DNA of 50,313 nucleotides from a bacterium (GCA_021781215.1 JAJXXC010000010.1:1-50313); one strand, 5' to 3'. Positions 1-50,313 are shown, counted from the first letter of the stretch. Translations and numbers: made by a program. The notes: a model not told the origin generated them from the sequence alone.

Positions 1-447
<447 letters not shown>

Positions 448-448
<1 letters not shown>

Positions 449-876
449 TGATTCGCTTCAAGTTAATTACTTTAACTGGGGTAAAATTTGACGAGGATGT
501 TTACGAAGTTATTTTGCCTACACTAGATGGTCAAATTGGCATACTTCCCGGTCATATGCCACTAACGGCTGTTGCTACCATAGGTGTAATTTCGGTTCGA
601 AGAAACGCGAAGGATAAGGACTATAAGCTTGAATACTTTGCCTCTAACCGTGGCATCATTGAAGTTAAGGATGATGTATTAAAAGCAATAGTAGGCGAAG
701 CCGATAATGCTTCTGAAATTGATGAAAATCAGGCAAAAAAAGCTCATGAGCTAGCGTTGACAATGAAGTTAAATAGCAAAAATCAGGTTAGCCTAGAAGA
801 AGCTAGCAATTTAGTCGATTTATTGGCTGCAAAAATTAAGGTTGCTCAACTGCGCAAACTGCAGGAACGAAGATAA
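448..876 (+). CDS. atpC: F0F1 ATP synthase subunit epsilon
   Basis: Follows atpD with TAATG stop/start overlap at 446-450; LPTLDGQIGILPGHMPL motif. Start moved from 415 to 448. Confidence 0.92.
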
Positions 877-962
877 TTTAAGGTTATAAAATAATTTGCA
901 AAAACTACTAAACTTAGTTTATGCTTATAAATAATTAAATAACTTAAGGAGGGTTTCGTATA

Positions 963-1694
963 ATGTCACCGCGTAAAATTACAAACATTCTATTAACTGA
1001 GTTTGTTGGAACTTTTGTTTTAGCATTAGCTTTCATGTCAATGTTAGTTAGAACAAACTTTAGTTTCTTCTCAGCGCTTGCTGCAGCTCTAGTCTATGGC
1101 TTATTCATAGTAGTGTTTGGATCTAAAATTGTTGCTCATTTAAACCCAGCCGTAACCATTGGTTTATGGACTGCAAGGAAAATTAATACCATTAGTGCAT
1201 TTTTGTATGTTGTCCTACAAGTAGCAGCTGGATACTCAGCTCTTCGAGTTGGTCAATATTTCCTAAACACAACATTAGCTAAGACTGCTACCGGCGGTTT
1301 TGACTATAGAGTTATGATTGCCGAAGGGCTTGGTGCGTTAGTATTCTCACTAGCACTTGCCGCAGCCTTAAATCACTCAGACCGAGAATTACCTCTAAGC
1401 GAGAAAGCTATGTTAGTAGGATTTGGCTTATTCGTTGGAGTTGTTGTAGCTTCCCTAGCTGGCACCGGAATCATCAACCCAGCAGTAGCTATCTCTCTAA
1501 AATCGTTTAGTTGGGCATACGTCTTAGGACCAATTGTTGGTGCTATAGTCGGTTTCAACTTATACGAAACACTATTAGTTAAAAACTTTAAGGTTGGAAA
1601 TTTACTTACAACTGACGGAACAGTTTTTAGTACAAAGCCTGTTTCAACTAAGTCTGCTGCTAAAAAAGTAGCTAGCAAGACTAAGAAAAAGTAA
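963..1694 (+). CDS. MIP/aquaporin family channel
   Basis: EFVGTF helix 1, AHLNPAVT and GIINPAV motifs, six hydrophobic segments, AAGGAGG RBS upstream. Confidence 0.92.
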   Translation: MSPRKITNILLTEFVGTFVLALAFMSMLVRTNFSFFSALAAALVYGLFIVVFGSKIVAHLNPAVTIGLWTARKINTISAFLYVVLQVAAGYSALRVGQYFLNTTLAKTATGGFDYRVMIAEGLGALVFSLALAAALNHSDRELPLSEKAMLVGFGLFVGVVVASLAGTGIINPAVAISLKSFSWAYVLGPIVGAIVGFNLYETLLVKNFKVGNLLTTDGTVFSTKPVSTKSAAKKVASKTKKK

Positions 1695-1718
1695 TTTAAA
1701 TACAGTTACAAAGTCTAT

Positions 1719-1745
1719 AAAACGGTCTCTTAGGAGGCCGTTTTT
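1719..1745. terminator. Bidirectional intrinsic terminator
   Basis: AAAACGGTCTC-TTAG-GAGGCCGTTTTT hairpin with A/T tails between convergent genes. Confidence 0.8.
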
Positions 1746-4700
1746 ATATTTTGCCAGCTATTAAATCGTCCTCTAGCTGGATCATTCCCTTGAGCGAATT
1801 ATCGTACTTACTGGTGTCAATGATATCCAGATTGATTATCTTTTGCCAGATAATCTTGATCAATAGCTTCATTTTTTCCACATCTTGATCTTCAAATTCA
1901 ATTCGGTGGTTGACGATTTTGCCTGATTCATCGGGAGTTAGAAACTCGATGACCCCTTCATTAATTTTAATTGGCTTAGAGCCTACCCGATAATTGTTGC
2001 TTTCGAGTAAAATCTTATAAAACAATAATTGCCTTTTATATCTGTGACCTTTAGGCTCCCTGCTAAGACTTGAGGATGAGGCTGGTGGCGCGGTAGATTT
2101 ATAGTCAACTATACTTATCGAACTGTCTGAATTGAATTTTATAAGGTCAATTTTACCGGTTAACTTCTCTATCTCTGAATTAAGATAGGTCAATGGTATC
2201 TTATATTCACTCTGGTCTTTAGGTGAAAAATCTGTTAAATGGTGGTTGTACCATACTGATAGTTCGAGGCTTGCCTTTTGTTGGTAGAACGTAAGTTCCT
2301 CGCTGGTTAGCGGGCTATTTTTAAACTGATCGTTAAAGTTATTTATAAGTTCTTTTAGGGGAATAACCCGTTGATTATTCGAGTTAATCTTATGAAGATA
2401 GTTTATCGCCTCATGCATTGCAGTCCCGTAGATTAATTTAGGGTTAACCATTTGCGGTACACCAAGTAAATTATTAAAGATAAAATGATTCATATTATTG
2501 GTACCAATTTCCAAATAGTTATTTAAGTGGGTAGCACTGAGCTTAAAATTGTCTAGTATGGGCAGCATAGCCTCTTTGTAGTCATTTTTTCTAGTCAAAA
2601 GCATATTCTGCCAGTCTTGATTGAGAAAACTGATTATTTCAGCTTTATTTGAGTTAGCTATTTCAACAATTTTTATCTTGTCCTGGTCAACCCAATCCAA
2701 ATCTTCGGTCAAATGACCCCGATCATCTGCCTCGTAATTATTCAGATACAATGATTTTTTAGCTCTGGTAATCGATACGTAAAATGGTTTAACGATATTT
2801 TCGGACAAAAATAAAGCTGGTTCAATGAATTTATAAGCTATTGGCAGAACAAATTGACCAAGTGCACTGCCTCTAGTTTTAGCCCATAGCTTGTTATTAC
2901 AATCTAAAATGAATACATAGTCCCATTCTTCCCCTTTAGCTTTATAGGCCGTAGTAACAGCAACCGAATTGGCGCTACTAGCGGTCGAAGAGCGGTCAAC
3001 GAGTTGTATATAATCTTTGTTGATTAATTTGATGAATCTAATAAAATCTATTAATTTTATATTTTCGCCGCTGTAATTTAACCAATTAGTAAAGAAGTGT
3101 TTGAGCTTATTAAATTGGTTGATAAAAATAATAAAATTACTTTCAATAGCCGGGTTGTCTTGATTGAAATGAAAACTCAGCCATGGCAGAGTGACGGATT
3201 CATTATTAGCTAATTCAACTGGCTTAGCACCGATTAAGTAATTAAAGATTAACTCGAAAGAACTGCTTAAAGACAGTCTAGAAATCTCCTTAAATGCTTG
3301 CCATATTTTGACTAGATACTGATCGGTGTGGTTTTCGATAATTGCAGACCATTGTTTATAGTCCCGCCTGGAGCTAAGGGCAATGCTCCACCATAGGTCG
3401 GTCGATAAACCCCAGTATTCGGCTGATAACACCTTCGCCAATAAAGAATTTATCTCTTGGTCAGATGATGCCGCAATAGCTTGAATTAAATTCATCAAAT
3501 CGATAATTTCAGCAATTCTAGGTTGATCTAGAATATTACTATCTCTCTCGTAGGCAAATGGAATCTTCAGTTCGGTTAAGAAAGGTAGGATTTTAGAAAG
3601 CTGAGAATGTTGTTTGGAAATGATGCTTATATCTTTTGGCTGTACGCCAGCTTTAATTAATTCGGCAATCTTAAGGCTAACCTGATAGTAACTTTGGCTA
3701 GGGGCACTGGTTTTAATTGAGAAGATATCGGTATGTCTACCAGAGACGCTAGCAACCAGCGAAATAGCCTGATCATTTTCATTGGCGTTATCTAATACAG
3801 CCTTAGAAAAGTCCAGTAGTTCCTGCCCGCTTCGATAGTTATTAATTAGAGTGATTTGTTGACAATTATTCCATTTCTTGGCAAAGTCGATTAAAAGACT
3901 GCTATCTGCTCCCTGAAAGCTAAAAATTGCCTGATCGGGATCTCCAACAACCATTAAGTTTGGACTGCCTTCATATACCGGGTTATCGCATAAAAGTTTA
4001 AGTAATTGTTCCTGAGCCCCATTAGTATCTTGATATTCATCAACTAACACATATTGATACTGCTCTTGGACATTAAGTTTAAATTCCTGATTAGTGTTTA
4101 GGGCGTTCGAAGCCTTAAGAATCATGTCGTCATAGTCGTAATATCCCATAGACTCTAATTTGGCTTGGTATTGATCCAGCAATACGACTGCGGCCCTAAA
4201 CCTAACGATAGTCTTTTGATCTGTATATATCCGTTGATTTACCCCGCCGTTGGTGGTCCATCTTGTCTTCCAGGCAGTTATTGGTTTAGTAGAATCATCT
4301 TCAACCATTCCATCAATAGCAGCTGCTAATTCGACCAGTGATTGATTGCCTGTCCTAGAAGGGTGTTTCTGATGGTTAGCTTTCAGTCTAGTAAATAGTA
4401 GCTGATAGGCTGGTAATTTCTTCTTACTTACCGTGGTTGATAGAGCCTCGGTTAGAGCTTCAATAGATATTTTGAAAAACTGTTCCGACTGGTCGATATC
4501 TTCTAAAATTACGCTGGATGTTAATCCGGATCTTTTAAGCCACTGGAAAACAGTAGAGATGAACTTAATATAATAAAAGCCATCATCAGATCGCCTGGAT
4601 AACGGATTGCTATGATCTAGGTTTTCTAGTAACTGTTCAATAATCTCAAATACGGTAATTTCGTCTATCGACTTAGACATATTTGTTTGATCAGAATAAT

Positions 4701-5007
4701 CATTTAATTTAGTTATTAGATGCTGACCAAAGCTATGAAAGGTATGGAAGTTAACCCTACTAGATGGTTTACCAATAGTCGAACGTAACCTCTGCCTCAT
4801 GTTTTCGGCTGCACTCTCGGTAAACGTTAGACAAAGAATATTTTCTGGTAGAATATCGGTTTTTTGAAGAATGTTTTCAATTCTCATGGTTATGATCTGT
4901 GTTTTTCCGGTACCCGGACCAGCCCTCACCACTAATGGACCATCAATACAATTAACTGCAGCTAATTGTTGTGGGTTAAGAGATTTTAATCGCGCTTGAA
5001 AATCCAT
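1744..5007 (-). CDS. UvrD/PcrA-type SF1 DNA helicase fused to C-terminal PD-(D/E)XK nuclease (AddA/AdnB-like architecture)
   Basis: LNPQQ, AGPGTGKT, TFTESAA, VDEYQDTN, VGDPDQAIFSFQGA, NYRS, YVSITRAK; C-terminal LSATHLNNY, GTAMHE, GKIDLI, IVDYKS, QLLFY. Confidence 0.92.
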   Translation of the reverse strand: MDFQARLKSLNPQQLAAVNCIDGPLVVRAGPGTGKTQIITMRIENILQKTDILPENILCLTFTESAAENMRQRLRSTIGKPSSRVNFHTFHSFGQHLITKLNDYSDQTNMSKSIDEITVFEIIEQLLENLDHSNPLSRRSDDGFYYIKFISTVFQWLKRSGLTSSVILEDIDQSEQFFKISIEALTEALSTTVSKKKLPAYQLLFTRLKANHQKHPSRTGNQSLVELAAAIDGMVEDDSTKPITAWKTRWTTNGGVNQRIYTDQKTIVRFRAAVVLLDQYQAKLESMGYYDYDDMILKASNALNTNQEFKLNVQEQYQYVLVDEYQDTNGAQEQLLKLLCDNPVYEGSPNLMVVGDPDQAIFSFQGADSSLLIDFAKKWNNCQQITLINNYRSGQELLDFSKAVLDNANENDQAISLVASVSGRHTDIFSIKTSAPSQSYYQVSLKIAELIKAGVQPKDISIISKQHSQLSKILPFLTELKIPFAYERDSNILDQPRIAEIIDLMNLIQAIAASSDQEINSLLAKVLSAEYWGLSTDLWWSIALSSRRDYKQWSAIIENHTDQYLVKIWQAFKEISRLSLSSSFELIFNYLIGAKPVELANNESVTLPWLSFHFNQDNPAIESNFIIFINQFNKLKHFFTNWLNYSGENIKLIDFIRFIKLINKDYIQLVDRSSTASSANSVAVTTAYKAKGEEWDYVFILDCNNKLWAKTRGSALGQFVLPIAYKFIEPALFLSENIVKPFYVSITRAKKSLYLNNYEADDRGHLTEDLDWVDQDKIKIVEIANSNKAEIISFLNQDWQNMLLTRKNDYKEAMLPILDNFKLSATHLNNYLEIGTNNMNHFIFNNLLGVPQMVNPKLIYGTAMHEAINYLHKINSNNQRVIPLKELINNFNDQFKNSPLTSEELTFYQQKASLELSVWYNHHLTDFSPKDQSEYKIPLTYLNSEIEKLTGKIDLIKFNSDSSISIVDYKSTAPPASSSSLSREPKGHRYKRQLLFYKILLESNNYRVGSKPIKINEGVIEFLTPDESGKIVNHRIEFEDQDVEKMKLLIKIIWQKIINLDIIDTSKYDNSLKGMIQLEDDLIAGKI

Positions 5008-5043
5008 AACCTTAGTATAAATTACTAGGGGTAATTAATATAT

Positions 5044-6726
5044 TTATTTTACAGCTGGTAGTTTTTGATTATTACCAATAATTACCACAAAATCTGCTCC
5101 GGTAGGATTTAGAGTGGTGTTAGAACTTACAACTTTATTTCCAAACATAGCCTCTAAGTAAGTCTTGGTTGCAGGAAATTTATCGAAGGAATTATCAACA
5201 ATTTCAGTTGTGTTATAGATTGATGAGGCATTGCTAATTGAGGTGACGTTACCCCCATTATTGTTTATTTTTGTTTGATAGGCTCCAGCAATGCCTGAAG
5301 TATTGCTTCCGTTTTCGATAATAATGTTGGCATTTTCTCTAGCCAGCGGGTTACTTGAAATTAACTGATTGTAGTATTGAGTCATTTGACTATAGTTACC
5401 AATACCGGCTGTTGGAACTAAAGCATCCTGGCCCGACATAGGATCAACGTAACCGGTTAGAATTGCCTTATTGCATCCATTTTGTCCTAGGGTGAGAGTT
5501 GAGCAAAAAGCAAACGACTGCACATTAGATAGATTTATATTCTTGGATATTTTAACTAGTTGAAGAATATCTGGTAGGCTTAAATCTGTTTGAACGTTAT
5601 TGCCAAGAGCATCAAATAGGCTACCAATTTTAACCGGATTAGCAAGTACGCCAATGGTTTTAGCCTTAGCGGCAAGTGCAGTAAATATTTCTCGTTGATG
5701 GGCGGTTCGATCAAAATCCGAGCTTGGAAAGCCATATGCTCCGGGGCCGTCACCACGGGCACGCGCTAGGTTAAGTGCTTCTTGCCCATTTAGGTTAGCT
5801 AAGCCATTTGGTAGTTTCAGGTTAGTATATGGGTCATATAATCCTCTTGGGTCGGGGCTTTGTATATTAACCGTTACTCCTCCAACTGCATTTACTGAGT
5901 CTCTAAATGCTCCATAGTCGGATAGTGCATAGTAATCTATCGGAATACCAAGATCGGTAGTTATAATATGTTCTAATATTCCCATACCATTTTGAGGATA
6001 TCCAGGGAAATGAGTGCCAACGTTATCATTTGCTGCGTTGATCTTTTCCCAGCCCATGCCTGGAATATTAACCCAGAAATCGCGAGGAATGCTTAACATA
6101 AATGCAGTGTTATTTTGGGTATTAATACTAATAATAACTATAGAATCAGTTAATTGAGCTCCACCATGATTTAGTTGATCAGCAGAGTCTCCGGCTAAGA
6201 GAATATTAACCCTACCACTTGCCTCGCCCTTAAGAGTGGTAGATGAGAATAGACCACTTATGTTACTAATAATATTCCCGCCAAAGACCTTATCGATATT
6301 ATGGAAAAACTTAAAGCCTAGATAGCCGCCTATTACTAGAAAGAGAGTTACTATTATCGCTGCAACTAATTTTAATATTCTTTTTAGTCGTTTTTTCTTA
6401 TGGACTTTAGCCAATTGTTCGTTTTGGTGTCTTTCTCTTCGAGATATTTTTTTGATTTCTGGATTTTGTTCAGCCATAAAATTAGAAGTGACAATGCCTT
6501 GATTAAGAGTTGGTGATATTCTGGCAGCGTCTGGTTTGTTAAGTCTATTACTAGTCTGTCTGTTGAAGCCACCTAAGGGTGTTGATTTTCGGTGCGGTAT
6601 CGTTCCGGTGGTAGAACCGAGTTTAGCATTGATTATTTTCTCAAAAGGGTTTGCGAGTGGTGAGTTTAGTTTTGATGACACAAAACCATCTACACTTTTT
6701 GGCCGTCTTCTTCTGCTACTATCCAT
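5044..6726 (-). CDS. LCP (LytR-CpsA-Psr) family glycopolymer transferase with C-terminal LytR_C-like domain
   Basis: Single TM; NILLAG, LTDSI, LSIPRD, KINAA, ARAR, DFDRTAHQR; C-terminal IENGSNTSGIAG and ADFVVIIG. Confidence 0.92.
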   Translation of the reverse strand: MDSSRRRRPKSVDGFVSSKLNSPLANPFEKIINAKLGSTTGTIPHRKSTPLGGFNRQTSNRLNKPDAARISPTLNQGIVTSNFMAEQNPEIKKISRRERHQNEQLAKVHKKKRLKRILKLVAAIIVTLFLVIGGYLGFKFFHNIDKVFGGNIISNISGLFSSTTLKGEASGRVNILLAGDSADQLNHGGAQLTDSIVIISINTQNNTAFMLSIPRDFWVNIPGMGWEKINAANDNVGTHFPGYPQNGMGILEHIITTDLGIPIDYYALSDYGAFRDSVNAVGGVTVNIQSPDPRGLYDPYTNLKLPNGLANLNGQEALNLARARGDGPGAYGFPSSDFDRTAHQREIFTALAAKAKTIGVLANPVKIGSLFDALGNNVQTDLSLPDILQLVKISKNINLSNVQSFAFCSTLTLGQNGCNKAILTGYVDPMSGQDALVPTAGIGNYSQMTQYYNQLISSNPLARENANIIIENGSNTSGIAGAYQTKINNNGGNVTSISNASSIYNTTEIVDNSFDKFPATKTYLEAMFGNKVVSSNTTLNPTGADFVVIIGNNQKLPAVK

Positions 6727-6897
6727 TTAACTTCCTGTTTAATGACAAAATATTCAGTAATAAATCAATAACAATCAATATGACTAATCATCTATTTATT
6801 GATGTTGATTTAGTCCTTTATTATATAGTATTTAAGCTTTTTCATAAAATCATATTTTAAATAAAAATCGGTAATTCTGAGTATAAAACTGGGCAGA

Positions 6898-8691
6898 TTA
6901 ATTTACATATCCGCCGTTGGCCAATATATCAGTTACCTTACCAAACAGAAAAGCCCCATCTACAGTACCGGCGTATTCATAGGATGGTATGTGGGGGTTA
7001 TTTACTTGAATAAAGACTACGTAATCCGGCTTACCAATACCAATAAAACCAATGTAAGTACCGGTAAAGTCAGTATTCGAATATTTACCATTAATGGCAA
7101 CCTGGGCGGTCCCAGTCTTACCACCTGTTATATATCCAGCCCGTGGTTTGGTCATCTTGTCGATATAATAGTTAGTAGAGACGACCTGCTCCATTAGCGA
7201 TTGTAACTGCTGAGATACAATTGGTTTTATGATGTTTTTCTTAAGAATTATTGGCTTAGAATAAGTTGTTTGGCCGGTAGAAGTGTTAACTATGGCTTTA
7301 ACTAGGTTCGGCTTATAGTAAGTCCCCCCATTTAAGATAGCGGACTCAGCTGATATAAATTCAATTGGCGTAATATCTATACCCTGCCCAAAAGAAGTAT
7401 TAGCATAAGTAAGATTTAGAGCACTGCCAACATCTGGGCTAGGAACGGGAAAAGACGATTCGGCTGGTTGCTGAATACCAGTAATGTGACCAAAATTATA
7501 CTTATTCACCAGGTAGTTGTACCAAATATCTCGAGCCTGTTGATTTACTTGTCCTCCACCCATTTGCATTAACATCCATACGGCACCAGTATTTAACGAT
7601 GCGATGAGAATAGTGGCAATATTTCTTTGCTGCGGACCGCCATCAATTGATACGTCCCTAATAGTAGACCCATCAATGGTCCATTGTGCAGGATCATAAA
7701 ATGAAGAAGTTGGGGTAATTACACCTTGATTTAGGGCGGCCGCAGTGGTAAAGGTTTTCATAATTGAACCCGGTTCAACCAAACTACTAACTGCGGCATT
7801 TTGATAGACACTTTGGTTATTGGCATAGTTTTGATACTGACCGGGATTATAGGTAGGGTAATCAGCCATAGACACAATGTTCCCATCATTTGGATTCATT
7901 ACGATTACCGTACCAGAATCGGCTTTAGTACTGGTAACCACTGAAGCCAGAGCTTGCTCTACCTGCTCTTGGATGGGAATATTAAGAGTTAAAATAACAT
8001 TATCACCATTCACCGGTTGTTTAATGATATTTGACTGGCTATATAAAAGATTGCCCTGAGCATCGGTTATGCCCTTTACGCTACCTTGAGTACCTCCGAG
8101 TATATTATTGTAATATTGTTCGATACCGTTTTGGCCCTGGCCGTTAGCGTTGACAAAGCCTAGAACTTGAGCAGCAAGAGATCCGTCTGGATAAACTCGT
8201 TTCTGTTGAGGCGTAGTGTTGATTCCATAGATATTTAGGTTACTGATCGCATCTTTTTGGCTTTGACTAATTGACTCATTTAAAACTACATACTCAGTAT
8301 TCTTAGTATTTATTAGGCTTAGATAGTTTGCCGTTGTTCCGCCAATAATTTTTTGAATATTAGTAGCGGCGTAAAGTTTGGCTTTGTTGGTGGTAAAATT
8401 TGCAGGATCAGCAAATAATACGTAAGTAGTCTGATTTAGTACTAGAGGTGTAACTACATTGTTGCTGTAGGCTTCAATCATGCCACGTTGGGCGGGTAGT
8501 GCAAACTGTTTAATCTGTGATCTATTCGCAGCCGTCTGGTAGTAGTTATGTTCAATTACTTGAAGTTGAAACAAACGTAGAATAATTATTGCGAAAATAA
8601 CTAATAAAAAACCGTAGACTAATCTAATCCTAAATAGTATGTGCGGTAGTTTAGTGTTTTTTTGTTGAACTAATCTTTTTGTTTGATTCAT
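6898..8691 (-). CDS. Class B penicillin-binding protein (PBP2/FtsI type)
   Basis: N-terminal TM, AQRGMI, RVYPDG, SxxK (EPGSIMK), SxN (SLN), KTG (GKTGTAQ). Confidence 0.93.
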   Translation of the reverse strand: MNQTKRLVQQKNTKLPHILFRIRLVYGFLLVIFAIIILRLFQLQVIEHNYYQTAANRSQIKQFALPAQRGMIEAYSNNVVTPLVLNQTTYVLFADPANFTTNKAKLYAATNIQKIIGGTTANYLSLINTKNTEYVVLNESISQSQKDAISNLNIYGINTTPQQKRVYPDGSLAAQVLGFVNANGQGQNGIEQYYNNILGGTQGSVKGITDAQGNLLYSQSNIIKQPVNGDNVILTLNIPIQEQVEQALASVVTSTKADSGTVIVMNPNDGNIVSMADYPTYNPGQYQNYANNQSVYQNAAVSSLVEPGSIMKTFTTAAALNQGVITPTSSFYDPAQWTIDGSTIRDVSIDGGPQQRNIATILIASLNTGAVWMLMQMGGGQVNQQARDIWYNYLVNKYNFGHITGIQQPAESSFPVPSPDVGSALNLTYANTSFGQGIDITPIEFISAESAILNGGTYYKPNLVKAIVNTSTGQTTYSKPIILKKNIIKPIVSQQLQSLMEQVVSTNYYIDKMTKPRAGYITGGKTGTAQVAINGKYSNTDFTGTYIGFIGIGKPDYVVFIQVNNPHIPSYEYAGTVDGAFLFGKVTDILANGGYVN

Positions 8692-8786
8692 TGGTTTTTT
8701 TTATTTAATCGATTATATTTTAAGATTATATCTTTAATCTACTGACTTGTGAAGGTTAACTAGTTAATATATGTTATTTTAGAGTT

Positions 8787-9419
8787 ATGTCTCATATTGC
8801 TTCAAATTTACCCAATGCTATTCTAGTCCTCGAGCCTTTCGTGAAACATTATGGTTATTTTGGTGTCGGCGGTCTATTGCTACTTGAGAGTACTGGCATA
8901 CCGATTCCAGGGGAAACTACTCTTATAGCTGCTGCAGTATTCTCAGGGCTCGGTCAGCTGAATATTTTAATAGTTATTATTGTCGGTATTATGGCCTGTG
9001 TTATTGGTGATAATATTGCCTATCTTATCGGTTCAACCGGTGGCCGAAGATTAATTGAGAAATATGGCAAATATATTCTACTTGATCAAGCTAAGTATCG
9101 TCGAGTTGAAGAATTCTTTGAAAAACGCGGTGGAATAGTGGTGATTGGTGCTAGATTTTTCGAAGGGTTAAGACAACTCAATGGTTTTATTGCTGGCAGT
9201 AGTAGCATGAGTTGGTCGTCATTTCTAGCCTTCAATGTTATTGGCGCGGTTTTATGGGTTGGTTTTTGGTCAATTGTCGGCTTTTTTAGTGGTAGTTACA
9301 TTAATACCTTGCTTAAGTACCAGGCATATTTATCGATGGCATTATTAGCAGTAGCTGTGTTCTTCGCACTTAAATTTTTATTAAACAAAAGGAAACGAAA
9401 AAATGCACATAGTAAGTAA
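8787..9419 (+). CDS. DedA family membrane protein
   Basis: ESTGIPIPGE, GDNIAYLIG, ARFFEGLR motifs. Confidence 0.92.
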   Translation: MSHIASNLPNAILVLEPFVKHYGYFGVGGLLLLESTGIPIPGETTLIAAAVFSGLGQLNILIVIIVGIMACVIGDNIAYLIGSTGGRRLIEKYGKYILLDQAKYRRVEEFFEKRGGIVVIGARFFEGLRQLNGFIAGSSSMSWSSFLAFNVIGAVLWVGFWSIVGFFSGSYINTLLKYQAYLSMALLAVAVFFALKFLLNKRKRKNAHSK

Positions 9420-9780
9420 TAGTATTTTTGAATCATTAGTTACTAAGGCGGTAGATAATCTACCTGAGGCTTATCGCCAAAAAGTAGATAATGTGGCATT
9501 TATAGTCGAAGATAATCCATCCCCAGAACAAAGAATTAAACTAGAACTAGCGGATAATCAGACGTTATTTGGACTATATGAAGGGGTACCTCTGCCAGAG
9601 CGACAGGGGTCATTAAAAATTATGCCTGATAAAATTACCATCTTTAAATCACCAATCGAGTCATCGGTTAATGATTTGCCTGGTCTTTATGACGCAATAG
9701 CCAGAACTGTTTGGCATGAGGTAGCTCATTATTTCGGCCTAGATCATAAAATGATTGATCGTCTAAATAATCTATCCTAA
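9403..9780 (+). CDS. Minimal zincin-like metallopeptidase family protein
   Basis: LFGLYEGVPL, PDKITIF, HEVAHYFG (HExxH). Confidence 0.88.
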   Translation: MHIVSNSIFESLVTKAVDNLPEAYRQKVDNVAFIVEDNPSPEQRIKLELADNQTLFGLYEGVPLPERQGSLKIMPDKITIFKSPIESSVNDLPGLYDAIARTVWHEVAHYFGLDHKMIDRLNNLS

Positions 9781-9802
9781 TCCTTAAGGCACTGTTTAGC
9801 AG

Positions 9803-10258
9803 CTACAGAAGCTCTTCTAAGACCACAGACCAGTCTTTGACCCATGTTATGCCATCTGGTAAATTATTCCTTCTGTGAAGGTTGTGTAGGCCAAATAGAT
9901 AGACCTTGATGCCGTGTTCTACGCAATCAATAGCATTACTCATTTTATCGTCGAGAATAACTTTAGCCCCAATTCGCTTGCAAATCTGCGACTTAAGCCC
10001 TTTTGGACCGATAGGTGTTTTATAGTGTACGAAATCAATCCCCCTAAATGTATTGGGAAAAAACTTCTTAATCCAGCGTTTAGTCGCTCTCTTAAATAAT
10101 GGATGCCGAGCGGTAATAATGTGTAAATCATACTTCTGTTTAATCTGTGCTATTGCCTCAATTGCACCATCGTATGGTTTGGTTGATTTGAATATAGCTG
10201 AACGGTATGGCCCTAGCACCCTATCTAGATCAATGGCAATAATTTCCTTTTCAGACAT
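9803..10258 (-). CDS. HAD-superfamily 5'(3')-deoxyribonucleotidase-like protein
   Basis: IAIDLDRVL (DxD), IITAR, K motif, ILDD, C-terminal VKDW. Confidence 0.75.
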   Translation of the reverse strand: MSEKEIIAIDLDRVLGPYRSAIFKSTKPYDGAIEAIAQIKQKYDLHIITARHPLFKRATKRWIKKFFPNTFRGIDFVHYKTPIGPKGLKSQICKRIGAKVILDDKMSNAIDCVEHGIKVYLFGLHNLHRRNNLPDGITWVKDWSVVLEELL

Positions 10259-10352
10259 CTAAGTGTTATCCCTCAACATTAACTTAGATTATAATAACAG
10301 ACTTTTGCTTATCACTATTTAAAGTCAGTTATGGTTGCTGTAATTTTAGGGA

Positions 10353-12098
10353 TTAAAGCAGCTTGTTGTTTCGATATCTAGCCACTACGTAGTAAGCACT
10401 TCCGGCGATTGCTGATACAGCGCCAAGTATCGCAGCGAATGTACCTACACCACCAGGGCCGGTATTTACTAGGTGAGAGGCCGGTACTATCACTACACAG
10501 TTAGGAGAGTTAGCTGGATATTGGGCTAATCCCGGAATAGTACACATTGCAGTTGGCGGAGGAGTAAAAGTTACTGATTTTGTACAATTGGCGCTAGATA
10601 CAGTTTGAGTAGTAGTCCCTACTGTAAACGTGTAGGTTGCGGATACTATATAAGTTCCAGCAATTGTATAAGTATGGCTAACTGTTAAATTAGATGGATC
10701 GGTTATAACTTGAACATTATTGTCGCCAAAGTCGTATGATACGCCGCTAAATACAGCCCCACCGGTTGCAGTAAAGGTGCTGGTAGCAATAATTGAATTT
10801 GCACTATTTGGATCATTGCTAACTGTGATTGATGTACAGGCGTAGTTTGGGGTTGATGGCTGAGCGATAGTAACACTCTTAATACAGCCCGGGCTGGTTG
10901 CAGATACGATCTGACCGTTAAGAATAAAGTTAACTGTAGCTGTAATACTCTGCTCGCCATAACTATCGAAAGTATAATTAACGTTAGTATCTCCGGCAGT
11001 TAAAGTATTGCTTGTGCCTGAGGTTAAATTATTAATTTTGTAAGTTACGTTCTGATATACCGGGCCATTTGCGGAATCATGACCGACATTCATGACTACG
11101 GTATTAGGGTTGGATGTTGCTTGACTTAGAGTAAGGTAGGTACATATATAGGACGGTTGTTGTGGTGTTGGTTGAGCAGGTAGAGTAACGCTCCTAACAC
11201 AATTTTGTGGGTTACTAGCCGATACGGTCTTACCATTGAGCGTAAAGTTCACGGTGGCAGTAACCGTTTGCGGTCCAAAACTATTGGCAGAACTATAATT
11301 TACATTGGTATCACCGGAGGTCAGCCAAGTAATAGTATTGTTGGTATCATTTTTGAACTGATAAGTGACATTAGTGTAAACGGCACCATTTGTTTGGGTA
11401 TGGTAGACGGTAGCAATGATATTGTTTGAGTTATATGGATAGTTAGAAATAACTAAACTATCACAAGTATATGTTGGAACTGCAGGAGTTGGGGTTGGCG
11501 CAGGTGCAGGAACTGCAGTAGCTCTTACCGGGTTACCACAGGAAGAGATAATTGCATATTGGAAAAGACCATTTCGCATAACTACAAAAGCTGGCAATGA
11601 GCTAACGGTAAACGAAACTCTCGGCGTTCTAATATAAAAAGGATAACCATCGTAGGGAGCTGGAGTGCTACCACCGTACTGATTAGAAATACTGTCTCGT
11701 CCAGCAGTAACTGCATTAGTAGCAACTATTCTGCCGTTTACTATGACGTCATTGTTAACGTCAACTGAACCTACGTAGGTTACGTTTTGGTTAGCAACAT
11801 CTTTTGTATTATTAATACTTGAGATGTCTTGTTGGGTTATATTGAATGACTTTAAGTAAAGATCAAGAATAGCTGTATGTCCTGGTAGGAAATTAGCTAG
11901 TTGCTGAGTAGATGTTACGCCACAAGTTATTACTGAGTTGGCCTTACAATCCTGCCCGCCATTAATCGATAGCGCACTAGCACTAGGTGTAATAAAACTA
12001 GTAAAAATTGCTGCTGGTAGCATTATAGACAGTAATAAAGTACCCAGAGTTAAAGAGGTTTTCTTTAGAAAGTTAGAGAAACGTTTGTTGTATATCAT
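10353..12098 (-). CDS. Secreted surface protein with three Ig/PKD-like repeats and LxxTG-type C-terminal sorting signal
   Basis: Signal peptide; ISSCGNPV; repeats starting YTCDSL/YICTYL/YACTSI; YDFGD...HTY PKD motif; LVNTG + TM + basic tail. Start 12098 preferred (ACAGGTGAG RBS) over 12131. Confidence 0.75.
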   Translation of the reverse strand: MIYNKRFSNFLKKTSLTLGTLLLSIMLPAAIFTSFITPSASALSINGGQDCKANSVITCGVTSTQQLANFLPGHTAILDLYLKSFNITQQDISSINNTKDVANQNVTYVGSVDVNNDVIVNGRIVATNAVTAGRDSISNQYGGSTPAPYDGYPFYIRTPRVSFTVSSLPAFVVMRNGLFQYAIISSCGNPVRATAVPAPAPTPTPAVPTYTCDSLVISNYPYNSNNIIATVYHTQTNGAVYTNVTYQFKNDTNNTITWLTSGDTNVNYSSANSFGPQTVTATVNFTLNGKTVSASNPQNCVRSVTLPAQPTPQQPSYICTYLTLSQATSNPNTVVMNVGHDSANGPVYQNVTYKINNLTSGTSNTLTAGDTNVNYTFDSYGEQSITATVNFILNGQIVSATSPGCIKSVTIAQPSTPNYACTSITVSNDPNSANSIIATSTFTATGGAVFSGVSYDFGDNNVQVITDPSNLTVSHTYTIAGTYIVSATYTFTVGTTTQTVSSANCTKSVTFTPPPTAMCTIPGLAQYPANSPNCVVIVPASHLVNTGPGGVGTFAAILGAVSAIAGSAYYVVARYRNNKLL

Positions 12099-12168
12099 AC
12101 TGTTATTCTCACCTGTCTTAGTTATTGACATTTATAATATAATTTCTATTCATATTTGTCAATAGATT

Positions 12169-12184
12169 TGTGATAACGGTCACC
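12169..12184. promoter_or_regulatory. Putative CRP-type binding site
   Basis: TGTGA-TAACGG-TCACC, 9/10 match to TGTGA-N6-TCACA, just upstream of a minus-strand TTGACA-17-TATTAT promoter. Confidence 0.4.
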
Positions 12185-12253
12185 GATACATATGTCCATC
12201 CACTATAGTAGTCCATTTTGTTCTATTATAAAAATAATTATGCCGACAGAGTT

Positions 12254-13060
12254 CTACTGATTATTTGGTAAGTATTCCTGAACTACGGCATTTTTGCTAT
12301 GAGCTGTAATTGTTGAGTTAAATACACCTCTAGTGACAGTCCAGTTAGTAGTTCCCTGTCCTTGAGTAACTAACATAATTTCGTTATCTATTTTAATATA
12401 ATAATTTACAGTTAGCGGGAATAGCTTGGTCGGTGCTACTTGTATAGTAGTAGCTTTGACACTTAAGTCAGTGGTTAGTTTGGTGATGGCGCTAGAGGGC
12501 AGAATCAGGCTAGAGCCGTTACAGGTCATTAGATTTTTAACTATTACCGGGTTAGTCCAAACACTTGGCCAATAATTTGTTGCCAAAGGACTTGCTTGAT
12601 AAAAAGTATCTACAGGCATCAAACTGGTGGTAAATTTAATGTAGGCTCCATTAATGTTTTGGATATCGCCAATTTGCCAATTATTTCCAAATGATTTTAT
12701 GGTTTTGTCCTGCCCATTTAATCTAATCGAAGCCCCTGGTTCATAGTTGCCGCTTTTAATATATCCTGTATAGTCTTCTGCAACCATAATACCCGTTACT
12801 CTGACCTCTTTGGTATTGGAGTCTTGAGTTACACAAGCAAAATTATCAAAAACTGAATTTGCGTAGTAGGCAGTAATATCTGGGTTCCAAGTGACTGTTT
12901 GTAGTTTCTGAAAATTATCAGATGCAGCATTAGATCTACCATTCTTATGATAAATTAATACGCTCACTGCTACAAAAAAAATTAATAATACAATTACCGC
13001 AAAAAATTCTATATGACTAAAGCCCTGGTTATCTAAATTTTTTGTTCTGTACTTTCTCAT
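12254..13060 (-). CDS. Prepilin-like (class III signal peptide) protein with C-terminal beta domain
   Basis: NQG|FSHIE followed by a hydrophobic stretch; ACAGGTGA RBS. Confidence 0.65.
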   Translation of the reverse strand: MRKYRTKNLDNQGFSHIEFFAVIVLLIFFVAVSVLIYHKNGRSNAASDNFQKLQTVTWNPDITAYYANSVFDNFACVTQDSNTKEVRVTGIMVAEDYTGYIKSGNYEPGASIRLNGQDKTIKSFGNNWQIGDIQNINGAYIKFTTSLMPVDTFYQASPLATNYWPSVWTNPVIVKNLMTCNGSSLILPSSAITKLTTDLSVKATTIQVAPTKLFPLTVNYYIKIDNEIMLVTQGQGTTNWTVTRGVFNSTITAHSKNAVVQEYLPNNQ

Positions 13061-13193
13061 ATTTCACCTGTTTGTTAAAATCTAGTGCTTACCCTTAATA
13101 GTTAATATATACCATTATGCTTATTTAAAATCAATTTTGGGGTTATTGCTTTTGATGTAAATTGTTTAATGTTTATTCATCAGTAACTCTTGA

Positions 13194-14522
13194 TTAAGCT
13201 AAATTGGAACTAATTTCGGCTATATATTTATGGTGTAGTTTTTTGAGCTCTTTCGGCCTAATACTCTTTAGTTCATCTACAACTTTTAATGAATTTTGTC
13301 TAAAATCTATGTCGGCTATAGCAATATCTGGATCTACGGCTAACGCTCGACGGTTAATCCCTAGTAGTTTAATGCCATCTAGCGATTTAACTCTTGAAAG
13401 TGCAACATAGCCCATTCCATTAACAAAGGCCTTACTTAAATCAATTTGAGCGGCATCTAGAGTCATACCTTGTGATTTGTGAACCGTGATAGCCCAGGCT
13501 AATCGAAGTGGTACCTGAGTAATTTCGGCTAAAGTTTCCATGCCTTCTTCTATTTTCCAGCTAGATGGAGTGGCGGTAATAATTTTTCCAGAAATGGTTT
13601 TAACGATTGGATAATGATCATCCTTATTAAAACCGATAACTTCGCCCAAAGTTCCGTTAACATAGCCTTTAGTAAAATTATTTTGCACAAACATTACTAT
13701 TGCCCCTTTTTTCAAATGTAATTCACTTGGTGCTAAACAAGTATCTGTCAGTGATTTAACCAAATATTTGTCTCCACTGGATTTCATTTCATATAGGTGG
13801 TCTTTAGTAGTTAGTTTGTCTAGCTCAGAGTCATTGATTAGATCAACATCTATATTGTGAGTATAGAGTTTTGTTGGTTTTATATCAGTCTTAACTTCTT
13901 CATTCATTCTTGCCTGCAGGTTTTTAACTGAATAATCTGAGACTTGGTTTTTTCTAATCTCGTCCAGTAGCCTCAAAAAGTCGTTGTTTTCTTGGCGGTG
14001 TTGTTCGGTTAAATAGCAAATCCTTAAATTCATTTTTTGCCAGACATCGGAGTTGTTAATATATTTGGCTGATTGTTGGCCACGCGAAACCGGTGGAAGT
14101 TGGAATAAATCTCCACAGAGTATTACTTGGATGCCGCCAAATGCTAAATCATTTTGATGAATTTTTTGTAGGACTTGATTAACCATATCTAAACGGAAAT
14201 CATGCAACATTGATACTTCGTCAATTATCAGTACTTTGGTGTTGAGTATCTTGGTTTTGTAGTCTTCTCGGTTAGAAATTTGGGCTAAATCTGAAGGCGT
14301 AAGCACATCTTTAATGCCGATGTGAGCCCACGAATGAATAGTTTTTCCATTCATGTGTGTAGCCGCTATGCCGGTAGAGGCGGTAATACCGACCACTACA
14401 TTATGTTTTTTTAGATATTTTATGTACTTATTTAAAAGATAAGTTTTTCCGCTACCGGCAGCACCGGTTAAAAAAACATTATGTCCTAGCATCAAAATAT
14501 TAAGAGCCTCGTCTTGATTCAT
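13194..14522 (-). CDS. PIF1 family 5'-3' DNA helicase
   Basis: FLTGAAGSGKT, TASTGIAA, IIDEVSM, GDLFQLPPV, QHRQ, YVNGTLG, AITVHKSQGMTLD, YVALSRV. Confidence 0.93.
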   Translation of the reverse strand: MNQDEALNILMLGHNVFLTGAAGSGKTYLLNKYIKYLKKHNVVVGITASTGIAATHMNGKTIHSWAHIGIKDVLTPSDLAQISNREDYKTKILNTKVLIIDEVSMLHDFRLDMVNQVLQKIHQNDLAFGGIQVILCGDLFQLPPVSRGQQSAKYINNSDVWQKMNLRICYLTEQHRQENNDFLRLLDEIRKNQVSDYSVKNLQARMNEEVKTDIKPTKLYTHNIDVDLINDSELDKLTTKDHLYEMKSSGDKYLVKSLTDTCLAPSELHLKKGAIVMFVQNNFTKGYVNGTLGEVIGFNKDDHYPIVKTISGKIITATPSSWKIEEGMETLAEITQVPLRLAWAITVHKSQGMTLDAAQIDLSKAFVNGMGYVALSRVKSLDGIKLLGINRRALAVDPDIAIADIDFRQNSLKVVDELKSIRPKELKKLHHKYIAEISSNLA

Positions 14523-14653
14523 GTTTCTAATTCTACCGAGTTTAGAGCCATATATCTAATTTGAAATACAAATTATAGCGCTAATGCTTGTCAGAAAGCT
14601 AAGCACAATCGTAGAATGTAAGTAATCTACAAACATGAATGAGGGGTTTTGAA

Positions 14654-15064
14654 ATGAGTGAAAAAATACCAGGAGTAAAAACTCAACAACAAAGAGTATT
14701 TGGGGACGGGTTTGATCTTGAAATGGGTATCGTCGATGAGCAAAGTCTAGCCAGTTTTTTTATTGAAAGACAAGACCGTGTGATTGAGAATGGTGGATAT
14801 GGTTGGTTGCCAGAAGATATTCAGGATTTAAAAGCTGGAAATGATATAAAAATTTATCTATATAGAGATTATAAAATTTTTGCTAAATTAGATTTTGATC
14901 ATGAAACTGGATTAGCTGATGTTCATGTTGTGGCTAAAAGTGGGCAAACTGATCTCTCGCTATTCTTAGGGCACGTCCCATTTGATGTAGCAGTTGATAT
15001 GGCAGAACAATATGTCTCAACAATAGATAGTCATCCAAGGCTGTTTGAAGTTAATTCATTGTAA
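14654..15064 (+). CDS. Hypothetical protein
   Basis: Unopposed ORF; GAGGGG purine tract before ATG at 14654 (alternative start 14639). Confidence 0.65.
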   Translation: MSEKIPGVKTQQQRVFGDGFDLEMGIVDEQSLASFFIERQDRVIENGGYGWLPEDIQDLKAGNDIKIYLYRDYKIFAKLDFDHETGLADVHVVAKSGQTDLSLFLGHVPFDVAVDMAEQYVSTIDSHPRLFEVNSL

Positions 15065-16715
15065 TATTGACAGTTTCACCACTCATATTCTTGGCGAAAA
15101 AGCTGTCGTGCGAGATGTAGATAATAGCACCATGATAATTTCGCATGGCTTTCTCTAGCTCTTCAATGCTTGGTAGATCTAGGTGATTTGTCGGCTCGTC
15201 TAGGATTAATATTTGTGGTTCATCAATTAGCATTGAAATTAATTGGACTCGGGCTTTTTGACCTCCGCTTAATCGTTCAATCATCATCTGCCCGTCCGTT
15301 GCTGGATTAAATAAATAGTCACTTAAGAGTTGTTTAATTTTCTGCTCACTAATCGGCAATTTTTTATCATCAAGGATTTGCTCTAGGGCAGCATTAAGCG
15401 TCATATTTAAATATTTGGGGTTGATCTCTTGTTCATATAAGCCAATCCTAATTTCACTCTCGACCTCTATCGTCCCCTTGAAACAAGTTGATGGTATCTT
15501 CTGTCCGTTAGTTTGGGCCATAAGGGCTTGAACTATAGTAGATTTACCGGCTCCGTTTCTGCCATGTAGTCTCAGGCGCTCACCTTCATTCAATATAAAG
15601 TTAATGTTATTAAACAGTGGCTTATTATCATAGCCAAGCGATAAATCACTAACTTGGATCAGTTTTCTTCCGGTGATAGCTTCATTTTTGTTTCTAGTAG
15701 ACACCTTAATGTTTTTGGCTTTGTGTTTATGGTAAGTCGCAGTTAGCTTGTCGTTAAGAGAACTTGCAGACTCTTGATCAATCCAAAACGATGGCTTAAC
15801 CGTATTAGCTAGTTCTAAAATTTGAGCTCGTGCTTTTTGCTCTTGAGATTTAAATCGTCTAATTGTTCCTGGATCACGGGCTCGCTCCTTAAGCCTTTGA
15901 AATCTAATTACATCTTCTTCAAGATTCATAATTCGTCGCTGTGACAGCTCATATTCGTTAACCTGGTTAGTTATCTGGTTTGCATTTGCTCTTAAGTATG
16001 CTTGGTAATTACCTTTGAAACTGAAGCTATGCCCATCACGGATTTCAATAATTCTATCGACAATACTAAGAACATCACGATCATGAGTAATAACTAAAAC
16101 TGATTCCTGTGCGGCTTTTAGCCATTTAGTGAAGGCGGACTTAGCTATATAGTCCATATGGTTTGTAGGCTCATCGATTAGGGCTATGTCACCTCGACTT
16201 CTAATTACTTTGATCAATTCAACCATTCGTTTTTGACCACCACTAAGCGAGCCAATGGTTTGATGGATTTTACTAGGATCAATTTGATAAATTTCAAAAG
16301 CTTGTTTGATTTCATCTTCTAGTTGATAGTATCCAAGCTGATTAAATCGTTCAATCGCATCAGAAAACTCTTGAAGCTTATGTGGTTTATTGCTGTCATC
16401 ATCCGAAAAACCGTCGATCGTTTTAATCAGTTTTGAGTATTCGGGCAGATCACCTTGAATATATTCTAAGACGGTTTTTGCTTCGTGACCGTAGTGTTCT
16501 TGTCGGCTACTGATGGTAATCGTCCCACGTTTTACTGTTACTTCACCGTCGAAATCGGTATCATCACCAGTAATAATGTTGAATAGGGTAGATTTGCCAC
16601 TACCGTTTCGACCAATTAGTCCAACTTTCTCTTTTTCTTGTATTTCAAAAGCTAGGTTATTGTAGAGAATTTTATCACCAAAACTTTTTTCAGATATGTC
16701 AACGGAAAGGATCAT
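15051..16715 (-). CDS. ABC-F family ribosome-associated ATPase
   Basis: Two ABC domains (GRNGSGKS/LSGGQ/IDEPTNH and GRNGAGKS/LSGGQ/LDEPTNHLD), GNY linker, no TM segments. Confidence 0.93.
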   Translation of the reverse strand: MILSVDISEKSFGDKILYNNLAFEIQEKEKVGLIGRNGSGKSTLFNIITGDDTDFDGEVTVKRGTITISSRQEHYGHEAKTVLEYIQGDLPEYSKLIKTIDGFSDDDSNKPHKLQEFSDAIERFNQLGYYQLEDEIKQAFEIYQIDPSKIHQTIGSLSGGQKRMVELIKVIRSRGDIALIDEPTNHMDYIAKSAFTKWLKAAQESVLVITHDRDVLSIVDRIIEIRDGHSFSFKGNYQAYLRANANQITNQVNEYELSQRRIMNLEEDVIRFQRLKERARDPGTIRRFKSQEQKARAQILELANTVKPSFWIDQESASSLNDKLTATYHKHKAKNIKVSTRNKNEAITGRKLIQVSDLSLGYDNKPLFNNINFILNEGERLRLHGRNGAGKSTIVQALMAQTNGQKIPSTCFKGTIEVESEIRIGLYEQEINPKYLNMTLNAALEQILDDKKLPISEQKIKQLLSDYLFNPATDGQMMIERLSGGQKARVQLISMLIDEPQILILDEPTNHLDLPSIEELEKAMRNYHGAIIYISHDSFFAKNMSGETVNITMN

Positions 16716-16785
16716 AACCGATTATTATAGATTAAAAAGCGACATACTCATAGCCAATAACTAGATTAGCCCTACTGATGAAACT

Positions 16786-17550
16786 CTATTTAGTTTCTTT
16801 TTTCATGAATTCACGAACGCTAGAGACCGTGTCCATAAATTGAGCCGGAAATACAATAGTGCTATTTTTATCAGAAGCAATCTCAGTCAGTACTTGTAAA
16901 TTACGAAGTTGTAAAGCTATTGGATGCTTGGAGATTACATCGGCGGCTTTAGCTAACGCATCGGCGCTAAGTTGTTCTCCCTCAGCAGCGATAATCTTTG
17001 CTCGTTTTTCCCTTTCAGCTTGAGCAGCAGCCGACATGGCGTTTTGCATACTCTCTGGAAGTTGTATATCTTTGAGTTCCACCATACTGACGTAAACTCC
17101 CCATTTTTCGGTGGTTTTATCGAGTATGGCCTTGATTGCATCATTAATCTTTATGGTTTGACTTAAAACATCATCTAATAGATTCTGGCCAATAATGTTT
17201 CTAACTGTCGTTTGAGCAATTTGATAGATTGCAGATAAAACGTCCTGAATATCTACTACAGATTTAGCGGCGTCAACAACCTGGTAGTAAGCCACAGCGG
17301 CAACGTCAATCGATACATTGTCTTTGGTAATAACTTTTTGTGAATCAACTGGCAGGGTTACGGTACGCATTCCTATCTTACGGATATTATCTACTAGGGG
17401 GATTATAAAGCAAATACCTGGTTCTTTTATCTGGGGCCTTAACTTTCCTAGTCTAAAAACTACTCCTCGTTCATATTGTTTAATTATTTTTACGCTTGAA
17501 AAAATAATTATTAGTAAAATAATGACTAAAATTACCATAAAACTTCCCAT
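16786..17550 (-). CDS. SPFH/stomatin (slipin) family protein
   Basis: YERGVVFRLG, VITKDNVSI, AQTTVR, AQAEREKRA, LQLRNLQ. Confidence 0.93.
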   Translation of the reverse strand: MGSFMVILVIILLIIIFSSVKIIKQYERGVVFRLGKLRPQIKEPGICFIIPLVDNIRKIGMRTVTLPVDSQKVITKDNVSIDVAAVAYYQVVDAAKSVVDIQDVLSAIYQIAQTTVRNIIGQNLLDDVLSQTIKINDAIKAILDKTTEKWGVYVSMVELKDIQLPESMQNAMSAAAQAEREKRAKIIAAEGEQLSADALAKAADVISKHPIALQLRNLQVLTEIASDKNSTIVFPAQFMDTVSSVREFMKKETK

Positions 17551-17613
17551 AATTTCTCCTTAATCTAGTTGTCTATATTCTCTACCTAATACAGAATAAT
17601 ATCAAGGCGAGGG

Positions 17614-19272
17614 CTAGAGGGTTGTAATAAATTTTTCATATTTATCATGGGATGCGAATACACCGATTATGATCAAGTTATCTTTGTCTACGGCATATAT
17701 AATCCGACCTCGTTGTAATTCTTTTGGCGCCTTAACGCCCGGTAGCTGGGTTGGATTTGCACGATATATTTTAACCCTCCTGCCATCAATAATAATATGG
17801 CTGGCTAATTGGTTCGCTGTTGATGCGACACCTTTTGAGGGAAATGGGTTAGTTTTTAGTATTTCAATTGCATGTAAATATATCTCGACCAGACGGATTG
17901 CTTGAGCATCGTTACCAAGTTGTCTTTTTAAAATATCCTCAACACTAAGATCATTCTTAGATTCGAATTGATTTAAATTATTTCGTCTTACTTCGATAAT
18001 TTGCCTTATGGGTTGCGTTTTTTCGCTTTGATACTGAGCATCAAGTCCTACATCATCTACGGATAATTTATTTCTTTGTGCTACTCGACCTTTTTGTTGT
18101 TTTGCAGGGACTCTTAATTCGGGTTGGGCATAATCTTTGTAAAAAAGTCGCCAATATCGGTCAACGGTTTCTTCGATGCTCGATAAGTCAGTCATAAACC
18201 AAGCCCTATGTTTAGTTAGTTGAACCTGCTTTTGTACTGTCAATGTATAGCTTTGTAATTTTTCGGCCATATATGTTTTATATGCTTGTTTGTATTCGTT
18301 TGGCCATTCGTTAAAAGAATTTGACATAAGCTTAATGAATTCATCTACTGAACTAAATAGTTTGGTAGAGATGAATGACATAAGATTATCGCCTCCGTCT
18401 TTAGCTAACCTTGCTCTCATAAAATCATTAGAAAAAATATTTGATGTAGCCAACGACTGCACCATACTGAGCGCATATCCTAATTCAGACTCTGCTCCTA
18501 GTAGTTCGTAATGATTAGACAAGAAACGTACAAAAGTTTTTTCGACTTCAATTTCAGAGTCTGAAAACTTTAGAAATGTTTCAATTAATTTTACGGATGA
18601 TTCTGAATTTTTGACTAATTCATCAAAGATTGATATTTCTATCTTTTTTCCAAGGTTATAAATTGGTTTGTACGTTTTCTTCGCATTTTCTTCGAGTGTC
18701 AGTAATTTATTATTGACTCTTGTGGCTATATTTTTGGATACAGTCATGTTGTCGGGGCTAAATAAATTATTAGTTTTTGTTTGGACTCGTTTTATATCAC
18801 GACCTTTCGCATAGGCATCTTCGGCTAGTCTGGAAATACTTTGACTGAAATCAAAGTCATTACTACTAGCCTTTAGGCGCCCAGATGCTACGAAAAGATT
18901 AACTATTTTGCTAAATCCGGTTGTACCTATTTTGGAAATGTTTTGTTTCTTATCTGGCGTCGTGCTAAGAGCCGCAGCATAGCTAAGCATTAGGTTTTGA
19001 AAATCGGACGCTAATTCACCATCAGATAATGCATCTTCAATTATCGATTGGTGATCATACCAAAGTTCTTGATACTTGGTAATCGGTTCGTATAAGTCAA
19101 ATGGCAATGGACTAGATTCAACATAACCAGACATGCCTTCGGGTGTTGAATTTGGTTCTGGAAATATATCTAGTGCAGTATGGCCAACCCTTCTAAAGAT
19201 TGACAAACCCGTACGACGTGGCTCGGCCGCTGAATTATTAGGTAAACCTTCTCCCATATGTGGCGTAGACAT
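17614..19272 (-). CDS. Hypothetical protein with possible C-terminal RelE/HigB-like domain
   Basis: 552 aa ORF; C-terminus IEILKTNP...IYR...RIIYAVDKDNLIIIGVFASHDKYEK. Confidence 0.6.
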   Translation of the reverse strand: MSTPHMGEGLPNNSAAEPRRTGLSIFRRVGHTALDIFPEPNSTPEGMSGYVESSPLPFDLYEPITKYQELWYDHQSIIEDALSDGELASDFQNLMLSYAAALSTTPDKKQNISKIGTTGFSKIVNLFVASGRLKASSNDFDFSQSISRLAEDAYAKGRDIKRVQTKTNNLFSPDNMTVSKNIATRVNNKLLTLEENAKKTYKPIYNLGKKIEISIFDELVKNSESSVKLIETFLKFSDSEIEVEKTFVRFLSNHYELLGAESELGYALSMVQSLATSNIFSNDFMRARLAKDGGDNLMSFISTKLFSSVDEFIKLMSNSFNEWPNEYKQAYKTYMAEKLQSYTLTVQKQVQLTKHRAWFMTDLSSIEETVDRYWRLFYKDYAQPELRVPAKQQKGRVAQRNKLSVDDVGLDAQYQSEKTQPIRQIIEVRRNNLNQFESKNDLSVEDILKRQLGNDAQAIRLVEIYLHAIEILKTNPFPSKGVASTANQLASHIIIDGRRVKIYRANPTQLPGVKAPKELQRGRIIYAVDKDNLIIIGVFASHDKYEKFITTL

Positions 19273-19412
19273 AATAGTTCCATATTATAGCATAATATCA
19301 AATAAAATTCAAAATTTAATATTAATTTTAGAACAACTACTTAAAATCTACTTGAATAATCTAACTAATCGGATAATACTCTTAAATATAATAACTATTA
19401 AGGAGAGTAAAT

Positions 19413-19694
19413 ATGTGGCAACTTTACGTATATAGTTTCATAGCAGGTTTATTTGGAGTTAATGCAATTCCTCATTTTATAAAAGGAATTTTCGGTAAAA
19501 CATTTCATACACCATTTGGTGAATCATCATCAGCCATGGTCAACGTAATTTGGGGTTGGCTCAATTTTGTGGCAGCTATGTTGTTATTATATTGGGCAAA
19601 TGTTCATCAACATCTGCTTCGCGCGTTCGTAATGGTTGGACTTGGTACGCTGCTGATGTCAATTATTTTGGCAAATTCAAGATCAAAAAAGTAA
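19413..19694 (+). CDS. Small membrane protein
   Basis: AAGGAG RBS; three hydrophobic segments; NAIPHFIKG...TPF...NVIWG. Confidence 0.8.
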   Translation: MWQLYVYSFIAGLFGVNAIPHFIKGIFGKTFHTPFGESSSAMVNVIWGWLNFVAAMLLLYWANVHQHLLRAFVMVGLGTLLMSIILANSRSKK

Positions 19695-19880
19695 ATGTGA
19701 TATAGGTACAATCATAGATGTCGGTTGTATTAATAGGTATTTACTAACGTATACTCGTCGATAATTACCATCCGCACTTTAGGTGAAGCAGATGTAATCG
19801 TACTTTCATAGCCGTATTGTCCTAACCGTATGGTCAGTTGTCTATCTGCTCTGCATGATTTATAAAAGTGTCGCAGTGTA

Positions 19881-20309
19881 CTATTTTATGGATATATCCC
19901 TAGCCTTGAGTTTTGACGGAGTTGTTTCTTGTATAGTAATCTTTAACATGCCGTCCTTGAATTCAGCTTCAATTTTATCGCTTTCCACTCCTTCTGGAAG
20001 AGTTACTCGCCTCAAGTAGCGATTATTAGTTTCTCGCACAAAGTATCGACGTTTATTCTTCTTTTCGTCCTTTTCCTTATGCTCCGCTGAAATCTCTAAT
20101 ATTCCCTTATCGAGCGTTACCTTAACGTCTTCTTTATTAAAATTTGGTAAATTGACCTCAGATATTAATTTACCGTCTTCTTCGTATAAATCCATAGCCG
20201 CAGTGTCAGTAAACGACGGGGACAAAAACCAATCATGCCACAGAAACCGGTCTAGGTCTCTCTCTGCCTTATTAAAATCATTTAGTGGATCGAATCTAAC
20301 TAATTGCAT
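19881..20309 (-). CDS. Hsp20/alpha-crystallin small heat shock protein
   Basis: DLYE, NLPNFNKEDVKV, RRVTLP, AEFKDGMLKI, C-terminal ISI motif; GGAGG RBS. Confidence 0.93.
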   Translation of the reverse strand: MQLVRFDPLNDFNKAERDLDRFLWHDWFLSPSFTDTAAMDLYEEDGKLISEVNLPNFNKEDVKVTLDKGILEISAEHKEKDEKKNKRRYFVRETNNRYLRRVTLPEGVESDKIEAEFKDGMLKITIQETTPSKLKARDISIK

Positions 20310-20342
20310 AATTTACCTCCAATTTTTAATTACTTAATTTTT

Positions 20343-20732
20343 TTAGCTTATAGGTGCGTGGTGAATCGTCGAGGTCCTATCGTCACCTATAATGGAATGA
20401 CGTAAATGTCGAGCTATATCAACTAACCAAACTACACCTAAAACTATTGCTAAACTATAGAACATTGTTCGGCTTCTGCTGAACAGTCCAATAATTGTTA
20501 TGGCCGTAGCAGCCACTCCTAGCATCATTTGACCGATATTTAATATGCTTAGATTCGTAAAGTCAAAATTGTTAAATGCGTATATTAATATACCGCCTAT
20601 TGCTAACACGAGTAAGGCGATTTTCCAGCTATTTATTATTGACCAACTATAGTTATAATATTTGGAATATACTATTGTTCCACCGCCAAAAACCAGTAGT
20701 GTGGTTACTATATCTCTCCATGAAAGTTTCAT
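20343..20732 (-). CDS. Four-TM membrane protein
   Basis: AAGGAGG RBS, hydrophobic segments, ATGA overlap with upstream ORF. Confidence 0.75.
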   Translation of the reverse strand: MKLSWRDIVTTLLVFGGGTIVYSKYYNYSWSIINSWKIALLVLAIGGILIYAFNNFDFTNLSILNIGQMMLGVAATAITIIGLFSRSRTMFYSLAIVLGVVWLVDIARHLRHSIIGDDRTSTIHHAPIS

Positions 20733-20923
20733 ATCGCTCCTCCTTTAGATTTATTATTTGTAGCTACTTTTGCGATTTTGATTTTATTATTCAGTTGCGC
20801 CCATCTTCTGGCCCTCAATGCCATAGATTTACTTTTCCAATCCAGGCTTAGCTGGCTAAACCAATCTAGAGGCTCTGTTGCTAGATTATTTCGAGCTTCA
20901 ACGTCGTCATTTAGCTGTCGCAT
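20729..20923 (-). CDS. Small hypothetical protein (64 aa)
   Basis: AGGAGG RBS before ATG at 20923; translationally coupled to the next gene. Confidence 0.6.
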   Translation of the reverse strand: MRQLNDDVEARNNLATEPLDWFSQLSLDWKSKSMALRARRWAQLNNKIKIAKVATNNKSKGGAI

Positions 20924-21018
20924 GCTACCTCCTATCACTATTATTTTTAATTCCACTCTTCCCCCATAAGCATTCCTCCGTTCCATTAGAAATTATCTAT
21001 TTTAGCAATAGATATTTC

Positions 21019-21056
21019 TATGAGTTGTGCCACAGAGTTAGGTGCATATGTTCACT
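21019..21056. promoter_or_regulatory. Two putative CRP-type sites in the divergent intergenic region
   Basis: TATGA-N6-CCACA (21019-21034) and GGTGC-N6-TCACT (21041-21056); adjacent regulator has the RExxxR recognition helix. Confidence 0.5.
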
Positions 21057-21082
21057 GGTTGTATAATCAGCCCTGAAGGACA

Positions 21083-21736
21083 GTGAGGGATAGTCAGATA
21101 GCCAAAAAGACGGATAATTTTTTTGCAAGGTATCCTCTGCAGGAATTTGATAAGGGTCAGATTTTCATATATGCCGGCGACAGTCTGGCCAACGTGTATC
21201 AAATAGTCAGCGGTCGAGCCAGAAAATATGATATTACGGCACAGGGCGAAGAAGTAACGATAAATATATTTCAACCTCCTATATATTTCCCGATGGTTTG
21301 GGCTGTGACAAAAACCCCTAATAGATACTTCTATGAAGCCATAACCCCAATTAGTGTTAGGGTTGCCCCGGTCAATGATGTGGTGCAATTTTTAAAGAGT
21401 AATGCTGATATAACATATGATTTGTTAGGACAGATGTATTTACATTATGACGAGCTACAGCTACGTCTAGCTCATATTCTGGGCGGAGATAGTTATAGTC
21501 GTGTTTCGTTCGAACTAATTATTGCTTGTAAAAAATTTGGTGAACTACAAAAAGATGGATCGTATATTGTCGATATGCATGAAAATGATTTAGCTCGTCA
21601 AGCCGGTTTGTCTCGCGAGACGGTTAATCGTGAATTGGTAAAATTAAAAAAGGCTAATTTAATAAAAATAAATCACCGTCATTTAGTAGTTACTAAGTTA
21701 CTTCGTCTCGAAGCAAAACTTGGTGATGATTTATAA
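21083..21736 (+). CDS. Crp/Fnr family transcriptional regulator
   Basis: cNMP-binding-like N-domain (KGQIFIYAGD...IVSGRA), HTH LARQAGLSRETVNREL; GTG start uncertain. Confidence 0.9.
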   Translation: MRDSQIAKKTDNFFARYPLQEFDKGQIFIYAGDSLANVYQIVSGRARKYDITAQGEEVTINIFQPPIYFPMVWAVTKTPNRYFYEAITPISVRVAPVNDVVQFLKSNADITYDLLGQMYLHYDELQLRLAHILGGDSYSRVSFELIIACKKFGELQKDGSYIVDMHENDLARQAGLSRETVNRELVKLKKANLIKINHRHLVVTKLLRLEAKLGDDL

Positions 21737-21810
21737 AACTGGATAATCATTTACTTTTTAAATCATGGGTACGATTAATTAGCAACAAAATAAAAAATTG
21801 TTAACTTGTT

Positions 21811-22230
21811 TTAACTTTTTTGACAATCTGAACAATAGCCCTGAATCTCAATCTGATGGTTTTTAGTTTCAAAGTTATTCTCATTAGCTATCTTGTTTAA
21901 ATATGATTCTAGGCCTTGGTTGTGTATGGCTATGGTTTTGTTACAAGCCAGGCAAATTAAGTGGTGGTGATGATCTTGAAAGGTATCGCTAAGTTCGATC
22001 TTGTATTTCCACCCTAAGCTAACTTTTTGCGCGATACCTACACTTATAAAGGTCTCTATGATCCTATAGACGCTAACCCTATCAATCTCGCTGTTAGTTT
22101 TTTTAATTAATTCGTTCATTGATAGCGGTTGATTTTGACTAAGTATATTGAATATTAATAATCTTTGGTTCGTGACACTGAGCCGATTGCTTTTTAATAT
22201 ATCCTTAAGGATTTGATTTGATCTATTCAT
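21811..22230 (-). CDS. zur: Fur family regulator, probably Zur
   Basis: VTNQRLLI, VSVYR, HHHHLICLAC, HQIEIQGYCSDC; divergent from a metal ABC transporter. Start moved to 22230. Confidence 0.8.
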   Translation of the reverse strand: MNRSNQILKDILKSNRLSVTNQRLLIFNILSQNQPLSMNELIKKTNSEIDRVSVYRIIETFISVGIAQKVSLGWKYKIELSDTFQDHHHHLICLACNKTIAIHNQGLESYLNKIANENNFETKNHQIEIQGYCSDCQKS

Positions 22231-22246
22231 GTTGCAAATACTACTA

Positions 22247-22269
22247 TAATTGCAACTGATTTGCAATTA
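22247..22269. promoter_or_regulatory. Fur/Zur operator palindrome
   Basis: Perfect 9-5-9 inverted repeat TAATTGCAA-CTGAT-TTGCAATTA overlapping the -35 (TTGCAA) of the transporter promoter. Confidence 0.8.
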
Positions 22270-22296
22270 ATTATAACCCTAATGTATTATCTGAAA

Positions 22297-23235
22297 ATGA
22301 ACATTCGTCAGATACTAAAGTATCTATTAATAATTTTTGTTATTTCACTAACTGCCCTAGCCTTCTATGGCTTAGCAAAAACTGGTAATTATAAATCGTT
22401 TAATACCAGCGGTAAAATTCAAATTGTAGCCGGAGAAAATTTTTGGGGTAGTTTAGTATCACAGATTGGTGGTAATAAGGTTAATGTAACCAGTGTAGTC
22501 TCAGATCCAAACGCTGATCCTCATGAGTATGAAACCAATAGCATCGACGCCAGAGCTTTTGCCAATGCCGATTATGTTATTTTAAACGGGGCTGGTTATG
22601 ACAGCTGGGGTAATAGACTACTTTCCGGAACCCCAAATAACAGTCGCAGGGTCTTAATTGTTTCTAGTTTACTTAACAAAAAAAATGGTGATAATCCACA
22701 TTTTTGGTATAACCCAACCTATGTTAATCAGGTAGTCTCTAAAATGGAAACTGATCTGATTGCCTTACGTCCCTCGGACAAGAGTTATTTTCAGAATCAA
22801 TATAAACAGCTACAAATTTCACTAAGAACTTATCAAAATCAAATAGCTTACATTAAGCAACATTTCTCTGGAGTTAAAGTAGCCACTACTGAAGATATTT
22901 TCAATTATTTAGCTAATGCTAGTGACTTAAACTTAGTCTCACCATCAGCTTTTACTCAAGCTGTGGCTGAGGGCAATGACCCACCGACTAGTAGTGTTGT
23001 TCAATTTCGAGAACAGCTTATGAGTGGTCAAGTCAAGCTTCTAGTATATAACCAACAAACCGTGACTCCGTTGACCGATAGCATCAAGCAACTTGCTGCC
23101 CAACAACAGATACCAATCGTTGGGATAACTGAGATAATACAACCGACTGGAACCAGGTTTCAAGATTGGATGAATAAAGAAGTAACAGCCATAAGAAACG
23201 CTTTAGCAGCAAAGGGCTCACTAAATGCCAATTAA
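22297..23235 (+). CDS. znuA: Zn/Mn ABC transporter substrate-binding protein
   Basis: DPHEYE, NGAGYD, NPHFW; N-terminal anchor. Start moved to 22297. Metal specificity inferred. Confidence 0.82.
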   Translation: MNIRQILKYLLIIFVISLTALAFYGLAKTGNYKSFNTSGKIQIVAGENFWGSLVSQIGGNKVNVTSVVSDPNADPHEYETNSIDARAFANADYVILNGAGYDSWGNRLLSGTPNNSRRVLIVSSLLNKKNGDNPHFWYNPTYVNQVVSKMETDLIALRPSDKSYFQNQYKQLQISLRTYQNQIAYIKQHFSGVKVATTEDIFNYLANASDLNLVSPSAFTQAVAEGNDPPTSSVVQFREQLMSGQVKLLVYNQQTVTPLTDSIKQLAAQQQIPIVGITEIIQPTGTRFQDWMNKEVTAIRNALAAKGSLNAN

Positions 23236-24025
23236 TCCGTCAATAATTAGGGCAGATAATTTATCGCTTAGCTATTCAAGCAAAGTTATTTGGAAAGATG
23301 CTAATTTTGAAGTCAAGAGCGGTGAGTTTATAGGCCTACTCGGACCAAATGGTGCTGGTAAAAGTAGCCTATTTAACCTAATTCTTGGCCTATCAAAGCC
23401 TAGCACTGGTGAATTAGAGGTATTTAGTAACCAACCTAAACGTGGCGATTCTAGGATAGGCTATGTGCCCCAAAGACGGACAATTGATGACGATTCACGG
23501 ATTGAAGCATTGGAATATGTTCGCTTAGGCATTTCAGGAACTAAGTTAGGTTTTAGTTTATTTAAACGAGCAAAGCATGAAAGACGAATGGCTTATCAAG
23601 CATTAATTGATGTTGATGCTCAAAACTTGGCTCATCGGGCATTGAGTGAACTTTCCGGCGGAGAACTACAGCGTATTTTTCTAGCTCAAGCATTAGTTAG
23701 CAAGCCAAATCTACTACTTCTAGATGAACCGTTAGCTAACTTAGATATGCGACGTGAAATGCAGTTAATTCAGCTGGTTGGCAACATCGTCCGTAAACAA
23801 AATATCGCCACAATATTAATTGCTCACGATATCAATCCATTGCTACCCGTAGTCGATAAAATTATCTACATCGTTAATGGAAAAATAGCTATGGGTAAGC
23901 CAGTAGATATCATAACTAGCAAAAAATTATCCGAAATGTATAAAGCTCCGATCGAGGTGATTAGAGGTTCGAGAGGCCAGCTAGCGGTATTAGGAGTTGA
24001 GGAGGCTATGCACCATGAATCTTAG
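23225..24025 (+). CDS. znuC: Zn/Mn ABC transporter ATP-binding protein
   Basis: GPNGAGKS, IGYVPQ, LSGGELQR, LLDEP, AHD. Confidence 0.85.
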   Translation: MPINPSIIRADNLSLSYSSKVIWKDANFEVKSGEFIGLLGPNGAGKSSLFNLILGLSKPSTGELEVFSNQPKRGDSRIGYVPQRRTIDDDSRIEALEYVRLGISGTKLGFSLFKRAKHERRMAYQALIDVDAQNLAHRALSELSGGELQRIFLAQALVSKPNLLLLDEPLANLDMRREMQLIQLVGNIVRKQNIATILIAHDINPLLPVVDKIIYIVNGKIAMGKPVDIITSKKLSEMYKAPIEVIRGSRGQLAVLGVEEAMHHES

Positions 24026-24869
24026 TATATTTGCAACATCATTTAGCTTAAACCTATGGACAGATTTTCAGAATATGTGGCAATACGCTTTTATGAGGAA
24101 TGCATTTGAGGCTGGTACGATCGTAGCAGTAGTGGCCGGAATTGTCGGCTATTTTGTTGTATTAAGACGTTTATCTTTTGCCGCCCACGCATTGTCACAT
24201 GTTGGATTCGCCGGGGCTGCCGGAGCCGTTTTAATTGGTATTAACCCATTAATTGGTTTGTTATTGTTTACTTCAGGTGGTGGCTTAACCATGGCTTCTC
24301 TTGGTAAGAAAGCCGCTAGTCGTGATGTTCAGATCGGTACCGTACTTGCATTTATGCTTGGTCTTGGAGTCTTGTTTATAAATTTATACAAGGGTTATGC
24401 TACGGAAGCCTATTCACTATTATTCGGAGAAATATTAGGAATTAGCGCCAGTAATGTATTGATTACTTTAATTGCCGGCATCTTAATAGCTGTTGCTATT
24501 GCCATTATGTATCGCAAACTACTCTTTACTTCAATTGACGAGGAGGTAGCTGAAGCTAAGGGAATTTCAATGCTAGGTTTGAATATTTTCTTTTTATTAG
24601 TTGTGGCTGTGGCTACATCGATTGCCGTTCAAATTGTCGGAGTATTATTAATATTTGCCTTGTTAGTGACCCCCGCAGCAATAGCTCAAAGGCTAACCCG
24701 TAGACCATCACAGGGCATGCTTTTATCGGTTATAGTTGCCCTGATAGCTACCTGGTTTGGACTATTTATTTCGTATTATTTGCCATATCCGGTTAGTTTT
24801 TTCATCGCTACCCTAGTCTTTATGGTTTATTTGATAGTTAGAATAGCTCAAGCTAGAATATTTATTTAG
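24015..24869 (+). CDS. znuB: Zn/Mn ABC transporter permease
   Basis: FMRNAF, AHALSH, LLFGEI, DEEVA, VGVLL, TPAA; GGAGG RBS before ATG 24015. Confidence 0.85.
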   Translation: MNLSIFATSFSLNLWTDFQNMWQYAFMRNAFEAGTIVAVVAGIVGYFVVLRRLSFAAHALSHVGFAGAAGAVLIGINPLIGLLLFTSGGGLTMASLGKKAASRDVQIGTVLAFMLGLGVLFINLYKGYATEAYSLLFGEILGISASNVLITLIAGILIAVAIAIMYRKLLFTSIDEEVAEAKGISMLGLNIFFLLVVAVATSIAVQIVGVLLIFALLVTPAAIAQRLTRRPSQGMLLSVIVALIATWFGLFISYYLPYPVSFFIATLVFMVYLIVRIAQARIFI

Positions 24870-24927
24870 ACAATAGTTTATTGATAAACAATTCAAAATA
24901 GTTGCCAAAACTGTTAAACTTATATAG

Positions 24928-25500
24928 ATGACAAACCTAACAATTGATCATAAAAAAACTGCACTAGTAGTTATAGACTTGCAAAAAGGTATAGTTGCTA
25001 ATAACACTGCGCCATATACTTCTAGCAAAGTTATTGCCAACGCAGCCGCCATTGCCAATAAATTTAGAGAGAACAAAATGCAGGTCTTCCTAGTAAGAGT
25101 TAGCACAGCAAAAGATGATAAAGACAAGCTAATTCCATTGACTGACAGGAAACCATTTAGCAGCCCACAACAACCAGACTGGTCGGAAATAGTTCCAGAA
25201 ATGGGCCAATCAACAGACGATATAGTAATTACCAAACATCAATGGGGTGCTTTTTATGGTACCGAATTAGATCTCCAGCTTAGACGCCGTGGAATTGACA
25301 CCATCGTTTTATGTGGTATTTCAACTAATATAGGTGTTGAAAGCACTGCTAGATTTGCCTATGAGTATGGCTATAATCAGATTTTCGTTGAAGACGCGAT
25401 GTCAGCCATGTCGGCAGATGAACACCATGCAACGGTATCGGCAATATTCCCCAGAATTGGTTTAGTTAGATCGGCTCAAGACGTATTAGCTAGCCTTTAA
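24928..25500 (+). CDS. Isochorismatase/cysteine hydrolase family protein (YecD-like)
   Basis: ALVVIDLQKG, ITKHQWGAF, CGISTNIGVESTAR. Confidence 0.9.
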   Translation: MTNLTIDHKKTALVVIDLQKGIVANNTAPYTSSKVIANAAAIANKFRENKMQVFLVRVSTAKDDKDKLIPLTDRKPFSSPQQPDWSEIVPEMGQSTDDIVITKHQWGAFYGTELDLQLRRRGIDTIVLCGISTNIGVESTARFAYEYGYNQIFVEDAMSAMSADEHHATVSAIFPRIGLVRSAQDVLASL

Positions 25501-25514
25501 TCGTTTGTTTTAAG

Positions 25515-26345
25515 TTAATTTTTATCGTAGTTGATAGCTATTAAAGATGTGCCAGATATTGTTAATACAACACCGATACTCATAAGTAGCCATAAACTGT
25601 TTTTAGGATGATCACCCAAAAAAGTTAAACCTATAAAAATTGGAAACAGAGTTTCGCATACTATCATAATTGCATTGACTACTGATGCGCTTGCTCTTTG
25701 TAGGGCAATAGTAAAAAATAATATACCGACTATGCCATAACCAATGATAGACCAAGAAAGTGGGTTTAATAATAGATGAATATATGGTCGAGACAAAAAC
25801 TCAGCCCTGGCCGCAATTGATACGCCGCCAAATCCCAAGCCACCAATTGCTGCTAAGATATAAGTTGAGTATTTTTTTTGGTTCTTAGTATAGAATGAAC
25901 CTATCGCTAGTAATACTAACGGAATTAGGCTAATAAACCACTTTAGATTAATACTTATTGTTTGAGATCTTTCTGGAGACGAAACCAAGGCCAGCATTAT
26001 TAGACCGATTAAAATTATTCCAATTGATAACAAGAATCTAATATTAGGTTTGCGCTTAAATAGATAGCTTTCGACAGCTACCGTAACGATAATACTACAG
26101 GCAATAATTGGCTGGACTAAGAATAGCGGCAATCGGTGAACAGCAATTAGGGTTAATATCCAGGCAGAAAGGTCCAATACAATACCAATTAAATATGGGA
26201 TGTTGTTTCTTAGTTTCCATAACAACATAGGGTGTAATGAAACCGCGGTTTTTTGTTGATCAGCACCAACCTTCTCTAAAATTACTGCAATACCGTTAAA
26301 AACAGCCACACCTATTGCTGCCAATATAGCCAAAGATTGTATCAT
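25515..26345 (-). CDS. DMT-superfamily-like multi-pass membrane protein
   Basis: About nine hydrophobic segments; LPLFLVQP, ALQR motifs. Confidence 0.7.
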   Translation of the reverse strand: MIQSLAILAAIGVAVFNGIAVILEKVGADQQKTAVSLHPMLLWKLRNNIPYLIGIVLDLSAWILTLIAVHRLPLFLVQPIIACSIIVTVAVESYLFKRKPNIRFLLSIGIILIGLIMLALVSSPERSQTISINLKWFISLIPLVLLAIGSFYTKNQKKYSTYILAAIGGLGFGGVSIAARAEFLSRPYIHLLLNPLSWSIIGYGIVGILFFTIALQRASASVVNAIMIVCETLFPIFIGLTFLGDHPKNSLWLLMSIGVVLTISGTSLIAINYDKN

Positions 26346-26439
26346 AAGACCTACTTTAGCATGATATTCTAATGGCGCTATATCTATTTATAAGATATTT
26401 TAACCGCCATAGAACAAGTCTATATTAACTGGTTTTAAA

Positions 26440-27006
26440 TTAACTCTCTCGAGCTGTCTTTAGTTTTTTAGCCCAAGTAGATAATTCAACCAACATAGTG
26501 TTAGCAGATTCTGACTCTTGCTCAGTAAACTTATATTTTCCATTTTCATCAAGATTAAAATAATAGTTTGGGAATAATACTTGATCACGAAGATCAAACA
26601 TACGTAATTCTCCAGCTATTCCTCTTAGATGCTCAACAGCGCGTGCTCCACCGGCAACTGAACCGTAGCTCACAAATGAAACCGGCTTATAGTTCCACTC
26701 TACGTTTAAGTAGCTAATAGCATTAGCTAAAACTGGTGAATAGCTATGATTATATTCGGGAGTAACGAAAATAAATCCATCAGCTTCGGCAATCATCTTT
26801 GCCCATTTCTTGGTATGATCATGCTGATAATTACCCATCATTGCTGGTTGCGGTTCATTGTAAAAAGGTAGATTTAATTCTTGAAGGTCTATTAATTCAA
26901 CTTCAATATCTTGATGCTTTTTTGCAATATCAGTAATCCAAGTTGCTGGTTGAATATTAAATCTTCCCGGTCTGACTGATCCGGCTATAACTTTAATTTT
27001 TATCAT
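26440..27006 (-). CDS. NADPH-dependent FMN reductase
   Basis: GSVRPGR, ADGFIFVTPEYNHS, EWNYKP, SYG...GGARAVEHLR. Confidence 0.93.
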   Translation of the reverse strand: MIKIKVIAGSVRPGRFNIQPATWITDIAKKHQDIEVELIDLQELNLPFYNEPQPAMMGNYQHDHTKKWAKMIAEADGFIFVTPEYNHSYSPVLANAISYLNVEWNYKPVSFVSYGSVAGGARAVEHLRGIAGELRMFDLRDQVLFPNYYFNLDENGKYKFTEQESESANTMLVELSTWAKKLKTARES

Positions 27007-27187
27007 TGTAACTCCTATTTAATTTATCTTGCTTCTAATACTATACATTATATAGTATAGACTAATCAAGTTTAAAAAAAGCTATGAATTATATATTTAT
27101 ATTTACCATTACATAGGTTGGTTTAACTTGTATTAATACCTATTATTTTAGATAATAATTATAAACAATTTGAGACGGGGGTAGTTT

Positions 27188-29833
27188 ATGGCTAAAACTA
27201 AACGTGTCTGGCTTTTCCGCGAAGGCAATGCAACCATGCGTGATCAGTTAGGTGGTAAGGGCGCTAACTTGGCCGAGATGACCAATATTGGCTTACCAGT
27301 ACCCCCGGGCTTAATCATTACTACCGATACTTGTAATCAATATATTAATTTAGGTGAGAAGATTCCCAATGGATTAATGGAAGAGGTAAAAATCGCCTTG
27401 TCTGATGTTGAGTTAGCAATTGGTAAGAAACTTGGAGATCCGTCCAATCCCCTGCTAGTTTCCGTAAGATCAGGGGCTAAATTTTCAATGCCTGGGATGA
27501 TGGATACGATTTTAAATCTGGGCTTAAATGATGAAATTACTGATGCGCTAGTTAAAATCACCAAAAACCCACGTTTTGTATATGATTCATACCGACGTTT
27601 TTTGATGATGTTTTCTGACGTAGCCTTGTCGACTCCAAGTAATAAGCTTTCTAAGCACCATTTCGAAGAACTGTTTAATAACCTAAAAAATGAATTGGGA
27701 GTTAAAGATGATCTAGAAGTTGATATTGATAACCTTAAAGAATTAATCAACCGCTACAAGGCCCATATTTTAAAGGAGACCGGTAAGGCATTCCCTCAGG
27801 ATGTTTATGAGCAACTTAAACTATCAATCGAGGCAGTATTTAAGTCATGGAATAATGAACGAGCTAAAGTATACCGTAAACGTGAAAAGATATCAGATAG
27901 TTTGGGCACGGCAGTAAGTATCCAGTCCATGGTTTTTGGCAATATGGGCAAGGATTCTGGAACCGGCGTAGCTTTTACTAGAAATCCAGCAACCGGAGAT
28001 AACAAAGTATTTGGTGAGTATTTAATGAACGCTCAAGGTGAGGACGTCGTTGCTGGAGTTAGAACACCAGTTCCAATATCAAAACTGGCTAGCAAAATCC
28101 CAGTTATCTATCAAGAATTTCAAAATATATGCAAAAAGCTCGAAACTCATTATAAAGATATGCAAGACATTGAGTTTACCATAGAGCATGGCAAACTCTA
28201 TATCTTACAGTGTCGCAACGGTAAACGTAGCGGAATCGCAGCAGTAAAGATTGCCGTTGATATGGTACATGAAAAACTTATAGATAAAACAGTAGCTCTA
28301 ATGAGAATAGATCCCGAACAATTAAATCAATGTCTGCATCCGATAATTGCACAAAGTAATAACTACACTGTGATTGCCACTGGCCTCCCTGCTGGTCCCG
28401 GTGCGGCAACTGGCTTAGCGGTTTTTGATGCTAATCGGGCAGCAAGACTGGGTAAGGGCGGCAAGGGTCAAAGAGTAATACTAATAAGAGCTGATACTAG
28501 TCCGGATGATCTCAAAGGTATGCTGGCATCTGAAGGTGTGCTGACTGAACGTGGTGGTATGACATCGCATGCTGCTCTAGTTGCTCGTGGCTTTGGTATT
28601 CCAACGATTGCGGGCTGCTCATCAATTAAAGTAGATATCGATAAACGTCAATTAACAATCAATAACATAACTATAAAAGAAGGTGATCCTATTTCTTTGA
28701 ACGGTTCGACCGGAGAAGTGATAGATGGTACCGTTGAAGTAGTAGACCCAGCGTTAACTAGTGAATTCACAGAATTGATGAATTGGGCTGATGCAGCACG
28801 TAAATTAGGCGTAAGAGCTAATGCAGATACTCCAGAAGACGTTTCATTGGCTATTAAATTTGGGGCGGAAGGTATAGGCCTTTGCCGTACCGAACATATG
28901 TTTTTTGCTAGTGACAGGCGCCCAATTGTTCAAGACATGATTTTAGCTAATACTGATGTACAGCGTAAGATTGAGCTAGACAAGCTATTAGTATTCCAAA
29001 GGAAAGATTTTAAGGACATTTTTATGACACTTAACGGTCGACCGGCCACGATTCGTTTAATTGACCCGCCCCTACATGAGTTTTTGCCTAATTTAGAAGT
29101 GCTGATAGAAGAAGTCGCTACAATTAAAGCCAAAGGTAATCACGACAAACAAAAGGAAGACTTATTGAATAAAGTTAGATCAATCCATGAGGTAAATCCG
29201 ATGATGGGTTTACGTGGCTGCCGTTTATCTATAGTATTTCCTGAAATTGTTGAAATGCAGACTAGAGCAATTTTCGAAGGAGCAATTGAAGCTATGAAAT
29301 CTGGAACTAAAGTTCGACCTGAGATTATGATTCCACTCGTAGGTGACGTTAATGAACTAAAGTGGGTAAGAATAAAATTAGAAAAAATCGCAAAACAAGT
29401 AATAGAATCATCCAGCTACAGCATTCCCTATGCATTTGGAACGATGATAGAAGTACCTCGTGCTGCACTAACAGCTAAAGCAATTGCTGAACATGCTGAT
29501 TTTTTTTCATTCGGAACTAACGATCTGACTCAGATGACTTTTGGTTTTTCGCGAGATGATTCAGATAGATTCTTTAAAACTTACTTAGATAAGAAAATTT
29601 TAGATGAAGACCCTTTTGAGACCATTGATCAGCTGGGTGTTGGTCAATTAATGAAGCTAGCTGTAGAGAACGGTCGTTCAGTCAATTCAAAATTGAAATT
29701 AGGTATATGTGGCGAGCACGGAGGTGAACCAAAGTCTATTACTTTTTGTCATAATATTGGCTTAGATTATGTTAGTTGTAGCCCCTATCGAGTGCCAATA
29801 GCTCGTCTAGCTGCTGCTCAAGCTAATCTTTAG
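27188..29833 (+). CDS. ppdK: Pyruvate, phosphate dikinase
   Basis: LGGKGANLAEM, VSVRSGA, SMPGMMDT, GGMTSHAA (phospho-His), GLCRTEHMF, SFGTNDLTQ, GICGEHGG. Confidence 0.97.
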   Translation: MAKTKRVWLFREGNATMRDQLGGKGANLAEMTNIGLPVPPGLIITTDTCNQYINLGEKIPNGLMEEVKIALSDVELAIGKKLGDPSNPLLVSVRSGAKFSMPGMMDTILNLGLNDEITDALVKITKNPRFVYDSYRRFLMMFSDVALSTPSNKLSKHHFEELFNNLKNELGVKDDLEVDIDNLKELINRYKAHILKETGKAFPQDVYEQLKLSIEAVFKSWNNERAKVYRKREKISDSLGTAVSIQSMVFGNMGKDSGTGVAFTRNPATGDNKVFGEYLMNAQGEDVVAGVRTPVPISKLASKIPVIYQEFQNICKKLETHYKDMQDIEFTIEHGKLYILQCRNGKRSGIAAVKIAVDMVHEKLIDKTVALMRIDPEQLNQCLHPIIAQSNNYTVIATGLPAGPGAATGLAVFDANRAARLGKGGKGQRVILIRADTSPDDLKGMLASEGVLTERGGMTSHAALVARGFGIPTIAGCSSIKVDIDKRQLTINNITIKEGDPISLNGSTGEVIDGTVEVVDPALTSEFTELMNWADAARKLGVRANADTPEDVSLAIKFGAEGIGLCRTEHMFFASDRRPIVQDMILANTDVQRKIELDKLLVFQRKDFKDIFMTLNGRPATIRLIDPPLHEFLPNLEVLIEEVATIKAKGNHDKQKEDLLNKVRSIHEVNPMMGLRGCRLSIVFPEIVEMQTRAIFEGAIEAMKSGTKVRPEIMIPLVGDVNELKWVRIKLEKIAKQVIESSSYSIPYAFGTMIEVPRAALTAKAIAEHADFFSFGTNDLTQMTFGFSRDDSDRFFKTYLDKKILDEDPFETIDQLGVGQLMKLAVENGRSVNSKLKLGICGEHGGEPKSITFCHNIGLDYVSCSPYRVPIARLAAAQANL

Positions 29834-30441
29834 GATAATTGTGCCGGCGTATTTGTATGCTCGATACGAATTTCAACACCACGATGGTTATTAGCTAATA
29901 TTGATTTGTCCATGATGTCAAAGCCAACAACTGTCGGTTTTGGTCCAGCAGATAATGGATATAGTTGTTGCCAATTGTTAGAGATTCCATAAGCTGCGCT
30001 TATACCCCTAACGACTAAATTGGCCTCATCAAAATAGACTATGCTTTCAACTACACCAGTTCTTTTACCTCCATCTGTAAATAAAAATCCAATAGCTTCA
30101 TTTTTGTTCTTAATACCAGCATAGTTTTTAATAGCGTTATTTAGTGTTGGTGAATAAACCACTGCTAAATCTTCTCCATTCTGGCTATTTGCTTGATTTG
30201 AAGATAATATTGCGATTTCGAGGTTTTTACCCCTGACTGGATGGACGATTTTAACTTTGTTTAGCTTTTCTCCTATAACTAATCCCCTTACTGAGCCCAT
30301 TCTATCAGCAGTATTTGTAGCTACTAATGTCGACTTATTACTAGCCTCAACGGACGTAGATAGTCCGAATATACTTATTGACCCAAGAGACAACACTGCT
30401 CCACTAGCAATAATTTTTTTAGATCTCTCAAAATGCATCAA
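29830..30441 (-). CDS. Hypothetical secreted protein
   Basis: Signal-peptide-like N-terminus (VEA|S); unopposed ORF. Confidence 0.65.
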   Translation of the reverse strand: MMHFERSKKIIASGAVLSLGSISIFGLSTSVEASNKSTLVATNTADRMGSVRGLVIGEKLNKVKIVHPVRGKNLEIAILSSNQANSQNGEDLAVVYSPTLNNAIKNYAGIKNKNEAIGFLFTDGGKRTGVVESIVYFDEANLVVRGISAAYGISNNWQQLYPLSAGPKPTVVGFDIMDKSILANNHRGVEIRIEHTNTPAQLS

Positions 30442-30592
30442 ATCATTTTACAGTCGTCATCTATTTTAGTCAATATTCTATAGAGTTGTTGTTATATTTT
30501 ATTTCTTATCTTTATATTTATAACTACCCAATATATTGCTCATGCCCTGCAACTCAGAGTCTATGTATAACGGAATAACAAGCCGTGATTTA

Positions 30593-30994
30593 TTAGCTCT
30601 TGAGGTAATTTTTCAAATTTTCAATAGCTGATTTGGTACTTTCTATGGATTTCTGTAAATCCTTATTGTCTGTGCTGCCATTTTTAATTGCTCTTAACAT
30701 TTCGTTAGCCTGTGATTTAACTTTATTTGCTCGAGTAGTAGCTCTATACAAATCATTTTTGATTGAAAGCTTGCCTTTATCTATTTTGACTTCTGCCTGT
30801 TTAATAATTTCAGTTAGTTCTTTGTATAAATTATTAGCTACTTCTTCAGCTTTTATTTGAGCTTTTTTTGAAGCATTAGATATATCTTTTCTAGTTTTTT
30901 CGCCTGATTGCTTTGCTGTTAGTAGTCCGGCTAAATAACCAATAGCAGAACCAATGACTGCGATTGTGAGTAAATTTTTATATGATTTTTTCAT
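30593..30994 (-). CDS. YtxH-like protein
   Basis: IGYLAGLLTAKQSGEKTRKDI matches the G-L-L-x-A-P-x-S-G-x-E-T-R pattern, followed by coiled coil. Confidence 0.8.
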   Translation of the reverse strand: MKKSYKNLLTIAVIGSAIGYLAGLLTAKQSGEKTRKDISNASKKAQIKAEEVANNLYKELTEIIKQAEVKIDKGKLSIKNDLYRATTRANKVKSQANEMLRAIKNGSTDNKDLQKSIESTKSAIENLKNYLKS

Positions 30995-31002
30995 AGATTT
31001 TC

Positions 31003-31263
31003 CTAATTAACTTTCTTATCCTTATTAAATTTTGATAAATATTTAAGAACACCGACTATTGGTACAAAACTTTTAATAATATTTGTAATTTTAGTTGTCT
31101 TATTAATTGCGTCAACGATTTCATTTCTTGTTCTTTTAATAGCCATTAATAAGCTTAGAAAATATACTAAAGTTACTATGCCCAGGACGAGAAAAATAGC
31201 TAAAAAGATACTTAGAATAATAAGCAATGCATGTTCAGTATTATTCAAGTTCATAATAACCAA
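31003..31263 (-). CDS. Small single-TM protein upstream of ytxH-like gene
   Basis: Long hydrophobic helix plus basic tail; 8 bp gap to the next gene. Confidence 0.7.
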   Translation of the reverse strand: MVIMNLNNTEHALLIILSIFLAIFLVLGIVTLVYFLSLLMAIKRTRNEIVDAINKTTKITNIIKSFVPIVGVLKYLSKFNKDKKVN

Positions 31264-31359
31264 AATATATCCTAATTCATATAATTATGCAATTCTTAAC
31301 AAGTTCGTAATCAAAGCAATGATGACATGCATGTTTTTATAGACAACTGAGTTTTTCTT

Positions 31360-31581
31360 TTAGTTAGTAGTGCCCATAACTACTTTTGTGGCAGTTTGTC
31401 CAATTCTCATTAAGAGTCTCATGTCATTTAAAGGCCTTGCATCTAGATAATCAGCAATATCTGATTCAGCTCGTCTACGATATGACGCTACAAGATTACG
31501 TTCTGAATAATGTCCAAAACTTGATACGCATCCATGTCCTACTGAGGTATAAACGTTATACCAAGGATTAGACAGCTTTGG
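31360..31581 (-). pseudogene. 5'-truncated gene fragment
   Basis: 74-codon open frame (PKLSNPWYNVY...VVMGTTN*) with no start or promoter at its 5' end, starting right after the upstream gene's stop. Confidence 0.45.
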
Positions 31582-31583
31582 TT

Positions 31584-32039
31584 CTATATATGGTTCTCAT
31601 CAACTATATCAACGGACAGATTAGGAGTTAGATGCACTACGGCTTGGTTAATAACGTCGTGAATCTTAAATTTACTACCATATCTTTCAAAGGTATATAG
31701 TTGGCCTCTAAATACCGGTTGGCCATTTTCTCTTCTAGTTATTGCATCTTCATAGATGTAGGTGCCAGAAGGTGGGAACGAAACCATAGCTTCGTCACCG
31801 TAAGTATTATGAATTTCTATTTTTAGAGGTCTACTGTCTTCTGGATTCTTGGTAGTTACTTCAAGTATTTGTCCAATAGGTGCGTTATATGAATTTACCA
31901 AAGGCCAAAGCATATCTATCATCGCCATGAATTCTTCTGAGCGCTCACTAGCTTCTGTGGCTAGCTGACCCAGTGATCTCATCGTCTCTAAGACTCTGAA
32001 TTCTAATTCGTGTGGGTTTTTAGTTACTATTTCTGACAT
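31584..32039 (-). CDS. Hypothetical protein
   Basis: 151 aa ORF with its own promoter-like upstream region. Confidence 0.75.
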   Translation of the reverse strand: MSEIVTKNPHELEFRVLETMRSLGQLATEASERSEEFMAMIDMLWPLVNSYNAPIGQILEVTTKNPEDSRPLKIEIHNTYGDEAMVSFPPSGTYIYEDAITRRENGQPVFRGQLYTFERYGSKFKIHDVINQAVVHLTPNLSVDIVDENHI

Positions 32040-32042
32040 ATA

Positions 32043-32181
32043 CGTATATTCAACTACTTTTTAGGTCGGTGAGCAAGCATTAGGGTTATATTTACATATA
32101 GTAATAATTTTTTCTTACTTTCTATTAGTCCAGACAACCTCGTGAACTGATTTCGCCTCGTTAAATCTTTTAAGAGTTGTA
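32043..32181 (-). repeat. Degenerate ~140 bp repeat, copy A (gene C-terminal remnant plus promoter)
   Basis: Aligns with 36954-37087; encodes TTLKRFNEAKSVHEVVWT versus TTIKKFNEAKSVDEIVWT. Confidence 0.8.
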
Positions 32182-32574
32182 AGGCAGATCCGGACCCATT
32201 GTTCCCCTTAGGGCAGCAAGCTGTGCTGCTGCATTTATTGATTTGTCAGCATCTGATCCTATGAGGTCGTCATGGAGGCGTGTTATTTGGGCTTTGAGTG
32301 AATCACTGTAGTCTCTAGCTACTGCATGAGCCCCTGCTTTAGCGAAGCCATCCGAAGCGCTGGTCTTTTTAGTACCTTTATCAACTCCACCTATGTCAGT
32401 ACTACCACTTTTTCTAGCGGTATAGGCCTGAGTTTGTGACGCCTCTTCTCGTAGTGTGGTATCTTTACCGTATGTTCTATCAAGGGCGTTATCTATGAAT
32501 GTACCAGCTCCGATTGGACCAAGTGCCCTCCACTTATTTGCAGAAGCGGGGAGTATGGTGTTTGAACTATTCCG
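32170..32574 (-). pseudogene. Start-less 134-codon open frame, in frame with the upstream gene's TAA
   Basis: RNSSNTILPASANKWRALGPIGAG...AAAQLAALRGTMGPDLPYNS*; visibly more GC-rich than its flanks. Confidence 0.6.
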
Positions 32575-32907
32575 TTATTTATTGATTCGTGCTGCAATCG
32601 CATATTGCGTAAAATATCTGTCCAAACTGCTTAGCTCGTTAGTTGATGGGCTTTCTTTGTATATAACTGTAAGAAATTGATCTCTTGATCTAAGAACTTC
32701 TTTTGACCTTATTGACTTAGCGTTAATCAGTTGGTCTATTGTCACATCGAACAAATCTAGAGCACGTATGATTGAGTTTTCCAAGTTCTGTTTATTATTT
32801 TGTTTTTTTGAATTAATTGCTCTACCAACTTCGCTAGAAATATTACCCATTTGATCGAAAATAGACATTTTTGACCATTTGGCTCTATCTACTTGATAAG
32901 TAATCAT
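32575..32907 (-). CDS. Helical hypothetical protein, partner of DUF5674-like gene
   Basis: WSKMSIFDQMGNISSEVGRA...RALDLFD...KEVLRSRD; ATGA overlap with upstream gene. Confidence 0.8.
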   Translation of the reverse strand: MITYQVDRAKWSKMSIFDQMGNISSEVGRAINSKKQNNKQNLENSIIRALDLFDVTIDQLINAKSIRSKEVLRSRDQFLTVIYKESPSTNELSSLDRYFTQYAIAARINK

Positions 32908-33245
32908 TTTGTAATAATTTCACTTACTATGTCTGTAATTTGATTCTGGATATTGGGGTTTTCTACACTTCTGGACATATTTTGTTGTCTAGGTCGGATA
33001 TTGATCATTGAGTCAAATTCAATAAAATTCTCAGTTCCATAATTTGCAGGATGTAGGTTAATTCCCCATAGACTATTTTGTTGTGATCCGTGTTCTAAAA
33101 GGTATTGTTCTCCGTCAACATGCATCTCAGCGTCAATAACCATAATTTTTTTGTCAATATCAACGACAGCTTTTACTATATTTCCATACATTTTGTCTGA
33201 TAATGTTTGAAGTTCGCTAACTGATATAGAATTCACTTGTTTCAT
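32904..33245 (-). CDS. DUF5674-like protein
   Basis: VKAVVDI, EMHVDGEQYLL, GSQQNSLWGIN, IEFDSMINIRPRQ; family recalled from motifs, not searched. Confidence 0.75.
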   Translation of the reverse strand: MKQVNSISVSELQTLSDKMYGNIVKAVVDIDKKIMVIDAEMHVDGEQYLLEHGSQQNSLWGINLHPANYGTENFIEFDSMINIRPRQQNMSRSVENPNIQNQITDIVSEIITK

Positions 33246-33394
33246 AAAATTATTATATATCTAAAATTCGAAAGCGCCCAATCCAAGCGAGGCTTAATAG
33301 CGGATGCTATTATGGTTATTCTCTTGGTGAAATATCAACTTTCAATAAAAACTCATATTATATTAAACAGTTACTAGAGTATTTAAATATTCCA

Positions 33395-33419
33395 TGGCTT
33401 AGGAATTGTTCTGGAATCA
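33395..33419 (-). repeat. 25 bp repeat shared with 37096-37120
   Basis: tggcttaggaattgttctggaatca versus tggctggggaatggttctggaatca, 22/25 identical. Confidence 0.8.
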
Positions 33420-33483
33420 TACTTTAGATCAAGAAGTAAAGTGTGATGTTAAGGAGATAAGACAACTCATAGATGGAGTGATG

Positions 33484-33505
33484 TCTGATGAAAATGGATT
33501 AGTGG
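33484..33505 (+). repeat. 22 bp long-range inverted repeat, left arm
   Basis: TCTGATGAAAATGGATTAGTGG; reverse complement at 35843-35864 with one mismatch. Confidence 0.8.
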
Positions 33506-33531
33506 GCTTATGAGATGCTAGCAGGTTTTTT

Positions 33532-34257
33532 TTATTCGACAATTTTAAGCAAACCATTTCGAAAATCAGCCAATACTGTAGGAAGATCACCTTCTAATTG
33601 ACTGAGTGATAATTTATCTAAAGGAAGCAGATCGTCATCAGTAGCTAATCTTGGGCTATTACTTATAATTTCGTCGCGGTTAAAAAATGCTTCTGCGTAC
33701 CCTCGTAACTTAGAGCCTCGCAGTTCTTCTCGATAGCCCGTAAGTATTTGTTCATCCGAATCATGGTCAGGACGGTAATAATCACATCTTTGGATCAAGG
33801 GAATAACCCACAGTTCTCCGGATTCTGCAATAAAAATTGGTTTAAAGAAGAAAGTTCTGGGCTCCCCCCCCTCATCGTATCCAAAAACTTTCTGAAAACG
33901 TTCTTCAACCAACCACCCCTTAACCGTACCTATATCAGTCGTGAATATTTCTGTACTATTGGCATGAAGCTTACGTTGCTTACGGTTCATGCCACTTAAA
34001 TCTTTGGGTCTTCGTCCAGCTTCAGTCAAAACCAGTGTTGTTGGTTTAATGCTGCCAGGTATTTCATTAACAATAGATTTTGCGTCTTCACGCATCTGAT
34101 TAGCAATAACTAACTGAAGCTCTTTCTTTTTTTTATCTGTTTCTATTTTTTCAGCAAATTCTCTTGCCGCATTTGCTTCTGCTTGAAGCCTAGCATTTTC
34201 TTCATTAGTTCGTAACTCATCTTGATGAGTTATAAATTGTTCCACAAATTTATTCAT
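33532..34257 (-). CDS. Hypothetical protein with N-terminal coiled coil
   Basis: 241 aa ORF; TGC-TATACT 7 nt before ATG. Confidence 0.8.
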   Translation of the reverse strand: MNKFVEQFITHQDELRTNEENARLQAEANAAREFAEKIETDKKKKELQLVIANQMREDAKSIVNEIPGSIKPTTLVLTEAGRRPKDLSGMNRKQRKLHANSTEIFTTDIGTVKGWLVEERFQKVFGYDEGGEPRTFFFKPIFIAESGELWVIPLIQRCDYYRPDHDSDEQILTGYREELRGSKLRGYAEAFFNRDEIISNSPRLATDDDLLPLDKLSLSQLEGDLPTVLADFRNGLLKIVE

Positions 34258-34307
34258 AAACTATAGTATAGCATCAATTCGGATTATAATCAATAGTTTT
34301 ATTCTGC

Positions 34308-34423
34308 GACTATACCATGACAGCAAGTAGACAGATTAGATAAGGACTTAGGATTATAGGGGTCTACAGTTAAGCGTTATACTCCCTAAATTAGGAAACC
34401 CTACTTGCTGTCATGGTATAGTC
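34308..34423. mobile_element. MITE-like element / IS end remnant
   Basis: Perfect 23 bp terminal inverted repeats GACTATACCATGACAGCAAGTAG (34308-34330 and 34401-34423) with a 70 bp interior; no clear target duplication. Confidence 0.65.
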
Positions 34424-34430
34424 TTCGTAC

Positions 34431-34784
34431 TTATTTATGTGAACCGGACAGGTATAATTGAGGTTCTCTCTTTACGTATATCCTACCTTTTACATCCCGA
34501 ACTCACTTATCAAGGTAGTCACTAGTATTCAGATTTTTTGTAATTCTAATATCAGATTGCATCACCCCATTCTATATCCTCAAATATATCTTTTTCACTT
34601 TTGTATCGTGATTCTTTACTTGCAAGTATTCCTACACCTAGGCTTAGACTAAGTTGTTGAGTTTTTATGTCAACATTATGAGGTTGCATCTCATGTAATC
34701 TATTGCCTTACCATCTATAAAAAATCTTCTATTTTTTCGAGTTCTAGCCCCTCCCAAAAAGACAAGCATAGCTTCCAACTGTGG
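34431..34784 (-). pseudogene. Degraded gene remnant
   Basis: Protein-like frames PQLEAMLVF..., HEMQPHNVDIK...WGDAI, SDIRITK...GSHK* joined by two frameshifts and an internal TGA. Confidence 0.45.
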
Positions 34785-35099
34785 TTATTCTTCTCTTGCT
34801 TCTTGCTGGCGATCCTTAACATACCCGCCCATTAAATATGAGTCAAAATCTGGTTCCGTAGGAATAGTCTGAGATATGGCAGTTTCGCCTAGAGATTTAA
34901 TGTGAGGGTTAGGAATATTAGTATATCCCATTCTACAACCCTCTATTGAATCTATTTTGATTCCCATGGACCCTTCTTTTGCCTCTCGGACCAACCTATC
35001 TAAATTATTCTGACGCCTAAGCTCACGGACTGACATTCTCTGCTGTTTAGCTCTGTGTTTTTCCTTAGCAGTTATCATCAAACGAGTGCTATCTTCCAT
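34785..35099 (-). CDS. Hypothetical protein
   Basis: 104 aa ORF; TATTAT 6 nt before ATG. Confidence 0.65.
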   Translation of the reverse strand: MEDSTRLMITAKEKHRAKQQRMSVRELRRQNNLDRLVREAKEGSMGIKIDSIEGCRMGYTNIPNPHIKSLGETAISQTIPTEPDFDSYLMGGYVKDRQQEAREE

Positions 35100-35290
35100 T
35101 TAGATATAATACAATATTACTTGAAAGCAGTACACTGATGGTTTATGCGACTCGACTACTTCACTTCGGTAGAAATTGATATTTATTTAGGATATTCGGT
35201 CTATAGATTGGCTAGAGGTTATAAAGTCTAACCAAGAGTAGGTTAGTAGCCCCAAGCAAGGCTATAAAAGGCTCAAAGTATATGTTTCTA

Positions 35291-35783
35291 TTACGGTGTA
35301 ACAACTAAAGGTTTGGTCGTTTCACCAAGTCCATTAATACTATTTTGGACAGTAACATTCTCTTCAACGTTAACAATCTCAATAGACTGGAGTATGCCCT
35401 CGACGTTAACTTCGTTAACGCAGGTGGATTCCTTAAAGTAGCTAAATTTAGGTGATTCTTGTTTGTCGGCAACTGTCTGTATAGCTTCATCTAATGGTAG
35501 TTGCGGGCTAATTCTATCACTTAATATTAAATCTAGTAGTTTAAGCCTAGGATTGTGATGTATAGATTTACGTAATAAATGACCACCCAATTCAGTTACA
35601 AGAGGGCAACGTAGACCTGTAAGTTTCATCTCCATAGCTAAACCTGGGGCTAATACTTACATTTGTATCATCTCTGACTCGACCTGAACAGGTTATGCCT
35701 AGCTCCGACGCGATTCTGTCTCGAATGCTAAAACTAATATCTTTATTACTTACACAATCATTACAATTTGATCTTTCGCCCAT
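35291..35783 (-). pseudogene. Probable frameshifted gene (ORFs 35592-35783 and 35291-35635)
   Basis: GGAGG RBS before 35783; 44 bp overlap of the two ORFs; CxxC and further Cys residues split across frames. Confidence 0.45.
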
Positions 35784-35842
35784 ACAATACCTCCGATTAA
35801 TTAGTTTAGTTATACATCTATTTTATTACCTGGACAAGCACT

Positions 35843-35864
35843 CCACTAATTCATTTTCATCAGA
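35843..35864 (-). repeat. 22 bp long-range inverted repeat, right arm
   Basis: CCACTAATTCATTTTCATCAGA, 21/22 complementary to 33484-33505. Confidence 0.8.
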
Positions 35865-35875
35865 TAATAGTTAAA

Positions 35876-36334
35876 TTACTCTTCGTATCCAACAACATCA
35901 TCGCTAAAAGTTTGATCGTAAAATGAGACTGTTTCAGGTGCAGTAACTTCTTTCAAGAACGACTCCCCTAATTCTGTTATCCCTAATGTACTATCTATCA
36001 ATCCGTTTGAATTGAGGTGGGCTATAGTTTCAATTATTTCTTGGTGGAGATGAGTAGTACTTTTGCTTTGGAAGGAACCACCAATTACGTGTCTATTCTC
36101 ATCCATCCAATCCCAGAGCTTATATCGAACTACGTCTTCAAGTGTCTTCTCAAGAATTGCAAGACCCCAGGTTCCTACCCCGCCCTCTATATGACTATTA
36201 ATTGTATCGATGGTGGCTAAGATGTAGCCTTTTCTCCCTGTATTTGGAAGGAGTTTTATACTGCCAACTGTCTGAACAAGCTCTATATGTTCCCGGGCAT
36301 CTTCTTCAAAATATTGAAAATGTTTCTGTTCCAT
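35876..36334 (-). CDS. Hypothetical protein, possible winged-helix-like C-terminus
   Basis: 152 aa ORF; LNSNGLI...ITELGESFL resembles a wHTH wing. Confidence 0.7.
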   Translation of the reverse strand: MEQKHFQYFEEDAREHIELVQTVGSIKLLPNTGRKGYILATIDTINSHIEGGVGTWGLAILEKTLEDVVRYKLWDWMDENRHVIGGSFQSKSTTHLHQEIIETIAHLNSNGLIDSTLGITELGESFLKEVTAPETVSFYDQTFSDDVVGYEE

Positions 36335-36431
36335 AGCATAATTTTTACTGTTTTTTAATATTTATGCAACCAATAGCGGTTTAGATCTTGATAATCTTGT
36401 ATTTAGAGGGTTATTTATTCGGGAAAACTAC

Positions 36432-36947
36432 TTAGTTACTAAAGCCCATACCAGCATTTGGTTCAAAATCTTTTCTGTTGTCTGATCTTTTCGCGACAAG
36501 AAGTTTGGTAAGCAAATCGGCCCGACTACGTATATTATTAACCTCATATCTGGAGTGCTCAATGTACCGACGACGTGAATATTCGAAACCTACTGTTGAG
36601 GCAATTCCCAATCCCAAGACTGGTACTGCAGCTACTGTACCGCTTTTGATCCATTCACCAGCACCACCTACCAAGGCAATCATCAAGACAGTTGCACCAA
36701 ACATCCTTGTTCGATTAGGAATCCGATGTGCTGCTTCTTCATAGTCTTGTTCGGCTCGATCTCTTATATCTTCAATCATTTTTTCGCTAATCTGTTCTAG
36801 GGTAATTGGCGTATCATCATGTTTTGGTTCCCCGATTATTTGTCTTGGAGTTGCCGAAAAGAGGTATTTGCCATCGGCAAAATATGAGGTGTCGGTTGTG
36901 ATTGACTCTCTAGTTTCTTTTGTGATAATTGGTAACCGTTCATCCAT
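36432..36947 (-). CDS. Hypothetical two-TM protein
   Basis: 171 aa ORF with two hydrophobic segments flanked by helical regions. Confidence 0.75.
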   Translation of the reverse strand: MDERLPIITKETRESITTDTSYFADGKYLFSATPRQIIGEPKHDDTPITLEQISEKMIEDIRDRAEQDYEEAAHRIPNRTRMFGATVLMIALVGGAGEWIKSGTVAAVPVLGLGIASTVGFEYSRRRYIEHSRYEVNNIRSRADLLTKLLVAKRSDNRKDFEPNAGMGFSN

Positions 36948-36953
36948 ATATAG

Positions 36954-37120
36954 GGTATATTAACTACTTTTTGGTATCGTATGCAAGCATTATCGTTTTA
37001 TAAGTAATAACTTTTTCAGGCTCTAGAGCAACAGTCCAAACAATCTCATCAACTGATTTTGCTTCATTAAATTTCTTTATGGTTGTAGTTAGAATTGGCT
37101 GGGGAATGGTTCTGGAATCA
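36954..37120 (-). repeat. Degenerate repeat, copy B (gene C-terminal remnant plus promoter)
   Basis: Minus frame DSRTIPQPILTTTIKKFNEAKSVDEIVWTVALEPEKVITYK; its parts match 33395-33419 and 32043-32181. Confidence 0.8.
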
Positions 37121-37133
37121 AATTATTTGATTT

Positions 37134-37547
37134 TTATAACTTATTACGACATTCTGTAGAAAGTGTTACAAGAGGTTTTACTGTCGAAAATCGTGTTGCA
37201 GGTTCATCAACAATCGAACCAAATACTAATTCCTGCATTGGTCCATAGTCAGGTTTCACTATTATTTTCAAATCATTTGGTTTTGCCCTAACAAATCTAC
37301 CTTCAACAATAACTTCACTATCCTCATATGAAGATACGGTCACAGTTGCCCCTGCAAGTTGCATAATATCACAGCCAATGTTATGTAGCTTATACTTTAA
37401 TAGATCTCTGTCCGTTTGAGTTAAGTGCATCTCCCTATTTCGTATCAAAAACGCCTTATGGGCGGCATCTAAAAGTAAACTTAGCCACATAACACCGTTC
37501 TGATCAGAAGACTCTAAATCAGGTAAAAGCTCATTACTCGTGTTCAT
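37134..37547 (-). CDS. Hypothetical protein
   Basis: 137 aa ORF; TATAAT 7 nt before ATG. Confidence 0.75.
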   Translation of the reverse strand: MNTSNELLPDLESSDQNGVMWLSLLLDAAHKAFLIRNREMHLTQTDRDLLKYKLHNIGCDIMQLAGATVTVSSYEDSEVIVEGRFVRAKPNDLKIIVKPDYGPMQELVFGSIVDEPATRFSTVKPLVTLSTECRNKL

Positions 37548-37585
37548 ATTTAATATTATATAATTATATCTGATGATGCCAATAC

Positions 37586-37609
37586 TGGCTGGCTACAAAG
37601 GGCTTGAAC
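37586..37609 (-). repeat. Degenerate copy of tRNA-Gln 3' end (att-like)
   Basis: GTTCAAGCCCTTTGTAGCCAGCCA versus tRNA GTTCGAGTCCCTTCTTCCCAGCCA, 18/24 ungapped. Confidence 0.7.
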
Positions 37610-37854
37610 TACAAATCTTTGTAAGTCTTTTCATTTCGGAGATCAATTTTAATAATAAAGATCTTGTCATTATTTTTAGAATAAACTATCCTTATCCGAT
37701 TTTTTCTTACTCGAAATAGATTACTATGCCCTTTTAGTTTTTTAATGTCTAACCCTAGGGTGTCGTCCATTGTAACCCTAAGGATAAGTAACTTAACTAA
37801 ATTACGCTCTTGTTGGGATAGTTTTGCTAATAACTTTTTAATTTTATCAGCCAT
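37609..37854 (-). CDS. Type II TA toxin, RelE/ParE family
   Basis: DIKKLKGHSNLFRVRKNRIRIVY...RNEKTY; basic 81 aa protein downstream of an antitoxin. Confidence 0.85.
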   Translation of the reverse strand: MADKIKKLLAKLSQQERNLVKLLILRVTMDDTLGLDIKKLKGHSNLFRVRKNRIRIVYSKNNDKIFIIKIDLRNEKTYKDL

Positions 37855-37863
37855 AACAATATT

Positions 37864-38097
37864 TTAATCTAAGGCCTTCAATATATCATTTGCAGATATG
37901 CCACCATCAGCTAATTCAGTAAAATCTATAATGGTCGTCCATTGACCCTCATCAGCAATAGGATTTATCTGGAATATTGGTTTTGAGCGTTTGACTACAG
38001 TAAAGCTTTGACCGTTATTAATAGCATCAATATATTTTGGAAATTGATCTCTTAATTGCTTAAGACTTATAGTATTTGCTTGATCTAATGTATTCAT
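37864..38097 (-). CDS. Type II TA antitoxin, Phd/YefM family
   Basis: TISLKQLRDQFPKYIDAINNGQSFTVVKRSKPIFQINP with acidic C-terminus. Confidence 0.88.
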   Translation of the reverse strand: MNTLDQANTISLKQLRDQFPKYIDAINNGQSFTVVKRSKPIFQINPIADEGQWTTIIDFTELADGGISANDILKALD

Positions 38098-38100
38098 ACT

Positions 38101-38132
38101 TAAAGTTTAACTAAAGATGAACTTTATGTCAA
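38101..38132 (-). promoter_or_regulatory. Sigma70 promoter and operator of the TA operon
   Basis: TTGACA-17-TAAACT-6-ATG; TAAAGTT...AACTTTA inverted repeat (38101-38126) overlapping it. Confidence 0.75.
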
Positions 38133-38141
38133 TAGCTTTAA

Positions 38142-38164
38142 TGGCTGAGCACGTTGGTCTAGAA
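38142..38164 (-). repeat. Second degenerate tRNA-Gln 3'-end-like copy
   Basis: TTCTAGACCAACGTGCTCAGCCA, 15/23 ungapped to the tRNA end; directly follows a stop codon in the same register as the 37586 copy. Confidence 0.5.
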
Positions 38165-38707
38165 TTATTTTGCTTTGCCACCTGATTTGATCTCGATTCT
38201 CGGACCATTATGAGTACCTCTTGGTGTTTGTTCAGTTTTTGGGATATAAGTGTCTATGTCAGTAATCCATATTCTTGCTACGTCATGCCATCTCATTATC
38301 TGTCCGAATTTTTTATGCCCTAAATCTTTCCTAATGGCTAGAATTAAATCACCAAAGTACTCCATGCTATTAATATTCCAGCTTGTGTCACCAGCATCTG
38401 CTTGGCTCTGATCATATTTGTACAAGTGTTGCATGTAATCTCCGGTGCATTTTACTACTTCATTAGAGGCAAAAGTTAGGATTTTCGGAAAATAGTTTTT
38501 TAATGTTTCTACGATATTTTCATTATCTAACTTGTTTGATCCACTATATGTGTCATATAAGAACTTTACATAACCTGAATAAAGAGCTTGTTTTTTGTTT
38601 TTAAGATCCGCTCGTAAGCCTGCGTTTTTAGTATATGACTGTGTAAGGAGTATACTTAATAACCCTGACAACCCTGTTAGCAAAACTATCCAAATTGAAG
38701 TGTTCAT
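38165..38707 (-). CDS. Hypothetical protein with N-terminal TM helix
   Basis: AGGAG RBS; N-terminal hydrophobic helix; LILAIRKDLG motif. Confidence 0.8.
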   Translation of the reverse strand: MNTSIWIVLLTGLSGLLSILLTQSYTKNAGLRADLKNKKQALYSGYVKFLYDTYSGSNKLDNENIVETLKNYFPKILTFASNEVVKCTGDYMQHLYKYDQSQADAGDTSWNINSMEYFGDLILAIRKDLGHKKFGQIMRWHDVARIWITDIDTYIPKTEQTPRGTHNGPRIEIKSGGKAK

Positions 38708-38719
38708 ACTATACGTCTC

Positions 38720-39277
38720 CTATGTAAACAATCTTTTAATTATTTCGGGCAACGCTGCGCCTGCGATTGCTGCGAAAGTAGGGTTTGTAGTAATTGATCT
38801 AAGCTCGTTTAAAATCTTATTTTTTTCTGGTCCATCTTGCAAAGCTTCTTCGGCTTGGCTTATTATTGCCAACATTAGCTCCCCAACTTGAATATTGTTT
38901 GCGGGGCTATTATCACCGAAGGTAACCGGTCCATTAAATGTTGTTGTTCCAAACTTCGAACTTAGGGTTGCTTTTGCTTCTTCTTTTTTCTGAATAATGA
39001 GTCTGGATTGTGCTTGAGTATCATCGGGATTACGGTTTTGAAGCTCTTTGAGTAACTCTTGGACCTTTGATATAGCTTCAACATGTATTTGCTGCCCATG
39101 CTTATCGGACATTATCATTTGCCCAAACCAGAGTGCATTGTGTAGAACTTGGCTTGTAGCTTCGCCAAATGGTGCTACAGCCGCTTTAACGTCGTTCTCC
39201 CACATGGCTACTGAAGGTGAATCATATTTTTGATTCTTTAGCTTTTCACCTTTATCAATAAGTTCTTGTAAATTCAT
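38720..39277 (-). CDS. Hypothetical protein with G/N-rich RHIM-like linker
   Basis: TATAAT 6 nt before ATG at 39277 (start moved from 39304); FNGPVTFGDNSPANNIQVG. Confidence 0.8.
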   Translation of the reverse strand: MNLQELIDKGEKLKNQKYDSPSVAMWENDVKAAVAPFGEATSQVLHNALWFGQMIMSDKHGQQIHVEAISKVQELLKELQNRNPDDTQAQSRLIIQKKEEAKATLSSKFGTTTFNGPVTFGDNSPANNIQVGELMLAIISQAEEALQDGPEKNKILNELRSITTNPTFAAIAGAALPEIIKRLFT

Positions 39278-39319
39278 ATAATTATTATAGAACATTACGG
39301 TCACCTTTGGTGATCATCT

Positions 39320-39393
39320 TGGCTGGGAAGAAGGGACTCGAACCCCTGCTGCCGGGACCAAAACCCGGTGTCCTACCACTAGACGACTTCCCA
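39320..39393 (-). tRNA. tRNA-Gln(TTG), CCA encoded
   Basis: TGGGAAG/CTTCCCA acceptor stem, AGTGGT D-loop, CCGGG-TTTTGGT-CCCGG anticodon arm, TTCGAGT T-loop, GCCA end; 74 nt. Confidence 0.97.
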
Positions 39394-39503
39394 ATAACTT
39401 AGGTAATTATACAAAACTTCTACCCCTTTAGTCCAGTACACCTTAAATGTATGTATTCCAGCACAAGCATTACCTGTTGCATTTTATATAATTAGACTAC
39501 ATA

Positions 39504-40586
39504 ATGACACCTATGGAAGATCAAGGTAGAGATTTAACAATATCTAATAGAACAATATTTAGAATTATCATCATTCTGTTAATTACCTACTTACTACTTA
39601 AATTATTTACAAAATCATATTATATATTTGAATTAATTTTTCTATCATTCATTTTTGCAATAGCTCTTAACCCGGTTGTTAGTAAAATATCGCACAGTCT
39701 TAGAATCAAAAGTCGAGGAATAGCCACAGGAATTGCTTATATTGTAGTCATTGGCATAATTAGCTACATATTAATTTTAGTTACTCCCTCACTGGCAGAG
39801 CAAACAATTAATTACGCAAAGAACTTACCGACTACAATTTCTGATCTTCAAAACCCTAACACCGGTGCTGGAAGATTTGTTAATAAGTACCATCTAAATA
39901 ACCAAGTAAATAGTATTCAGGAATATGCAAAATCTCATACTACTAATCTGCATATACCGGTTTTTTCTACCGCATCAAAGATAGGAAATGTTTTAGAAGC
40001 GATTGTAATTGTTTTAGTTTTAACCTTTATGATGCTGGTTGAGGGACCAAAATGGTTGAATTCATACATGAAGATTAGCTTTGGAAAAAGAGATTGGCAT
40101 GCACGCTTAGCTAAAAAAATGAATCGAATAGTATCAGGATATATTAACGGACAAATTTTATTGGCTCTAATTGGGGCAGCGTTTAGCTTTGTAACTCTTG
40201 CTATAGCCAGCTCCATCTTGAATGTTCAAATTAATACCCTTGCCTTAACGGTAATTATATTTTTTACAGGACTAATTCCACTATTTGGTCATATTATTGG
40301 CACTATAGTCGTTGTTATTGCCTGTCTTTTTGTATCATGGCCACTAGCTTTAATTATGGCAATTGCACTAACATTATATCTTCAAATCGAAAACATTACC
40401 TTTCAGCCGTATATACAAGCTAAATATAATGAGATTACACCATTATTAGTATTTATATCAGCTTTAATCGGTATTGCGGCTGGAGGCTTATTTGGAGCCT
40501 TTATTGCTATACCATTTGCTGGATGTATTAAAGTTGCGATTGAAGAATTTCTAGTTCAAAGAAAACTAATAGATACGAAGAGCTAG
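39504..40586 (+). CDS. AI-2E family transporter
   Basis: AIALNPVV, GYINGQI, LIPLFG, QIEN...QP, GLFGAFIAIP. Confidence 0.9.
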   Translation: MTPMEDQGRDLTISNRTIFRIIIILLITYLLLKLFTKSYYIFELIFLSFIFAIALNPVVSKISHSLRIKSRGIATGIAYIVVIGIISYILILVTPSLAEQTINYAKNLPTTISDLQNPNTGAGRFVNKYHLNNQVNSIQEYAKSHTTNLHIPVFSTASKIGNVLEAIVIVLVLTFMMLVEGPKWLNSYMKISFGKRDWHARLAKKMNRIVSGYINGQILLALIGAAFSFVTLAIASSILNVQINTLALTVIIFFTGLIPLFGHIIGTIVVVIACLFVSWPLALIMAIALTLYLQIENITFQPYIQAKYNEITPLLVFISALIGIAAGGLFGAFIAIPFAGCIKVAIEEFLVQRKLIDTKS

Positions 40587-41995
40587 ACTCGATACCAAAT
40601 CTGATCGTTTTCTGTATCATTTATGCCAATTCCAGTGGATGTCAACTGATCCCTAATAGCATCACTGTTTTTCCAATCTCTTTCATTTCTTGATGATAGT
40701 CGACTCTCTAAAAGAGTTTTTTGGTTAGTTGTTATGTCGTCGACATTAGAAAGATTAAGCCCTAATAAATTATCCAAAAATTCAAGGAAACTAATAAAAT
40801 CTGGTAACTGAACTTTGTTTATTCGGCCATTACCGATACTATTGATAAATATGCTTAGTTCAGCCAAGGCATTAGCTGAATTTAAATCATCATACATTGA
40901 TGCTTCGATTAAAGATTGGACTTTATTAAAATCTAAGGTCTTAGATTGATTATTCTCATCTACTTGGAATTTTAATGAAGCAAAGTTTATATAGGATAAC
41001 AATCTACGGCTAGAAGCTTCTAATTTCTCGAAGCTAAAATCTGTCTGATTACGATAATTACCCTGCAGTACAAGTAATCTAAAGGATAGAGGATTCTTTG
41101 TTCGTTTCAATATGTCATCAAGGGTATAGAAATTATTCAAGGATTTGCTCATTTTTTGGTTATCGACTAGTAGATGTTCATTATGAAAGAATAATTTAGC
41201 CAGGTATTGGCTGTCTTTATCGGTTGTACTTTGAGCTATTTCATTCTCGTGGTGAGGAAATCTTAAATCAATGCCACCTGTGTGTATATCAAAGGGCTGT
41301 CCAAGTAGGCTAGTGCTCATAGCCGAGCATTCTATGTGCCATCCCGGTCTCCCTGGATAATTATTACCGTCTATTGGAAAATCCCAATAAGGTTCGCCTG
41401 TTTTCACGAATTTCCATAGAGCAAAATCATGAATTGTTTGTTTATCATATTCATCATTATTGATTCTAGACCTAGAAGAATCTGCAGATGAAAAATCTAG
41501 ATGAGATAATCTACCATATTGTTTCCCACTTTTTCTATATTTATCAATCGAGAAATATATTCCATCATCAGATATGTATGCGAAATCACTATCAAGTAAT
41601 TTATTAATCAGAGCTTGCATTAAGTCAATCGATTCAGTGGCTTTTATAAAAGTATAATTAGCAGTATCAATATTAAGTGATGCGATGTCATCCTTGAATT
41701 TAGCTTCGAAATCACCAGTTAATTTTAATAATGCATCCATGGGGCTTAAATCAGGATATAATTCATGGCTTCGTTTTATAGTTTTATCGTCTACATCCGT
41801 GATATTAATAACGTGTTTTACCCGAGAGTTAGTTCTAATTACTCGTGCTAGAGTATCAGCATATATAAATGAGCTTAGATTTCCAATATGGACATTGCTA
41901 TACACTGTTGGGCCACAAGTATAAATACCAACCCGATTGTCATTAACACAGGTAAATTGTTCTGTTTTATTAGTTAGGCTATTAAATATATTCAT
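40583..41995 (-). CDS. cysS: Cysteinyl-tRNA synthetase
   Basis: CGPTVY, HIGN, NITDVDDK, DFALWK, GRPGWHIECSAM, HHENE, KMSKS. Confidence 0.97.
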   Translation of the reverse strand: MNIFNSLTNKTEQFTCVNDNRVGIYTCGPTVYSNVHIGNLSSFIYADTLARVIRTNSRVKHVINITDVDDKTIKRSHELYPDLSPMDALLKLTGDFEAKFKDDIASLNIDTANYTFIKATESIDLMQALINKLLDSDFAYISDDGIYFSIDKYRKSGKQYGRLSHLDFSSADSSRSRINNDEYDKQTIHDFALWKFVKTGEPYWDFPIDGNNYPGRPGWHIECSAMSTSLLGQPFDIHTGGIDLRFPHHENEIAQSTTDKDSQYLAKLFFHNEHLLVDNQKMSKSLNNFYTLDDILKRTKNPLSFRLLVLQGNYRNQTDFSFEKLEASSRRLLSYINFASLKFQVDENNQSKTLDFNKVQSLIEASMYDDLNSANALAELSIFINSIGNGRINKVQLPDFISFLEFLDNLLGLNLSNVDDITTNQKTLLESRLSSRNERDWKNSDAIRDQLTSTGIGINDTENDQIWYRV

Positions 41996-43017
41996 TATTT
42001 TTTAGGTAAATTATCGAGTAATTCTTCTGTATATTTTATACACTCTGATTTAATTTTATCTAATGATTTTTTTTGATCTGCTCCAATTTTAAAGCCACTC
42101 GCGTATATGTGCCCCCCACCATTGAAATGCTCAGCCAGCATCTTGGCTATGGGAGCGCTTGTATTACAACGTATTTTGGCTGTAATATGACCATCTTGAT
42201 AGTCTTTAAAGGCTATGGCTATCATAGTACCCTCAGCAGAGCGCATCTCATCCATGACCAGCATGGGTGGGTTATAGGCATTCGAATATTGCTTAATTTC
42301 TTCCCAGGGTATGGTTATAACGGCGATTGAATTATTCCTATAAAACTCGATTCGTTGCAATAGCCTGCCCTTATAACTAATGAGTTCAGGACTTTTCCTA
42401 CTTAAATTGCGTCTAGCTTCATCTAAGAAAGTTAAATCAACGTCTAGGTCAACCAACTCAGCAATCACCCGGATTGTAGCTGAGGTTGTGCTTTCAGCCA
42501 CTAAACCCAAAGTATCTGACATAATGGCCACCGCTAAGGCTCGAGCAGCATCAATATTTAGCTGATACTTAAGTTTTTTTGACATATTATAGATTAACTC
42601 ACCGGTAGCTGATATGTCCTCAATAATTTGAAGGGTTGCAAAGTCAATTAAATTTTCATTTTCGATTTGATGATGGTCGATAACAATTAATGGTTTTTTC
42701 TTTAAATAATTTATGTCACCATTTTTAACGCTATTATCGAGTAGTGTAATGCTACTACAGTCAACAACAATAGACATATCAAAGCTTTTTGGTAAGTCAC
42801 GGCTGACTTTATCCCAGCCACTTAGGTACTTGAGATAACTCGGTATATCTACGCGGCAATACAAATAAGTTTCCTTACCCATGTCGCCTAAAATCTGTTC
42901 GAGCGCCAAAGCACTGCCTAAGCTATCACCATCTGGATTATCCGCTTGAATAATCAAAATTTTATTAGCACTGTCAATTAATTTTTCAAATTGTCTCAAT
43001 TTGTCATCTAATTTCAT
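41995..43017 (-). CDS. nrnA: DHH/DHHA1 phosphoesterase (NrnA-like)
   Basis: NPDGDSLGS, VVDC, IDHH, SDT, GGGH. Confidence 0.85.
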   Translation of the reverse strand: MKLDDKLRQFEKLIDSANKILIIQADNPDGDSLGSALALEQILGDMGKETYLYCRVDIPSYLKYLSGWDKVSRDLPKSFDMSIVVDCSSITLLDNSVKNGDINYLKKKPLIVIDHHQIENENLIDFATLQIIEDISATGELIYNMSKKLKYQLNIDAARALAVAIMSDTLGLVAESTTSATIRVIAELVDLDVDLTFLDEARRNLSRKSPELISYKGRLLQRIEFYRNNSIAVITIPWEEIKQYSNAYNPPMLVMDEMRSAEGTMIAIAFKDYQDGHITAKIRCNTSAPIAKMLAEHFNGGGHIYASGFKIGADQKKSLDKIKSECIKYTEELLDNLPKK

Positions 43018-43619
43018 AATGAAGTTCTGTCCTCAAGAGCTCGACCTAAAGTTATTTGATCTGCATATTCAAGATCTACGCCCACTGATAACCCTCTAGC
43101 CAGTCTGGATATTTTAACATTTTTATTAACTATCTGACTCTGAATATATAGGGCCGTAGATTCACCCTCAACACTAGCATTGGTGGCTAAAATTAATTCC
43201 TCGACTTCATCCTCATCTATTCTAGTCATTAGTGCTTGAATATGTAACTGATCTGGGCTGATGCCATCAATTGGCGAAATTAATCCTCCCAGCACATGGT
43301 AGGTGCCGTGGTAGAGTCTAGTCTTTTCTAGCGCAACTATATCAAATGGTTCAGCGACCACAGCAACTAATTTTTTATTTCTTGATGGATCAATATATAA
43401 GTCAGATAATTCTTTGTCGGCAGGTATTAATGCAAAAGTTTTACTGCAATAGGAAATACTATCGTGTAGATTGATTAATGAATCTGCTATACGCTTACTG
43501 TTCATCGTATCTGATTTAAAAAGATAGTAAGCGTACCGCTCAGCTGTTCTGGGACCTACTCCGGGTAGTGTACCCAGTGAGTCGATTACTTTTTGTAATG
43601 CCGGTGGTAATATCTGCAC
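43014..43619 (-). CDS. recR: Recombination mediator RecR
   Basis: LPGVGPRTAER, YHVLGGLISPIDG, ATNASVEGESTA, RLARG...LEYAD; GTG start. Confidence 0.95.
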   Translation of the reverse strand: MQILPPALQKVIDSLGTLPGVGPRTAERYAYYLFKSDTMNSKRIADSLINLHDSISYCSKTFALIPADKELSDLYIDPSRNKKLVAVVAEPFDIVALEKTRLYHGTYHVLGGLISPIDGISPDQLHIQALMTRIDEDEVEELILATNASVEGESTALYIQSQIVNKNVKISRLARGLSVGVDLEYADQITLGRALEDRTSL

Positions 43620-43629
43620 AGTTGTTTTT

Positions 43630-43923
43630 TTATAGTCCTAGTGAGCCTAGCATACCCATCATTGGCTGCATCTTCTCTTGAGCTAATTTTTGGCTTTCAG
43701 CAATAGCATCACGAATAGCGTCTTCAATCCAACGCTCCAATTCAGAGATATCATTTAAATCGATCAGTTCTTTATTTAGTTTTACTTTCTTAATTTTCTG
43801 CTCGCCGTTAATTTCAATAACAACAGCTCCATCACCTTTTTTAATTTCAATTAAGGTATTTTTTAATTCCTTTTGAAGTTTTTTAGCTTTAAGTAACATT
43901 TTAGCTTGATCAACTCTACTCAT
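43630..43923 (-). CDS. ybaB: YbaB/EbfC nucleoid-associated protein
   Basis: AKKLQKEL, GAVVIEINGEQKI; immediately upstream of recR. Confidence 0.88.
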   Translation of the reverse strand: MSRVDQAKMLLKAKKLQKELKNTLIEIKKGDGAVVIEINGEQKIKKVKLNKELIDLNDISELERWIEDAIRDAIAESQKLAQEKMQPMMGMLGSLGL

Positions 43924-43973
43924 AATTAGTCCTTTCGGTATTAAGTTCGTACAATCTATTTTAGCAAATAATT

Positions 43974-45176
43974 CTACAAATAGTGACTATATAGAGACAG
44001 AACATTAGTGGTATGTGGCCAAACAATAAAATATAACAATACTTGATACAGACAAATACTTGAAATCAATAATACAATCAGTACCCTGGCCGTAAAATCT
44101 GAATAAGGATTTCTTGGAAAAATCTTTTTCCATTCAGTATATAAATAATACACACCGATAGACATCAACAGGCTAAATAGGGGCAACGTTATATATATTG
44201 ATTTTCCACCGTTAAGAGTATAAAGCAACCAGTTTATAGCCACACTTAAATAGATATATGCCGTGATGGTATTTTTACGATTTTTATAAAGCCATATACC
44301 TGAAAAAACTACTAGAATTGTAGAAGCAAATACTATTAATGGTAGCCTTCCTATACTAAAAGCCAGGGTTGGATTATTTTCGAAAAATAGGTACTTGGGA
44401 TAATTTAAAAATTGAATTAGTAATTGGTGAAAATTTATTGCTGAAGGTATAAGTAGTGACAGATAAATTTGACTGTGGTTGAGTGTAAAATCATATATTA
44501 TTGGAGCTACAATTATTATGAAAAATGATAGTGGTAAGATCTTGTATTTTATTGATAGTGATCTAATCTCAGCTTTAATAGTCCTGTAGTTAATGATTAT
44601 AAACAGTAAACCGAACCAAAACATACCAGGTATATATAGAGTAAATCCAAATAAAATAGATGACAATATTACTAAAAGATTAATACTTTTTTTACGGTAA
44701 TATAGAATTGAAATCAATACTCCTATCAAAATTGTAAAACTATAATATCCTAGCGATTGACTGTTCCTTGTGATTTGAAGAAACCATAAGCTTGTGCTAA
44801 ATAGACCGGTCGACAAAACACCTATTAATTTATTGGTAAAAGTTTCAGCAATATAATAAAACATAAAAATAGCTATGATTCCGCATAAATACCCAGATAA
44901 TCTAATCAGAAATAGACCGTGCAAATTCAGATAATTAAGAGCCGTTAAATACCAAGAAAACATAAAGTTGGATACGTGATGCAATAGATAGTGATAATTA
45001 TATCCGTGATTTATGAGATTATTTTGGGTCGATAGTTCTGTAGCAGATAAGCCTTTTGGGGTATCAGTTAATCTGTATGTCAGTAAAATTGATCCAATTA
45101 AAAATAAGGATAATGAATAATACAGCCTAGGTTTGCCTAAATTACTAACCCTTTTAATGAATCTAAATTTTTCCAT
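43974..45176 (-). CDS. Multi-pass membrane protein, GT-C (family 39/ArnT-like) glycosyltransferase-like
   Basis: About ten TM segments; PKGLSATE loop after TM1, IRL motif, WFLQITR. Confidence 0.6.
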   Translation of the reverse strand: MEKFRFIKRVSNLGKPRLYYSLSLFLIGSILLTYRLTDTPKGLSATELSTQNNLINHGYNYHYLLHHVSNFMFSWYLTALNYLNLHGLFLIRLSGYLCGIIAIFMFYYIAETFTNKLIGVLSTGLFSTSLWFLQITRNSQSLGYYSFTILIGVLISILYYRKKSINLLVILSSILFGFTLYIPGMFWFGLLFIIINYRTIKAEIRSLSIKYKILPLSFFIIIVAPIIYDFTLNHSQIYLSLLIPSAINFHQLLIQFLNYPKYLFFENNPTLAFSIGRLPLIVFASTILVVFSGIWLYKNRKNTITAYIYLSVAINWLLYTLNGGKSIYITLPLFSLLMSIGVYYLYTEWKKIFPRNPYSDFTARVLIVLLISSICLYQVLLYFIVWPHTTNVLSLYSHYL

Positions 45177-45223
45177 AAATAATTAAGCTTATTATAACAC
45201 CCAGGCAATGCCCTTAATTTACA

Positions 45224-46588
45224 TTATTCGAACGGTACTTCGCTGTGTTTAGAATCAATACTTCTAAACCTCTGTTTGTCTCGGTCAAAGTATAGTTCAA
45301 GATTTTTGGTTGGACCATTTCTATGTTTTTTGATTAGAATATCTGCTATATTTTTTCTCTGCGATTCCTGATTATAAAAGTCTTCACGGTAGATAAAAGC
45401 AACCACGTCAGCATCTTGCTCAATTGACCCAGACTCCCTAAGATCAGATAGTTGAGGAATTTGTGGGCTTCGACTTTCAACAGATCTACTTAACTGGCTT
45501 AGTGCCAAAACCGGTACATTCAACTCTCGTGCTACACCTTTAAGCCCACGAGATATCTCACTAATTTCTTGTACCCTATTGCCTTCACTACCACTAAACT
45601 TAGAGCCTCCGCTCATTAGTTGTAAATAGTCAACAATAATCAAACCTACTTTTTTAACATGGTCCTGCCTTCTAGCTTTGGTTCGAAGCTCACTAACAGA
45701 GATACCTGGAGTATCATCAATGAAAATATCGGCTTCACTGAGCTCACCCATTGCTTGACCAATTTTTTCGAAATCCTTATCAGTTAAATTACCAGTTCTT
45801 AGTGCCCAAGCGTCGACTCCGGATGACATAGCCAGCATTCTATCTACTAATTGCTCCTTGCTCATTTCAAGAGAAAAGATTAATACCGAGCTATCGCTGT
45901 CTAGAGCGATGTTATGTGCGAAATTTAGCGCCAACGCAGTCTTACCCATTGATGGCCTAGCGGCTAATATAATTAAGTCTGATTTTTGCAAACCGGCAGT
46001 AACAGCATCGAAATCCTTGTATCCAGTAGGAACACCCCTAAGTTTGCCCTTGTCTTTATGTAACTCGTCTAATCTATCAAAACTGTCGGTTAAAATATTT
46101 TCAAGGCTAGTGACGTCTTGCTTTAGGTGCCTCTGGCTAACTTCAAATAACTTTATTTCAGCATTCTCAACTACATCCTGGATGCCAATAGTCTCATCGT
46201 AACCGAGGCCTACAATTTCTTGAGAAGTTTTAATTAATCTTCTTCTTAAGGCCTTTTGGGCGACAATTTGGGCATATTCATGGACATTTGAAGCTGTTGG
46301 TACATAATTGGTTAATTCAGTTAGATATGACGCGCCACCTATCATTTCGAAATAACCCATTTCGCTAAGCTTGTTAGATAAGGTTAAAACGTCTATTGGC
46401 GTATGATTATCATATAAATTAACAATGGCCTGATATATGTGCTGATTCTTTTCATCATAAAAATCATCTTGTTTAACACTATCGGCGACTTTAACAATGG
46501 CTTCGCTATCAATTAATATAGCGCCCAGTAATGAAGACTCGGCGTCTAGGCTTTGTGGAGGTACTAATTTATTGGCTCCCTGACTCAT
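45224..46588 (-). CDS. dnaB: Replicative DNA helicase
   Basis: PPQSLDAE, AARPSMGKT, FSLEMS, IVDYLQLM, LSQLSR, DLRESGSIEQDAD, KHRNGP; no intein. Confidence 0.98.
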   Translation of the reverse strand: MSQGANKLVPPQSLDAESSLLGAILIDSEAIVKVADSVKQDDFYDEKNQHIYQAIVNLYDNHTPIDVLTLSNKLSEMGYFEMIGGASYLTELTNYVPTASNVHEYAQIVAQKALRRRLIKTSQEIVGLGYDETIGIQDVVENAEIKLFEVSQRHLKQDVTSLENILTDSFDRLDELHKDKGKLRGVPTGYKDFDAVTAGLQKSDLIILAARPSMGKTALALNFAHNIALDSDSSVLIFSLEMSKEQLVDRMLAMSSGVDAWALRTGNLTDKDFEKIGQAMGELSEADIFIDDTPGISVSELRTKARRQDHVKKVGLIIVDYLQLMSGGSKFSGSEGNRVQEISEISRGLKGVARELNVPVLALSQLSRSVESRSPQIPQLSDLRESGSIEQDADVVAFIYREDFYNQESQRKNIADILIKKHRNGPTKNLELYFDRDKQRFRSIDSKHSEVPFE

Positions 46589-46592
46589 ATTA

Positions 46593-48032
46593 TTACTCTA
46601 CCATCTCAGCGCCACCAAAAATATTACTTATGCTTGTAATATCGAGGTCTGCAACCGTATTCTTGATTTCTTCCTCTATTTCATTTGGGGTATCTTTATT
46701 AAGAACAACTTCGATCTTATAATTCTTGCCTGAGAATTTATTTAAAGAATTATTTAAAATGTCTTTATTCTTATTTTCGCTTAACGATTTTTGGTGAAAT
46801 GGAAACTTAGTGCTCAGTATGACTCTATCGTCCTCATAATTCATTTTTGATAGTTTTATTATTGAATATAGTGTTGAGTGTTTGATCCTAAGATCATCCA
46901 TCATCTTGCTCCATACCTCAGGAAATTCTATATTTTGATCAATTGATAGATCCTGTGTAGGTTTATTTATGACAGTCTTTTTTGTTTTTTTGATTTCAGA
47001 TCTTTTAGTCGCATCAGTATCTGTCGTAGACAACTCTGCAAGTTTCTTCTGTGGTTTATCAGGATTTTCTTTGTTAATAATACTTCCATATAAAGCAATT
47101 TCTAACGACGTTAATTGATCATTGGACCGACTAATACTTAATAAATCATTAATAGTTTTAATTATGTCGGCGTTTTCTGCAGTAGTATTTTTATTTATTA
47201 ACTTATCTTTTAAAATTTTTATAAGCTGATTAACGATACTGTCTACAGAATACCCATTTGAATTGATTTCAACAAATACTTCGTGCATTTTTATTATTGA
47301 ATTTGCATCTCTGGCTTCAATAATCCGATTAACTATTTCTCGAGGAGCAGACCCGATGATAAATTCCAAGTCCGACAGAGCAATTTTATTTTTTATATTG
47401 CTAGCTTGGTCTAATAAACTAATGCTGTCACGAAAACTTCCTTCGCCATAGTCAGCAATAAATTCTATAGCCTTTAAATCTATTTTAATTTTTTCTGTAT
47501 CAGCAATCATCGTAAGACGATCAATAATCTTCTGACGTGTAATGGGTCTGAAAGTAAATTGTTGTGTACGACTAACAATGGTTTCTGGAACTTTATGAGC
47601 TTCAGTTGTGGCTAATATAAACACTACATACTCTGGTGGTTCTTCCAAGGTCTTTAGTAGGGCATTAAACGCATCTCTGGTCAGCATGTGAACTTCATCA
47701 ATGATAAATACTTTAAATTTACCATCAGATGGAGCAAGCCATACCCTATCAATCAGCTGCTTCATATCTTCAATCTTACGATTGCTAGCAGCATCTAACT
47801 CAATAATGTCCAAGTAGTTAGTGTCGTCATCTAGATATTCAAAATTATTAATTCTATGAGCCAATATTCTTGCAACCGATGTTTTCCCAACCCCCCTTGG
47901 ACCACTGAAAAGATATGCATGCGAAAGCTTGCCGTTTTTAATAGATCTCTCTAGGGTTCGAGTGATATGGTCCTGTCCAATGACGTCGCTAAAAGTTTTT
48001 GAGCGATACTTTCGATATAATGCTTCAGACAT
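46593..48032 (-). CDS. dnaX: DNA polymerase III subunit gamma/tau
   Basis: LYRKYR, GPRGVGKT, ELDAAS, IIDEVHML, NALLKTLEEPP, SRTQ. Confidence 0.96.
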   Translation of the reverse strand: MSEALYRKYRSKTFSDVIGQDHITRTLERSIKNGKLSHAYLFSGPRGVGKTSVARILAHRINNFEYLDDDTNYLDIIELDAASNRKIEDMKQLIDRVWLAPSDGKFKVFIIDEVHMLTRDAFNALLKTLEEPPEYVVFILATTEAHKVPETIVSRTQQFTFRPITRQKIIDRLTMIADTEKIKIDLKAIEFIADYGEGSFRDSISLLDQASNIKNKIALSDLEFIIGSAPREIVNRIIEARDANSIIKMHEVFVEINSNGYSVDSIVNQLIKILKDKLINKNTTAENADIIKTINDLLSISRSNDQLTSLEIALYGSIINKENPDKPQKKLAELSTTDTDATKRSEIKKTKKTVINKPTQDLSIDQNIEFPEVWSKMMDDLRIKHSTLYSIIKLSKMNYEDDRVILSTKFPFHQKSLSENKNKDILNNSLNKFSGKNYKIEVVLNKDTPNEIEEEIKNTVADLDITSISNIFGGAEMVE

Positions 48033-48099
48033 TTAATTAATAAACCCCAATAGTTAGTAGGATAATTATAACTTAATTAAGCCAAATAAATTAGTAAAA

Positions 48100-48612
48100 T
48101 TAAAGAGCGGCTTCTAGCGCTGCCCACTCAACTATAGTCGATTCATCTTCGGGTACATTTACACTGACCTGATCACCAGGTTTAGCTTTGAAATAAGTTA
48201 CGCTAGCCAAAAGTATTCGATAAGATTTTTCTTGGGTATCGACAAAGTAATGACCGGCCTCTAGTCTAAGCGTACCTATTAATTGTCTTCTGGGAATGGG
48301 ACCTATTTGTTTATACATAAAAGATCCATCTTCGGTGATAGTCAGTTTAAGGATATCACCCTGTACTAACTTAGATTTTGATGCATAGTTTGCTGGGACG
48401 GGATAATTCTTTCCATCAGATCCAAGCATATTTTGACCATCAAATACACCTTCAACAATTTTCCCTAAGGTTTCAGTCTTGTTTATTTGAGTAGTAGTTA
48501 CTTCGTCGCCAACAATACTTAACAAGAGTTCTTTACATGCAGCCAGACTAGTTTCAGCTTCTGTGATTAGAGCCTTTAGTCTTTTTATTTGTTTCTCCGG
48601 TATTTCTGCCAT
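48100..48612 (-). CDS. Conserved hypothetical protein
   Basis: IVEGVFDGQNM...YPVPANYASKSKLVQGDILKL, recalled as a CPR-conserved family next to rplL. Confidence 0.8.
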   Translation of the reverse strand: MAEIPEKQIKRLKALITEAETSLAACKELLLSIVGDEVTTTQINKTETLGKIVEGVFDGQNMLGSDGKNYPVPANYASKSKLVQGDILKLTITEDGSFMYKQIGPIPRRQLIGTLRLEAGHYFVDTQEKSYRILLASVTYFKAKPGDQVSVNVPEDESTIVEWAALEAAL

Positions 48613-48741
48613 ATTTGTCTCTATTTATATAAAAGTGTTGTTGTTGTTTTTTCCCCACACCTTCGATTAAAACTTAGCATGTAATTTATGCATTGTCAAA
48701 ATAAAGTCTGTGTAAAAGTTTATATTTTTAGTCTTATAAGT

Positions 48742-49143
48742 CTATACTAATTCGACTTTTGCACCAGCATCTTCAAGTGCTTTCTTGGCACTATTTGCGT
48801 CTTCAGCCTTAGCTTTTTCAAGAATAGTACTTGGTACATTATCAACTAAAGCCTTTGCCTCACCTAAACCTAGGCCAGTGATGTCTTTAACAGCCTTGAT
48901 GATCGCTACCTTTTGTGCGCCTGCATCATTTAGCATAACTGTAAATTCAGTCTTAGCTTCTTCAGCTGGAGCTGCATCAGCGGCTGCAGGTGCTGCCATC
49001 ATTGCTGCAGGTGCTGCAGCTGAAACGTTCCAATATTCTTCCAGAAATTTAACAAATTTACTAATTTCCAAAGCAGTCATCTTATCTAAAAGATCGACCA
49101 AGTCTTTGAATTCTTTAGGTACTTTTACTTCGTTTTCTGACAT
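48742..49143 (-). CDS. rplL: 50S ribosomal protein L7/L12
   Basis: Ala-rich hinge, KTEFTV, KVAIIKAVK, GLGLGEAKALV, LEDAGAKVEL. Confidence 0.97.
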   Translation of the reverse strand: MSENEVKVPKEFKDLVDLLDKMTALEISKFVKFLEEYWNVSAAAPAAMMAAPAAADAAPAEEAKTEFTVMLNDAGAQKVAIIKAVKDITGLGLGEAKALVDNVPSTILEKAKAEDANSAKKALEDAGAKVELV

Positions 49144-49180
49144 TTAATATACTCCTTCGTAATTATTAATATCTTAAAAT

Positions 49181-49711
49181 TTATTTAACTTGTTCCATGC
49201 GTGCATTTAGCACATTTAACACACTTCTAACATTACCCGAAATAACATTCATAATTCCACCCATTGGTGCGGAAAGTGTTCCTACTAATTGAGCTCTCAA
49301 AACATCCATAGGAGGAATAGTTGCCAGTTCCTTGGTGTCTACAGCACTTAGAAGTTGACCATCAATATTAATCGATCCGATAATTTCTAGTGTAGGATTC
49401 TTTTTAGCAAACTCTGCTATAACCTTAGCACTGGCTAGTTCATCTGAGTTATTAGATGCATATATCAACATTCCAGTTAATATAGACGTATCAATATTCT
49501 TGAATTTTGAGCTATCCTGAAGAGCTTTTAAGACAATTCGATTCTTATAAACCTTTACATTCGTAGAAGTTTGTTTAGCAATCTTTCTTAATTCTTGTAA
49601 GGTTTTCACAGGAGTACCAGAGTACTTTGCAATAACTGTTAGTTTCGATTCTTCTAAAATCTTACTAACGTCATCGAATATAATTTTCTTTTTATCCTTA
49701 GATAAAGCCAT
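49181..49711 (-). CDS. rplJ: 50S ribosomal protein L10
   Basis: LQELRK, KVYKN, LATIP...LRAQLVG; upstream of rplL. Confidence 0.95.
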   Translation of the reverse strand: MALSKDKKKIIFDDVSKILEESKLTVIAKYSGTPVKTLQELRKIAKQTSTNVKVYKNRIVLKALQDSSKFKNIDTSILTGMLIYASNNSDELASAKVIAEFAKKNPTLEIIGSINIDGQLLSAVDTKELATIPPMDVLRAQLVGTLSAPMGGIMNVISGNVRSVLNVLNARMEQVK

Positions 49712-49728
49712 ATCATCCTTTATAAATT

Positions 49729-49753
49729 AAAAAACTTTGGTTTTTACCAAAGC
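49729..49753 (-). terminator. Attenuator terminator in the rplJ leader
   Basis: GCTTTGGT-AAAA-ACCAAAGT followed by a T tract on the minus strand. Confidence 0.7.
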
Positions 49754-49777
49754 TAAATTACAAATTCTATGATTTAT

Positions 49778-49826
49778 AACCTAGGTAGCATTCTTAAGGT
49801 TTCCCCGCTACTTTCTTTGGTTTAGT
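49778..49826 (-). ncRNA. Ribosomal protein L10 leader (autoregulatory RNA)
   Basis: CCAAAGAAAGTAGC-GGGGAAACC-TTAA-GAAT-GCTAC-CTAGG resembles the L10 leader core; TTGACA-17-TATTAT promoter upstream. Confidence 0.75.
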
Positions 49827-49930
49827 TAATAATATTACACCCATGAACTGATGTCAATAATAATTTGTTTGTCAACTGGTTAAAAACATTGATTTATATA
49901 AATATTGGCGTATATTAGAATCTGCATTAT

Positions 49931-50313
49931 ATGAGTACAGAAGCTTTAAATACCGAATATAACGATGAGATGCCTATATCAGAAATGAATAGGTTATTTA
50001 TTCCTGATAAATTACTTATCCTTGATAGCCTAACTCCATTCCTGTCTAAAAATCAACCGGATAGCCTATCTAATCTAGAGCCCTTAAATAATAAAAATGT
50101 AGTACGGGCAAAAGAATTAGAAAAACAAATTAATGATACATTCGATAGTTTGGATATGGTTAGAACATTTCACTTTTTGGAAGAATGGAGCTTTTTAGTC
50201 AGGGATGAAAATAAAAATTTAACCTGCCCTAAGGATGAAATACTTACTAGATTATTCAAAGGATTAAATGGTATGACGTTAATCGCTAATAGTAGGGGTC
50301 GCAACAATGAAAA
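49931..50313 (+). CDS. Hypothetical protein, N-terminal part (runs off window end)
   Basis: ATG at 49931, open to the end (MSTEALNTEYNDEMP...); absent from the supplied ORF track because it has no stop. Confidence 0.65.
   Translation, partial: MSTEALNTEYNDEMPISEMNRLFIPDKLLILDSLTPFLSKNQPDSLSNLEPLNNKNVVRAKELEKQINDTFDSLDMVRTFHFLEEWSFLVRDENKNLTCPKDEILTRLFKGLNGMTLIANSRGRNNE

Follow-up and report, generated by a model that had tools for sequence, protein, structure and literature searches.

Integrase-less mini-cassettes behind a tRNA-Gln gene in Candidatus Saccharibacteria: a candidate accretion array

Accretion at gene 3' ends and the layout of the tRNA-Gln locus

The cis-mobilizable elements (CIMEs) of streptococci, considered to be ICEs or IMEs in decay, have att sites on their flanks but neither integrase nor transfer genes. 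They accrete site-specifically at the 3' end of tRNA-Lys or fda next to an element that does encode an integrase, and this neighbour's enzymes are presumed to move them. In staphylococci, large serine recombinases insert SCC cassettes at the 3' end of rlmH (orfX), and SCC/pseudo-SCC composites have direct repeats of the rlmH 3' end between their units, some of which lack ccr. Integrons assemble small, co-oriented cassettes, rich in toxin-antitoxin (TA) genes, at one attachment point and keep the recombinase outside the cassettes. The ssrA-specific islands of Dehalococcoides form tandem series behind a small RNA gene. They insert in its T-loop, are bounded by direct repeats that copy approximately 20 bp from the 3' end of this gene, and have a conserved short motif just upstream of each repeat and a serine recombinase of ~540 aa on the reverse strand beside attL; some tandem islands are without integration module and are proposed to be cis-mobilizable (PMC3146451). 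The tycheposon islands of Prochlorococcus lie beside tRNA genes in a streamlined genome, with only a partial tRNA copy between neighbouring elements; newcomers push older elements inward, degenerate remnants and scattered partial tRNAs occur, and what defines a tycheposon is the possession of its own integrase and replication genes (bioRxiv 10.1101/2020.12.28.424599).

The locus described here belongs to a member of Candidatus Saccharibacteria with a tiny genome (G000) and lies in a window, i.e. the whole stretch analysed, of 50,313 nucleotides (GCA_021781215.1, JAJXXC010000010.1:1-50313). The tRNA-Gln(TTG) that an earlier sequence-only reading had taken as anchor was called at 39320-39393 (minus strand, 3' end AGCCA) by ARAGORN, as the single tRNA in the window, and by Rfam, as the sole match in 31000-39600. 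The proposed co-orientation with this tRNA over 8 kb was likewise borne out, as all 14 ORFs of at least 100 aa in 31360-39319 are on the minus strand and the longest plus-strand ORF there (98 aa) is nested within minus-strand genes. The cargo comprises TA genes, phage-defence-like genes and others of unknown function. Recombinase genes were found in none of the arrays examined, in line with the integrase-free array that had been proposed.

The Saccharibacteria array shares with the Dehalococcoides islands the tandem units, the 3'-end repeats, the upstream motif, the serine recombinase and the module-less units, but ordinary tRNAs, with at least eight identities represented, take the place of tmRNA as targets, its units measure 0.5-1.2 kb with one or two genes compared to ~12 kb for one Dehalococcoides island (PMC3146451), most of them are without integration gene, and the recombinase ORF runs into the tRNA 3' end. 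Like the tycheposon islands, it is tRNA-adjacent, with partial tRNA copies between units and with remnants, whereas its units are far smaller, lack a hallmark gene and are associated with a large serine recombinase. Its site-flanked, integrase-less units stacked at a gene 3' end resemble CIMEs, but no conjugative element is evident and one tiny cassette recurs at different tRNAs. Recombinase-less units, 3'-end repeats and a large serine recombinase are shared with SCC, from which the array differs in target gene, host phylum and unit size. With integrons it has in common small co-oriented cassettes at one point, TA pairs and the lack of an internal recombinase; however, a tRNA takes the role of attI as anchor, and in place of attC there are sites resembling a tRNA 3' end. 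Since there is no intI and the cassettes bring their own promoters, the array is not an integron, which corrects the earlier reading of an integron-like array.

On a modest balance of probability, we interpret the array as a series of mini-cassettes without integrase that accreted at the tRNA-Gln(TTG) 3' end. A cassette would consist of 0.5-1.2 kb of DNA with one or two genes, equipped with their own promoter or a ribosome-binding trailer, and a recombination site with short conserved arms, resembling the terminal ~25 nt of a tRNA from the T-loop as far as the CCA. The circular cassette would recombine site-specifically with the tRNA 3' end, upon which the tRNA would be regenerated and the displaced 3' end would stay behind the cassette; repeated events would yield stacked co-oriented cassettes separated by tRNA-3'-like sites that later decay. 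The enzyme would be supplied from outside the array, the likeliest candidate being a large serine recombinase tied to tRNA 3' ends in this order.

Cassettes and tRNA-3'-like sites in the array

Directly 3' of the CCA lies a conserved trailer containing CAAAGGTGACC (39292-39319; this and all following features are on the minus strand). The element is also present 3' of tRNA-Asn on contig C8 and of tRNA-Gln(TTG) in L022, looser versions follow tRNA-Gln(CTG) on contig C1 and tRNA-Ser in G375, and the trailer 11-mer has two copies in the genome, each 10 nt past a tRNA. Cassette 1 (38720-39295) carries a 191-aa gene, the single homologue of which, found in G375, sits directly 3' of tRNA-Ser(GGA), with homology spanning 39344 to 38736. 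At its junction with cassette 2 (38165-38707), which encodes a 180-aa AbiN-like protein with an N-terminal membrane helix, there is no tRNA-like site and instead a second copy of the ~30-nt trailer (leader B, 38705-38735), homologous to the L022 trailer after tRNA-Gln(TTG) up to the base following the CCA. In view of this duplication, the stretch 39319-38165, previously read as a two-gene unit, looks like two cassettes. All three close homologues of the 180-aa gene (64-68% identity) are located downstream of tRNAs, i.e. 27, 35 and 209 nt after tRNA-Gln(TTG), tRNA-Gln(CTG) and tRNA-Leu(TAG), respectively.

Site 1 (38142-38183) consists of an arm, AGGTGGCA (38176-38183), 11 nt and the core TTCTAG-N12-AGCCA (38142-38164), which directly follows a TAA stop codon. 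Cassette 3 (37609-38135, promoter 38104-38132) is a TA pair composed of a Phd-like antitoxin gene (37864-38097) and a RelE-like toxin gene (37609-37854), and its homology to eight other genomes begins at the promoter and ends at the stop codon. This cassette is followed by site 2 (37586-37610), the tRNA-3'-like core of which, TTCAAG-N12-AGCCA (37586-37608), again comes directly after a stop codon (TAG). Cassette 4 (37134-37582) contains a 137-aa gene, for which no homologue was found among 350 other genomes of the order, behind the best promoter of the region (37555-37582, 11/12 match), and is followed by site 3 (37096-37117), TTCCAG-N11-AGCCA, one base shorter than other sites. Strong -35/-10 pairs were found upstream of the TA genes of cassette 3, of the 137-aa gene of cassette 4 and of the DUF5674 gene (see below), and the promoters of the remaining genes are weaker.

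Further from the tRNA lies a segment of ~125 nt (36962-37087) that is 75-78% alike to 32052-32181, both copies standing before a promoter and a gene. Then follow genes for a 171-aa membrane protein (36432-36947) and a 152-aa protein with a weak, below-cut-off winged-helix match (35876-36334), and a conserved non-coding stretch (35209-35280, 78% alike to G011 over 72 nt) closed by a site-like 25-mer (35209-35233), which scores 11.4 bits with the relatives' matrix described below. A 104-aa gene (34785-35099) and a 241-aa gene (33532-34257) are separated by a perfect 23-nt inverted repeat (34308-34330/34401-34423). The subsequent 95-nt stretch (33383-33477), ending in site 4 (33395-33416), is 85% alike to G228, where the site 4 homologue is followed by the spacer known 3' of tRNA-Gln in G224, G395 and G091. 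The DUF5674 cassette (32575-33245) combines the DUF5674 gene (32904-33245) with a gene for a 110-aa partner (32575-32907), a pairing seen in 20/20 fetched loci. Next to it lies debris (32182-32560), an internal gene fragment without start codon from a paralogue of a 739-aa membrane protein (C6:136433-138652; 70% nucleotide identity); such a fragment is expected if bigger elements decay. The furthest segment described here (31584-32181) consists of the second repeat copy (32052-32181) and a 151-aa gene (31584-32039). The suggested distal debris is thus real in part, namely for the gene fragment and the two repeated fragments.

The window sites are degenerate. Recomputed identities to the tRNA 3' end were 15/23 (38142), 18/24 (37586) and 14/25 (35209), reproducing the places and values given before, and the N11 forms at 37096 and 33395 (sites 3 and 4) agree with each other at 88% over 25 nt. 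In plain identity, no non-tRNA site of the genome except 37586 attains 18/24, and with a generic tRNA-end matrix 37586 alone reaches 3 bits, the four other proposed sites remaining below. A chance origin, in which accidental motifs punctuate an ordinary run of co-oriented accessory genes, would agree with several of these statistics: matches of 15/23 are common (54 sites in the genome), the words AGCCA to CCCAGCCA showed no enrichment, and the pattern of the earlier reading, although it has only six matches in 1.43 Mb counting both strands, three of them in this region, was set post hoc after the data had been seen. Against chance speaks an independent weight matrix made from 17 sites, all at inter-cassette positions of other genomes. 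It ranked 38142, 37586 and 35209 as 10, 16 and 27 among non-tRNA positions, and 3 of the genome's 44 non-tRNA hits of at least 10 bits fell in the 7960 nt of the array on the tRNA strand (expected 0.24, P 0.002), compared to 0 such hits on the array's other strand. Enrichment relative to the genome was therefore seen with the relatives' matrix, whereas tRNA similarity by itself is convincing for 37586 only. In addition, window sites are positionally homologous to sites of relatives, with site 1 aligning with the true tRNA-Gln 3' end of G133; the arm-plus-TTC pattern of site 1 has two copies genome-wide, the other one in the tRNA-Asn array; and units recur beside tRNAs elsewhere. We regard chance as hardly credible. 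AGCCA 3' ends are rare (4/42 tRNAs of this genome, including the window tRNA), and all four such tRNAs have array, island or trailer features: the window array, the tRNA-Asn array on C8, an island on C2, and the C1 trailer with two top-ranked sites. As the sites do not become steadily poorer the farther they lie from the tRNA, the chronological order formerly ascribed to the array is unsupported.

Recurrence and exchange of the cassettes among Saccharibacteria

Four window units, i.e. the 191-aa gene, the AbiN-like 180-aa gene, the Phd/RelE pair and the DUF5674 pair, recur co-oriented just 3' of different tRNAs (Gln(TTG), Gln(CTG), Leu, Ser, Asn, Ile, Lys and Gly) in other Saccharibacteria, where clear copies of tRNA 3' ends often mark their limits. 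The relatives are mostly metagenome-assembled genomes, and many homologues stem from a DNA search in which two candidates were scored per genome. The Phd/RelE pair was within tRNA-like-flanked arrays in 4/8 fetched loci, and 4/8 TA homologues had no tRNA nearby. In G133 the pair begins 9 nt past tRNA-Gln(TTG), and in G133, G224, G395 and G091 a tRNA-3'-like site lies at most 60 nt after the homologous RelE gene. For the DUF5674 pair, a co-oriented tRNA was present within 1.5 kb upstream in 5/20 loci versus ~4% expected by our own estimate from tRNA density; no tRNA was nearby for the other 15. G106 has an exact 25-nt copy of the tRNA-Asn 3' end 61 nt upstream of the DUF5674 pair, G136 a near-exact 23-nt copy of its own tRNA-Gly 3' end with one base missing, and G224 five sites of 8.8-19 bits in the 2.9 kb behind tRNA-Gln, all on its strand, the other strand having none there.

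The TA cassette and its flanks are 91-94% identical over 617-662 nt among G224, G395 and G091, which represent three different families, and in the rest of these 20-kb loci similarity is limited to the arrays (post-tRNA spacer, third cassette) and two matches of 27-36 nt. The cassettes are thus discrete, horizontally exchanged units associated with several different tRNAs and bounded by tRNA-3'-like sites with conserved arms, as the sequence-only reading had supposed for the link to tRNA 3' ends. Breakpoints at the site, anticipated for relatives, were found in one gain or loss, an extra 1.06-kb VapBC-like cassette of G224 with a duplicated 41-nt site, one copy on either side. Contigs from four runs of one study agreed in their order, and neither a gain or loss nor a circular junction was seen among them.

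Alternatively, tRNAs and tRNA-like boundaries could act as homology anchors through which imported DNA of relatives replaces units, adds them or takes them away without dedicated recombinase, much as naturally transformable bacteria exchange minimal mobile elements by homologous recombination. Repeated boundaries of 25-52 nt do occur within arrays and are common to several genomes, homology between G003 and G004 stops exactly at the tRNA 3' end, the following 5 kb being different, and arrays exist in genomes without any integrase. We nevertheless consider this improbable: cassettes follow Gln, Leu, Ser, Asn, Gly, Ile and Lys tRNAs, whose 3' ends share barely anything beyond the T-loop; the site behind the TA cassette of G133 is like a tRNA-Ser end and unlike the local tRNA-Gln end; and the short arms beyond the tRNA-like core are conserved across unrelated cassettes.

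Recombinases and the origin of the cassettes

The search for a recombinase outside the array yielded, in this genome, one Xer-like tyrosine recombinase, on another contig than the array, and one 525-aa serine recombinase. The final 11 coding bases of the latter gene overlap tRNA-Gln(CTG) on contig C2, and its 8-kb island terminates in a repeat of TCCCAGCCA..AGAGAT. Large serine recombinases of this family are common in the order (hits in 147/301 genomes) and are tied to tRNA 3' ends: the gene ends in or beside such an end in 19/20 fetched loci, with the ORF end overlapping a called tRNA by 13-58 nt (mostly ~22 nt) in 15/20; four further loci overlap tRNA-3'-like sequence of at least 26 bits and one has such a sequence ~155 nt away. 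The enzyme of this genome matches CcrB weakly (E 4e-8), and membership in the SCC type was rejected because its scores with the CcrB and XisF models are far under the cut-offs.

Cassettes are also present in G224, G133 and G159, where no serine recombinase was hit, so a resident enzyme of that kind cannot serve their arrays. The sole tyrosine/serine-family recombinase found in these three genomes is an Xer-like tyrosine recombinase, also one of the two in our genome, which makes insertion of the units by the host's single Xer-type enzyme conceivable; elements exploiting Xer at dif and the small dif-flanked modules of Acinetobacter plasmids are analogues. Given that the sites mimic tRNA 3' ends and that another recombinase family is demonstrably tied to such sites, we judge this very unlikely.

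According to another explanation, larger recombinase-bearing islands entered the tRNA serially and deletions left pieces between att repeats, the small units never having been mobile alone. Recombinase-bearing tRNA islands in the same genome and their frequency in the order, the gene fragment and repeated fragments inside the array, the arrays in genomes without serine recombinase hit and the poor quality of the window sites would all fit. On the other hand, a small cassette with the same boundaries and arms occurs at 91-94% identity in several families, one single gene stands directly after three different tRNAs, the extra cassette of G224 is flanked by a clean site duplication, and a search of the window's contig found no recombinase fragment. 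We deem such an origin rather doubtful, although it is no more than weakened, given that islands of this kind with an integrase are present both in this genome and elsewhere in the order.

Accretion of mini-cassettes being the reading we prefer, the cassettes probably insert as small units and not as left-overs, a recombinase may act on them in trans, and the tRNA-linked serine recombinase is the candidate for this role. With the accretion of islands at tRNA and ssrA genes already known, the array would represent a miniature counterpart of the tRNA-targeted genomic islands of other bacteria.

A co-oriented array behind an intact tRNA-Gln

The window, which is the whole of contig C10 of the source assembly (716,862 bases, 10 contigs), contains a single tRNA, an intact tRNA-Gln(TTG) at 39320-39393 on the minus strand that scores 62 bits against the tRNA model of Rfam. 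The best-supported reading of the array downstream of it is an accretion of integrase-less mini-cassettes at tRNA 3' ends via site-specific recombination. The first cassette, a 191-aa gene, begins directly after the CCA, and all 14 ORFs of at least 100 aa from 39319 down to 31360 lie on the minus strand, in agreement with the co-orientation with the tRNA described in the sequence-only reading. The array encodes a 180-aa membrane-anchored protein (phrog_8187 and PADLOC's AbiN model, E 8.4e-9); a toxin-antitoxin pair whose antitoxin is Phd-like (E 7.5e-4, under the Pfam cut-off) and whose toxin is RelE-like (PHROG E 1e-6); a protein of family DUF5674 (E 1.4e-29); and a 152-aa protein with a weak, sub-cut-off winged-helix match; no family was assigned to the remaining nine array proteins scanned. 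A recombinase was absent among the ORFs of the window (Pfam), and PF00589 and PF00239 were without match on contig C10. The cassettes bear their own -35/-10 pairs and, because the -10 boxes lie only 6-7 nt ahead of the start codons (38104-38097, 37555-37547 and 39284-39277), the arrangement suggests leaderless transcripts for several of them. The 137-aa gene of the fourth cassette was found in one of 351 genomes, namely the source genome itself. The array also contains debris of a large membrane-protein gene, which counts against accretion and on the side of a rival explanation, the decay of larger islands.

Several features of the region were recorded in their own right. A non-coding gap holds a perfect 23-nt inverted repeat (34308-34330 and 34401-34423) with arms 70 nt apart, at which the contigs of sequencing run X1 break (34308-34423); at one of the arms, 44 nt match part of another genome, G162, at 86%. 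A non-coding stretch of 72 nt (35209-35280) is 78% alike to a stretch located after a stop codon in G011. On the plus strand, an 881-aa pyruvate phosphate dikinase-like gene (27188-29833) had a full-length homologue in none of 40 relatives (best partial E 2e-17), and thus may also have been acquired.

tRNA-3'-like sites, arms and trailers

The identities to the tRNA 3' end on which the sequence-only reading was built proved correct (15/23 at 38142, 18/24 at 37586 and 14/25 at 35209), and both N12 motifs begin at the base right after a stop codon. Three of the six genome-wide matches to TTCNAG-N12-AGCCA fall in the array, but the pattern was defined after the data had been seen. With at least 18/24 identity, 37586 is the sole non-tRNA position in the genome, the 15/23 level is common to 54 positions, and words from AGCCA to TCCCAGCCA are not enriched in the array. 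In a generic matrix made from the genome's own 42 tRNA ends, 37586 scored 12.5 bits and the other four proposed sites less than 3 bits. The top non-tRNA match of that matrix, on contig C2 at 9403, was rejected as a site, as it is the 3' exon of an intron-split tRNA. Such tRNAs, split by long anticodon-loop insertions and uncalled by ARAGORN, were seen at C2:9403-9700 and in two loci of relatives, L052 and L060, and their 3' exons resemble orphan tRNA tails in a matrix scan.

Since the evidence from motifs alone was mixed, a second matrix was built from 17 inter-cassette sites, all from other genomes. It ranked 38142, 37586 and 35209 at places 10, 16 and 27 among non-tRNA positions, and at a threshold of at least 10 bits 3 of its 44 matches fell in the 7960 nt of the tRNA strand of the array (expected 0.24, P 0.002) and none on the other strand. 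Chance, a further rival, has on its side the frequency of the 15/23 level and the unenriched words; the enrichment of sites over the genome as a whole, anticipated in the sequence-only reading, stands against it. Rfam detected neither tRNA-like nor other RNA at the sites. Direct repeats of the tRNA 3' end delimit the units; they are degenerate in the window and clear in relatives. The worn state of the window sites likewise counts against accretion, and the sites show no decay gradient with distance from the tRNA.

Further elements accompany the tRNA-3'-like core. An upstream arm, AATTTAGGTGG.A.AAAT, stands just before the core in the tRNA-Asn arrays of both relative G106 and contig C8 of the source genome, and a related arm occurs in G091. 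The pattern AGGTGG[CT]A-N11-TTC has two occurrences in the source genome, in the C8 array and at the window site at 38142-38164, and an arm-plus-core pattern has three matches in large viral contigs. Downstream of the CCA lies a trailer with CAAAGGNGACC, of which the genome has two occurrences, in each case at 10 nt from the tRNA: tRNA-Asn on C8 and tRNA-Gln in the window. It is also present after tRNA-Gln(TTG) in relative locus L022, with looser forms after tRNA-Gln(CTG) on contig C1 and after a tRNA-Ser in G375. An additional copy lies inside the window at 38705-38735, and its homology with the L022 trailer reaches as far as the first base beyond the CCA. Hence the 191-aa gene looks like an insertion that separates the tRNA from the 180-aa cassette, with duplication of the trailer and without a tRNA-like core; the junction 38736/38735 bears no tRNA-3' repeat. 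What had been taken for a first two-gene unit is therefore probably two cassettes, with the trailer duplicated at the inner junction.

All four AGCCA-ending tRNAs of the source genome carry such features: the window array, a tRNA-Asn array on C8, an island on C2, and a trailer with two sites on C1. In the C8 array (C8:17967-19500; L046 968-2500), the trailer and a degenerate tRNA-like site come after tRNA-Asn(GTT); next are a Fic/DOC gene and its 79-aa partner, then a tRNA-Asn-like site of 22.9 bits bearing the AATTTAGGTGG arm, and finally an 81-aa gene. On C1 (locus L013), a second tRNA-Gln(CTG) copy at 8548-8621 has trailer-like sequence; of the ten highest-scoring non-tRNA site matches, two (2380 and 2903) lie on its strand, 5.6-6.2 kb downstream, beside a Fic/DOC pair.

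Recurrence of the cassettes beside other tRNAs

The relatives compared are mostly metagenome-assembled genomes. Close homologues of the 180-aa gene (64-68% identity) were found in three other genomes, where their starts lie downstream of tRNA-Gln(TTG) (by 27 nt), tRNA-Gln(CTG) (35 nt) and tRNA-Leu(TAG) (209 nt), and two distant ones (27-28% identity) are not near a tRNA. Metagenome contigs yielded only three distant matches to the family, and protein scans of viral contigs gave nothing for the 180-aa and 191-aa genes. The single homologue of the 191-aa gene, in G375, follows immediately after tRNA-Ser(GGA), and the alignment begins within the tail of the tRNA and extends as far as window 38736.

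When 400 genomes were searched at the DNA level, with only two candidates scored per genome, the Phd/RelE unit matched at 12 places in 11 genomes, and 8 of these places were fetched. In G133, 9 nt separate the unit from the tRNA-Gln(TTG) ahead of it, and a tRNA-Ser-like 3' end lies behind it; in G224, G395 and G091 it lies between tRNA-3'-like sites, and in 4 of the 8 fetched loci it is without such flanks. When nine promoter regions were aligned, the window site at 38142 shared columns with the true tRNA-Gln 3' end of G133 and with the sites of G224, G395 and G091, the distance from the site end to the -35 box being 7-11 nt in all five. The DUF5674 gene was paired with a 110-aa partner in all 20 loci fetched out of about 45 matches. 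In five of the 20 a co-oriented tRNA stands no more than 1.5 kb upstream of the pair (Lys in two cases; Ile, Asn and Gly in one each), compared to about 4% expected by our estimate from tRNA density, the two Lys cases being perhaps not independent. In G106 the pair is preceded, at a distance of 61 nt, by 25 nt that duplicate the 3' end of tRNA-Asn exactly, and copies of the tRNA-Gly end likewise precede it in G136. The fourth proposed site (33395-33416) and the 95 nt before it are 85% identical to a stretch of G228, in which the site is followed by a spacer that also follows tRNA-Gln in G224, G395 and G091.

The latter three genomes represent three families, and, apart from two matches of 27-36 nt, their 20-kb loci align only inside the arrays. 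The toxin-antitoxin cassette with its flanks is shared at 91-94% identity over 617-662 nt, the spacer after the tRNA at 81-85% and a third cassette at 69%. Homology-driven exchange is another rival to accretion. G224 has 5 tRNA-3'-like sites in its array and an additional 1.06 kb (a VapBC-like pair and a small ORF), on both sides of which stand 41 nt that are single-copy in G395. Cassettes of VapBC-like, RHH/ParE and HTH-Fic type occur in the relatives' arrays, where Pfam detected no recombinase among 15 and 18 ORFs.

The tRNA locus itself appears to be a hot spot in relatives. Of 41 genomes searched, 39 have a homologue of the transporter gene adjoining the tRNA, with tRNA-Gln(TTG) within about 4.3 kb of it in five of six loci fetched. 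Between G003 and G004, two species of one genus, homology stops at the last bases of the tRNA and restarts about 5 kb on, the genes in between differ, and none of the 15 ORFs scanned in the two loci is a recombinase. Both also have an alpha/beta-hydrolase gene between the transporter gene and the tRNA (L001 and L002, 1860-2840), which the window lacks. The G003 genes past the variable region have no neighbours in the window, so that far-side synteny gives no distal boundary for the array. In the same-genus genome G001, fragmented at the locus, only the DUF5674 pair is present, with unrelated flanks.

Gain, loss or reordering of modules in strain variants was not observed: in the contigs of four runs of one study (X1-X4) there were no such joints on 27000-43000, and the order was constant where contigs bridge. 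That nothing was seen moving counts against accretion. Loose contig ends, joined to other sequence, occur at 39271, 38808, 32093 and 34129, one of them 49 nt after the tRNA, and could be related strains with other cassettes.

Candidate enzymes, known systems and implications

Under the accretion reading the enzyme would come from elsewhere than the array, with a member of a tRNA-linked serine recombinase family as the likeliest candidate. The source genome has one serine recombinase (525 aa, C2:92734-94308), adjoining tRNA-Gln(CTG); its gene is convergent with the tRNA, and its last 11 coding bases overlap it. It belongs to an 8-kb island (C2:92670-100790; L012 2671-10790), which also encodes a KAP-family NTPase and a DUF4352 protein, along with a product that matches a nucleotidyltransferase domain weakly and below the cut-off, and about 8 kb beyond the recombinase the words TCCCAGCCA and AGAGAT occur again (TCCCAGCCA..AGAGAT at the far end of the island). 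The family has matches in 147 of 301 genomes of the order, a tally that takes in three unpublished genomes (G037, G262 and G280). Of 20 loci fetched, 15 have a called tRNA (Met, Leu or Pro) into which the end of the ORF runs by 13-58 nt, mostly about 22; in four the ORF end overlaps tRNA-3'-like sequence of at least 26 bits (two being 3' exons of intron-split tRNA-Met and two at contig ends), and in one the gene is about 155 nt from such sequence. Altogether, 19 of the 20 recombinases lie in or beside a tRNA 3' end. An apparent integrase-less insertion between tRNA and recombinase gene in L052 and L060 was discarded, the presumed fragment being the 3' exon of an intron-split tRNA-Met; within the tRNA insertion of L060 (genome G282) lies a 141-aa ORF whose cysteine and histidine motifs resemble those of a homing endonuclease.

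Insertion of the units by the host Xer enzyme is another rival. It draws on three cassette-bearing genomes, G224, G133 and G159, each of which has a single Xer-like enzyme and gave no match to the serine recombinase; this lack of a candidate enzyme except Xer counts against the accretion reading. The only tyrosine recombinase of the source genome, on contig C6, is of this kind (253 bits for XerD/XerC, over the XerA cut-off). Xer-dependent, dif-flanked modules are flanked by paired XerC/XerD-type binding sites. Integrons have an intI-type tyrosine integrase beside the array, an attI site and promoterless cassettes that end in attC sites with paired inverted cores. Here, in contrast, the cassettes have their own promoters, the sites align to tRNA 3' ends, and the C6 enzyme reaches 146 bits with the integron integrase model (cut-off 265).

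CIMEs and SCC/pseudo-SCC arrays are further comparable systems, and as in tandem CIME-like islands at tRNA 3' ends, the window array lies directly 3' of an intact tRNA with units lacking a recombinase. Among the systems compared, the closest described one is the tandem ssrA islands of Dehalococcoides, which insert in the T-loop, have direct repeats of the 3' end with a motif ahead of the repeat, and encode a serine recombinase on the reverse strand at attL, some islands being without integration module (PMC3146451). The window differs from this type in having no serine recombinase, whereas the C2 tRNA-Gln(CTG) locus has one. Tycheposon islands show similar stacking with partial tRNAs and are defined by their own integrase and replication or packaging hallmark genes (bioRxiv 10.1101/2020.12.28.424599). 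The window array differs, as no integrase, replication or packaging hallmark genes were found in it.

We tentatively propose, at somewhat less than even confidence, an integron-like but differently built gene-cassette system in Saccharibacteria, in which mini-cassettes are captured at many tRNA 3' ends by trans-acting serine recombinases. The promoter-bearing mini-cassettes of 0.5-1.2 kb would each carry a 25-nt mimic of a tRNA 3' end and short arms; the 3' ends of many different tRNA genes would capture and swap them; and tRNA-specific large serine recombinases, supplied by a resident island or a passing element, would act in trans. The outcome would be a shared pool of toxin-antitoxin, defence and unknown genes for minimal, host-dependent bacteria.

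The genomes of Saccharibacteria and their relatives, which live on other bacteria, are very small, and to our knowledge gene gain and loss in these organisms is poorly known. Full-text literature searches found no description of tRNA-targeted islands or cassettes in Saccharibacteria or Patescibacteria. If the proposal is true, it would extend the serine-recombinase island scheme of the Dehalococcoides tmRNA to ordinary tRNAs and very small units, and would offer compact, naturally paired sites (tRNA end and cassette site) and serine recombinases for the genetics of a group that is hard to manipulate. It would also mark a storage place of defence and toxin-antitoxin genes, and mobile cassettes with a recombinase supplied in trans would explain much of the strain-level variation in Saccharibacteria.
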